In this document: in pieces, positions 1 to 63,885 of the stretch
How positions within the stretch are numbered: the first letter of the stretch is position 1
Layout of the letters: the number at the start of each line of letters is the position of its first letter
DNA from: Gracilinanus agilis
Lineage: Eukaryota
Assembly (NCBI RefSeq): GCF_016433145.1
Contig: NC_058131.1
Coordinates: 160,041,522 to 160,105,406, forward strand
Length of the DNA: 63,885 nucleotides
Direction of reading: 5' to 3'
Translations under genes and position numbers: made by a program
The notes under the pieces: model-generated
Told to the model about the DNA's origin: nothing
The model's input: the letters and a program-made list of their open reading frames with translations, nothing else
The model's database searches: none

Positions 1-234
1 GTGGGACCTAGGGGTGTGGCACCTTCTTGGTGCTTTTCCCCAAGTCCCAGGATACCCCCTTGACGGCTGCAGTCCCGTCCCCTTTCAAAAGGAGGAGCTC
101 TTGAGTGCCTTGTGGTCCGTGGGGCTCCTCTGCGAGTCTGATGGGGATGACCTCCCCTCCCTCAACCCAGTCCTTGTTACATGAACGGGGTGGGAGGGTT
201 GGTTCTGGGCCAGGGTGCCCCCTCTTCCCCCTGA

Positions 235-3200
235 CTACGTGATGGGCTGGGGTCGCCGGGTGCGCTTGGTCCGACGGGTTGGGGCTGATCCCACAAACTC
301 AAACTGCTTCTGCCTTTCCCCGTGGTTGGGGAACTGCAGCTGGCCCTGATAGAGGCGTTTGATGAAGTGAGCCTCCCGCTGGTTCTGCCGGCTGCGGGAG
401 GCCTGCCTGGGCCGGCCCTGGCGGGTGAAAGCCATGAACCAGCCCTCATGGCGAGCGTTCTGGAAGGCTGTGTAGTTATTCTCCAGCACAATCTCGGTAA
501 ACACGCAGTCTTTGCTCTTCCCGCTGGGCTGAGGTGGGGAGGAAAAGACGGGTTCTGGGGCGGGGGTCGCAAGGAGCCCCCGGTGTCTCTATGGGGACGC
601 CATGGGGGCAGCCTTTTGGAAACAGCATTGGGCACCCTCGAGATTCTTCCCACAGCCTTTCCGGAGGGTGCTGAGGCTCAGAAATGGAAGGGAGTGGAGC
701 GGAGGGGAGCTATGGGCCACTGACCTCTAAAGGGGAGAGAGAGACTGGCTGGTGGGGGACCAGAGGATCCCTTCTGACGCTTTAAGTTCCTTCTCTACAT
801 TCTTACTACACTGGGTCAATGGCAGTTGTCCTCCTGGCCGTGGCCAGCTTTTGGACAATAGTGGCCTGGTGCCTTGGACCCCACATTGGGAAGGATGCAG
901 GGAAAGACACTTTTCAAAATATGGTTAAAAAAATGAATGTACCTATTTTCAATGCCCCCCAAAAACTGCATATAAGCTAGCCTTTACCTATTCTAAATGT
1001 ATATTACATATAGTATATATAACTATATTCTGTATAAATATCCTCTACATGTGGTCATTCTATAATTATTTTCGATAGGAAGGAACAGAAGGGACATAAT
1101 TTCCAACTCTTGCCTAGCTGATATATACAAATATTCTCTTATAACCCTTTTTTGCCCTATGTCCCCACCTCCCAGAGACTGGGGCCTTGCACAATAAACA
1201 CAATGTATTAACTTTAGGGGAGATAACCTATAAAACCATGGTTCATTTTTTTCTCTTTGCAACTATTCTTAGCTGGGTGGGTGAGAAAAAGTTTTTTATT
1301 GAGACCTGGGGAAAGGGTGGAATGGCTCCATTTAAGGGTCCAAAGGAGGAAGCAGGGGGTGGAGAAAGAGATGGGTAACAGGTGTGCCAAGATCCCTCCT
1401 TCTTACTCTTCCAGGGCCATGTCTACACCATAGTGTGCTGCTCCCCCCACCCACCCAGAGAGCAGCAGAGGGAGGAGGGATGCCCCAGAGGTCCCCCTCC
1501 CACCTTGCCCATCCCACCCCCCACATACACTCGTGTCACCAAGCTCGGGTCCCACTCCCTTTTCCCTCACCTTCCCAAAGCCTCACCTTCCCAATGAGCT
1601 TTCCCCTCTTGCTCATGCAGATGTATTTCTCACTCTCAGCCCCCTTGATGCGAACCCGGCTGCCAAATGTATCTGTCTCCACTATGAGCTTGGCTGTTGG
1701 GGAGGTTGGGTTTAGGATAGAGGTGCAGAGAAGAAGGGAGGGAGAGAGAGAGAAATCCGTCCATCGGGGCTGCCGGCCTGGGCCCTCCATCCCTCTCGGT
1801 GCAGTGGGCAGGGAAGTGGGAAGCAACTGCTTTCAGGGCAGGGATTTGGGTCTTTTGGTTTTCCATCCCTCCGATCCGTCCCTTCTCAGGGTGAGCCCTG
1901 GAGCCCTTCCTGCTCACCCTCTCCAGAGGTCATCGTTACCCAGGTGGCACTTTGGGTCTCCCTGGTCAAGATCAAGGAGGCAGGGGTAGGGCTGGGGGAA
2001 ATGGATGGGGTCTCACCAAACTTGTTGCCGTCCTCAGCGGTGGCGGAGATGCGGCGCCCAGTGACCTGAACGTGCTTGCCGCTGGTCCGGCTGTAGAGCT
2101 GGTACTCTCGGATCTGCCGCCGGCTCAGCTGGTCAGTCATGGCGCCCTGGTCCCTCACATACTGGTTAAAATTAGGAGACGGGTGATTCTCCCCCTTTGC
2201 AATTACCAAGGGAAAAATAGTGTCAATTTGCTTTGGGCAACACCACTCCCGGCCCACCCCAAGGAAGAAGGGTAAGGGGGTGAGGTTGGTCTTGGTAAAG
2301 GGGAGAGCAGGAAGTATGAGCAATAGGTAAGCATGCTCTCACAAGCCTGAGAAAGGAAGGGATAGAAGCTTCCGTGGCCCAGACGTTCAGTGGCTGAACA
2401 AGGACACCATCCCCTGGCCTGTATGCTTCTCTCTCCTCCCTCCTCCATTCCCTCTAGGACTGGAGAGGAAAAATCTAAGCCCTTCTCTTTGTTTTTTCTT
2501 AGAGGATGAGGAAACTTGGGCCTAGAGAAGCTACCGGATCTGCTTAAAGTCACACAGCTAGTTAGCATTAGAGCCGGGACTAGAGCTCAGGCCTCCCATC
2601 TCCCACTTTCCAGGCCTGGGCAACAGGTTCAAAGGGAATATCTATGGTTCCCAGGTCTGTGCTCCTGGAGAGCTCCTGGCAAGCCAGGCGGAGGGAGGGA
2701 GATGTAGAGAGGGAAAACACATGAAAGAGAGAGAGAAAATGTGTCATTCAGATATGGAAATAGAGGTAGGTTTGAGAACTTGGCTCAGAAGTCTTAGCCC
2801 TGTTTACCAGGAAGATGAAACTCCTCCTCTCCCTCCTCTCTCGCATAACATACATTAATAGAAATTAAGCCTGTTATGTGCTTTGAAATCCTTGGCAAGA
2901 GGCAGGGAAAACCCACAGAGGGATTCCTGGTGGGCTTTGTTGGGGTCTTTCAATCTCCTAACCAAGCCACTGGGATATTTTAAGTCAGAGCATCTAAACC
3001 GTGGGCTCTCAAAGGGTCTGGAAAATGAACTTGGATGGGAAAAACAATTCCATCTTGATTTTCAGACTGACTGTCCTTCGAGCATTTCCCTCAGTGATTT
3101 GAAAGTACTCTTTTGAGGAGAGCACAGCTTCAGCAGACAGCCACAGGAGTACACGTCACAAAAAAAGGTTAAGAACCTCTATTTTAAACAATCGTCAGTA

Positions 3201-6200
3201 GGAGAGGCACCTAAGCTTTCCTGCCTCCCTGCCTTTCCCCTTCACCTGCCTGCCCCCTCTTTTCTCCCTCCATCTTTCACAGCCTTTGGGCTCCAGCTGT
3301 CCAGAAGAATCAGGCAGTGAGGGAGCCTTAGAAATGGAGTCAGGAAAATTCCTTCGTGAGTTCAAATCTGGCCTCGGACACTTAGTAGCTGGGTGATCCT
3401 GGGCAAGTCGTTTAACCCTGTTTACCTCAGTTTCCTCATCTGTAAATGAGCTGGAGAAGGAAATGGCAAACTACTCCAATGTCTTTGCCAAGAAAACCCC
3501 AAACGAGTTCACAAAGTTGGACAGGACTGAACAACAAAAATAGAAGATGATGGGCTTCTAGAGGGCTAACCCAGGAATCCAGATGATCCATCTGACTTTG
3601 GCTTATTGCACTCTGGTCTCCATCCACTTTTAGACTTGGCAAAGGTCCTATCACTGCCCTAGAGTTTAGGGTCTGGATGCCCCATTGGACTGGAAGTGAG
3701 GAGCAGCAGCAGCCAAAAAGCATTGCCTGCTCTAGCTGCTGTTGCTGAGTCTTGCCTGTGCAGACACTGAGACCACAATGCTACCACTGCCAGGCCCTCC
3801 CTCACACCTGGGGGATGGCCAGCTTTTTCTGGACAGCTGGGACCCAGGGCAGGGACGTGGGGGTATGGAAAATGGAGGCACAAAAGAGGGGGCAGGCAGG
3901 CTTAGGTTCAGTTCCTATTTGGGACTTATACGATCCAAGGCAAGTACCTTCTCTACTTTGGGCCTCTATTTCCATTTTTATTTTTATTTTTAACCCCTAC
4001 TTTCTTAGTAACAATTCTAAGGCCAAAGGCAAGGGCTAGGCAAACAGGGTAAAATGACTTGCCTAGGATCACACTTCGAGGAAGTATCTAAGGCCACATT
4101 TGAACCCAGGTCCTCTTGACTTCAGGCCTAATGCTCTATCCACTGAGCTATTCAGCTGCCTCTTATCCATTTACTTATTTGGAAATGATGTTTATATATA
4201 TATGTATATATGATACTTGTCTTCTTTTCTCTTCCCTGAGGGGTTCTATAAGCCATCTTCCATTGTGTTCCTGTCTGCTGGTTCTTGTTTTAAAGGCCTG
4301 TGTGTGGATGTGTGTGGATGTTTGTACACACAAATATATATTATATAGATAAAGATATAAAAATTCCCAAGTTTCCTAAATATGTGTATATATGTGTGTG
4401 TATATGTATGCGTATGTATGTGAAGGCAAGGTCTTTTTTTCTCCTTCCCAGGGCCCACAAACACGACTGTTTCCCAAATTCCATCTGCCCTCCTCCCCCC
4501 CCCCCCCAGATTTGGATTCTGGTGAGTCTGGCTCTGCCGTGCTCCCACATTCTCTCTGCTCAGATTCCTGACACTCCCTAATAGCTAGAGGCAGTACTGT
4601 AAGGGTGGATAAAGAATTGGTCTTGGAGGTGGGTTCAAGGTCCCCCTCTAATACATGTGACTTTGTGACTCCTGGCAAGTGACCACTCCAGGCTGTTCTC
4701 TAAGTTACCCAGAAGTGCTTCCTCGTACTGGGAAAAGAGATTTCTTACCCAGAATTCCCTCTAGCAGTAAAGTCACAGGTCTGGCTCCTATGCCATCCCT
4801 TAATGTGACCCTCATCCCAGTCATCTATCGCTGCAAGACGAGGTGTCTCCTGGAAATCCCCTTTCATCTTCTGGGTGATGGAAGAGGGATTTCTATTTGG
4901 GAAGCTGTCAAGGGGAGGCTGAGGAATCCTGCCATTTCCTGAGGCTCAGGTCTCCCTTTTCTTCTCCCTCTGTTTGCTTCTGCCCTGAACTGGTCCCTAA
5001 CTCCAGTTACTTCTTAATTCCAACCTTGTCAATCCCAACTCCTCATATCCATCCGGCTCGGCCAAGTCAGCCAGGTAAATGACCAGGAGGCCAGGGCAAC
5101 AAGGGGACTCAATAGGGCTCTTCTGTGAGAACTGAGACCCTGGCTTGGGTCTGGCCCCTTCTCCCTGACCCCCTCAAGTCTCCTGGCTCAGGTTCAGGTC
5201 CCTCCGCCCTTCTTGGCAGGCAGCCTTATTCTCCCTGTCTGTTCCAGGTCAGAAGCAGAAGGAGGGGCCGCTGGCCCCCCCATCTCTCCCCTTTTCCTAT
5301 CCCCCCAGCCCTGCACAAAGGCAGCCCCACGCCCCCACGGCCCACAGCCCACAAGCCGCTCTCCCCGTGGGACCTTGCCCAGCTCTTTAATGTCCCCGCT
5401 GTGGGGGGAACCTCCCCTTCTACCCGCCTCAGACAGCTGCTTGTCAGGCAGCCCCTCAAGCATGGCTATAGTCCGGCCTGCTTACCTCCCCCCACAGGGG
5501 GAGCGGGGGCACTTCAAGGGGGAAAAGGAGGGCTTTGCCACCTTCCCTTCCAACTGAATGGGGCCTCAGGCCGGGCAATAAACGCCCAGTCCCTCCACAC
5601 CATTGTGCTAATTCCCCTTCCAGAACAGGTTGGGTCCCACCCCCAGCCCCCCCTACAGTCAGGCCGAGGCTTTCTTCTCACTCTCCTTGGATGTGTGAAG
5701 CAAAAGGCCTGGAATGGGGTTGGAGCAAAAGGGGGAAGGAAAAAAAGGGGGGGTTGTCTCTCTCTCCCACCCCCCCACTGCTTCAAAGGCAGCCCCTTTC
5801 CCTCTCCCAGAGAAAAGGCATTTACCTTCAAAAAAAGTCCCAAGTGGATGTGAAGAGAAGCCCCCAGCCTCAGCCTTGGGAACGCGAGGCAGGAGAGCTC
5901 TCCGGCACGGTTCTGGACCAGTGCATTTTAATAGTTGCACTTTTATGGAGGATCACAAAAAAAGGACCAAGCTTCCAGAAGGGGCTGAAGCTTGGGGGGG
6001 GGGGCACGCAGGAGAGGCAGGAGGAGACCTAGAGTCAGGGTAGAGGTGGTGGAGGTGGTGATGGAAGTGACAGAGGAAGGATGTGTATAAAACCAATTCC
6101 GAATGCAATCCCAAACAACTGCTCTGGGCTTGACCCCTATTGCCCTATCTGCTTGGGAGTCCCTTCAACCTGTCCTGGGCATTTCATGGGTGCCCCACTC

Positions 6201-6840
6201 CTGGATGTACAGGAAGATGTTCCAAAGGTGGTGAGAGGGTGAGAGCCCTGGGCCCGCCTTCTTCACATACATTGGGAGGGGGGCTTCCACAAAATTGGTT
6301 TCAAAATGAAATCAATCCCCTTGGATAGCTATCGGAGAGGGGGCATCTTGCCATATTCCTGTCCCCCCTCCCCACGGCTTTCGCCTTCCTGTATTGGATT
6401 CCCCTTAAGACGGTGGGGGCATCAAATAAAGAAATGAGATGAAAAGCGGACAACACCTGAGGTAGGTGGGGTCAGACACAGGTAGAAAAGACACAGAGAG
6501 GGGCTAGTGGAAACTCAAGGGGCCCGATCTTTTTTTTCAGTCTTCACCCTCCCTGTTCACTCTATCATACTGCATAATACAGTATCAAACCATACACCGT
6601 CGCCTCTTGGGTGAGAGACCATAATTCTCTACCATCTTCCCATCCCCCCAACCAGGCAGCCAAATTGGGGGCAAAGAAGAAAAAAAAAAAGATAGTAGGG
6701 AACTCCAGCCTACCTGGGTTTGGCAGCAACAGAGGATCAGGAGCTGAAAGCATCTGCATGGAGAGAGAAAACAAATCCAGGGTTTGGTTACTGGCTTACA
6801 CACATACACACAGATTACATACACACACATACGCAAAAAT

Positions 6841-6889
<49 letters not shown>

Positions 6890-7028
6890 TGCTCCCATCC
6901 AGTCAGTGGGGACAGCCTTGGAGTCCCGGCTAAGATTAAACCTCCATCAAGGCTGGAAATGGTAACAAAACTCAAGTCAGCACACAGACTTACAGAGTGA
7001 GGTTTGCCAGGAGACGGGAGGCTCCCAT
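235..7028 (-). CDS. FGF17: Fibroblast growth factor 17 (FGF8 subfamily), 217 aa. CDS exons 7028-6994, 6753-6714, 2194-2017, 1693-1587, 528-235
   Basis: Spliced translation [69 protein letters not shown].../[27 protein letters not shown].../[34 protein letters not shown]...RRPQPIT matches FGF17. All introns are GT-AG and the exon lengths 35+40+178+107+294 sum to 654 nt in frame. Confidence 0.98.
2985..3180. mobile_element. Ancient hAT-Charlie (MER5/MER20-like) MITE remnant; similar remnants at ~22760-22940 and ~30345-30545
   Basis: Ends in cacaaaaaaaggttaagaacctct, typical of this class. Heavily decayed. Confidence 0.4.
3305..3540 (+). mobile_element. MIR/MAR1-type CORE-SINE
   Basis: CORE sequence gagttcaaatctggcctc...cctcagtttcctcatctgtaaa followed by gagaaggaaatggcaaactactcc. 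Boundaries approximate. Confidence 0.8.
3975..4162 (-). mobile_element. SINE1_Mdo-like SINE
   Basis: Reverse complement of the tRNA-derived head (ggcagctg...ctcagtgg...ggttcaaat) and the A-rich tail. Confidence 0.8.
6842..6885. repeat. (CA)22 microsatellite within a longer CA-rich tract (6795-6889), FGF17 intron 1
   Basis: Read directly from the sequence. Confidence 0.95.
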
Positions 7029-7149
7029 CACTGGAGAGATTTCTTGGAGAGGAAGCCCCCTCGCCCCTAAAAACTCAGTTGTAGATGTGGACAGCCCCTG
7101 AGGTAGAATCCCAGAACAACCAAAGATCTTCGAACCACAGGTCCTCAAG

Positions 7150-7213
7150 GGGGGAGAGGAGGAGAGGGAGAAGGAGGAGGAGGAAGGGGAGGAGGAGGAG
7201 GAGAGGAGGAGGG
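7150..7213. repeat. (GGA)n-like polypurine tract upstream of the FGF17 ATG
   Basis: About 64 nt composed only of G and A. Confidence 0.9.
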
Positions 7214-8700
7214 AGCCACAGGGAGAGCAGAGGTGTGATCTGTCCACCTTCCAGTCTCAGTATGACTGCAAAACTCCAGTCTTGGGGGGGGGCGTAGGAA
7301 GAGGGAGGAGGAATTGTTGGGGGCTCCTCTCTTTCTCTCTTTCCCTTCTATCTCTCTCCTTTCTGCTGGGCTATCCAGAGGTTGGAACCAGTAGAGCTTT
7401 TCTGGTAAGCAAACTGGTCCCCTTAGTCTCCATCATTCTCGTCCCTCCCACAGACCCAGAATAGGGTCAACTCCTCCTTTGCCCTGAGTCATGTCTCAGT
7501 CTCCCTGGCTGGTAAGTTGAGGCTGAGTCAAGGATAGGACAAGCATCTTCCAACTTTTTTTTTTTCTGTGTGTGGGGAATCCTCTAAGACCTTTAAAGGA
7601 AGAGCCTTTTGGGGGGTGGGTGTGGGGGTGGTCATGGCTCTAAGCCAGTCACTTCCATGGCTTCACTTGACCCCGCCTCCCCTTCTTTCTCCCACTTCCA
7701 TTAAGGTCTGCCCACAGGGGAAGGAGGGGTTAACTCTTGCCTAAGTGCAGCAGGTGCTCCTAGTGGGGTCTGGGGGTGGGCTCCTTGATGACTTCTTGGT
7801 TTCGTGGCTGGGCCCAGTGCCACTGCCTTGGGACAAAGACTTCTCCAGGACCCCAGGCCAACTAAGAATGGAGTTTCCAAGGGAAAACTGGGTGGCAATG
7901 GAAGGGGTGGGTGGGTAGAGGGCTTTGAACCTAGCTGTGTTAAAGCTGGGGACCATCTTCTTCAATGTCCATTTGTAAAGCGACAGGATCCTATTTCACT
8001 GGGCACTTGATTTTATTCCATGTCACACTGCTTTCACGTTTTGCCCTTCTCATTTTAGGAACTCATTGAGGGCAAGAAGAGGGCTGCTTTAGCCATATAT
8101 TGTTTCCTCCTAATTTTATATTGTGCCTAGTACAGAGGGGATGCTCAGAAAACACTTGTTAAATTTTGGGTGATTCTGAGAGGTGGAGGCTAGGGAAACT
8201 TGATCATCACCTTCCTGGGGTTGAATTTGGGCATAGTGATCTCAGTGACACCCAGCTGTGTGAGTGCGTGTACGTGTGTGTAAGGAGAAGGGGTTTCTCT
8301 CTAAGTGGGGGAAGGGCCCAAGATTGGGGGAAGTTGTCTTTAGACTCGAACCCTAGGTTCGGAACGTCCTGATATTTTTGCATCCCATCTCCTGGGATTC
8401 TTCCAAATTCAGCCAGAAAGGGCAGGGAGGAGGAAATGAATTTATTTATTTATGTGAGGTTGGGAAGGAAGAAGCTTTCTTTCACCTTTGGCATTCTCTC
8501 ATCTCCTTGAACTACAGTGAATCCACAAAACTGTCAGTAACACCCCTTCCCCCATCATTACTTGTGTGACAGTCTTAATGGAGAAGGCTGCAGGGTTTAG
8601 ACTCCTTCCCTAGTCATCTGTTGTGTATGTGTGCTTGTAATGCCCAGAGAGTTTTTTAAAAAATCACAGACAAATTTTACAGCTCAAAAGGCTTTAAGAA

Positions 8701-8886
8701 GGGCTTCTAGGTGGCTCAGTGGATTTTGAGCCAGGCCTAGAGACAGGAGGTCCTGGGTTCAAATGTGGTCTCAGACACTTCCTAATGGAGTGACCCTGGG
8801 CAAGTCACTTAACCCCAATTGTCCAGCTCTTCTCCCTTGGAAGCAATACACAGTATTGGTTCTATGTCAGAAGATAAGGGTTTTAA
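8701..8886 (+). mobile_element. SINE1_Mdo-like SINE
   Basis: gggcttctaggtggctcagtgg...ggttcaaat...gaccctgggcaagtcacttaacccc...gataagggtttt. Confidence 0.85.
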
Positions 8887-11416
8887 GGATCATTTAGTCT
8901 GAATTTCTCATTTTCCATTTCAGAGAAGCAAAAGTCTCAGTTGTGACAATAGATAGTAAAACTTTGCTCTGTGTCCAGTGCTCTTTTTACCGCTCACTCC
9001 TGGCTTCCTAGAGCACTATGGGAAAACACTGGATGTAGCATCCAGGTACCATGGCCTCCTTTGTGAAGTCAACTAGGATGCTGCCGGCTGGTTTATCCTG
9101 GCCTAGAGGACTGGTAGCTCCAATTCTCCGAGTATGCAATACTATATTCCTTCTGTACATCCTCATTGCTCCCTTTCTTTTCTCTTGGTGGAGAGAAGCT
9201 ACTCTTTTCCACAGGGAACACGAATGGGTAAGAAGAGATAAGGATGGAGAAATCATACAGGATACTGAACAAGAAAACGTTGGGGTGGCAGTCTCTGCCG
9301 TCCATTTCCTGGTCCAGTTCCAGTGATTGATCAGTTAGTAGTAGGAGAGAGCCAAGGTCTTATGAGCCAGTGGACGGGGCTCCTCTCCTAGCCACCAATC
9401 AAGCCTCCACCCAGCCCTGGGTCTCCACAATCTTTTTATCTTAGCCCATTTTGAAGGGCTCTAGCACCCCCTCCCTTCCCCTTTCCCATCTCTACCTCTA
9501 GGCTTGTCCTCATCCCTCTCACACCCAAAGGTCAATAGCAGTGAAAACAGTCTGCATGGGCCAGGAAATATTGTACAGTAAAAGTTACACGAGACTGAGG
9601 ATCAAGGGAAGGGAACTCTTGTTTGTATAGCCCTTACTAGGTACTAGTCATGGTGCCAAAGACTTGAAATATTATCTCATTTAATCCTCACAACAATCTT
9701 GGGGAGTGTTATTATCCCCATTTTACCAATGAGGAAATTGAGGCCAAGTTGTTAAGGGACTTGCTCAGGGTCACAAAGTTAGTGTCTTGAAGCTGGATTA
9801 GAACTCTGATCTTCTTGATCCAAGGCCCTATGCTCTACCCACTGCTTAAGGTGCCCTGGGTTCTAGTTCTGAGATTGCCATTCACTTTGTGATCTTGGGT
9901 AAGTCACTCCTTCTCTAGGCAACATTAGATTTTGGATGATTTTGAAAGCTCCTTCTAGCTCTCTCCTTTGACTCCCTAATATTACAAAGTAGAAAGTTCT
10001 GTGCCCAATTCCAAGGATAATACCTGTTTTGTCAGTGTTGCCTTAGTTTTTCCCCATGTAGGGCTCCGTTGTTCCCCCCCCCCCAGCATGGAGTAGAAAT
10101 GGGCAGGAGGGGAAGGTTCATTTACACTTGCAGGGGGGCCAGGAGGTGATAGAAAAGTGAGAAGCAACCTTGGTATTGGTTAATCTTTATCTTTAGTGCC
10201 AGGTTCAACACCCCCCTTCCCAGCAGGAGCTGTCTCACACCCACTTCTCCCCCCAACACAGAAGCTGAGAGGCTTGCTAACAAGACGTCCATGTAACCTC
10301 CACCCCCATAGCCAAAAGCCTTCCCCCATCTCGTCCCGGTCTCTCAGGATCTGCACCTTAAGACAGGTGGGAAAAGTGAGGCCATTCTTCCATTCTTGGA
10401 CTATTCTTCTGCCCTTTTGATTCCCAGCCCTTGACTTTGCCTTCCTCTAATCCAGATTCCACCAGCCACAGAGAGATCAGCCAGAGAACCTGTAGTGGCC
10501 TTGGCTGCTAGAATGCCCGAGTTCTAGTCCCCGTCCAGCCATAGGCTTAACGTAGGATTCTTGGACGTTTTTCCTATCCTGAGCCTCCATTTTTTTTCAC
10601 CACCAAAATGTGGAGTGAGCATGCCTTTCTTACTCGCCCCACCCCCCCATGAGCAGGGGAATCAAACCAGAGAGTGCTTCAAGGGCTCTGGAGCCTTACA
10701 TTCTGGGTAATAAGGCAGTTAGCATCATCCCTCCCCACCAGCCTTCCTTGCTGGCTCCTCCCATGGAAAGGGATTGTTAGGCATGGAGGTTCCAGTCCTT
10801 CTCTGCGCACCTAAGGGCATCCCTAGAGTTTTTATTCAGTCTCTCTCTCTCCCCCCCCCCCAATCCACTCTCCACACACCTGGCCTGGTTATTGTATTCG
10901 GCTTTGCTCCCCAGCAATAGGGCCAAGCAGCAAATCCTCACTCTGGCCAGCACCAAGACCAGGTCAATGGTGCACAATGGGGCCCCCACGGCTCCCTAAT
11001 CCTCTATTGTGTCCCCCTATTCAGGACTTTTCTGGTTTGGAAATGAGGTGGAGAAGGCTGGTTTAGCTGGGGCCCAGGCCTTTAGAAGGTCTAGTTGTGT
11101 CTGCATCTGTAGGTGCAGGGGCACTGGCCGGGCATAGGTGCGTTCCTAGGATGCTTTAGTGCTCCCGTGAGGGAGGGAGGGCACCCCCTCCCTTTCCATT
11201 AGTTTCTTCCTCATCTAGACATCCAGATGGACTACAGGTATCCTGGGTGTGCAGGACAGGTGGGAAAGATACATCTAAGATTTAACCTGGCAATCAAGTC
11301 TCCTCCTGGCCTTAAAGAGGCCATAAAGGCCTCTACTTACTTTATAAAAAAGATTTTTAAAAAATCCCAAAACTGTCTTCTCTAAATGGGAACTTCCAGA
11401 AGACAGAGAGGAGAAA

Positions 11417-11710
11417 CTGGGGAAGGAGATAAGTAAGGGCTGGGTGTCTGCCTCAACCGGAGGAAAAGCGGTCCCAAGGAATGGCTCAAAATCTGGAGGA
11501 GAGCAGGGGGAAAAGGCACTTCCATGACTGACACATTCTTCTTAGGCAACGTTTATATTCTTATCTCTGTTCCTTCACCGGCAGGTATACCCTCTCGTCT
11601 CTCCAGATAACCACCTTTCTCCAACTATCTCTCCATCCCCTCCTGACCCAACTGCTTGGGACTGCGGCGGCCCTTATCTCTGCCACCCCTCTGGCTTCTC
11701 ACACCCAGCC
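11417..11710. promoter_or_regulatory. GATA motif cluster (candidate enhancer)
   Basis: WGATAR sites at 11427, 11561, 11605, 11625 and 11674; CTG-N7-AGATAA at 11417-11432; CACCC/CACACCC boxes near 11684-11706. Confidence 0.5.
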
Positions 11711-12260
11711 CGTGGCCTCGGGTCCTGGGGCGAGCTAAGCCCCTTTTAGAGATCTGGGGGGCCCTTTGTGGGCTCAATCACGCCAGCCTGACGTTAGAGG
11801 GGAGGATGCCTAAGCGCTCTTTTCAGTGTCTGTAGGCGAGGAGCCGGGAAGAAGAGACCCGGCAGCATCCAATACCTGCAAACGTCTCCGAGAAAACGGG
11901 GAGGGAACGAAGGCACAAGACAGGGGCAGTTTATGAAAAAGACAAACTCAAAAGCCCGCCTCCTCGGATGGGAGACTTCTGAAAGAAAGGGAGGAGAATT
12001 TGGGGAAACGGAGATAAGTAAGGGATGGCATCCACTCCTCAGGAGAGGACAGGCGCCGGGTGCCGAGGCGTCGCTCCGAACTGGGAGGCGGCCCGGGGAG
12101 CTCTGGCCACTGGAAGCCGCATTTCAGCAGCCCAGAGCTGACCTCTGCCGGGGGTCCAGGCCAACTGCACGGAGTGGCGGGTAGGAAGGGAGAAGGGTGT
12201 GGCCAGCGGCCAATGGGCGGAGGGGGAGCCACCCAAGAAGCCAGAGGTCGGAAAAAAGGG
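11640..12260. promoter_or_regulatory. CpG-rich promoter/enhancer-like segment between the NPM2 3' end and FGF17
   Basis: Roughly 30 CpGs in about 620 bp, with GGCCAATGG (CCAAT 12210-12214) abutting GGGCGGAGGGG (12215-12225). Confidence 0.55.
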
Positions 12261-12370
12261 TTTTTCTCGTGATGGTTTATTGTTATCAGTGCATGTGGTT
12301 TATAATAATTATTGTTCTATTAAATATGGTCTATTATCATCAGCAGTTGCCCTTCTCGTCTTTTTTGCTC
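12255..12370 (-). other. NPM2: Predicted non-coding terminal exon of NPM2 (3' UTR intron 12592-12371)
   Basis: Donor AAG|GTGAGT 30 nt after the stop codon, acceptor ctctctttgttttttacag| at 12371, and AATAAA inside the exon. Confidence 0.6.
12276..12281 (-). terminator. NPM2 polyadenylation signal AATAAA
   Basis: Plus strand TTTATT at the end of the AT-rich non-coding terminal exon that starts at 12370. Confidence 0.7.
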
Positions 12371-12622
12371 CTGTAAAAAACAAAGAGAGCCTGTGGGAGA
12401 AAGGGGCTGTGGGAGAAGAGCTGTCCCCACCATGCCTCAGCGTGCCCCGCCTCCACCCTGCCAGCCACGCCAGAGCCTCCCCAAGGGGCAGGGAACGGGC
12501 CGTGGCATTTTTCTCTTCTTCCACAAACTTCTCCACTGGGGGACAGACCTTGAGGGAAACCAAGGCACCCCATTCATTCCCGACTCACTCACCTTTCCTA
12601 CCTCTGCTCCAGGTTGCCTTTA

Positions 12623-15600
12623 TTACTTGAAGGTCATCCTTGCATTCTTGGCTCTGGCCTGTTGGGGAAAAGGGGCTTTGTGTTCCCTAGCTCGGAGCAT
12701 GGGGCCCCACCTTAACGTAAACCCTGCCATCTTCTCCTTTAGTTCTTACCTTTGATTCCGGACTCTTCAGGGTTGGGGCACTAAGAAGAGAGAAAGGGGT
12801 CTCACACTGGGGCCTCTCGGCACCAGGCTAAAGTAGAAGCGCTGCTCCCAGAGCAGGAAAGTGGAACTTTGGACAGTTTTGGGGAAGGAAGGAGAAGCAC
12901 CGATTTGGAGGAATGGAGGAAGCAAGCGAGATGACTCCCTTCTAGACCCTCTAACCTCTCTTGGTTGCCTCAGACTCACCTATGAGCTTCCGACAGCTTC
13001 TTTTTCTGCATTTAAAGAAAATAACAATAGCCAGGATGGACTAAGTGGCTCCTTAGCAAGGACTTCCCTAAAACAATGTACTAGATACGTCTTCCCTTCC
13101 ATTTGTGGGTGTCTGTTGGCAGCACCCTATTCTCAAGGGTCCCAATGGGCACTGGATCATGGAATTTAGGGCCAGAAGAGACTTTAGATGACACCTAGTT
13201 CAACTCTTTCTTTTTACACACAAAGAAACAGAGGTTAAGCCTCAGGTCACACAACTAGTCAAGGTCAAAAGTAAGACTGGGATTTGCATCTTTCTGACTC
13301 CCTGTCCAACAACTCCAAGCACTAGGTGATGAGGATTGAAAGGAATTTAAAGTGTGATGAGCTCTTTGAGTTCTAGTCTAACTCCTTGATTCTTTTTTTT
13401 TTTTAAACCCATACCTTCCATCTTAGATTCAATGCTATGTATTGTTTCTAAGGCAGAAGAACAGTAAGAACTAGACAATGAGGGTTAAGGGACTTGCCCA
13501 GGGTCACACAGCTGGGAAGTGTCTGAGGCCAGATTTGATGCCAGGACCTCCCTTCTCTAGGCCTGGCTTTCTATCTACTGAGCTATCTAGCTTCCCCCTA
13601 AACTTCTTTATTCTGTACAGATCTTACTTTTTTCTTTTTACAGATGTTCAGTGACACACAGGTAGTAAACAGAAGAGCCAATATTTGGACTTTGATTCTC
13701 TGGCTCCAAATCTAGAGCTCTTTCCACATGTCTTGGTCAGGGGGACCATTGATCCCATAAGCTGTACCTTTCATCAATACTGTATATTGGTTCCAAGGCT
13801 AAAGAGTAGTGAGGGCTAGGCACTGGGGGTCAAGGGACTTGTCTAACTTGACAGCTAGGAAGTGTGAGGTCAGATTTGAACCCATGGCCTCCCGTTACCC
13901 TGAATCTTCTAATCCTCATGTCCCAGACACCATCCAGGAACTCCACTCTCACCTTTGCGACACTAGCCTGGCTGTTGGAAGCTAGTCGCTTGGTTGATTT
14001 AGGTGGAGAAGCCTCCAGGGATATCTCATCAGAATCTTCATCAGCATCATCTTCTTCCTCACTGGCCTCTTCTTCCTCTTCACTGGCCTCTTCATCCTCA
14101 TCCCTCTCTCCTTCCTCCCAGGGCAGGTCTAAAGTCACTGTGGAAGTGATGAACAAGATTGAGCCTGCATTAAATCAAAACAACTGAGGTAACACCTCAC
14201 ACCTAGCAGATTAATTAACGTGACAGCAAAGGAAATAATAAATGTTGGAGGGGATCTGGCAAGATTGGGACACTAATGCATTGTTGGTGTTGTGAATTGA
14301 TCCAAATTCATTGCCATTCTGGATGGTAAGTTGGAACTATGCCCAAAGGTCATTAAAAAACTGTCTTACCTTTGATCCAGCCATACCACTGTTGGGTTTA
14401 TACCCCAAAGAGATCAAAGGGGAAAAGACTCGTACAAAAATATTTATAGTCACATTCTTTGTGGTGGCAAAAAAATTGGAAAATGAGGGGATGCCCTTTG
14501 ATTGGGGAATGGCTAAACAAATTGTGGTGTCTGTTGGTGATGGAACACTATTGTGCTCAAAGGAATAATAAACTGGAGGAATTCCATGTGAACTGGAAAG
14601 ACCTCCAGGAATTGATGCAGAGTGAAAGGAGCAGAGCCAGAAGAACATCGTACACAGAGACTGATACACTGTGGCACAATCGAATGTAATGGACTTCTGT
14701 ACTAGCAGCAGTGCAATGATCCAGGACAATTCTGAGAGACTTATGAGAAAGAAAACTACCCACATCCAGAGGAAGAACTGTGGGAGTAGAAACACAGAAG
14801 AAAAACAACTGCTTGATCACATGGTTGATGAGGAATTTGGGATGTAGACTCTAGGTGATCACCCTAGTGCAAATATTAATAATATGGAAATAGGTCTTGA
14901 TCAATGATACATGTAAAACCCAGTGGAATTGCGCATTGGCTACGGGAGGGTGTGGGTAGAGGGGAGGAAAAGAACATGAATCTTGTAACCAAGTAAAAAT
15001 ATTCTAAATTAATTAATTAAATAAAATGTTCCAAATTCAAAAAAAAATGAACTTGCATTCTCCAAAGCCTTTTTTTGTCCTCAGTGTTAAAAATAGATTA
15101 ATTAGCCTGACAAGACTTGAGTAAACTGATGCACAGTCAAGAAAATAGCACATGCAATGACCATCAAAACATAAATGGGAGATCAATGCCATAAAACAAT
15201 TGAAAATGAATATCACAAAACTACAAAGAACAGTGTTGGGCTAAAAGAAGGGATATGAATAGATACCTCTCTTTATGCCTTTGCTGCTATGTATGCATGT
15301 GTGGTGATGGGATGTCTACGGGGATGGAATACTGCATATATTGTGAGATTTTTTTTTTGGATGAATTGATTGATTTTGTCCATTCTCTCCTTCCCCCTCC
15401 CCATCTTCCTTTTCTAGTTTTCTCTAAAGATTTCTATGTTATGGGAGTAGCTGGGTGGCTCAGAGGTTGGAGAGTCAGGCCTAGAGATGGTGGTCCTAGG
15501 TTCAAATCTGGTCTCAGACACTTCCTAGTTGTGGGATCCTGGGCAAGTCACTTAACCCCCATTGCCTAGCCCTTACTGTTCTGCCTTGGAAGCAATACTT

Positions 15601-17865
15601 GTACTAAGATAGAAGATAAGGGTTTAAAAAGAAAAGAAAAGGCAGATTGGAGCCAGTTTGGGGAAAACTTTGAATTTCAGGCCAAAGTTTCTTGGACAAG
15701 GAGAAAAACTAAAGAATTTTGAGCAGGGAAGTAGAAGACTTGTTTGGGGAATATTAGTCCCCTATTACCTATTATGATGTTATGTGTCCTTCATTTTTTT
15801 TTGTTTTTGTTTTCTAACAACCCTTACCTTTTGTCTTAGAATCAATATGAAGTGTTGATTTTAAGGCAGAAGGGTGGCAAAGGGCTAGACAAATAGGCTT
15901 CAGTGACTTGTTCACAGGGTCACACAGGTAGAAAGCTTCTGAGGCCACATTTGAACCCAGGACCTCCTGTCTCTAGGCCTGGCTCTCAATCCCTGAGCCA
16001 TCATTGCCCCTCTCCTTTGTTTTTTTGGAAAGGACCAAGGACATCACGATGCTGGGGTTGGAGTAGAGGGTGTTTGTGATGGCTGATCCAAGAGTCCAGA
16101 AGGCTGAGCACAAACATTTGGGGTGGCTATTCCTCTAGATTTGTGCATCCCCCATTTCCTTTGTGCTCTTGTGATTCTCCTTTGCTTGTGGAATACGATG
16201 CCTTCTTCGACATGGGCATGCCATGCGGGATGGCACTGTGCCAGCGGGCTCTCCCGTGTCTCACTAGAGTTCTTCAGAGACCTGGAGAATGTGCCTGCTA
16301 CGAACCTGGCACTGCAGACTTACCAGTAAGATCACGGCCGCTGATGTGGACTGGCCCTGAGCCTGACCGAAGATGCAAAGTGATGGGGGGAGTGAGCTCC
16401 ATTCCTGAAATGTTGGCCTGAAAAAGGAAGCAACCAGGAAGCAGAATTTCTCAGGTTTCTCGCCCCTACCGTCTACTCTGAAGATCCTGGTTTTGCTGAG
16501 AAACAGCTTTGGAGAAAAGCAGGTGAAGTGTATCAGTCTTCAGTTACAGAATATCCCAGGGCAGCTAGATGGCCCGGTGGATAGAGAGCCAGGCCTGGAG
16601 ATGGAAGGTCCCAAGTTCAAATTTGACCTTAGACACTTCCTAGCTGTGTGACCCTGGGCAAGTCACTTAATCCCCATTGCCTTACTGTTCTTCTGCCTTT
16701 AAAATGATATGTGCATTGATTCTAAGATGGAAGGTAAGAGTTAAAAAAAAAAGAAAGGTATAAGGTATCTCAAAAGTCTCAGTGCAGTTGTTTAGCTTTA
16801 ATAAACTTATTCTATTATTTAAGCTTAAACTATCACTGCCCGGGGACAACCCTATATTCCTGCTGAAACGGATGTCAGGAGTCATCTTAATTCTGGTTCT
16901 TTCTTCTGCCCCTCTTCAGTCTCTCTACTTCCTTTGGTACTTAATATTTCTCTTATTTCCTGTGCTAATATTTATTCAGATAAGTTACTCCTCCCAGAAG
17001 CCTTGCATTTTAAAAAAGATGGGCAATTTTTGACTTAAAGGAATGAATCTCTAAGGGTAGAATTTCAGAGAAAGCAATTTGCTTCACTCCCTATTCATCT
17101 CCCACCCTTTGTTGATGGACCAGAGGGTAGCTTACCATGGGTAGGACTGAGGGCTTCAGCATGGCAATGGGAACTGGTGGTGTCTTCTTGCCATTCTCAT
17201 CAGGGGGTGGTATGACCTCCACTATATTTAGCTCATCTTTGGCCTTCTCCCCTAGGCATACCTGCAAGGGGTATGGGAGCCCACTGAAGCTTCCTCCTAG
17301 CAACTCCCCCATGCCATGGGCATCTGCCGGTACACATTCCCATCATAGTCAGGATTCTCCCTCTCCCCAACCTCCTTCCGTCTCACTTTCTATCACACTT
17401 GATGGTCTGCTTTGAAGTTCACCCACCGTATTCAGAATTAATTTATGATCACCATCTTCCAAAGGATCAAAGGTATAAGAGCGGTTCTCTTGGCTCAACT
17501 CACAGCCTAGAGAGAAGGAGAGGCAAGAGAAGAATGGGGAAGGTGACTACAACAAATATTTTTCTCTGCCACCCCCCTCCCCAGTCCTCTTCTCTACCAT
17601 TTTGGGTTGGCAAACACACAGGTGGAGCTCTGAATATCAATCAACACAAAATTCTGGCTAGAGAAGGCTTTCTAGTCCCAGTGTTGGGAATATAATAGAA
17701 ATGGAGGAAACCCAAAGAAGTAGGGAAGAAGAGTTTTCCTTATCACTAAGGCTGGGAATAAACCACCCAACCTCCCAACTCCTGCAGTAGAAGAATCCTA
17801 CCCCACTTACCCCAGAACAGGGCCAAGGACTTTTCAGTCTTGCTGCTTTCACTCGTTGGAGGCAT
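12623..17865 (-). CDS. NPM2: Nucleoplasmin-2 (oocyte histone chaperone), 210 aa. CDS exons 17865-17811, 17506-17427, 17261-17136, 16417-16324, 14137-13953, 13005-12980, 12780-12750, 12658-12623
   Basis: Nucleoplasmin core ([15 protein letters not shown]...[16 protein letters not shown]...[12 protein letters not shown]...[21 protein letters not shown]), acidic tract, and bipartite NLS KR-x10-KKKK. All introns are GT-AG, the total is 633 nt in frame, and the gene lies between XPO7 and FGF17 as in human. The three short terminal exons are less certain than the core. Confidence 0.93.
13391..13598 (-). mobile_element. SINE1_Mdo-like SINE (a second partial copy lies at ~13771-13895)
   Basis: Poly-T then aaaccc..ccttccatcttag...gacttgcccagggtcacacagctgggaagtgtctgaggcc. 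Confidence 0.85.
14171..15047 (+). mobile_element. 5'-truncated LINE-1 (ORF2 C-terminal end, 3' UTR, A tail), antisense in NPM2 intron 4
   Basis: ORF2-like peptide [18 protein letters not shown]...[12 protein letters not shown], frameshifted, ending in aataaa and an A-rich tail. Confidence 0.9.
15444..15640 (+). mobile_element. SINE1_Mdo-like SINE
   Basis: Typical head, CORE-derived middle and A-rich tail. Confidence 0.85.
15794..16010 (-). mobile_element. SINE1_Mdo-like SINE
   Basis: Reverse complement of the same family, inverted relative to its neighbours. Confidence 0.85.
16559..16752 (+). mobile_element. SINE1_Mdo-like SINE
   Basis: gggcagctagatgg...gttcaaat...gtgaccctgggcaagtcactt...gatggaaggtaagagttaaaaaaa. 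Confidence 0.9.
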
Positions 17866-18399
17866 GATGCTTGGGGAGGGAGTTTCAAGGGTACCTAAGG
17901 CTGTGAGAAGAAGAAGGGAGACAGGTAAGGCTGCCCCAACAACCTTAGCCAACAGGAATCTTCCAGGCTTCTGAACTCTAACTATTCTAACTTCTGTCTA
18001 TCCCTTTCCTTCAACCTATTATTTGTTGTATGACCATCTGTTCAGAATTTGGGCCTTCTATCCTCAAATAAAACTGTAAGTTCTTCTTGTTTGTTTTTTG
18101 TATTCCCCCAAAGCCCCAAGGTAGGGGCACATAATAGGAATCACTAAAGACATATGGGGAGGGGGAGAAGCAAAATTTAATCCTAAACTATGGAATTTTA
18201 ATGCTCAGAGGTCATCCTTTTCTTTCTTAGGCACCATCTTTCCCATCTACTGGGCCTTTATGAAACTTTTAAGTAAAAAGGCCAGGAATCAGGAAGCCTC
18301 CAGTTGCCTGCCCTTACAGAATGAACTTTCTTTTCCCCCTTAACTCCAGTCATTCTATCCTAGTTCAGCCTTTCTGCCACTGCTCCCTCAGCTACATTA

Positions 18400-18490
18400 C
18401 CTCCATGCTCACCCCTATTCCATTGCCTTTTACTATAAGGCGGGGAAGTCACACAGATGGTTCTTATGAAGCTTGTTAGGTCCAATCAGC
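18400..18490 (-). promoter_or_regulatory. Candidate NPM2 oocyte promoter
   Basis: In minus-strand order: CCAAT box (18482-18486), E-box CATCTG (18459-18454), GC box (18445-18439) and TATA-like TATAGTAAAA (from 18437). Lies about 0.55 kb upstream of the ATG-exon acceptor at 17901. Confidence 0.4.
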
Positions 18491-18984
18491 CTACTGGTTG
18501 TAGGTCTTAAAGTAGAAGAGGCCTCTTCCCTTTTCCTTAGTGTGTGTCTTTTGTGTTTCTATTTATTAGTTCTTTCTCAGGAGGTGGACATTCACAATTT
18601 ATTCTTCAAACATTATTTCTGTAGCTTTATATAATGTTCTTTTGGTTCTACTAATGAGACTTTTCTTTTTATTTATAGTATTTATAGAAGATTTAGGATC
18701 TGTTCAGCTAGGAAATGAGGAAGAAAGGCAAGAATAAGTCTTTGAGGACATAGTCTTATCTTGTAAATAGATTAACATACATTCAGCAAACATTTAGTTT
18801 TTTATTATTATTCTTTCAGTATCTCAACATTTTGTATTTCTATCCCCAGCCTCCAGTATAGTGCTCTGTCTAGTTATAGAAAAAATATCTGGTACCACAT
18901 ACCAAAATAAGCACCAAAAAAGATACATAACCTAGATATAAAAAGTCAGATTATTAAGAAACTAGAGAAAAATGTAACTTAAAA

Positions 18985-19235
18985 AAAGGGACATCTAGTT
19001 AGTGCAGTGGACAGAGCACCAGACCTGGAATCAGGCTCTTCTTCCTGAGTTCAAATCTGGTCTTGGACACTGACCCTGCAACCCTGGGCAAATCACTTAA
19101 CTCTGTTTGCCTCAGTTTCCTCATCTGTAAAATGAACTTAAGAAGGAAATGGCAAATTATTTCAGTATTTTTGCCAAGAAAACACCAAATGGGGTAATGC
19201 AGAATTGGGTACTATTGAAGTGACCGAACAACAAA
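18985..19235 (+). mobile_element. MIR/MAR1-type SINE nested in decayed L1 sequence
   Basis: CORE motif with a gaaggaaatggcaaa...gccaagaaaac tail, flanked by L1-like fragments. Confidence 0.75.
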
Positions 19236-19559
19236 ACATTTAAGACAATTTCTAGGTTTTGCCTCACACCTATCAAATTGACAGAGGGATTTCAGAGTTC
19301 AAGATTTTGGAAATAGTTTCAAGTGATGGTGAGATTGAAAGTAGTTCAAGTAGAATGGACAATGAAGGTCACTGGAATCAAGGAAGTTAGGGAGCTTTGA
19401 GTCTTTCGTGTTATAGAAGGGTCATCTAGGTACAGAGGATGTTGGCAAAGGGTGATAATGATAAGAAGAGGTGAACCAAGTACTATTGACTTTAAGAAAG
19501 GTGGGACAACATCATGGAGATCAAAAGTCAGGGCAGATAACGCTTTGGTAAGTCCAAGA

Positions 19560-19990
19560 TCTCATCAATGTAGATATTCTTTCCAATAGTGCAAATCACT
19601 ATCTATCTCTATCTTTTCAAACTAATACTTATCCATGTCCTCCCACATCTATTTTGTAAAAAACCCACCCAGTGCATTAAAGGGACTTCTTGTAGGTCTC
19701 AACATTATGTGGTGCTGATGTAGTAACTGAGTTATCCTTTTTTCATGCCTCATACTTGTTAATGGGATGGTCCTACTTCTTTTATCCATTATGTATCTGC
19801 TGAATGATATCTTTTATTCTTCTTGTGTGTAAATCATCTTTGGTAACATACTACATTCTCTTTATGAACTACCATTCATCTTTTCATTACCCTTTGGGTA
19901 ACTGGAAATAATAATCCTTTGGAGATTGTAGCATTTCATTCACCATTTATAGTCTCTGGGGATAATAGTGGTGTTTTAAAAAGATGAATT
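19560..19990 (-). mobile_element. Decayed RTE-like LINE 3' fragment
   Basis: Minus strand resembles the RTE ORF C-terminal region (…cacataatgttgagacctacaagaagtccc…gcactgggtggg). Heavily degenerate, family uncertain. Confidence 0.35.
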
Positions 19991-20924
19991 TTATTATTTT
20001 TGGGGGGAGCATCTTGGGATTGAGAGTGATGCACAGTTTCTCAAATACAATCCAGCTCACTTTCTTTCTGCTGTTCAATCCTAGGGTCAACACATTGTTC
20101 ATTTGTAATGTCTGTCCTGGATTTTATATATGGAAAAACTAACTCAGTGGAATATCTGTTGAACTGCATGTCATAGCCTGGCAAAAAGTCATTTTTCATT
20201 CACTTAATTTTTCCCAGGTGGATTTAACACAAATGACATGTTTAAATTACTGTTAGGGGAAGGAGATAAGACAATAACTAAAACTTATAGGACTTTATGG
20301 TTTACAAAGATATCAAATACTAACGTCTCCCTTTCTCTTCCTAATCCCTAAATTTGTCTGAAATTTGTCCAAAGTTTAAGCCTTTGTGTTTTACAGATAT
20401 CCTAGAGCACCTTCTTAACCTTATACTCAATCAATAAATATTTTTAAGTATCATCTATGTGCCAGGCATTGTACTAAGTGTTGGGGCACTGTGCTAAGCA
20501 CTGGAAATTGTGCCTTTGTAGGTAATAATTCACAAGGCAAAGTCTGTGTTTTTCTACAAACTGTTGCTGATCACTCTCTTTCAGGTATCAGTTAAGTCAA
20601 TCTGGTTCTTAAAGTCAGGGGCTCATGGCCTGCAATCCTTAAATGGTGAGTGTTCGTGAGAACTGGAGCCTCTACTGGGTGTTTTAATGAGGTGCTAGAC
20701 CAGATGAGGTCCTAATTTCTAACTCAGCTGATGAGAAAACTCTTCTCAAGGGTTATGGACTCTGATCTGAATAATGAGGCCTTTTCCTAATGGCTTGGAA
20801 TATTAAATGAAGATCAGGTCAACTAACAACCTATGATTCCTACAGCTGGAATGAGTTAATCTCTTCCAGAGGAAACCTGGAAGGCAGGAAGCTAAAAATT
20901 CCTTTGATCATCTTAAAATTTTTA

Positions 20925-21122
20925 GGGAGGGTAAGCTAGGTGAGTAGATAGAAAACCTGGCTTGAAGACAGATCTTGAGTTCAATTTTGACCTGACACTT
21001 CCTAGCTGTGTGAACCCAGGGCAAGTCAATGAACTATATAGTTGCCGAGCTCTTTCTACTCTTCTGCTTTGGAAACAATACTTAGTATGGGTTTTAAGGT
21101 GATTGTCTGGGCTTAAAAAAAA
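20925..21122 (+). mobile_element. SINE1_Mdo-like SINE (diverged)
   Basis: Head, CORE-derived middle and A tail recognisable. Confidence 0.7.
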
Positions 21123-21429
21123 AGTTGGGAGCTTTGAAAACTAAAACTGTTATTTTATCCTTTTGAGTATGAAAAAAAGACTATGTGCCACTGTACTAAA
21201 TTTGGGATACAAAAATAGCGCAAAAGGAATTGGCATCGTAACTGAGGAAAACAAACGGGCCAGAGAATGGTAGGCAGAAGAGACATTTCGGACTAAACCA
21301 ATACAGGGATAATACGGAATATGGGAGAAGGAGGTTGACACCTCCGACCCAGGGACAATGGCAGCTTAGATCCAATCATGGTTCCTGGTTCCAGAACTAA
21401 AATGTGTACGGAGGAGGCTGCACTGCAGG

Positions 21430-22320
21430 CAGGGAGTCGTTAGGCGGTTGTAGACGTGGCAGGAGAGAGGAATACAGTGAGAAGGGTAGCCTTCCTGGGC
21501 CGGGGGCAATTTGCAAACAGCGGAGTTGACGACGGAAGTACTTCCAGGGTACTAAAATAACGATTTCCCTGGCCAATAAGCGGGTGGGACAACTATCTCT
21601 CCTTAGCCTTATTTCGGAAGTGCCCCGAGATCTTATCCTTCACTAAAGGCGTCGCTACTGCCCCCTCTCGCCGAAGCCCAAGCGCCGGCAGACAGTCTCG
21701 CTAGTGCGATTGCGCCAAATACAAACAGGGGCGGGGGGGAGGGAGAGGAAGAGGAAGGAGAAAAAGGATGAAAGAAGGTTGCTAGCTCTCTTCCCCAATT
21801 TTCTTCATTTCACTTTTTCTTTCGCGTCAGAGCGACTAGAGCGTGCGCAGGCGCATTGGCAGCCCAGCCAGCTTTCCCAACTCTTTTCGCTTTTCCTCTT
21901 CGGAGAGGTTCTACTTCCGGTCGCTGCCCGGAACCGGTGATTGCGGGGGTGAGGGGTCAGGAGGAGGGGCATATTTGCTAGGCGGCGATGGCGGCTGGGA
22001 ATGGGGGCAGCTGCCTGGATTCGCTGGTGAGTGTGGTTTCTCTGCGTGGGTCCTGGTGTCAGCTGAATGGGATGGGGCCGTGATCTGTGCTTTTCTCCCG
22101 TAGGGTCCCGGAGAGCTTTTGTCGGCGGCTCACGCGCTTTCCCTGCCAGCCGAGGCCTATGGCAACGATGTAAGTACGAGCTGGGCCCGTGGCGTCTCAC
22201 GCCCGGACGCCCAAGCACCCCTCTGCTCTTGAGGTTTTCCGTGCCCAGTCCCTGCGCCCCTCTAAAGACTGCTCACTTGTTTTGAATCAAGCGGATACTA
22301 CGTGCTCCGCACTCTGCGTT
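21430..22320. promoter_or_regulatory. CpG island and TATA-less promoter of PBDC1
   Basis: CpG-dense in an otherwise CpG-poor window. NRF1-like TGCGCAGGCGCA 21844-21855; ETS/GABP cores at 21533-21539, 21615-21621, 21913-21920 and 21928-21933; CCAAT 21573-21577; GC box near 21728. Confidence 0.85.
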
Positions 22321-25300
22321 TAGGTTTTTTTTTTTTTTTTTTTTTTTAACCCCTTACCTTCCGTCTTAGAATCAATATTATGTATTGGTTCCAAGGCAGA
22401 AGAGTGCTAAGGGCCTAGGCAGTGGGGGTTAAGTGACTCGTTCAAGGTCATACAGCTAGGAAGCGGCTGAGTCCAGATTTGAACCTCCCATCTCAAGGCC
22501 TGGCTCTCAATCCACTGAACCACCTAGCCTGCCCCTACTTTTAGTTATGTGGAGCCCTTTGTTAGAAGCGCCTTCGTCTTCTTCAGTAAGACAGATTCGG
22601 ATGAGAAATCCTTGGCTGGCTTGGCTAACTGGCTCTTATGCCCTGTATCCTATTCTCTCTCATCCTCTTTGGCAGGTTGCTCCTACAATGAACTACCCGC
22701 CCGTATTTTTAATTTCTTTTTCCTTACTGGTTAATCTGCTACCTGCAGACATGCCAGTTTCCCTCAATCCTTCAACCAAGAGGTTCACGGGTGGGTTTTT
22801 GAAAAATATACATTTTGATGACCATTTAATTTTTTTTTCCTTTGTAATCCTATATATTTCATTTTGTGTATTTAAAACATTCTGAAAAAGAGGCTCTTGG
22901 CTGCACCACATGGTCAAGGCCGCCTGTGACCTTATTATAAAGAAACAGGGGATGTAGGTTGAAACTCCACTGTCACACACTATATGTGTGACTGAGGCAA
23001 GTCATGACCTTTCTAGACTATTACTTCCAGGTTCTCTAAAATTGAGTGATGGTTTCTGAGGTTTTCAAATCTGGGTCTATGATCCTGTGACTTCTGAACA
23101 TTTAACATTGGATATTCCATAGGTTTCTCAAATTTCAGCATGTCCAAAATAGAACTTTTTTATTCCCCTTCTTCTGGATTACCTTGTTAGGGAGTACCAC
23201 TATCTTCTGAGTCCTTGCTCTCATCTATGCTTTCTCTCCAGTCAGTTGCCTAATCTTACATTTCTATTTTCAATGCCTCCTCCTGTCTGCTCCCTTCTCA
23301 TCACTCAAGTAGCCCCACACTGGTAAGGTCTTCTTTACCTCTGGCCTAGACTTCTAGCCTTCCAAATGGTCTCTTTACTTCAAAGCCTTTCCTTACGCAA
23401 ATTCATCTTCCAAAGAACTGCCAAAGCAGATCTGACCACTGTCACTCACTTTTGGGGCTGAATATAAACTTTTAGACATTAACAGTTTTCCCCAACAAAA
23501 TGACCCCACCCTATCTTTCCAGGATTATTATAAACCTTTGTAGCTGTCTTACATTTCTGCAAATCATTCCTTTCTCATTTCCACCTCTTAGAATTCCTGC
23601 CCTATCATCCTTCAAGGTTTAGCTTAAGTATTTACTACGATTCCTTTCCTAATCTTTCTGACTGCTAAGTTTCCTTGCTCACTCTTATCAAATTTTCTTT
23701 TGCCATATAATCTTCTAAAGGGTAGGCTCTCTTTCCCTTTTCTCTTTTTATAACCAGCATCCAGTAGTGCCCAGCTTGTAGTAGGTAAGCCATCCAACCT
23801 CCTAAGACTCCCAGGCAATTCTTCAGACTAAATTTCTTAAATGGTACTGACCTGCATTGATGTCTTATGCCATCTAATATAGGGGAGCCAAAGTTAAGGA
23901 GTTATATCCTGGCTCCATGTGAGACGACATTGACCTTGATAGGAAAGAATTGTTAAGTGGAGAATAGGATAATGCTTGCTAGATCTTGGCCTCATTTGGC
24001 ATGGCTCTTAAGAACTGGACATCAAGATAAGACACTGGAGGATAAGAATACTTTAATAATGATTATTTATGATACATTGTTTTTGTAGCATACTTTTAGA
24101 TCATTGTTACATCTTGCCTTGACTTAGCATTAGTCTTATAATTGGTCTCTGGCTTTATGCTCCTGCTTCTAATCAACCCTGTATGTTATTTGCCAGTTAA
24201 TCTTTTAGTTGTAAACCTTCAGTTTACTTATTGCCTATTGAATAAAGTCCAAATTCCTTAGCCTGGCATTCAAGGCTTTCCATAGACTGACTCCAACATA
24301 CCTGTATAGGCTTAACTTTTATGTTTCCTTCTTGAATCCTGCCAGACACCATTCCCTGAATTTTTTTTTCCACTTGTGCATTTGTGACTTTTACTCTTAA
24401 GAATGCTTCTACCTTAAGTTTCATCCATGAAATCATTATCTATCCTTGGAGGCCTAACTTGAGTTTTCCTTCTACTAAGCTTTTCTTCATCTCTTTTTCA
24501 TAGTAATATGTACCCAATGAATAACACTTAAAATACCTTGTATACAGTAGGTATTATAGAACTTATAAATACAAATAACTTTTTAAAAGGAGAACATCTT
24601 AGTTTTTATTGTGTGTTACCATTTTATAGTTGAAGGACTGAAAGCACACAAGCAAATCAGTCTTAAGAGTTTAGGAATAGGCAAATAACCAATCAGACTC
24701 TAGTCAATACTCTTAGTATGTATGCTCATTCTTAAAAGCTGGTTGTCCATGGCTATCCCCAACAGCATCTCCCCCAGCTGTTATAGCAATTTAATTGGTG
24801 AGACTCGTAGTCCTAGCCTAGTTAACCTAGAGGTGTCATAGCTTGGGGTTGTCATTCTAAAGGGTGTGTGTCGTAGATAACATTCTAGTCAGTTACTTTT
24901 GAATTCTTGTGAGTTTTTTTGCCAGAATGGCAGCGTTTCATTTTCCTCCCTCCTGGCTTTCCCAGTGCTCCCTTCAGCTCAGACCACTTGTTCTTTTGTG
25001 CTAAGCCAGCAGCAATGTTGAGAGATGACTTGTCTTTCTTTGTTACAGCCCAATATTGAGATGGTTTGGGCCATGAAGGCTATGCAGCATGCTGAGGTTT
25101 ATTACAATGTGAGTCTTTATTTCAACTATTCAGATAGAATTGAAGAGACCTTTCATGGTGTCAAACATTTTATTGTACCCTAGCTTCTGGGAGGTTGGGG
25201 TGGCATTCGTCCTAGAGCTTAAAAGAGCAGAAAAAAATTAAGGAGAACTTGGTTGGCACAGGGAAAGAACTGTCATTTTATTTCTCTCATTCTTTCTCAG

Positions 25301-26851
25301 TTTAGATGACTAACAAAAAAGCTTTTTAATTCCTAGGAGACAGTGGTACAGAAGAAAGAGTGCTAGATTGGGGGAGAAAATACAAGTTCAAGTCCAAGTC
25401 CAACTTACAACTTGTGGGATCTTGGGAAAATCAGTTTCCTCTTCTACTAAACAAAGGGCTTGGACTAAATGATCTGATGTCCCTTCTCCACTCCAGATCT
25501 AGGATTATGCAGTGGAAATAAAGAATAGACCATGCTTAAGGGGACTAGAATGTTCTTTATAATAATGCTATCTATAATCATGCCTATGAACTAGACATGT
25601 TTATTTCCTTCCCTATTTTCTGGCAGTTGATTTCTTCAGTTGACCCCTTGTTCTTAAGACTCACTAAAGTGGATGACCAGATCTATTCAGAGTTCCGGGA
25701 GAACTTTGGGAAACTCAAGATAGATGTGTTGGACCCTGAAGAGCTCAAATCAGAACCAGCTAAAGAAGTAAGGAGGATCTTAATAGGCATTGAATTAAAA
25801 TTGTGGTGTGTGGACTTAAATAACTGCAAATATTACCTATTTTTAGTGACAATGAACACTTTGAAAAAGACAAAATTCCTGAGGGCCCAGTGTCCAGTAC
25901 TTTTTCCTTAACTGGGTCTCTGTATCTTGATCAACCTGAAAGTGCAGTGGTTATTCATGGGTTTAGCCCCACGTTGATATGGAAACTTTGCCCTGCTATC
26001 CTGGGCTATTTGTCCCTCTTTAGGCAATCTCTTCTCTGGAACTCCCCCTATTGGTGCTTTAGTGCAGATATTTGATCTTTTCAACTCCCAGAAGCATTCT
26101 TTCAGAATTCCCCAGAATTAAGTATTCCCTCTGAATACTACCATGCCCATAACTTTAGGGCTAGGAACATCAATTGATAAAAACAACAACAACCTTTGTA
26201 ACCTGTTTCCTTTGCCATATGGATAGAACAGCTTCAGACCTCTTAGGTATTATTAAAACCCTGTCCTGTCAGTGAATAGTAATTTCAATCCTGGTGTATG
26301 GCATTAAGCTTGTTCCTCTACTAGAGATTGGATTTGTGTAGGGCCACAGTAGATAGGTATGTTGATTTTTCTAGTGTGGGCTTTGTTTCTTCAGAAGTGG
26401 AGACCTTTTTGCATGAAGTTCAATGGTATTGTGGAAGATTACAACTATGGTACATTGCTGCGACTGGACTGTACTCAAGGGTATAGTGAAGAAAACACTA
26501 TCTTTGGTGAGTATGACACATAATTTTTTTTTCCTGTGGATTTCTCTTATTTGAAAAACTACTGTTTATATATGAAGTATTTGATTATCAGGATTTTTAC
26601 TAGGACCTAAAACCTAAAACTCCTTTATCCCTTAAGGCCTTTGCCATTTTGTGGGTGGAAGAGAGGAAGTTTTCTTGTCCTCTATCAGAAGAAAGGGAAA
26701 TCTGACACTTAACTCTCTTTGCTTTCCAGCTACTAGGATACAGTTTTTTGCTATTGAAATAGCTCGGAACCGGGAAGGTTATAATAGAGCTGTTTACAAT
26801 AGTGCTCAGCAGAATGGAGCAGCAGAAAAAGACAGTCTCACGTCCAGGTAA
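21988..26851 (+). CDS. PBDC1: Polysaccharide biosynthesis domain-containing protein 1 (CXorf26 ortholog), 179 aa. CDS exons 21988-22026, 22104-22169, 25049-25108, 25627-25767, 26395-26506, 26730-26851
   Basis: Translation ...AHALSLPAEAYGND/PNIEMVWAMKAMQHAEVYYN/LISSVDPLFLRLTKVDDQIYSEFRENF...DVLDPEELKSEPAKE/KWRPFCMKFNGIVEDYNYGTLLRLDC.../ATRIQFFAIEIARNREGYN matches the PBDC1 family. GT-AG introns, 540 nt in frame, preceded by a CpG-island promoter. Confidence 0.95.
22326..22535 (-). mobile_element. SINE1_Mdo-like SINE, antisense in PBDC1 intron 2
   Basis: Long T run followed by aaccccttaccttccgtcttagaatcaat...ctctcaatccactgaaccacctag. Confidence 0.9.
22990..23790 (+). mobile_element. Decayed L2 LINE 3' fragment (with a MIR piece at its 5' side)
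   Basis: tccaaaatagaact...ctgccaaagcagatctgacc...gtagtgcccagc..gtagtaggt pattern typical of the L2 3' end. Confidence 0.55.
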
Positions 26852-27014
26852 AGAATGTAGGAGCTACTGGCATTTCAGATCACTGAATCTAATGTCCAAG
26901 AGTACTTGCAGGAACCTTTGTGGATTAAAAAGGGATCATCATTTGGCATCTGCTCCATGTGGTTTCCTGATTCGGACCATCAGAGGTGTCGATCAAACTT
27001 TTCAAGGAACAATC

Positions 27015-27020
27015 AATAAA
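27015..27020 (+). terminator. PBDC1 proximal polyadenylation signal AATAAA
   Basis: First AATAAA after the PBDC1 stop codon (about 165 nt downstream), followed by TGTG/TTGTG elements. Confidence 0.65.
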
Positions 27021-27389
27021 AAATGTGATCTTGTGACAAGTATGGATACTTAAGAAAGTATACAAAAATATAAGACATTTGTTGGGTGTTTATGACCTTT
27101 GTATGGGAATTTTTTTATAAAAAGGACTTTATATTTTGCCCTTCCTGGATCTTTCTCAATGTTCTCAGAAGAGTTCCTGAAATGTACAGGTTCATGAATT
27201 GCTCTTAACTCTAGGGCAATTATCTTAACAGCTGTCAACTTTGCTATCATCTCTTGTACATTTGTGGATTAACATAATTTTTATACTTCCTGTACCATTT
27301 AGAAATAGGTTTGGATACAATGGTATGCCAACTGTTGGCATTATACTATTCATATGCCATGGCTAGAACACTTAAAACAACTGGTTGAG

Positions 27390-27395
27390 AATAAA
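27390..27395 (+). terminator. Candidate PBDC1 distal polyadenylation signal AATAAA
   Basis: AATAAA followed 20 nt later by a U-rich tract (TTTATTGG), facing the XPO7 signal. Confidence 0.5.
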
Positions 27396-28975
27396 TTCAG
27401 TAGAAACCATTGAAGTTTATTGGCGGTCACAATGCTTACACTGTATGCAGCAAACACCCTTACAAGTCAACCGTCAATCTGATCACGCAAGAAAGGACCC
27501 AACACACAATCGCCAGAGGAAAGAACAAAAAAATAAAATAAAAAAAAAAAAAACAAAAACACAAAACCAAAAACAAAAACAAAACAACAAAACAAAACAA
27601 ACAGGGTTGGGGATGGGGGGTGGGGGTGGGTGAGGGAAAAGAAATGAAAATTAAACCTAATTGATGTATCCCGTGGGCAAGAGCTGAACTAGAGATGCAC
27701 ACAACTAGCAGCAACAATTGTGGGAAAGGTTCAAGGCAAACAGCTTTCTATTTCTCCATAGGTAATTTCTTTTGTTTTTATTCTTAAAAACAGTAACTTG
27801 GGTGGCTTTTTTTTTTTTTAAACAAAAAAAAATTTTTTTTAAAAAGGGGCGGAAGGAGAAGGATGTTAAATATTTCATGCTAGGCAGACCTTGTTATTAA
27901 GAACCCCCTCCATTGTGGTAACTTTCTCCAGCTCATACATTCATGAGTGCAGGGTATATATAGATATATATAAATATCCACACACATACATACATACACA
28001 CAACACACTCGCTCTCTCTGCCTCAAGGGCTGGGGAAGACTAAAAGAGTTATTGGCCACAGGAACTTGGCTGGAAGTCGCCATGTTCAGAGCTGTTCTGC
28101 CCCAGGGTAATTAGCTTTTAATGCCAGCTCCTGTGTCTCCATGTTAAGAGACCCAAGAAATCATTTAACATACAGTTAAAATCACACTGCCTTAGAGCAA
28201 GAGGCCTCTGTCCAGGGAAATGGGAGGGAACAAGATCAAACACTTTAGCTGGAGTATCTGTCAGTGGCCAGGGGGACTCAAGGACATAGTGAAGGAGGGA
28301 TGGTGCTTGGTTGGACATGGCTTAGAGTTCCTAATAACAAGGGTTAAGACAGTAACAGGAAGTGGTAGTTTCAGGGAGAAGTGAAGGGACGGACAATAAG
28401 AAAAAATATACATTTGGAATTACTTTTTTTTTGCCTCTCTCTACACTTGTCACTAAATATATCTCTGCACTTTCACACACCCTCATCCAGTAAAGCTTCA
28501 GGCCACCAGAATACACATTTTCGTCACTCGCATACACAACCCCTCACTTCAGCATTGGTGCACTAGACTCTGTAAAAATTTTTCAATCACACTTTTTTTT
28601 AAACTTGAGTCAATATAAACCTTGTTCAAAATGTTATGAAAAAATGTACATGTTTATACAAGGCAGGTTGTGTCAGGACGCTGGGGTTCTTCCCCTCCAC
28701 CAGGAAGAGGGGGCTGGATGCTCACACCTTCCTGCTTACTATCCCCACTTCCCCCAACCCCACCCCACCTCCCAGGAACCAGCAGTGCCCTGCCCCCCTG
28801 GTGAGCACAGGCTCACACCCCTTCTTCCCTGGGAAAACAGCCAAACTGACCTTTGTAATTCCCCCCCAAGAGGGAGGAGCAAGGGTCAGCCATACCCTCT
28901 CCCCCTCAGAATTGTTCAACCCTCTGGGCCAGACCAAAGGGACACTGCTCTGTACAGGTGGAATCTGGTACAGTG
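27395..28975 (-). other. XPO7: XPO7 3' UTR (~1.6 kb; distal end approximate)
   Basis: Runs from the stop codon at 28976 to the minus-strand AATAAA at 27421-27416, with no recognisable transposon fragments. Confidence 0.8.
27416..27421 (-). terminator. XPO7 polyadenylation signal AATAAA
   Basis: Plus strand TTTATT at the end of the XPO7 3' UTR, with a U-rich element downstream on the minus strand. Confidence 0.8.
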
Positions 28976-31900
28976 TCAGCTCATCATATCATTGCTATTC
29001 ACGCCATAGGTGGAATTTTTCATGGAGTCATTGACTTCCCGACGAAATGCTGACAAGTTCTGGGTGAACCTGCAGAGAAAGGTCACATGGGTTATAGGTG
29101 GAAGGGGTATCTTATGAAATTTTTTTCCTTTTTCAGCAAAAAGTGCTGCCTTTCCAAACAAGATGAAGGACATTGACCATATGAAGTTTCCCCTGATTGA
29201 AGGCTCTGTAGCAAGTTTAACTAGGATTCTAGTTAAGTCTCAGGGCAATAATAAAGAAGAAAATTTATAAGCGAAGCTGGGTAAAATTCATAAAGGCCAT
29301 TTTTAGTTAGAACTCAAAATCTTGGGAATCTCCCAACATTCTCATTTTACTAAATAAACAAGCTTAATAAAAAAAACCCAAGGTCACACAGAGCTTAATT
29401 AGAGAACTAAGAAAAGCTCATAGGCTTTAGCTTCCAGAGATATTTCCACAGCAACACATGGGCTTCCATCAGATAAGCAGGGTACTTATCCAGCATTCAT
29501 GATAAAGAAAAGGGGTTAGCTGAGATGTGAGGCTGGATAAAGTAATGCTATCTATATATCAGTACCAAAAAATCTCATTTTCCCAAAGACAATAACATTT
29601 TGAGTAGTGAATGGCTCTTATATGGGAAGTAAATCAATCCTATACTGGTAATGCCATTTTAAAAAATACCATCACCATGTACTTACCTATCTCTGTTTTT
29701 TGTCAGAAGATTTCGCTCAATGCCTTCCATCAGATTCTCAAAACACAGGTGCATTGCCTGCTGTTTTTCAGGGGGCTGGCTGTTCACTATACTGTTCCTC
29801 AAGTCTGAGAAATACTGTTAAAGTGGAAAAGATTCGCATTCATTATCCAGCCACTGGGAAAAAAAAGTATTTGCTAGGCAAAAATAAAAACAAAGTCTTT
29901 GTTCTCTTGGAATTCAGTCTAAAGCTATGAAACACACTAAAACATGGGTAAGGGCATGAGAGGAAATGCCATTCAAGTTCTAAGTGTAGTCCAAAACATG
30001 AAGAGCATATGTTCTAGGCACTGCGCTAAGCACTGGGGATAGAAAGAAAGGAAAAGACAGGCCCTACCAGAGGAGCTCACAATCTAATGGGGAGGTAAAC
30101 ATACAAACTATATACAGGATAAATTTGAAATAGGTAATAACAAATCCAACTCTTTTTTCCCTGAGATACCTGTGACCATCAATTTAGAAAAAAGTTCCCC
30201 CCTTCCCCAAGTCTGATAGGAACCTCGGCATTCACATGCTTTTAACAGTAACAGAAAGAAAACTTTCAATTCTGAAAGACTAGTTCCCCAGGCTGTCTTT
30301 GCTAGGACCCAATGTGCAATGAGCAAATTCTAGAAAATTAGGCCATTGGTTAGATCAGGTACTCATCTTGGGGCCTACAAAAGAGACTTCAGGCAGTCTC
30401 TGAATTTGGAGGAGGGGAAAAAACATCTTAATTTCAACATATCTGGATTCCTTTCTAATTTTATGAATTTAAGAACACTTGGAGAAGAGAACCATAAGCT
30501 TCACAAAGACTGCTAGAAGGGACCCTATCACAGAAAAGGCTTTAATAAGCATCTTTAGTTTTAGGATTGGATCATGCCCTTATCATACAATTCGTAGAAT
30601 TAAAAGAGATGGAAACAGAGGAGGAGGTAGTCATTGTAGGTACAAGGAACAATAGAAGGACGGCAGAACTAAAGTGCCGTGTGTGCTTGTACACACACAG
30701 TAGAATTTGTTGGAGTCCAGACTTTATTTGGTAGGTAATGAGCCAATTGAATGCTTTTAAACACAAAAAAACACAGATCTGTGAAAAAAATCAATCTGGC
30801 AGTGCTGTGGAGGCAGCAACTGGGCTGGAGTAATCCAGGAAGGGTCTTTGTCTTTTCTTTCTCTGTCTCTCTTTGCATTTCATGTAGTTTCTGTGGGGTA
30901 ATTTCTCTAAAATCATGGTGCCTGACGTTCTTACCTTTTCATTAAGTAATATCAAACCAAGTAGAGGTCTGGACATGGACCACTGGTTCCGACAATCCTC
31001 AAAAATGATAATATTCAGCACCGTTGACAGCATCTGGAAGTAACAAGAACCAAGAATCTAAAGAGGTTTCCTTAGCTTGATAAGTAGCTTGTGAGGTTCA
31101 GCTATTCAGAACCTATTCAGTACCCTGTCTATAAACTCTGTGACCACAGAATGTGATGTTGGCAAATGGAACTTTTTTGTTTTTCTGTGGATTTATTTTT
31201 GGTAGGTGGGGGTTGGTGGTGACACCAAAAAGCCTCACTTCTAATATAATTTCATCTTTATAACATTTCTGGAGGCACAAATTATCTCTATATTAATGGA
31301 ATTTTTAGCTCAATTGATTAGAATATCATGATCATAAGGTCAAGGTTTTGTATTTGATCTATGCGGTCCAAATATATTCACACTGTCTAACTGACTGGCC
31401 ATTCTGTAAAATATGTATGCAGATCAAAGAACAGATTAAATTGTGGATTGATCAAATATGAAGTAAATTTAAGAAATAAAGATATATTAATAGAAGTGTA
31501 TAAATATAGGATAAATAATTTGTTTCTACTATTCTTTAAATTTTAAGACCCCAAAATAATGAATGGGGCTCAACTCTGCAAAAGGACAAGATAAACAAGG
31601 GCATGGGTGGTAGAATTTGTATACCAGAACTGTGATTCTAAGATTAAGTCCCAGACTTATATATAACAACTATTTTGTTAAAATGATACCGACTTAACCT
31701 TCACAATTAGGGCCATTAGATGTCAAGCATTTTGTATGGACATTCCCAGAAGTAGCTCTTATGCTGGAATTCAATTCTCTGGGCTTACCTTCAAAAGTTG
31801 CTTACCTGTTGGATCATTTCTGGATGCTGCTGCATAATGTGCAGGAAACGGTCACTTTCCTGGGACAGGGGTGTTGTCCTCTTCTTGGTGCTACGTGATA

Positions 31901-34900
31901 GCTGCTTGAAGAGGTATGTCACAATGTGGTCCAGACAGGAGCAGCAGCCTGTGCATACCATGGTGTCTAGGAAAAGAAATGAGAGGAATGGAGCTGAGGT
32001 GCTATTGACTCAAATCCATGGGCAGAGAGATTCCTTGTGCTTAACAACTGACAGCAGAAGTGATTTACAACTCCAATGTAGTCAAGTAACCAACCCTAAA
32101 TATATCTATCAGATTTATACTATACTAAGTATATACTAAGTTCTATACTAAGTACTTTGTGGAAATGAGAAAGTATTACAAAATAGAATTAATACAGTGA
32201 ATTCCTATACAAATTTATCTAATAATAAATTCTGCCACATGTTTACTTTTGGTTTTCCTCTGGAGAATTCTGAACACTAAAGGATTTAGATAACATAAAA
32301 TCACCTTTAACAGAAAATTTTCAGATTATTATTATTATTATTTTTTTAAACCCTTGTACTTCGGTGTATTGTCTCATAGGTGGAAGATTGGTAAGGGTGG
32401 GCAATGGGGGTCAAGTGACTTGCCCAGGGTCACACAGCTGGGAAGTGGCTGAGGCCATTTGAACCTAGGATCTCCCGTCTCTAGGCCTGACTCTCACTCC
32501 ACTGAGCTACCCAGCTGCCCCCTTAGAAGAATGGTGAGAACTAGGCACTGGGGATTAAGTGACTTGCCCAGGGGCACACAGCCAGAAAGTGTCTGAGGCA
32601 AGATCTGAACCTAGGATCTCCCAACTCCAGGACTGGCTCTCTATCCACTGAGCCATTTAGCTACCCCCAGATTATTTTATCCATTTTATTTTGTATTACC
32701 CATACCTTCTGTCTTAGAACCAATACTAAGTATCAATCCCAAGGCAGAAGAGCAGAAGCCCAGGCAATTGGGATTAAGGGACTTGCTCAATCACATAGCT
32801 AGCAAGTATCTAAGGCCACATTTGAATTTGGGATCGACTATCTCTCCAGGCCTGGCACTCTATCCAACGAGACACTTAGCTGCCTATTTTGTTCATTTTA
32901 AAGAAGGGGAAAATATAGTACAACTCAATTAGTAAGTTAAGGAGTCACTGGTCAAGAATCAGTACCCTTTTTTCTATGATGCTCTTAGTTTCCAAAAATA
33001 TACTAAAATTGGTTGTGGGCCAAGTAAATATTTAACTACCTTCTTTGGATAGTTTAAAAATTAAACTGAACCAGACATCATGTGCAACAAGATAAATGAA
33101 AATAAGGGTGCAGACAGAGAGGACACCAAATATTATATATTCAAAAAAATCATTCCTGTATCTTGGAATGAAAATCTGCCATATAAGCACATTAAATGTT
33201 AGAGGAATTGATTTCCATTCCCATTTGTGTTTTGTTCAATGAGAAGATTCAAGGTAAAAAAGCCGAAGGTCCACTAAATGATAGCCTAAGCCAGTATTAC
33301 AAAGGGTGAAAGCTCAAGTTTTGTTGGATTCAAAATACTGTTACTGTACTAGAGTTTTCTGCTTTGAGGTGTGTGTACATAAATCCATATATAGCAACAG
33401 GATTACTCTTTCAAACACTTGATTCTTCTTTGTTCAGTCACCATGAAACTTTGTACTTTACAAGTTTAAGTGTTTTCTACTCTCCAAGAGGGGTTACTAA
33501 ATGCTCCATTATACTATCATCATACAAGTTGGGGTTGGAATGAAGAACATGTGCACTCTTATTGAGAGACCCCCAGGTACATACCTAGTGCAGTGAGTCC
33601 TTCAGAAATGGAAGAAAGAATATACATGATAACATGGGGTTCCAGGCTGGCAATAAAGTTCATATGGTCCTGGGTGAGGACTTCCAGTAACGAATAATAG
33701 GACTGACTGAGCTTAGGGTAATCCTGTAGGCAAATAGAAAAGTAAAAGTCAACTGAGGACAATGAATAACTTCAATAAGGTAGCAGAATACAAAATCACC
33801 AACCTTTCTATAGTAATAAAATTAAGGAAAAAGAGCCAGAATAGAAAAAATTCAATTTAAAATAAATTCTAAATGCACAAAATACCTGAAAGTTAATATA
33901 CAGAAACGAAGGCATGACTAACAATAGCTAATTTAAAACGATATTACAAAGCAGCAATAATATAGAAAACTTATTTGTTTTTTTTTAATTATAATTATTT
34001 TTTTTAAATTAGTGCAAGAAAGTAGAAAGGCTGAGAAGCAAAGTTGCTCATTTTTAAAAAAATAAGTAAGATAAACCCAAGAAGAAGATGAAGTACTGGG
34101 TAAAAGAGTCCCTATTTGACAAGAACTACTGGGAGAATGGGGTAAGTGGTTTGGCAGGAAAAAATAGGTATAGTTCAAGCATATAAAAACACATACCATA
34201 ATGCACCAATTAAAACATATTTATTAAGAACTCTAAATGGTTTATGACATTAAAAAAAATTAGGAGACTGGAACTGCAGAGTTAGGGGAAGAAATCATAA
34301 CCAAATGCTGAAGAGAAGTAGTCACAAATGACAGAAAAGGCATTTAAAAAAAATTATACAGGAAGTTGACAAATAGAAAAACATTTCTGCATTAAACATC
34401 TCCAATAAAGCCTGACAATCTAAGATATATAGGGAAATGACATGGCTATATTAAGAGTGACTCTAAAAAATAAGTATGTAAAAGTTATTAACAGATTTCA
34501 AAATAAGAAATGCAAATTATTAACAGCTATATATAAAAAAAAGTAGGTAGGTGACTCAGTGGATAGTGTCAGATATGGAGTCAGGAATCTTTTCAAGTTC
34601 ATATCTTGTCTCAGACAATAGCTCAGTGACTGTGGACAAATCACTTAATACTGTTGACCTCTGTTTCCTCATCTATAAAATGAACTGGTGAAGGAAATAG
34701 CTAGTATCTATGCCAACAAAACTCCAAATGGGGTCAAGATGAGACAGACATGACTCAGAAATGGCTGAACAGCAATATGAAAAAAACCCCTCCAAATCAC
34801 TATTAGAGAATTGTTAAGTAAAAAAAAAAAAAAAAAAAAAAAATTCAAACAAGTTTCACCTCACATTCATTTAAAATTGCAAAGGCAACAAAAGACAGAA

Positions 34901-37900
34901 ATTGCTACCATTGGAGGGCACTGGAAAGATGGGTACACTAAAATAGTATTGGTAAAGCTATTAATTCCAACTTCTGAAAATCATTTCGAGTTATATTAGA
35001 AAAGTTATGAAAAACTGTCCATATTCTTTGATCCAAGGATTCACTGGGCATATTCCCCCTCATGCACCAAAATATTTATAGCGGCATTCTTTGTAGTGGA
35101 AAAAAAATTAGAAACAAAACGGGTTCCCACTAGCTCGGGAATGGCTGGACAGATTGTGGTATATGAATGGACTGAAACAAATGATAAACATGAGAACTAA
35201 GAGAAATATGATCGTAGACTTAGTATGAACTGATGATATGACATAAGGGTCTGGGGTGAGGAAAATTTACGATACTTAACTGTGGTGCCATTAACTTATG
35301 AAATTAAAGGAAAAAAAGAAAAGAAAAAAGAATGAATCCTAGTCTAGGTGAATAAAGTTGAAAGGAAGTGAAGGTCTAGAAACCTAGCACTATAACCTCA
35401 ATCTTACCAGGAGGTCACTATGTGGGATAGAGAGGAGCAGCTTGATGAAGGTCTGTAGGGCGTTGTCCAATGCATCATCTCCATAAAGTCGGAAGACCCC
35501 AAAGTTGACATAGCTTCCACTGAGTGCAGCCTTTAACATGGAAAAGCAGATGGAGATGCCCTTGAGCTTCAGTGCGTAGACCTGATCCTTTGGGACTTCT
35601 CCTAGTGTCAGGATGCGATTTCCTGAGGACACACATACATACACCAGTTTAGTCCCTAGCTTAGCCACTCCAAAGAAAGTCAAGGAAACTAAGAGAAAGG
35701 CTTTAACAAAGCCTGATTATCCAGCATGCAAATTGGGTGAATTGAATGAATAATAAAGGTAAAATGAAAGCTATATTACTGAGTTAACAAGCAAGGCGTC
35801 TTTTCCTTATCTGACAGCACAGTGCGTTTTTCTATTCTTGGTCTAACCACTCAGTATACATTGAAAGGAAATCAGTTTCTAAGAAGCCAGAGAGACATTA
35901 AACTTACTACTGTGAATGAAGGAGGGTTCTTGTTCCATTACACCTCTCCATTCCTACTAGTCCCCTAATCACCAGGAGCCAAGTATTACTTTTCCCAAAA
36001 AGCTGTCAAGTCATTCTGTACCTTTTTTCTCTTAATTCAGAATACATGGCAATTCTTATATGTCCCTATTTGTTGTCTCTGCCCCAAGGCATTATGTAAA
36101 GAAGTTCTCTAAGGCCAGTCCTATTGTCTGTGACATCTAGTATGTCTCAGAGGTAGCAGGCACTTCAGAAATATTTGATAAAGTGAACTAGATAAATCCC
36201 TGGGAAGAGGAGGGGCTCTACAACTTATAATTTCTGCCTGCCACTTTGTGGTTAAAGTATAATCCTGCTCAGGAGGCAAAGCTGCCTCACAGTACCTACC
36301 ATATGTAGTAATCATTTTGCTGGTTTCCCGGAAGAGTAAAATACCATTTGGGGAGGAGACATCAAATTGAAGTCGTTGGGACCTAAAGCAGAGAATATGG
36401 GAAACAATAGTCAAGTGTGGTGCTGGAGAAATCTATGGGACTTAAGAAGTCCAGCTACTCCTTAACCCCACACCCCAGCCCTACCCCAAATCTCTATTCT
36501 ACTCTGTCTTGAATGCCCAGAAAAGGGGTATTATTTGGCTTCTAGATTACTGTTCTTATTGGTCAGAGCATATGCATTGGGCTATTGAACTTGGGCTAAG
36601 GGCCACCACCCAAGTTTAATAAGCTCAATGATGTGGAATTAGCTATGCTACTTATATGTTGAAGGATGTGATGTTAGATGTTCTGCTTCTCATTCAAATT
36701 TAAAAATCTAAGAGACAGAACAAAGGAGAGAAAAAAGATCTCGTTAGCCTCTGATAGTCACTGAATAGTTTCTTTAAAGACATTTCTTTCATTGAGGTAG
36801 TAGAGGTTTCTCAGAGACTATTCTTAATAAAACAAGAGTAGAATTTGCTCAAGGGCAAAAAGGAAATCAGAGCCTGAGCCAAACCAAAGTGAAAATTCTT
36901 TGAGTCTCTTCCTTTGCTCACTATACACACATTCCTTTTTTCTACTCTATTCCATGGTGGAATTATCTTCTGATTCTCAAGTGACAAAAAGGCCATATCA
37001 TCCCCTATGTTTATGGATTGCCTATTATCTCATAAATGAGTAAATCTTTTTACTTTGTTTGGCCAAACCTCTATTCCTGAACTGAGGTTTCTGATCTTCT
37101 TTAAATAAAAGCCTGTCCTGAGTCTGCAAATTGGTTTAACTAGTGGAGATTTTATGCATTTGATGATAACTTTACTAGGATCCATGTTATGTATGAGTAT
37201 GTATGTTTTTCTTTTATGTAGGGGACAGATGAGGTAGGTGAAGGGATAGGATATAAGTTAGCTTTTTAGGAAATGAATTCCAACGTACACATGCCAAGTC
37301 TGCGTAGGGGGCATCAGAAGATACAAATTTCCTTGAGACTTCCTCTATGATTCTCAATTCAAGCTTACCTGTTATGTACCAATTCAGCCATCAGTTTGAG
37401 CACAGGTGTAGTACAGGCTGGGTCATGGTACCAAAGTTCAATTGCCCTCTGAAGGATTGGCATGTAAGATGGGTACCTGTAAGCAATAAGCTAAGGAAAC
37501 ACCCTCTGGGCTCTATTTCAAAAAGCCCCAGGTATAAAATAATTTCTGAGCACCTGACCAAGAAAATTCTAATAACAAAAATCTCCAGGTTCACTCTTCT
37601 CTGGCTTGGTGATAATAAACTAATATAGCAAAATGTGTATGAGTGGTAGGAGGGGTGGGGAATGGAGGGCACAGCCCACAGGGCAGGCCTTAATCTACCG
37701 GAATAAGGAGTTGCCTTAATTTAAAAGATATATATAATATTAATTTTATAGTTTCTCTCCAAGAAAGCTCAAAATTTTTACATTCTCATATCACTTCAAC
37801 AAGAGGCCAAGAGTCAGTTACTTTCTTGATTTCAAGTCAAGATACCTTAGTTTCATCAAATAAATTATTGTTATTTAATAATTTATTATTTCTTAAGGTC

Positions 37901-40900
37901 ACAATCTGAAATAAAGCCAGATCTAGAACTCAAGCTTTCTAATGACTGGTTGGATGCTTATAGTAAGTAGCCTCACATATGTTTTGTTAGTAACTCATAA
38001 CTTCTGTTTGCAGTGAAATGTGTACAAAAATGTCTCAAGGTTAAGATCACGGAGGTGGACATGCACTTAGTACTTCTTGATTCTAAATGGAAGCCTGAAT
38101 GGCTTTTCAACCTCTAACCTTACATACAACACTGTAATACCAAACCCTCTCCCTCCCTCTCTGCCCCCCTTTCCCCCTCTCTTTTAAACCCTTATCTTTT
38201 GTCTTAAGAATTGATTCTAAGTATTTGTTCCAAGGCAGAAGTGCAGTAAGGGTAGGCAAATGGGGTTAAGTAATTTGCCCCGGGTCACATGGCTAAGAAA
38301 TTCCTGAGACCAGATCTGAAACCAGGTCTTTTAGTCTCTAGGCCTGCCATTCCATCCACTGAGTTACCCAGCTTCCCTCCAACTATTTATTTTTTAATGG
38401 AATGTATAGAGCATGCTTTTCCATATATTAATATTTATATATATAAAAATTCATCACCACCCCTTCATTACTGATACATAAAGGTTACCCCAGTTCTACC
38501 CTATGGATGAAAATAGCTTCTAGTCAAGTTTCCTTGTAGACCAACTCCCTACTTCCTCCTGTGTCAGGATACATCCATTCAAACAACATCATGAAGCTGG
38601 TCTTTGCATTGAAGGCAAAAGCGATTCCCCTCAGATCTCTCACTAGGCCCACTAGAGTTCGCTGTAGCAAAAGACAAGAGTTATGAATATTATTTTCAAT
38701 AAAACAGAACCATTGAGGATTTAAGGTTTTCAGAGTAAAATTCAATCTTTTTTACTAGAAATGGTTTTCCTTCCCCATCACTTTGATCCAGGTGTCACAA
38801 TAAAGGAGGCTTCTAGTTTTAGAGAACTTATTTGCATTTGTGTACCTGCTAAGGAAATGTGGTAATCCCAAATTCCAAAACAGTTGGAATGGATTATTTT
38901 AACTGAAAATAAGAAGCATTTTAAGACAATAAATCAGTATGCCATATGAGAAACTGAGGGTTCAATGATCATTTCACTATAAGACTAGAAAAGCTGTATT
39001 AGTCCAAGACCTGGGCACCAGGTACCATTGGCATTAGGATCCAATCTATACCATATGGAAAAGTTAAATGAATGGGTCTCATAGCAAATAAGATATATTA
39101 TACCCTTTGAACCTCTGTGCTTAAAAGGAAGGTAGGATGAAGTATTATATAATCATCTCTGGGCATACTCAGCATTTGTATAATTAAAGATTGTTTGGGA
39201 GATGGAAGGGATCTTCAAGCTTTTCTAGCCCAATCCTCTTATTTGTCAGATAAGGAACCTGAGGTTCAAAGAGAATGAATGACTTGCTCAAAGCTCCTTA
39301 GATAACTGACAGCAATGGAATGAGAAGTCAGGTCCCTTAATTAGTTCATAGTCTAGTGCTCTTTACTGCACTGCTTTTCAGTTAACTGGTGGGCCTTGAA
39401 GTGCATATCAAAATATTCTAAGAAACCTAGCAGATCATCAATGAGTCTGACAGGAAGCATGCCTTGCTCTTGGGGCATCATGACTCAACCAAGTAATTTT
39501 CCGCTGGCTGAGCTGATATGGTTAGAAGTTTAGAGCTTTAAGGAAACAATGGGTAGGCAAAGCTATTCTTCTGGGTTTATGCCAGACACAAATTAAAAGC
39601 TAAGAAGAGGTCAGTTGAAAAGATAAAAGAATAGACAGGTAGTTTTGAAAGCCCTCTGTAGGAAAAGAGTGGGTTAAAGTAGTGATTTTTCAGGCCATTT
39701 CTTTTCCAGGATTATTGGAACCATTCTATCAACTAGGACAGCGATGGGCAAACTATGGCCTGCAGGCCAGATGCAGCCCCCTGAAATGTTCTATCCAGCC
39801 ACGAGCCATTATTCCTAATCTGATGAATACAATGAGTAGGATACAATACAATGAAACTTCGAAGGAGCTGCCTTAGAAAAAGACTGACAGATGAACATTT
39901 CCTTTCATTTGGCCCCCTTTTTTAAAAAGTTTGCCCATCACTGAACTAGGACTATCAAGGTCTTCATTTCATGAACATTACCTTAATGAAATCTTTAATA
40001 CTGCAGTAGACTTTTACCTTAAATACTAATACAATGAATTAGCATTCAGTACCAAGCAGCGCTCAGTCTATAAAGTGCTCAAAAGATAAAAGTACCCCAT
40101 GGAAAGGTTTATAGAAATGATACTGACATCTTACTTGCTATGATTGATGATTAAAACAAAATGACTTTCTAAATACGAAGAAGAAAGAGAATCCCAGAGC
40201 ACCAGGGAATGCCTGGTATTTTTACTTCAATGTAAAAAATCTCTTCCCTTGACCATGGCTTACTATCACTTACACTTACTTAACCTCAGCACGTTTAACA
40301 TCAATAATAATGTCAGTAATATAAACTCATATTTGTATGGTGCTTTAAAGCTTTTTACTAAGCACATTCCTTACAATAACCCTTTGTAAGACAAAAGTGT
40401 TTTTTATTCCCATTTTACATAGAGGGAAATTAAGGTTCAGAGAGATGGTAAATTTGCCAAAAGTCACATTGGCAGACTTAGAATTTGAAACCAGGCAGTT
40501 GGTACTATAAAGAGTCTTGAAAGTGGTAGGATCCTAGTGTTTAAATTGGGATACTGAGATCCTTCTGGGTGACAGGGTGACTAAAAATAACAAGGAAAAA
40601 TTAAGATAGGACAGCTCTCTATGGTTACAAGAAGTAAAATTTAATATGAACATTGCCATTATTCGTATTCAGCAATTATGGGCGGTCATTGGAAAATCCT
40701 AGGTCATAGATTAAACAAAAGGCTCAACTACTGGATATACAACAGAAAACCTCTTATTGACTCCAGTAACATCTTAGTCCCTCTTCCAAGGAAGACCTTC
40801 AAATCCATTTGAGAGCTGGGAGGAGACTCACCTTTGCTTCCTGTTCATTGAAAGTATTGGTGCTAAACATCTGGGCAACAGCCTCAAATGCTGCTGTGAG

Positions 40901-43900
40901 AGGCAACATGAACTGCTCATACTGATCCTCATCCTCCCCTAGAAGGGAAGAAACCCCAAAGTGTCAGGCATTTGCAACGATTCATTCCTGCATTGTCATG
41001 AACACATAAAAAACAGGATGGGGTGGGAGAACTTAGTAGCCTCAAGCTTTCTTTGGAGGTGCCCTTTACCTTTAAGTTGGATACTCCTATAGGATTTGAT
41101 GCTAATTAAAGAAGAAAAGTCTATGCAGAGTACAAAGGGAAAAGCTGCCAGATCTGGCTTGCAAGCCTCCTAGTCTCCCTACAAATAAGAGACTTAAAAA
41201 AATCATTGCTCATCAGAAGACAATTTCAAGGACATATATTTATCTTCCAGTTACAAGGAGCTATGATAACATTTCAAATTTCCTTCCTCCTCTGGCAAAA
41301 TCACCTTGCCATTTCAGGAAGTTCTTACTGTTAAATTAATGTGGATAGAAAACACCTCAGAAATCTAGTGCTTCCTATGTCCAAAACACAAAGTAAAACA
41401 ATTCGTATTTAAGGAACCCCTAGGATTAACTGTAGTACCTAAATCCACCATGAGGAGGCGCCCAAGTGCCGTGTAGAATGTAGTTCGACACCGCATGTCT
41501 GTCAGGTTGGACTGATTGTTAATACCCAAAAATGAAAAGTGCTCGCTCTATTAAAGAAAAGGAACAAATCAAATAGATGAGTTGCATGAGTTAAGACAGT
41601 TTACAAGCCAAGAGCCTTGGAATCTGAGATCTTTGCAGCTGACAGCCACCTGGACATTTTTACGCAGTAGGCGGTTGTTACTTTTTGCTACTTGCAGCTA
41701 ATTTCATCAGAAGAATGAGAACACTACACAGAAATTTATGCGTGCTTAGATGATCACCTTTGAGTAGTACTACACAGCTGCTTTATACTGTGGTGATGGC
41801 AATGGCATTCATCTCTGTACCCCCAGCATGCTGTGGGTGCTTAAGAAATGCTTATTGAGGGTTTATATACATCTTTTCAAAATTCCTTGTGATTTGGGAA
41901 TGTAAAATGTAAATTAGGAACCACTATTGCTGCAGTATAGCATCAAGTAACTCCACTCTGAAGGTGACTCCAGTGTGTGTGTGTAGGGTTTGTAGGTCAG
42001 ACAGACCTGGTAGAAGGAAAGAAGATACTCACCGTGTGATTGTTCAGCATAAACTGTACTGCGCTAAGTTTCACCAATTTCCTCACACTACTGTACGTAG
42101 AGACGAGGGGGAGAGGAGTCAAGGAAAAAGCGGGTGAGTTAGGAGGAGGAGGAGCTAGAGTAAAGAAACTAGATAAAAGAAGTGCTTAAACATTTCCTGA
42201 TTATGTCATTGCACAAAATAGAAAAATTCAAGGCTTCCTGGCTCATGTATATTCAGAATTTTGTTGCCAAAAAGGGGATAATGCTGACAAAATAGTTCAA
42301 ATTTTTTTGGGAAGGAAAAGGCATCTTTTTTTTGTAAGGATAATTTGATTGAAACAAAACAAGCCTTATATGTTGCAATGGGTTGAATAAGGGGGCTGGT
42401 TTCTCTCCTTCTGGCAGAGGTACCTAACTAGGATTCTGCCAATGAACTGAAAGGACAACCTAGAGGAGACCATGGCCATGGAAATGTGTAAAAATACAAG
42501 AAATGGTAGGAAGAAATTTATAGTAAGTAGTTTTGGACAGTGGTCATGGGCTGAAATTTCCTTTATATTTTGTGTGGCTATTATCTTTTGCCCCTACAAA
42601 AATAAGAATTACTTGAGTATGTGCTAAATCTTTAACTGGAACTTCATGATAAAAGGCCACAATTTATAACTGTGGGTATACTGCTGTTTGTTGTGTGCAA
42701 AGGTTTTGTTAGTTAGAGACATGAATTAAAAGGATATCCGATGGAGAGGTCGTTGAGAAGCTGTAGTGTCTTAGAGGTGATTGGTTCACAGCGGCCCCAG
42801 TACTTCAAGTTGGTGATGCTAAGAACAAAAGAAAACACAAACCACAAACCTTTTAATTTTCTTTGCTGCCTAAAAGGAGGGACTAGGGGGAAATTATCCA
42901 TCAAAAGTCTCTTCCACCAATTCACAGACATCACAACCACAAAATATGGGTATAAAATCACTGTACTTACANNNNNNNNNNNNNNNNNNNNNNNNNNNNN
43001 NNNNNNNNNNNNNNNNNNNNNNNNNNNNNNNNNNNNNNNNNNNNNNNNNNNNNNNNNNNNNNNNNNNNNNNNNNNNNNNNNNNNNNNNNNNNNNNNNNNN
43101 NNNNNNNNNNNNNNNNNNNNNNNNNNNTATGCAATTCTACACCTGCACCATCCACTGTCAGTTGCAGAATTCTAGTAGCCCTTGCTTCTGGATTCCTGAT
43201 TGGGAGAGTCCTTTAGACCCCCCTTGGTTGGTTTAATTTTATCCAGACCAGCACATGGGTTTGACTGTGTTTGGGGAGGAGAGAAGTGGAAGAAGGCAAA
43301 ATGCCATTCTACACACAGCCCTGGGTGTGATATTTGGCTTGTGGTGTGTGCTTCAAGAAACAGCTTCTAGAAGGGAGAAATGCCACTGAAGGGCACAAAA
43401 AACAAAGTGGTCTTTTCAATCTAAAGAAAATGGCCAATGAAGTTCCACTTCAGGGATGGTTTGATTTTAATAATGTTAGATCTCAGAGAATGAGGCCCAT
43501 TTTGAGGTGAGTGTTCACTGGTTGAAAATCAGCAATTGTAAACTCCTGGTAAGGGCTTCTCCAGCAGCACTGTAATAGGTAAGACCGATAAGCACTGACT
43601 ACTGGGGATATGCCCATTTTAGTAATGACACTGACAGGGTTTTCACCTGTGCTCCTAAGGTTAGAGTCTATAGTGGATGAAATTAAATTCCCTTCTGGGC
43701 AACCCTGGAATGCTCTGGGGCCGGGCCACATCTCTAAACACAATGTTTCACACACTCAGATGCACGATGCTCTGACGCAAAACAATCAAGGTTGAAAGAC
43801 CAAAGCACTAGTGGCACATTGCCAAGATCACAGATTTACTGTTGCAACATTAGTGCATTGGCCTGTCTCCTGTTGTCGGCAAGCTCCAACACTTACATTT

Positions 43901-46900
43901 TTCCTATGAAGACACTCAGGACCATGGTCTCATCGTTTAAGCCCAAGACTTCTGAGAGCCGGCGATATAACTGGAGTTATAGAGAAGAAGAGAAGAAAAG
44001 AGCAACGTGGAGAGAGGAGTCAAAATATTCACATATGCCAATACTTTCTTTTAGTTCTAAGGATGGGAGGGTATGAGGGAAATTGTTGATACATCTCACC
44101 TGCCAAAAGAGCAATTTTGTCTTTTTGGGTCTGCACACTGAAACATGCCACTGATAATGCCCTATATTTATGAATGTGGTTAGCTCAACTCTCACTCTGT
44201 GCCATCCAAACATACACAAATCCTTATACTTGGGGGACTGTCAGGCACATGTGTTTTGAAAGAAGCTGAGTTCTGAGCAGACTTTCAGAATTTAGGAGCC
44301 TTGAAGCTGAAGTTAGCTCTCAGTCTGGGACCTAGTCTGGAGGAGGTCCCCAGTCCCCACCTAAACTAGGAGTCCAAAAGGGAGAAGCTGTGTTAGTGAG
44401 GAGTGGCTGTTACCTTGGAAGATTTCTGCACCTGGTCCCCAATGTAGATCTTACGGAACTGTTCAAAGAAGCTCAGCATGGCTAGCTCTAGCTTCTCGTT
44501 CCCCGCCTGGGCCAAGCGAGAGTCTGTCAGGTTCATCAGCTGGAGTACCCTGGAGGTAGAGAAGCAATGATTCTCTCAACAGCAGGAGATTCTGGCTGTT
44601 CTAGGAAATCCAACGGACGCTGAAATACCTTACTGAGATGATCTTAAAAGACATACTTTCAGACTTTGGGGTCTTTTGAGGGAAGTGAATTCTCTATTTA
44701 TGCCCTAAAGGTTTAACCCAGAAGTAAATAAACCTCTAATCACTTAAGAGAGCAGCATAGTACTTGAATAGAGCTGGCCTAGGTAATGTAGAAAACCTGG
44801 GTTTGAGTCCTGTTTGACACAAACATTGTGTGAGTCTGGGCATTTAAACTCCAAGTGCTCCAGGCAATTCCCTTAAGAATAGGAGCTGCCTAACAGCACT
44901 GACAGTTTCCTCTTTGAGAATTCCCTATTCCATTGAAATCATGGGTATGAACAAAAATGGAAATACTTTTTTTTTTTTTTTTTAAATATAAAAACTCATA
45001 CCTTTCATCTTGGAATCAATACTGGGCAAAAGGGCTAGGCAACGGGGGTTAAGTGACTTGTCCAGAGTCATACAGTGAGGTAGTGTCTGTGGTCACATTT
45101 GAGCCCAAGAACTCCCAAGGCCTGACTCTTAATCCACTGAGCTATCCAGAACCTCCCACTTAATGCTACTACTTTTTTTTTTTTAAACCTTTACCTTCCA
45201 TCTTGGAATCAATATTGNNNNNNNNNNNNNNNNNNNNNNNNNNNNNNNNNNNNNNNNNNNNNNNNNNNNNNNNNNNNNNNNNNNNNNNNNNNNNNNNNNN
45301 NNNNNNNNNNNNNNNNNNNNNNNNNNNNNNNNNNNNNNNNNNNNNCGCTACTCAGCTGTCCCCCTCCCGCCCCACCTTAATAATTCTTAAAACAAAATCT
45401 TTAGCAGAACTCTACTCCAAAAAAGCATGGACAGTTTAAGACACTTGAGTTCTACCAAATTAGTTAGTTATGCCACTAATTAGCTATCTGTCTTTAGGTA
45501 AGACCCTTTCTCTTTCTGGGTTCCTTCTTTTCGTTCTCTATAACATTTTCTTTGTATTTTCTTTCTCTTTCCCTATAAAATAAGGTGGGTGGATTAAGTG
45601 ATCTTTAATGTCTCTTCTTCCAATCTCAATTTTCATGTATGGATTTGAATTTGGCTATGGAATAAGAAAGATACTAGATTTCCAATCTTACTATCTATAT
45701 AAATTCCCTTTTTTTAACTTCCAAAAAAAGTTAACAGATACTGAAATTGAACTTGTCATGCTTATCAAGCTGAAGGTAAAATAAAAAGGCGTTTGAATAG
45801 TAGGTTGTGGGTATAGAAGGGAAGGAAATAGGATTTCTGGAAGATGCCCTCACCCTACAAAAATGAATTATTAAAAGGGTGGTGTCTGATGGGCTTTTGT
45901 TGAGAACAAATCTAATATACTATGTTGGAATGTAGTCCTCTCTAATGAAGCCAATATTTAGGGCATGTCAGGATGTTTTAAGTCTCTATTTTATTTTTCA
46001 GAAAGTCACTAAATAAGATGACATTTCTATCTCAGTGGAGATGCCATTTAAAAATTGCTTGCCAGTAGTTATTTGTAAAATGAGAATCACAGCTAAATTA
46101 ACTAACCATGAATCTTGTAAATAGGAAATTATATGGCCAATGGTTTGGATTTATGGCCATAAGAAACCAATGATTTAACTCTAGAGCTGACACCCATAGA
46201 AGAGTCACAATCTTTTGGAAGCATTTCTTGTTGGTAGGTTATATAATATAAACCAATAAGCAGTCCATATATCAATTTTGCCCTAGCATTTCCTGGTGTC
46301 TTTAAATAAGACTCTAGACCACATTTTATTATTATTATTATTATTAAAAAAAAAAAAAACCCTTACCTTGCACCATAGAATCAATACTATGTATTGGTTC
46401 TAAGGCAGAAGATTGGTAAAGACTAGGCAATGGGGGTGACTTGCCCAGGGTCACACAGCTGGGAAGTGTCTGAGGTCAGATTTGGACCCAGGACCTCCCA
46501 TCTCTAGGCCTGGCTCTCAATCCACCAAGTTACTCAGCTGCTGTGTTAGTTAAAATCACCTGGGGTTCTATTTGGAAGGATTGAGCCTCAATATATGTAT
46601 CAATATAGTGTTTGACAAACTTCTGTGGACCTGTGGGGGACCTTGGAACTACATTTCCCGTGGTCCAACGGGTTTCCTGTTTTAGATGACGTCTTCAAGG
46701 TGAGGTACAGCTTTAAATATTGGGAAGTGGCTTTGAACTTCCTCTTTAGCTACCTGGGCGTGCGAAGATACAAAAGGTAAAATGGCTGATGTGGCAGTTT
46801 GTATACTTACAGGCGCGTGGTCTAATGATTTATCTCTATCAGAATGGCTTTTATTAAAATACTATTCTCCCTTTTAATATCTGCCTTCCTCATTTTTAAT

Positions 46901-49900
46901 AACAATACTGCTCCCTCCGTTTTGGTTTTCTAATGCTATATTTACAGGTCCCTGGCTTCAAATGTTTTCCTTATAAGACCGTACATGTTCCATAAGCTGT
47001 GGTTGGAACTCTGTTTAGATCTGGACTGTACTTCTATTACTACCTAGATTTTCTTTTCACAAGCAAGCTGCTTCACTAGCTTATTTTTAGGGAGTGAGGA
47101 AGAAAGCTGTAACAGAAGCAGTTTGCCACAGCAACCTTACAACTCAGAAGAGATGCAGCTGAAGTGGGAGTCTGAGGAAAACACTTACCGACAGACCAGT
47201 TCCCCATCCATAGCATCCTGTTCATCTGTGCTCGCAAATGAAACACGGCCACCAATCACTGCACCAATAATATAAACTAGCCATGTTAGCCGTCCTGCAA
47301 TGGAAAGAAGCAATGTTAATATCACTCTTTCAAAGACCAGGGTCAAGAAGAAATTCCCAACCAGATACTTTCCTCTGGCTACCATATGACTTTAAACAAA
47401 TGACCTTGGGAACCAATGTACTGCACCCCCCTCCCCGTACTGTGTTTTAGGAACTTAATAGATAGCCTTGCTTAGTCAAATGAGATTTATTTTCTATATT
47501 TGTCATTTTTGTACAGGGAAAAGGAAGAGACAATTTATACACAACCAAGTCATTCAAAGGAATACAAAGTTTCCTTGGAGTAAAAAAAAAAAAAAAGCCT
47601 ATTTCATGAGTAGTAGTTTCCCCCTCATTTCCCACATTGCCATGGCTCAAGTTCCTCTTAAAGACCCTTCTGAAGAAAGAAGAAAAGTCCTGACTGAATG
47701 CCCAATCCCATTAAAAGCCATTTAGCCAGTTTGATAGGTCCTTGCTTTGGAGCACTTACCTTCCTGCACTGCAATATCCATAGGACTTGCACTGGCACTC
47801 TGGAGCAGCTCCTGGTATGACTGGGCTGACTGATCAAATAGCTGGACAAGGAGTGCACATGTCTTCTCATACTCACAGCGGCCAATTGTAGATAGTTGGT
47901 CCAATTGCTGTTGGACTAGGCCTGTATCATCCAGGGGGTCTTCAAGACCATCTCTGTACTCAAATAAAGAGGGAAGATAGCCCAGATACTGTCAGTTCTC
48001 TACCTGTAACCAACTTTTCTTCACTTTGAGGTCTTAATGGTTAAAACACATTTTATCTGTCTGTATACAAAGCAGAAAAGTGGGGACAAGGCAAATAGCC
48101 TCTGCTCTGGGAATAGGTTCACTTATTGCAGTATCCCCCCCCAACAGATTCTTATTTATCTTTTTTTCAACATCATCAAAATTTCTCTTAGTAGGTCTCT
48201 GGTTCCCCAACCAGGCAGTCTATATAGCAAATAACTTTTTTAAAGGGAAAAAAAAAAAAAAAAAAAAAAAAGGAAGAGGAACACCACTCTCAACAAAAAA
48301 CTGAAAAAGTTGGTAAACATATTAAATGCTCCACACTCATGGACCTTTTCTCTTTGCAAAGGTGTGGGGTAGAAATATCACATCTCTCATCTTTACTGTC
48401 ATGTAGTATCAAAATAACGGCTTGACTTTTTACTCTTGTCTGCTTACCTTAGTTCCTGCTTCTATAAAAATGAAGTTGGACTAGATTATTTTTAAGGTTC
48501 TTTCAGCTCTGAGATTGTGACTAGGATTCTGCTGACCTCTGGAATAGGAGACTTTTGGTCCACAGTCACAATAAACCCTCACTTACTGGGTTCCTATCTT
48601 TAATCTCTCAATTCTGACTTTTCAGTTAATCTGACTACCCCATATGGTACCAACCCCTGAAGGGAAATAAAATAGGAAGGTTCTCTCAGATGAAGAATAA
48701 TTTCATTTTATAATATGTCATTCTGATAGGGTCTGAAACTTTGTTGACCTTAGCCATGGCTTAATCTCCTGACTAAGAAGTCAAACATCCAGAGTTAGTC
48801 AAACATCCAGAGTTATAGGGCCCATTTGTCAATGTAGTAAGTGACATCTGCTTAGCTTTTTGATGTTTTTCAGTGATACTGAAGTTAGAGGTGGTATTAG
48901 ATTTTGTGTGAGGAAATAAAGCTCTTATCTTAAAACACTTAGACCTTTAGGGGATCAATATTCAATATCTATATTGTGCATATTATGTATTTTTATATCA
49001 TCTTTGCCCTGCAAATGTAGAGAACTTGTACAGGATTACTATTAATGCCTTCTGTTTTCATAGATAGTGCTGAAACTAGTAAAAAGGATAAAAAAGTAGC
49101 AGATTAATGAAGAATAGCCTCCCTCTCAAAATTCATGTCATATGCCATTTTTGTTTCATTTTTTTTAACAGAGGAAAAATAATCTTTAGTTGTATTAGTC
49201 ATATCTATGGCTTCAAGCACCTTCAAAAGTTTTTTTTGAACATAGTAGACCTCAGGTAACAGTGACATAAAGGTTCTGAGGAGGATAATCAGGGTGACCA
49301 AGTTCCCTTACCTTAGGATGATATGCACAGACTCCAAGCGTGATGTGATATAGGCTTTGGTAACTTCAGGGGTATAAGTTTCCAGCATGTGTGGTTCTGT
49401 GGCTTTGACATAGGGTACAGAGGCAGCCAGTCGCTGCCACAGGCTCAGGAGATAGTGCACGCTATTTGGAGCAAATTCCCAGTGCTAAGAAGAATCAAAA
49501 TGTGGAGGATTTATTTTTACTTTTAATAAAATAGATTGGCCACTTGTTACTGGACTATAACAAAGGGAATATAGGGTATTTAAAAAGGGTGCCTTTTCCC
49601 AAGCTTTGCTTTCTTTGTAGCATATTTAATAATTCCATTCATTTCAACAAAAAGGCATTGTGTGGGGGTAATGGGGATCCAAAAATAAAAAACCAGCAGT
49701 TTTTGCCCTCAAAAAAATTTATAACCAACACAATAGGGATTATGAGCATACTTTTAGAAAACTAAACAATGACAACAGATAGTCTATAGCTTTCTACTTC
49801 TCACTCTTTCAGGTGACAAACTGAGGGGTTTGGGGCTCTTCTTAGTGTTCCCTAATGTCCCACAATTGTGATCCATCTTTCACTCGTCTTCAATCTCTCC

Positions 49901-52900
49901 CTGACCACATGATGCTCCCTTACTGTCCAGAAACATGTCCACGTGTCCTTCATCTTTAAAAAAACAACAACAAAAAACTTAACTGATGCCCATTCCCATT
50001 AGCAATCTTCCTAAATATCTCTTTCCTTTCACAGTTAAACTTCTTGAAAAGACCATATATAGTAGTAATTCTACTTACTTTCATCTAATGCTCTTCTTAA
50101 CTCTACAGTCTGGTTTCTCTGATCTCATCACTTAATTGAAATGGCTCTCTCCAAACTTACTCTTAATTGCTAAATCCAAAGGCCTTTTCTCAGTCTTCAT
50201 TCTTCTTGACCTCTCTGAAGCCTGACACTGTTAATCACCCTCATCTCCTTCATATTCTCCTCACTGGCTTTTCCTTCTCAGTCTCCTTCACTAGATCCTC
50301 ATCTAGAACTTGTTCAATAACTGGGTGAGGTGGGTGTCCCCTAGAGCTGTCTTAAGTCCTTTTCTCTTCTATACTATGTCAGCTGGTGATCATTTGTTCC
50401 CATGGATTCAATTATTATCTCTATGTTAATGATTCTCAAATCTACTTATCAAGACTTAATTGCTCTCCTGACTTCTAGGCTCACATCTCCAATTTCCCAT
50501 TAGAACTCTTTGAACTGTATGTCCCACAGACATCTCAAACCCAACATTGCCAAAACTTCAATTCATTTATTGTTTTCCTCAAATCCTCCCCTTTGATTGT
50601 TTAGGGAACTACCATTCTCTCAGCCAATCAGTCTCCAAATTTAGGTAGTGCCATCTCCAACTACTTAAGTCATAATATCCAGTTAGTTGTCAAGTTCTGT
50701 CATTTCTACCCTTCCCAACACCTCTTGTTTCTGTCCTCTTCTCTTCCTTGACATTACCAAGCCCTCATTACATTGTACCTGAACTACTGAAGTAGCCCAC
50801 CTGAAGTCTCTTCCCATTCAAGTCTATTCTCTACTCAGTTATCAAAGTAATCTTCCTACAATTCCACACAGACTACATTATGATTATACTCAATCGACTT
50901 CAGTGGCTCCCTGTCAACCCCCCACCTCCACCCCACATAATCATATATAAACTCTTCTGTTTGACTTTTTAAAAGCCTTTCATTAACCTGGACCCTTCCT
51001 ACCTTTCCAGTCTTTTTATACCTTATTCCTTTCTATGTAGGCTTTTCCATGATCTGGTCACACTGGCCTTCAGTTTATCCTGCATATATCATTTCCCCAG
51101 TTGTCTGCCCGTGCCTACCATATTAGAATGTAAATTCCTTGAAATGGTTGCTTTTTTCTTTCTTTGTATCCTCAGTGCTCAGCATAGTGCCTAGTACATA
51201 GTAGATACTTAATAAATACTCACTGACTAAAATGGTTGTGGGCAAGCTTATTCAATTAGAAAGTTCTCAATTCAACTCCTCTAGTTCTTTGTACCATAAG
51301 ACTAGGCATGAAACATTAAAAACCTATCCAAAATTAATTTGGGGTTGAGGGGGAAGAAGGTGGAAGCTATGTGGTTTTATTATTTTGTCAGTTTTTATAA
51401 TAAGTCTCTCTCCCACCCCAACTTAATTTGCTATACTAAGCATCTTAAGTGAGTTATGAAGGTAGTAAAATAATGTAGTTAATTTTAGAAAAGGTTATTA
51501 CTTAGCCTAAGTCCTTCCTCAAAAGAAGGTTTCTTGGGTTAGTAACATACCCTTGCCTCCATATCTCCACTTAAGACAAACTTCTTAATTAATGACTTGC
51601 AGAGATGATGTGGGAAAATAAAATTTTAATACACTGTGTTCTGATAAAAATCATTATTTTACTTCAAGTTAATGTAGTAGGATAAAAATGTTTTTTTGGG
51701 GGGAGAAATTTACAATGGAAATTATGAATTTAATGAAATTACTGACTGAACATGGAAAGTTACATATATCTTTTAGGAATATATTATTCAAAGTGAAGTA
51801 AAATTGGATAAATTAAGGCTCCAACAGTGTTAAGAGGCAACAAAGAACATTACTGATTCAAATTTTTTTAACTGACAGGTAAGGCATAATAAAATAAGCA
51901 TTAATAATTTAAAAATTGATGTAGGAAAGCTCTATAAGAAAGGAACAACTACTAAGATAACAGATGCCACTCAATTTGGTCAGTCTTCTTTTTTTTTTTT
52001 TAAACCAAGGCAGAAGAGTGTTAAGGGTAAGCAATGGGGGTCAGGTGACTTGCCCAGGGTCACACAGCTAGGAAGTGTCTAAGGCCACATTTGAACCTAG
52101 GACCTCCCATCTCTAGGCCTGACTTTGGTCAGTTTTGACTGGAGAACACAACAGGAATAGAAATCCTGGTTTTTAGTTCATGAAAATGATTCCCTTGTTT
52201 ATCTAAGTTTATTTTTGGTCTTTTCCCCTCAGTTTCCTCTTCCTTCTCTCTGACTGGAAGGCTAGATGGCAAAGTACCAAACCAAAATTTTCCCAGCATC
52301 TTCCTTAATATTGCAGGCAGAAAATGGGCTTTTTGGCTTATAGCAATCTACATATGCTGCTCTGCATGGTCTCAACTCCACAGAACAAGATAACCTGGAC
52401 CCCCTTTCCTGCCTCCTTTTGTGTGTTGTTGTCTTCCCCCATTAGATGGTAAGATTCTTAAAAGGAAGGAACTTTCTTTTTATTAATTTTATCTCTAGCA
52501 CTCAGCACAATGCCTAACATAGAGTAGGTGTTTAATAAATGTTTACAAAATTGGATGGTCTAGAAATACTTTATGAAATCTACTGTCTTACGCAATATTT
52601 TAATTACTTTTACAATTTTAATTTTTATATTGATATTTTACTTTACCAAGTACATGTAATAACAATATTTCATTCTAAAATAAGCTTTGAGAAGTTATAT
52701 GCTCCAAATTGTTTACTTTCCTCTACTCAGAGCTGTTAAGTAATTTGATCTGAGTTATACATAATATTTTTAGAAACAATTTTTAAAATTATGTTTCAAT
52801 ACCCATGTAGTAGCTCTAAATTATTTTTTAGTGAGGAATAATATGGTCAAAATTTGGATATCTTCAATCTCTTGTTTCACTTAATACCTCTCCCCTCCCC

Positions 52901-55900
52901 CATAAACTGAAATTACTTGTGTGTCTTTTATTTTCTCTGCTTATTCTCTGGAAATACTACCAGGAAATGAAGCATAAATGAAAATGAAGAAAATGAAATG
53001 CCTATAAATAACCATCAAACTGGATCATCAGGTCCTGAAAAACAAATTGGCTGAAACTTCCAAATCAATCACAGTTGTGAGGGGACATTAACCGAGTCTT
53101 TGAGTGGATATAGAAAAAGAGGATGCTATTTCTACAAAATCAGCTGGAGGAGAGGACATCCTAGACAGGGAGAAAGGAAAGGAATTTAATCCAAAGCAAA
53201 CCTGTAAGCTTGTCACTGTGAAGTTGGCTATTAATCGGATGACCTCAGGGTAGTTTTCCACCTTTACCAATTCTCCCAATTGGTAGTTACTTTTCAATCT
53301 GGCCAGAAGTCTGCAAAACTCATGGTAATTATTTGGGTCTGACAAACTCTAAAGGGAGGAAAGAAGGAAAAGAAAGTTCTGAGTGTCATGTACTTCACTT
53401 ACTTGTAATATCACAGAGTAATGTGGGTTTTTTTTGAGGACTTTCATATTAATTACAGTGATTCCTCGCCTATTGCAGGAGTTACGTTCCAGAGACGACC
53501 TGCCCCCAGCCCATGATAGATGGAAATTTGCAAAGTAGCCAGAGAGCAAACAGACCAATGCTACAGTCACTGAGCCAATCAATGCCCAGGATACAGAACA
53601 TGGTGCTGTGGTGGTTGCCTTTGTGCAAGTGGTAGTGGTATACTGCATTTCCATATTGTGTACAGTATGGTATTCATCTGCAGAATCCCTCGATACAGGG
53701 AAAACTCCGTGATCCAGAATTATATATATATATATATATATATAGCATCTATCACAAGTTTTTTTAAAATATATACATATTTTTATATATACATATTTAA
53801 AAAAAACTTGTGATAGATGCTATATAGCAAGGGATGACTATATATCAATAATCACCAGGCAGTTCTTAATAGCTTCATTTTATAGCTTCGGAAAACTTGA
53901 TGCATTTAAATTGAGGTTAGGTGACTTGTCTAAAAATTATAATGATTACTGACATATTAGAGAGAAAAGACAATTTCTCTGGGTCACAAAACATAAATTT
54001 ACATATCTATTAAGTCGAGTACTGAATATAGCAAACATCTTGGTACAAAGTTATAACAATGTTTCATTCACAAGATGATGAACAGAGCTTGGTAAATTCT
54101 TTTACTATCTCCTTCCAGCACAAGTACTACTTAAAGTAGATTAGGACCAGAGAAAAAGTGTAATTGAAAGCAAGTAAATAATAGCAATAATAGCAGTATG
54201 GTACAGTAGAAAGGGACTAGAGTCAGGAGAGGCCTGGGTAAAAAATAGGCTTAAATCCTGCCTGACTTCTAAGGATCTCTTAACCTTTTTAAGTCTTAGT
54301 TTCTTCATCTGTAAAAGAAGGTTGATAAAAGCAGTAAAATTTACTATACAAGGTAAATAAAGTAACAGTAAGGACTAAATATGAGATATTTGTAAGGAAT
54401 TCTGCAGATCTGAAGGCACTATAAAGTCATCCACAGTATAAAATTACATATATGAGATTATTATGCTAATAATCACAATTTGGGCTAAAATGTTTCCTTC
54501 CTTTAAAATCTAATACAATAATTTAGTAGAATAATCAGTGATCCATTACCTCCCCCAACTCACAGAGTAAGAGGACCCAAGCATATGTATAATTTGGAAG
54601 CAAACATACTTGAAAGTCGTCAAATGTAAAACCTGGTTTACAACATTCCTGAGTGCAGTCTGAACCAAATGAAAATGTAATTGGGAAATACTTAAAATAA
54701 ATAAGAATATAAAACCCAAAAACGTTAATTTGTTGTTTTTTCAGCCAACAGGCAATCCATAAGGATTCTTATTTATTCATTTGTTTGTATATTTTTAAGC
54801 CCTTACCTTCCACAGGTCAATCCTGTGTATTGGCTCCAAGGCAAAAGAGTGGTAAGGGTAGGCAATGGGGGTCAAGTGACTTGCCCAGGGTCACACAGCT
54901 GGGAAGTGTCTGAAGCCAGTTTTGAACCTAGGACCTCTGTCTCTAGGTCTGGCTCTCAATCCACTGAGTTACCCAGCTGCCCCCCATAAGGATTCTTATA
55001 TATAGTTAAGTGGCCCCATTTCTAAGTTTGACATCACTGCACTGAAGAGTTTGAGATTCTTTCTTTTCTAGTCCATTGCCAAATGTTGCTTACCCTGATT
55101 TCTTTCACACATGTGGGAATATGCTAATGTGCATGGCTGATTCTCTACATGTATCACAAAAGTTAAGTCCTACACTCTCACCTGTGGATTTTCCAGTATT
55201 CGCTTAACACCATCAACAAGATGAGAGAGGAACTTTGCCCTTTCTGCATTATTAAACAGGGACCTGCGGACTGAAGCAATTTGTACTAAACAGGATAGGA
55301 CCTAAAAACCAAAACAAAAAAAATTAATCAGAAAAACACTGAAAAACAGTATAACTGGTTATCTTACCCCAATACTCCCAAATTTAAGAAGTCTTCTTCA
55401 CCTCTTATGATAGCATCTGTTTTATACCTCATTGGGCTCTCTAATTGTAAAGGTATAGAAAGATCAAGGAATGTATAACTCAGGGCATCTGGGCAGTTTT
55501 ATTATGAAGTAAAAACATTAGAACCAAGTTGATCATAGCTGCTAATTAGATTCACTGTTCTCTGACCAGTTTAATGGTTCTTCTTGTTCTTGCCAACATG
55601 CATATTTAATGCTTTAAAACTTCAAGCAATTAATAGCTTAATTGCTTTAGGTTTCTGCTTAATGGCCTATGTTTTTCTTTTTTAGCAAACCTTTTTGTAC
55701 TTCATCAGCCTTAGCTAAGTTTGACTGTAAAGAAATGTCCGTAAAAAAGCGTATCATTTATCTACCTGCACTAAGTTAACGTTTCTGCTACGGGCATAGA
55801 TTTTCTGTGACCTGGAAAGGCATTAAGCTATCTTGAAAAGTACTCTATTGTAGAAACAATGAAAAATAGTCATTATTTCATTATACAACTCTTTTTTGCT

Positions 55901-58900
55901 ATTTGGTATCTGTGTGTGGACAAACAGAACTTTAGAACATAAAGGACTCTTTGATTTAAGGATTGATCTAAAAAGACAACATGCCATTTACGAGCAGCTC
56001 CCATATAGTATCTTGGGTAGGAATCCAAATTTTGCCTCACACTACACCTTTCACTTATTATTTCTGTAACGTGTGCCTGAAGGAATTATTCTAATTTTTA
56101 ATAGTTTAACTATTTAGGATGAGGTACTTTTCTTCATGGGAATCTGAAGTATAGTCTAAACTCACATTTATTAATGGCACTTGAAAAACCAGATCATCTT
56201 CTGTGTCTGGTTGATAAGACTCAACATACTAATTCAAACTTGGACTAAAATAAGGTTATTCAAACCTTTTTAACAAATATTCATTCTCAATAGGGTTTAT
56301 CCTGGTATATCTATATCACTTTGAAGCAAATGTCTTGCAAAGATTTTTTTTTTTTTTTAAAATAAGGCTCTTTCATCAATGCTGAATATACCATTACTTT
56401 TAGGGGACTGTAGTCCTGACTCACCAGAGGTGAAAATGAAGGAGGGATGGAATGATATAGGTCAAAAAACAGCTGCAAGGTAGAAGAATCTAAGAATGCT
56501 GAAACAAAGAGAAAAAAGCATTTTAATGGGTGTGACTGCATCATTATTTGCTGGAATACTTTTGGCAACATGTCCAAGTGAATATACCCTTATACTTACT
56601 GGGGATATAAAGAGATAGAGGTCAGAACTGTTTACTCCTATAGAAAGTGTTTTCTTTATCATTACAAAGCCAAATTTGACCTCTTGTTTCTCAATTCCCT
56701 TAAGAAATAGTCAAATTTATGATACTATAGGAACAAAGGGAAAGAATTTTCCTATATTCAGAAATACGAATAGGTAAGGATTTTAAGAAAGACATACAGA
56801 ATCATGAATGAGAAACCCAAATCCCCAAGGTGATTAATGTGGAAGGTTAGTTAAAAACCTGTACAATAGTCATTCCCTAAAGGAATCTTAAAGGGGAATA
56901 CATACAAAGTTTTCCTTTTCCTGAGCCATTTCTAACTTCTTTCTGCTATATTTCTTTCTCTTTCTTTGTGAGAAGCTACAATTCTGAATTCCCCCCTTAA
57001 ATTTTAATAAGGATTTCTAAAGAAGATGGTACTTGGATAGTTTTATTAGTACTGTGTTTCAGAAACAGATCCATTTCAGGTGATGAGATTGTTTTCCAGT
57101 TCTCTGATTGTTACCTGATCTCCAACTAGTGGGAATTTGTACTGTGCACAGGTCATCTGAGGACTCATCTGTTGATGTGCCGATAAAATCAAAGTTTAGG
57201 CAGTTATGGGTGAGTTTGAGAAGTTGCATGAGCAAACCATGTTGACTTTCATCATTCAAATTCAGGTTTTTTCCTGAAGCCTGTAAAGATCAGGAGATTT
57301 TAAATACACAAAGAAAACAAGAACTACCTCCATAGAATAGAGAAAAAAGCAGTTGAGATAGAATGAATATTCCCATTTTAACAGATTAAAGTTATTTCCC
57401 CACAGAGAGTGGATAAGCGATCATCTACTTTTATGCAAATACTTGGCAAAGTACCCTTTTATGGATTGCTAATTCTATTGGTTAAAGTAAGGGGAGAAAA
57501 GGAAGAGCAAGATGAATTCAGGAAATACAAGTAATGTCAATGCTAGAAAATAATGGCCCAGCAGCCAAAAGCTCTGGTTCCTTATCTACCATTTGAATAA
57601 CAGGCAGATGTTGCCACAAGGGGAAGGGGTGGGGGGAATTTTCCATGTTTGGTAAATCATTTCTTTCTTATAAGTACGGGCATCCTTAATCAACCATTGC
57701 AGAAAAGGGAGTGTTGGACAACATTAAATCAAGTTAGAATACAGATTTGCTTTTTAAAAAGACTGCCAAACTCCTAACATTGTAAACTAGCTTTTTGTGC
57801 TACAGACAACAAACAAGAGGAATTCTGAATCACAGTGTGATACCAAGTGAATTCATTTGTAGACCAAAGGCTAGTTGGCTCCTGGGAGGTCTCATATTGG
57901 GGATAGAGTTGTAAATATGTCTCAAACTTTTTTTTCTCAGTTTATATGCACATCTTTTTCTGTTAAGGAAAACACAAAAACAATTTTACCAACATCTGTG
58001 AGAAAGTTTTGAGTTCTAGATATGTAGCTAGAGGTACATGGTAACTAGAGCTCATGAGGGCAATAGTGTCCATACAGCATAGCCACTGCTTCAGCTAATT
58101 ATAGTTGAGGTTATCAGAGGAGCACATATGTTTTGACACTTTTTTCCAAGGTATAATGGATGCCTCTCTTTGATAAAGAAAAAATAATGTGGGATAAAAG
58201 CCTTTTTTTGGGGGGGGGAAGGGGGAGTTATATGACCTGAGAATGCTCTGGGAATATGGAAACTGTGGAAATAACTTATGAAAAAGGACACAAGAGAAAG
58301 AATCCTGATTTGCTTCTAAAAAACTGGGGCATCTTGGGAAATAAGAACAAATGACAAAATTTAACAGAAAACCAGAGGCTAAGCTATATCCTTAGCCATG
58401 TCATGCAGTTCCCCAAATTTCATTTAGCTTTTGACAAGTGATAAAAAGTACTCAAATGGAATCAGAGATGTACACAGGCAACATTTCTCTTTAGTTCAAT
58501 TACATCAATAATACAACTTTTAATCAATCAACTTCTTCATTTCAAAAAAGTTAATTCTCCTTACGTGGTATTAGATACCCCTCACTTAGTAAATTTGAGT
58601 GGAAGTTAAAAAAAAAATTCTAAAACTTCTCTTTCTTACAGATCTGCCTGTTATCTACTGTACTTTACTTAGTGGAGGATATCAAACTAGCCTAGTTTCT
58701 GTGTATTAACACAGTACACAGCTTAGAGGACCTTTTACTGTTCCCTGAGTACAAGGAAGCTAAGTATTATAAAAGTATTGTGCTTACTCTTCCTAGATGT
58801 AGGTTTTATTTAGTTTTTAAAATAAGTGCTTTAAGAGGTAGTACACATTTTTAATCCCTGCTATTGGAAGAGAGGATGACACTAGTAGAACTCTTGAGCT

Positions 58901-61900
58901 CTTGGCTATTATTAGAGCTAAAACTGACTGGGTGTTGATACTAAATCCAGCATTTATATAATGAGTCCTGAGGAAGACAGGGCCATTAGGTTGCCTAAGG
59001 AAGGATGAACTACTTCAGGTTGGAAAGAGAGTCAGTTAAACTTCCATTCTAATCAGTAGTAGGATTAGTCAAGTGGGGCTATATTTCCAGGCCATGTAAA
59101 ATACAGAGACCTAGTCTCAAAAAAAGGATAAAGCTCTAAACTTTGGTTATAAACAAAATCTCCTGAAGAGACTAAGATGGTCAGGGAGCCAGTTAATGCT
59201 CTGGAGCTTGGGAGGTATAGACTTGTTATAATTATTAGTGTGGCAAGATACTCTAACAAGCCTCTAAGATTGGTACTATGTATTTAGAATTGGAAGAGAC
59301 TTTAGAGGTAGTCTAACACAAATCCCTTAATTTTACAGATGCAGAAACTGATGTCCAGAAAGAATAAATGATTTGCCTATGGTTATAGGTTGTGATAAAA
59401 GTGGAATTTGAACCCAGGTCCTCTGACTCCAAATCCAATAGTCTTCCTACTATACCAGGCTGTCTCTTGTAATTACAATTTAAATTATGAGGCTGTTAGC
59501 TTTTTAATGGCTTTATTACAGCAAAATAGAGATAGTAAAAAATAGGGAAAAGGATTCCTTCAGTTAAGTGAGCAGAGCACAAGAGCTAGAGACTCACACC
59601 TGCCACACCTTAACTAAAACAAGGCTCAAGCTTCTAAAAAAGAGCCCCGTGATGTGTGGGTCTCAGCCAAATTGATCTCCCAAGCACCTTTATGTCAAAT
59701 GAGGACGTATTTAAAAGGATGCTGGGAATTTTGCTCAGCTGCAGCAAATTTTCCACCTCCACACTCTCAAGGAGGTACATGATGAAGAGCAACTAAAGAA
59801 GGTGCTCAAGTTTCTTCCCAGAAGAATGCTAGCTCTTTGAAAGCAGACAATATTTTTCATTTTGTCTTTATATCTCTGATTCCTTGCATATAGTAGAAAT
59901 TTAATGTTTGCTACATTGAACTACCCCTAAATAGAAAGAACTATTAACATACCTCAAATTATTTACATTTCCCCCAAATATATAAGGCAGAACCCAACTT
60001 TCAGTCTCACCTGTTTTAGTAAGTTGCACGAGAGAGTGAAGATATCAAATAATGATGAATCTCGGAAAGATGAGGCTATTTTTCTATGTTTGGTCAGAGG
60101 ATGGGTGGTGTCTGCCTGTGCAAAAAAGTGAATGAACCCGATGCAAATTTAGAATCCATTATCAAAAAACAAACAGGTAAAAAACTTTAAGTATTTAAGA
60201 AAATATTAACTCCCTCCTCACATGTTTTCAAACATGTGAGTTTGAAAACAGTACTTTGAATTATAGTCTATATTTTAAAACTTATATGACCTTTTATCAT
60301 GAGGAACAAATAAGGGAAAACAGTGGAAGCTTCAAGTAATCAAAAAGGAAATTGCTTTAGATTTTATGAAGAAACACAAGAAGAGCTGATTTGAAGAAAT
60401 GACATGGAAGAAAAATTTTTTTCATTTAACTTAGATAATATTACTAAATTAACAGCTAATAATTCCTATTAGGTATAGCTGAATATAAAAAAATAGACAT
60501 TGTAGCTACATTTATATTTCAATGGATCAACTCCCAAGTGCTAAATTTATTATTTAACTTGGAAATATATCAGTTCCAGTTCAAGTCCCAGTTCATTTTG
60601 ATATGTTCCTCATCTGAACACGCCTAACACTAATTGCTGTAGTAAACTACATTGTATTTATATATACAAAATACTTTAATAATTCAAGAATTTGTGATTA
60701 AGTCAGTGTAAGAACTCCTCCTGCCCCCAGACTTTGCCTGAAATCCTTCTAAAGATTAACAAATAGTCCTGGAATTACTGAAACCAACAATTTTATCAGT
60801 CTTGGCCAACCCAGTGACAATATTTTCTGACTCAGGTAGGCTAGTCCTTAGATAGGAGAAATAGAATCTGTCATCATGCCCTACTCAAAACCCAACTTGA
60901 CAGAAGAACATGAAAGAATTTATGTTCCACTAAGCATAGCCTTTTAGCCTGGGATCCATCCTTTCTATGCCATAATGAGGCATTAAAGTAAGACTTTTCC
61001 TTTAGTGGTCTATATCATATATGACTTTATTAAATACTGTTATGTTTCTCTCATTGATTTCCCCAATTAACTTTACTTTAGGCCAGGACTGTTCCTTCTG
61101 CTTCTTTTGAATATGCAAGAGCACTAAGAGACAAGCATGTAGATTACGCTACTACTGTACATCTTCAATAACCCATTGCTTTCCTAGAAATTGCTCTGGA
61201 ATTTCAGAGTACTCCCATTAGCTATGTCCCAAAGAAACCTGTTTTGTTTTGGCCCCACTAAGAGGGTCACATAGCAATTATTTTTAGGAAAAGGAAAACA
61301 AGTCATGAAACTCCTTAACAATTTGTTCTAAGTGGGGGAGTTGATGTAGAATAAAAAATCACCTGAAAATGTATATAGATAACAGAAAAGCTCTTTACAT
61401 ATTATCTCATTTGATGTTGAAAACACTTAAATGTTTCAAACAATATATTGCTGGATTACACAAAATATATAATTTACTATTTTTAAATGTGAGGTGGAAC
61501 TCCATTATGCACCATATGTTTAAATATGAAGCATGAGTTGTGTGTGACTTCATGATTTCTGAAGGTAAGGCAATAAAATTTGTGGAAACACTTTAAATGG
61601 CTCACAGAACTTCAAATTCAAAGGGGACTCAAGAGATTTCACCTTTATACAGAGAAGTTAAGCTATTTAACCCCAAGGTCACACTGCCAACTCTGGAGTC
61701 AATATGTTAAAATTTAAGTGGAGAATCCAGGAAAATTTGTATGCTAGCTCAGATAACTCATGCTCACCTTCTACTAATCATAATAGGAACCGCATGCAAC
61801 AAAACATGATACAGACTTTAGTAGACCGTAAACTGAAAAACTTAAATCACTAACTTAAGTTAGATTTTCTCAGAACCAGGGTTAATAAAAATGTCTGCAA

Positions 61901-63695
61901 AAGTATAAGCAATAGCATGATTAATATAATTAATCTGTTGACAATCTAAAGGAGGCATACAACTAATATTAATTAACAATGGCCTATTTATCTAACTAGA
62001 AAAATTAGAATTCATTTTCCATTAGCAAATTCTGGCTAGGTCCCAAGGTAAAGGGCAGAAAAAACATTTCCTTTAAAATAATTTGTGACATCAATTAACA
62101 TAGCCATTTTCCCCTAGTGTTTTTACAATTATTTGGTACATAACAGATTATTTTATGTATTCTTAAAATGTTGTGGGCAATAACTTTAATAATGAATAAT
62201 GGGTATAGGAATAGAGGAAGCACCCAAAGGATGCTAGCAAGGATTTGGTGACTCATATTGTCAGACCGAATTGCTTTCATTGGCAAGATGCTGCTAACAA
62301 AGAACAGCTTGCTTTAGCATCATGGCTCTTATCTTTAACAATGAACATTAATATCAATAAGGAAACCAGAAAAGCAGAGTCCAGTATTTGGAAAAAGAGA
62401 GAGGAATGTGGTGATGGGAGAAAGGTTGTGCATGTAGAGAAAAAGCCAACCAATTAATTCTGTTCCAGAAATGACATTAATCACTTACCGCAAAAGCACA
62501 CAACTGCCAAAAAGATCATCCCACACACAGCAGAAAACACCAATACTAAAGAAAAAAATAGAACACTTACTTCAATGAGGAAGGCTGTAGCACTTACTTG
62601 ATTAATTTCATTGGTTAGCTGAGATAGAATGGTCACTCCGATGATGCAGTGTTCAACACTATCCTGGTGGGAAATAGAAGGCAACAAAGGTTGGCTTTGT
62701 GCTTATTGTTGTTACTTTGTATTTGGGACAGAGGGTCTGCATGGGAACTTCAAGTGCTAAAGCTACTACAAGAAATGATCTAGATAGGTGATTAGTAATG
62801 TTCCTGAGAAAGCTACTGATGATACCTCAGCACAGTAAAATAATTTGATTTATAGAGAATGAGGGAGAAGTGCCAAAGTATCAAAAAACAATCTCACCTG
62901 TAAAAACCTTGTGACATCTGTGATTACATTTCTGAAGACATATTCATCCTTCTGACAGTCAAACCAACCCAGCTTTGTAATTCGAGCATATAACTGAATA
63001 AGTGCTTGGGTCACAAAAGTAGCCAGCTTTGGCCGAGTGGCAAGGTAGTTGAGCACATAGTTCCCTACAAGACAAAAACAATAAGTGTGATTGTAGACAT
63101 CAGCAAATAGTGATCATTTTTTAGAATGACTAGATGTTCACAGAATTATGAATTTGAATGTTAATTCTAAAATCTCTCATTCTTATTTTATTTTTTAAAT
63201 AGTATCTAGATATCAGAAGAGAGGCTCTCCAGATTTATGAAATCTTATGCATATACAGTTTTATACTATTTGCAGGAAAACATAATAGTAGGCATTCCTA
63301 GGCAGTTAAAAGAAAATGTCCTCGAAGAAAGTATAAAACCTTTACCAATATATTCCTTATTTATTAATGCCTATAAAGACTGAATTAAAGGAGAAAATCT
63401 CAGATAAAGAAGAGGAAGCATTTACAAAATTCATTTCACAAATACACATCTCTATTTGTTCTTACCATTTATAAAGGTCTTCATAATCTAATGTGAAGCA
63501 ATTTTCAGAACATTACCAAGCAAAGATGTGAATTTAGCTACTGCTCAGTTGTACTACTAAAATACATTTCTTTGCTTTATCATGGAAAATTCTGTACTTA
63601 CGAATGTCTATCCGTTGTTCCAACGGCAAAGGGTTGTTTGTACGTGATACAAGCTTTGTAAGGCATGTAGCTGCCAGTAACTGGGAATATGATGA
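28976..63695 (-). CDS. XPO7: Exportin-7, 5'-partial (human-equivalent exons 3-28, 1032 aa). Exons 63695-63602, 63064-62898, 62663-62598, 60115-60011, 57280-57115, 56498-56425, 55301-55182, 53348-53202, 49484-49312, 47953-47760, 47294-47189, 44549-44414, 43970-43897, 42818-42738, 42096-42033, 41547-41439, 40938-40832, 38661-38573, 37476-37369, 36382-36300, 35622-35408, 33723-33585, 31966-31806, 31033-30935, 29814-29687, 29069-28976
   Basis: 26 exons total 3099 nt in one frame and translate to near-identical XPO7, from [27 protein letters not shown] to [30 protein letters not shown]. One intron is AT-AC and the rest are GT-AG. Confidence 0.99.
32342..32885 (-). mobile_element. Cluster of three same-orientation SINE1_Mdo-like copies (~32342-32522, 32535-32668, 32695-32885)
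   Basis: Three successive gacttgcccaggg...gaacctagg...ccactgagc blocks. Confidence 0.85.
33770..35330 (+). mobile_element. Old fragmented LINE-1 interrupted by a MIR/MAR1 SINE (~34545-34770)
   Basis: A-rich ORF2-like remnants (cacctcacattc...ttctttgatccaagg...gcattctttgtagtgg...gctggacagattgtggtatatgaat). Boundaries approximate. Confidence 0.6.
37477..38572 (-). other. XPO7: U12-type GT-AG intron of XPO7 (intron 20)
   Basis: Donor GTATCCTG and branch-site-like TTTCCTTAGC (37499-37490) about 15 nt before the AG. Confidence 0.85.
38180..38378 (-). mobile_element. SINE1_Mdo-like SINE
   Basis: Reverse complement of a full-length copy. Confidence 0.85.
39739..39943. mobile_element. Non-autonomous hAT (Charlie-like) DNA transposon/MITE, 205 bp
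   Basis: 16-bp TIRs CAGCGATGGGCAAACT / AGTTTGCCCATCACTG (1 mismatch) and a perfect 8-bp TSD AACTAGGA at 39731-39738 and 39944-39951. Confidence 0.95.
42097..42737 (-). other. XPO7: U12-type AT-AC intron of XPO7 (intron 16, 641 nt)
   Basis: Donor ATATCCTTTT, branch site TTCCTTGAC (42126-42118), terminal AC. The reading frame is restored only with these ends (GG|G TAC). Confidence 0.95.
42972..43127. other. Assembly gap (156 N), XPO7 intron 15
   Basis: Run of n. Confidence 1.
44966..45363 (-). mobile_element. Two tandem SINE1_Mdo-like copies; the second spans the assembly gap at 45218-45345 (128 N)
   Basis: SINE 3' end on the left of the gap and SINE 5' head (ctactcagctgtcccc) on the right. 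Confidence 0.8.
46345..46541 (-). mobile_element. SINE1_Mdo-like SINE next to an (ATT)n tract
   Basis: Full-length reverse-complement copy. Confidence 0.85.
46544..46904 (+). mobile_element. Probable solo ERV LTR (~360 bp), antisense to XPO7
   Basis: TGTTA...TAACA termini, with internal ACTACATTTCCC, TGACGTC, TTTAAATA and ATTAAA in LTR order. No TSD recognised. Confidence 0.6.
49810..51230 (+). mobile_element. Decayed L2 LINE, ~1.4 kb 3' portion
   Basis: ttgctaaatccaaaggccttttctcagtcttcattcttcttgacctctc... through ...gcatagtgcctagtacatagtagatacttaataaatac (L2 3' end). Confidence 0.75.
51987..52123 (-). mobile_element. Partial SINE1_Mdo-like SINE
   Basis: Poly-T then aaaccaaggcagaagag...gacttgcccagggtcacacagctaggaagtgtct. 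Confidence 0.8.
53456..53840. mobile_element. Tc1/mariner (Tigger-like) MITE containing a (TA)n tract and an internal hairpin
   Basis: TA|CAGTGATTCCTCGCCTAT at the left end and a decayed complement ATAGCAAGGGATGACTA|TA at the right end. Confidence 0.6.
54615..55040 (-). mobile_element. Old hAT MITE interrupted by a SINE1_Mdo-like insertion (54773-54983) with a 16-bp TSD
   Basis: TIR-like GTTTGACATCACTG at the right end, and CCATAAGGATTCTTAT duplicated at 54757-54772 and 54984-54999. Confidence 0.7.
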
Positions 63696-63885
63696 CTGTG
63701 AAAGCAAATCAAGAAAGTCTTGAGTTTCAAAATGAAAGTTCACCTGGTAAATCAGGAGAAGACTTTTTTTTATTTATTCTATTTATTTATTGTTCAATTC
63801 TGCTTTTAAAGTAATAAATTTTGATACATTTTAATCTTAGAAAATTCATATAGCATATAATTCTAAGGATAAACAAATACACTAA

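What the first reader, a model, noticed from the sequence alone, without database searches (positions are those of the whole stretch)
21988..26851. Intact multi-exon PBDC1 between NPM2 and XPO7, although the eutherian gene is X-linked
Seen: a complete 6-exon PBDC1 ORF with a CpG-island promoter, head-to-head with NPM2 and tail-to-tail with XPO7. Established: human PBDC1 (CXorf26) is at Xq13.3, and human XPO7-NPM2-FGF17 are neighbours on 8p21.3 with no coding gene between XPO7 and NPM2. From recall, the exon 2-5 lengths here (66, 60, 141, 112 nt) match human. Inference: this is the ancestral autosomal position, and the gene moved onto the eutherian X by a DNA-mediated, intron-retaining relocation. 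That is the opposite direction to the usual out-of-X retroposition.
Basis: partly seen in the sequence, partly recalled or inferred. Interest (0 to 1): 0.8.

Follow-up and report, generated by a model that had tools for sequence, protein, structure and literature searches.

The report
PBDC1 at its ancestral autosomal site
This opossum window holds an intact six-exon PBDC1 gene between NPM2 and XPO7, the place it has in sharks, fish, frogs, reptiles, birds and monotremes, so placental mammals are the ones that copied it as DNA onto their X chromosome.

Summary
Six GT-AG exons (21988-26851, +) encode a 179-aa protein that matches Pfam PBDC1 end to end and is identical to the annotated PBDC1 of Gracilinanus agilis. 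The 5' end is CpG-rich. NPM2 lies divergently upstream and XPO7 convergently downstream.

NPM2(-)/PBDC1(+)/XPO7(-) is also the order in gar, Xenopus, alligator, swan and echidna. PBDC1/XPO7 are adjacent in koala, brushtail possum and basking shark.

In eutherians, PBDC1 sits on X-sized contigs and is unlinked from NPM2-FGF17. It keeps all five introns at the same positions (internal exons 66/60/141/112 nt). It also keeps an NRF1-like promoter motif.

In hippo, about 275 nt of the XPO7 3'UTR still lie 1.1 kb downstream of PBDC1. This relic indicates a DNA-level, duplicative copy. The anteater and hippo loci are collinear, so one event in the eutherian stem is likely.

The gene tree shows single-copy orthology. 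The only extra copies found are recent retrocopies.

DNA-level gene gain on the early eutherian X is a documented pattern, so this is a clean new example, not a new kind of event. No paper describing it was found. The scan had noted only this same stretch before.

The parts
21250..22500 (.). CpG-rich region over the PBDC1 5' end
   Evidence: GC is 0.54-0.59 and CpG observed/expected is 0.71-0.88 in 500-nt windows.
21845..21854 (+). NRF1-like palindrome 143 nt upstream of the ATG, followed by an ETS-like CTTCCG at 21914-21919
   Evidence: A motif with at most 1 mismatch lies at -111 to -169 in opossum, koala, echidna, alligator, Xenopus, anteater and hippo. Dinucleotide shuffles give 0.2-3% per sequence.
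21988..22026 (+). PBDC1 exon 1 (ATG, 39 nt)
22104..22169 (+). PBDC1 exon 2 (66 nt)
   Evidence: The length is the same in 8 other vertebrates.
25049..25108 (+). PBDC1 exon 3 (60 nt)
25627..25767 (+). PBDC1 exon 4 (141 nt)
   Evidence: Pfam PBDC1 E 5.5e-13
26395..26506 (+). PBDC1 exon 5 (112 nt, ends in phase 1)
   Evidence: Pfam PBDC1 E 6.1e-15
26730..26851 (+). PBDC1 exon 6 with stop codon
26852..27415 (+). Probable PBDC1 3'UTR, with AATAAA at 27015 and 27390
   Evidence: Four small runs from the window's organism hold 100% of the sampled words of 26730-27420.
27396..28975 (-). XPO7 3'UTR, with its poly(A) signal at 27416-27421 on the minus strand
   Evidence: Conservation starts at 27396. 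The block 27396-27538 is 96.5% identical to echidna, 93.8% to swan, 90% to alligator and 77% to gar.
27642..27928 (.). Part of the XPO7 3'UTR whose homologue survives 1.1 kb downstream of hippo X-type PBDC1
   Evidence: The 84-nt core is 86% identical, E 5e-22, with one hit per locus. Alignment A1 is collinear. A 28-nt core is unique in the window at 27676-27703, with 0 of 100 shuffles matching.
28976..40939 (-). XPO7 stop codon and 3'-terminal coding exons; the gene continues beyond this range
   Evidence: The public annotation at the matching offset gives an IBN_N/TPR_XPO7 product.
13833..17865 (-). NPM2 coding region: ATG at 17865, core exons 17130-17264 and 16316-16426, acidic tract around 13833-14174
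283..2197 (-). Three exons of an FGF8/17/18-type gene, FGF17 by position
   Evidence: Pfam FGF E 2.9e-16. Best solved relatives are FGF8 and FGF18. No FGF17 structure matched, so the paralogue could not be told apart.

Best explanation
The window carries the functional, single-copy marsupial orthologue of PBDC1. PBDC1 is the animal counterpart of yeast Chp1/Ypl225w, a ribosome-associated chaperone for nascent eEF1A. The gene sits in the position it has held since early jawed vertebrates: divergent from NPM2 and convergent with XPO7. In the eutherian stem, a DNA segment of at least about 5-6 kb was copied to the X chromosome. The segment ran from the promoter, through all six exons and five introns, to at least 1.1 kb past the stop codon, reaching into the antisense XPO7 3'UTR. 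The parental copy between XPO7 and NPM2 was then lost. Shown: the ancestral order, intron retention, the collinear eutherian loci, and the XPO7 3'UTR relic in hippo. Inferred: that the event was duplicative, its timing, the loss of the parental copy, and X-linkage outside mouse and human.
For: The gene is intact and is PBDC1.

The same order NPM2(-)/PBDC1(+)/XPO7(-), with 1.7-4.3 kb spacers, occurs in swan, alligator, Xenopus, gar and Gracilinanus. Echidna has FGF, uncalled NPM2 exons, PBDC1 and XPO7. Koala, possum and basking shark have PBDC1/XPO7 adjacent.

Marsupial PBDC1 lies on 400-930 Mb contigs.

In eutherians, porcupine has NPM2-FGF without PBDC1 in the 10 kb upstream. PBDC1 and NPM2 are on different contigs in porcupine and pocket mouse. 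Mouse Pbdc1 and human CXorf26 are X-linked according to papers.

Exons 2-5 measure 66/60/141/112 nt in every species modelled, including anteater and hippo. The NRF1-like motif keeps its position in both eutherians. The XPO7 3'UTR relic lies beside hippo PBDC1. Anteater and hippo loci are collinear across the introns and 2.4 kb upstream.

In the tree, mammals have support 100/98, marsupials 99/95 and eutherians 100/99.
Against: The relic was seen in one eutherian only; anteater lacks it within 10 kb. Upstream flanks share a motif but no alignable sequence. No decayed PBDC1 exons were found near porcupine NPM2, but only about 10 kb of that interval was visible and the XPO7 end was not reached. 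X-linkage of the anteater and hippo contigs rests on contig size and record order. Transcript evidence is indirect, because the read-laying run failed. Whether eutherian XPO7 still keeps the duplicated 3'UTR part was not checked here.
Confidence: 0.85

Rival explanations
1. The duplication onto the X happened earlier, in the therian stem. Marsupials then lost the X copy and eutherians lost the autosomal copy, which would make the two genes old paralogues, not orthologues.
For: The tree cannot date the copy relative to the therian split. Echidna groups with eutherians only weakly, at 90/37.
Against: This needs one extra loss. No second marsupial PBDC1 was seen among the listed best relatives, apart from a retrocopy. 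All 12 or so marsupials sampled have a single cluster on giant contigs.
Confidence: 0.07
2. The X copy arose by retroposition of an unspliced, read-through PBDC1 pre-mRNA. Such a transcript would carry the introns and the downstream antisense XPO7 sequence.
For: PBDC1 does spawn retrocopies, in anteater (L008) and in possum. The relic lies downstream on the PBDC1 sense strand, where read-through could reach it.
Against: All five introns are retained. An NRF1-like element 111-169 nt upstream of the ATG is retained in position. The known retrocopies are fully spliced.
Confidence: 0.03
3. A larger block of proto-8p21 moved to the X, and everything except PBDC1 later decayed or moved back.
For: None found here. 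It is raised only because the flanks are old and mostly unalignable.
Against: No NPM2 or XPO7 coding fragments occur within 10 kb either side of anteater or hippo PBDC1, while the koala control finds all six XPO7 exons tested. NPM2-FGF adjacency is intact in porcupine. The strongly conserved XPO7 3'UTR block 28297-28689 is absent beside hippo PBDC1.
Confidence: 0.03
4. The X position is ancestral, and marsupials moved PBDC1 off the X to lie beside XPO7.
For: None.
Against: PBDC1/XPO7 adjacency occurs in shark, gar, frog, alligator, swan and echidna.
Confidence: 0.005

Closest known systems
Burst of DNA-level gene gain on the X after the eutherian-marsupial split (Zhang et al. 2010, PMC2950125)
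   Same: Same period, same target chromosome and same DNA-level mode. That paper attributes 73-95% of the gained genes to DNA-level duplication.
   Different: Here the parental copy is gone, so the outcome is relocation of a single-copy housekeeping gene, not a new paralogue. PBDC1/CXorf26 was not found in the supplement text held for that paper.
Retrogene traffic onto and off the mammalian X (from my own knowledge of Emerson 2004 and Potrzebowski 2008; not read here)
   Same: A gene changes linkage between an autosome and the X.
   Different: The X copy keeps five introns, a promoter motif and flanking DNA, so it is not a retrogene. True PBDC1 retrocopies exist elsewhere, in anteater (L008) and in possum.
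Positional gene relocation as described for Drosophila (for example PMC2817413, listed, not read)
   Same: A single-copy orthologue sits in a different genomic neighbourhood, with the old site vacated.
   Different: This is a mammalian case with a very old microsynteny broken on one branch only, and with a surviving scrap of the donor flank.
Yeast Chp1/Ypl225w, chaperone of nascent eEF1A (PMC10869706; bioRxiv 10.1101/2024.02.22.581594)
   Same: Both papers call human PBDC1 the orthologue. The window protein has the same Pfam domain over 125 of 126 positions.
   Different: No functional test exists for the marsupial protein. Function here is inferred from family membership only.

Membership tests
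PBDC1 family (Pfam PF04669) | Full-length match to the family profile above the curated cut-off | tested here: met
   P0357, identical to the window product, scores 195 bits against a cut-off of 28.5, covering profile positions 1-125 of 126. Single exons match in order.
Vertebrate PBDC1 orthologue | Falls inside the mammalian clade of a single-copy gene tree | tested here: met
   Groups with Monodelphis at 100/97. Support is 99/95 for marsupials and 100/98 for mammals.
Vertebrate PBDC1 orthologue | Shared exon-intron structure | tested here: met
   Exons 2-5 measure 66/60/141/112 nt in the window, koala, echidna, swan, alligator, Xenopus, gar, anteater and hippo.
Vertebrate PBDC1 orthologue | Expression as a spliced mRNA in this species | tested here: inconclusive
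   Small runs from the same organism hold 100% of the exon 6 plus 3'UTR words but only about 24% of the whole-gene words.
DNA-level relocated gene (eutherian PBDC1 relative to this locus) | Outgroups agree on one location and the derived lineage has another | tested here: met
DNA-level relocated gene (eutherian PBDC1 relative to this locus) | Introns and non-transcribed or flanking donor DNA carried along | tested here: met
   Five introns are retained. The XPO7 3'UTR relic is present in hippo. The promoter motif is retained. The relic was seen in one species only.
DNA-level relocated gene (eutherian PBDC1 relative to this locus) | Parental copy absent from the old site in the derived lineage | tested here: inconclusive
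   The 10 kb upstream of porcupine NPM2 holds no PBDC1 remnant (best E 0.29), but the XPO7 end of the interval was not reached.
Retrogene | Intronless copy of a spliced mRNA | tested here: not met
   The window gene and the anteater and hippo X-type genes each have five introns. Anteater L008 (654 nt) and the possum 540-nt copy do meet this feature.

The most novel reading that the evidence does not exclude
The copy onto the X was not a random landing. It formed part of the stem-eutherian rebuilding of the Xq13 region around the X-inactivation centre. It was kept because X-linkage changed the dosage of an eEF1A chaperone: Pbdc1 escapes X inactivation in mouse, which gives female-biased expression. 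The proximity of PBDC1 to the inactivation centre is from my memory and was not tested.
Probability: 0.08. Interest if true: 0.65.

Novelty: new member of a known kind. Interest (0 to 1): 0.45.

Why it matters
This is a tidy, datable example of how the placental X gained an old housekeeping gene. A three-gene arrangement held since early jawed vertebrates was broken once. The moved gene kept its introns and a scrap of its old neighbour's 3'UTR, so both the donor site and the mode of transfer can be read directly.

It offers a natural comparison. The same single-copy gene is autosomal in marsupials and monotremes and X-linked in placentals, where it is an escapee from X inactivation in mouse and is silenced in human hybrids. 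That comparison is useful for studies of dosage compensation.

It also warns annotators that 'X-linked in human' does not predict 'X-linked in marsupials', even inside the conserved part of the X.

Tried and rejected
- **Literature:** nothing on PBDC1 synteny or relocation. The Zhang 2010 supplements held as text do not mention CXorf26, 2610029G23Rik or ENSG00000102390, an Ensembl id given from memory.
- **Decayed PBDC1 exons upstream of porcupine NPM2:** noise only. XPO7 pieces are absent there too, so the interval was only partly seen.
- **NPM2 or XPO7 coding fragments beside anteater and hippo PBDC1:** none.
- **Nucleotide homology of eutherian upstream flanks to ancestral loci, with sensitive settings:** none.
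- **The most conserved XPO7 3'UTR block (27396-27538) beside hippo PBDC1:** only a doubtful 56% match, E 0.085.
- **The relic in anteater:** not found.
- **Solved structures for an XPO7 exon:** no match. XPO7 C-terminal exons have no Pfam domain, so XPO7 identity rests on exon identity to annotated loci.
- **Rfam on 26800-29100:** only sub-threshold hits.
- **Faster eutherian evolution:** the long eutherian stem in the tree (0.37 against 0.12) shrinks to a 4-6 point identity difference within the core domain. I do not claim strong acceleration.
Full report
**1. What is in the sequence.**
Between 21988 and 26851 on the plus strand there are six exons of 39, 66, 60, 141, 112 and 122 nt. Every internal border is AG...GT. 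They join into a 540-nt reading frame of 179 codons plus stop.

Exons 3 to 6 hit Pfam PBDC1 (PF04669) one after another, at profile positions 1-18, 19-65, 66-102 and 104-125 of 126. The product is identical, residue for residue, to the annotated PBDC1 of the agile gracile opossum, Gracilinanus agilis, and differs at one residue from Monodelphis. That protein scores 195 bits on the Pfam model.

The public gene spans 4864 bp, exactly as here, on a 725-Mb contig. So the window is almost certainly from a very large autosome of this species.

The 5' end is CpG-rich: GC is 54-59% and CpG observed/expected is 0.71-0.88 over 21250-22500.

**2. The neighbours.**
- *Upstream, minus strand.* Nucleoplasmin-core exons lie at 17130-17264 and 16316-16426. 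They hit Pfam Nucleoplasmin at E 9e-11 and 2e-10, and their best solved relative is human NPM2. An ATG sits at 17865-17863, at the offset of the public NPM2 call.
- *Further upstream.* There are three exons of an FGF8/17/18-type gene at 283-2197.
- *Downstream, minus strand.* A gene ends at stop 28976-28978. Its exons are 94-100% identical to those of the swan and koala genes whose products carry the IBN_N and TPR_XPO7 domains.

The two start codons are 4.1 kb apart, so a shared bidirectional promoter is not shown.

**3. Where other vertebrates keep the gene.**
I found full-length PBDC1 proteins through an exon-4 search and two word-index searches. I then looked up their contigs.
- Swan has FGF(-), nucleoplasmin-2(-), PBDC1(+), XPO7(-).
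- Alligator, Xenopus tropicalis and spotted gar have Nucleoplasmin(-), PBDC1(+), XPO7(-).
- Echidna has FGF(-), PBDC1(+), XPO7(-). Uncalled NPM2 exons lie in between, at L002 2799-4320.
- Koala and brushtail possum have PBDC1(+), XPO7(-).
- Basking shark has a beta-TrCP-like gene, then PBDC1(+), XPO7(-).

The gap between the PBDC1 and XPO7 stop codons is 1.9-4.3 kb throughout. The tail-to-tail pair therefore dates to early jawed vertebrates, and the three-gene order at least to bony vertebrates.

**4. The marsupial side.**
All named marsupial PBDC1 proteins fall in one 90% cluster. It includes koala, wombat, possum, glider, tammar, bilby, devil, antechinus, dunnart, monito del monte, Monodelphis and Gracilinanus. 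The chromosome-scale contigs measure 400-930 Mb; wombat and sugar glider are on 49-64 Mb scaffolds.

A hidden marsupial orthologue of the eutherian gene should have ranked among the best 120 hits, next to the eutherians at about 80% identity. None did. The only second copy is a 540-nt intronless retrocopy inside a Tim17-family gene in the possum. This removes the second refuting scenario.

**5. The eutherian side.**
Papers treat mouse 2610029G23Rik/Pbdc1 as an X-linked gene that escapes inactivation. They treat human CXorf26 as its X-linked counterpart, silent on the inactive X in 9 of 9 hybrids.

Eutherian PBDC1 proteins mostly sit on 120-190 Mb contigs. In porcupine and pocket mouse, PBDC1 and NPM2 are on different contigs. 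The porcupine NPM2 locus shows NPM2(+) then FGF(+), with no called gene in the 10 kb upstream.

The anteater and hippo loci align with each other through all introns (72% over 4.4 kb) and in two collinear upstream blocks. Xenarthra and Boreoeutheria therefore share one locus. That points to one event before the eutherian radiation.

**6. How the gene moved.**
Three observations point the same way.
- *Introns.* Exact gene models give internal exons of 66/60/141/112 nt and the same intron phases in koala, echidna, swan, alligator, Xenopus, gar, anteater and hippo. Only exon 1 and exon 6 vary.
- *Promoter motif.* An NRF1-like palindrome lies 111-169 nt upstream of the ATG in opossum, koala, echidna, alligator, Xenopus, anteater and hippo, followed by an ETS-like TTCCGG. 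Dinucleotide shuffles give the palindrome in that zone in 0.2-3% of trials. Such motifs are common in housekeeping promoters, so this counts as supportive only.
- *Flanking relic.* This is the strongest point. About 1.1 kb downstream of the hippo PBDC1 stop lies a stretch of about 275 nt in the same orientation. It is collinear with the distal XPO7 3'UTR that follows PBDC1 in opossum, koala, echidna, alligator and swan. Its 84-nt core is 86% identical to the opossum, E 5e-22. Each ancestral locus gives one hit, always at the orthologous place. A 28-nt core occurs once in the window (27676-27703, no shuffle matches) and once each in koala and hippo among the ten loci.

The distance from the PBDC1 stop is 825 nt in opossum, 866 nt in koala and 1123 nt in hippo. 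The copied segment therefore carried PBDC1 plus flanking DNA that belongs to the neighbour's transcript on the other strand.

If eutherian XPO7 still has its own 3'UTR, which I did not check, the event was a duplication followed by loss of the old PBDC1 copy.

The next, strongly conserved XPO7 3'UTR block (28297-28689) is not seen beside hippo PBDC1. The downstream breakpoint therefore probably lay inside the XPO7 3'UTR, short of its coding exons. No NPM2 or XPO7 coding fragments lie within 10 kb of the anteater or hippo gene.

**7. Orthology.**
A maximum-likelihood tree of 40 proteins, rooted on sharks, recovers mammals (100/98), marsupials (99/95) and eutherians (100/99), each as a single group. 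The window protein groups next to Monodelphis.

The eutherian stem is long (0.37 against 0.12 for marsupials). Within the core domain, however, eutherians are only 4-6 points less identical to turtle or kiwi than marsupials are. Much of the difference comes from the ends, including a eutherian C-terminal extension: exon 6 is 245 nt in anteater against 92-128 nt elsewhere.

**8. What the gene does.**
Two 2024 studies identify yeast Chp1/Ypl225w as a chaperone that acts on nascent eEF1A at the ribosome, recruited through the nascent-chain-associated complex. Both name human PBDC1 as the orthologue. A CpG-rich promoter with NRF1 and ETS motifs fits such a housekeeping role. For this opossum, that role is inferred from family membership.

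Expression is suggested, not proven. Four small runs from the window's organism hold every sampled word of exon 6 plus 3'UTR up to 27420. Three small runs of the same study, two of them among those four, hold only about a quarter of the words of the whole gene, as transcript contigs would.

**9. What is known and what is new.**
Zhang and colleagues reported a burst of gene gain on the X after the eutherian-marsupial split, mostly by DNA-level duplication. So the kind of event is established, and the direction is not odd.

I found no paper that describes the PBDC1 case, although synteny browsers would show it. The new items here are the depth of the broken microsynteny, the intron-by-intron check, and the donor-flank relic in hippo.

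**10. Limits.**
- The relic rests on one eutherian species.
- The old site in eutherians was only partly examined.
- Splice junctions were not confirmed with reads.
- The two N runs in the window (42972-43127 and 45218-45345) were left untouched.

Noticed in passing
L008:10001-10654 (anteater); brushtail possum second place: Intronless PBDC1 retrocopies encode proteins identical to the parent gene. One is on another anteater chromosome. One lies inside a Tim17-family gene of the possum. Both look recent.
   Followed up: partly
window 27396-28975: The XPO7 3'UTR is extremely conserved, and the conservation starts right at its poly(A) signal (27416-27421, minus strand). The block 27396-27538 is 96.5% identical to echidna, 93.8% to swan, 90% to alligator and 77% to gar. 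The PBDC1 signal AATAAA at 27390 lies 26 nt away on the other strand, so the two mRNAs may abut or overlap.
   Followed up: partly
L002:2799-4320 (echidna, minus strand): Three nucleoplasmin-core exons lie between the called FGF gene and PBDC1, but no NPM2 gene is called there.
   Followed up: partly
L001:1-10000 (koala): No NPM2 exons were detected in the 10 kb upstream of koala PBDC1, although opossum has them 4-6 kb upstream. The gene may lie further away or be missing.
   Followed up: no
basking shark place (no DNA held): The gene upstream of shark PBDC1 is a beta-TrCP-like F-box/WD40 gene, not NPM2. From memory, beta-TrCP paralogues sit near the FGF8/18-NPM3/1 paralogous regions in human.
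   Followed up: no
L007:13541-13785; L010 exon 6: Eutherian PBDC1 has a longer last exon (245 nt in anteater, against 92-128 nt elsewhere). It gives a C-terminal extension of about 40 residues. Eutherian proteins are mostly about 190-270 aa, against 163-190 aa in most other vertebrates.
   Followed up: partly
window 22330-22540: By eye, intron 2 starts with a long T run followed by a MIR-like or tRNA-derived SINE-like sequence. This was not checked against a repeat library.
   Followed up: no
L010:20980-21450: An intronless ribosomal protein L23a-type reading frame (156 aa, minus strand) lies 7 kb downstream of hippo PBDC1. It is probably a processed copy.
   Followed up: no
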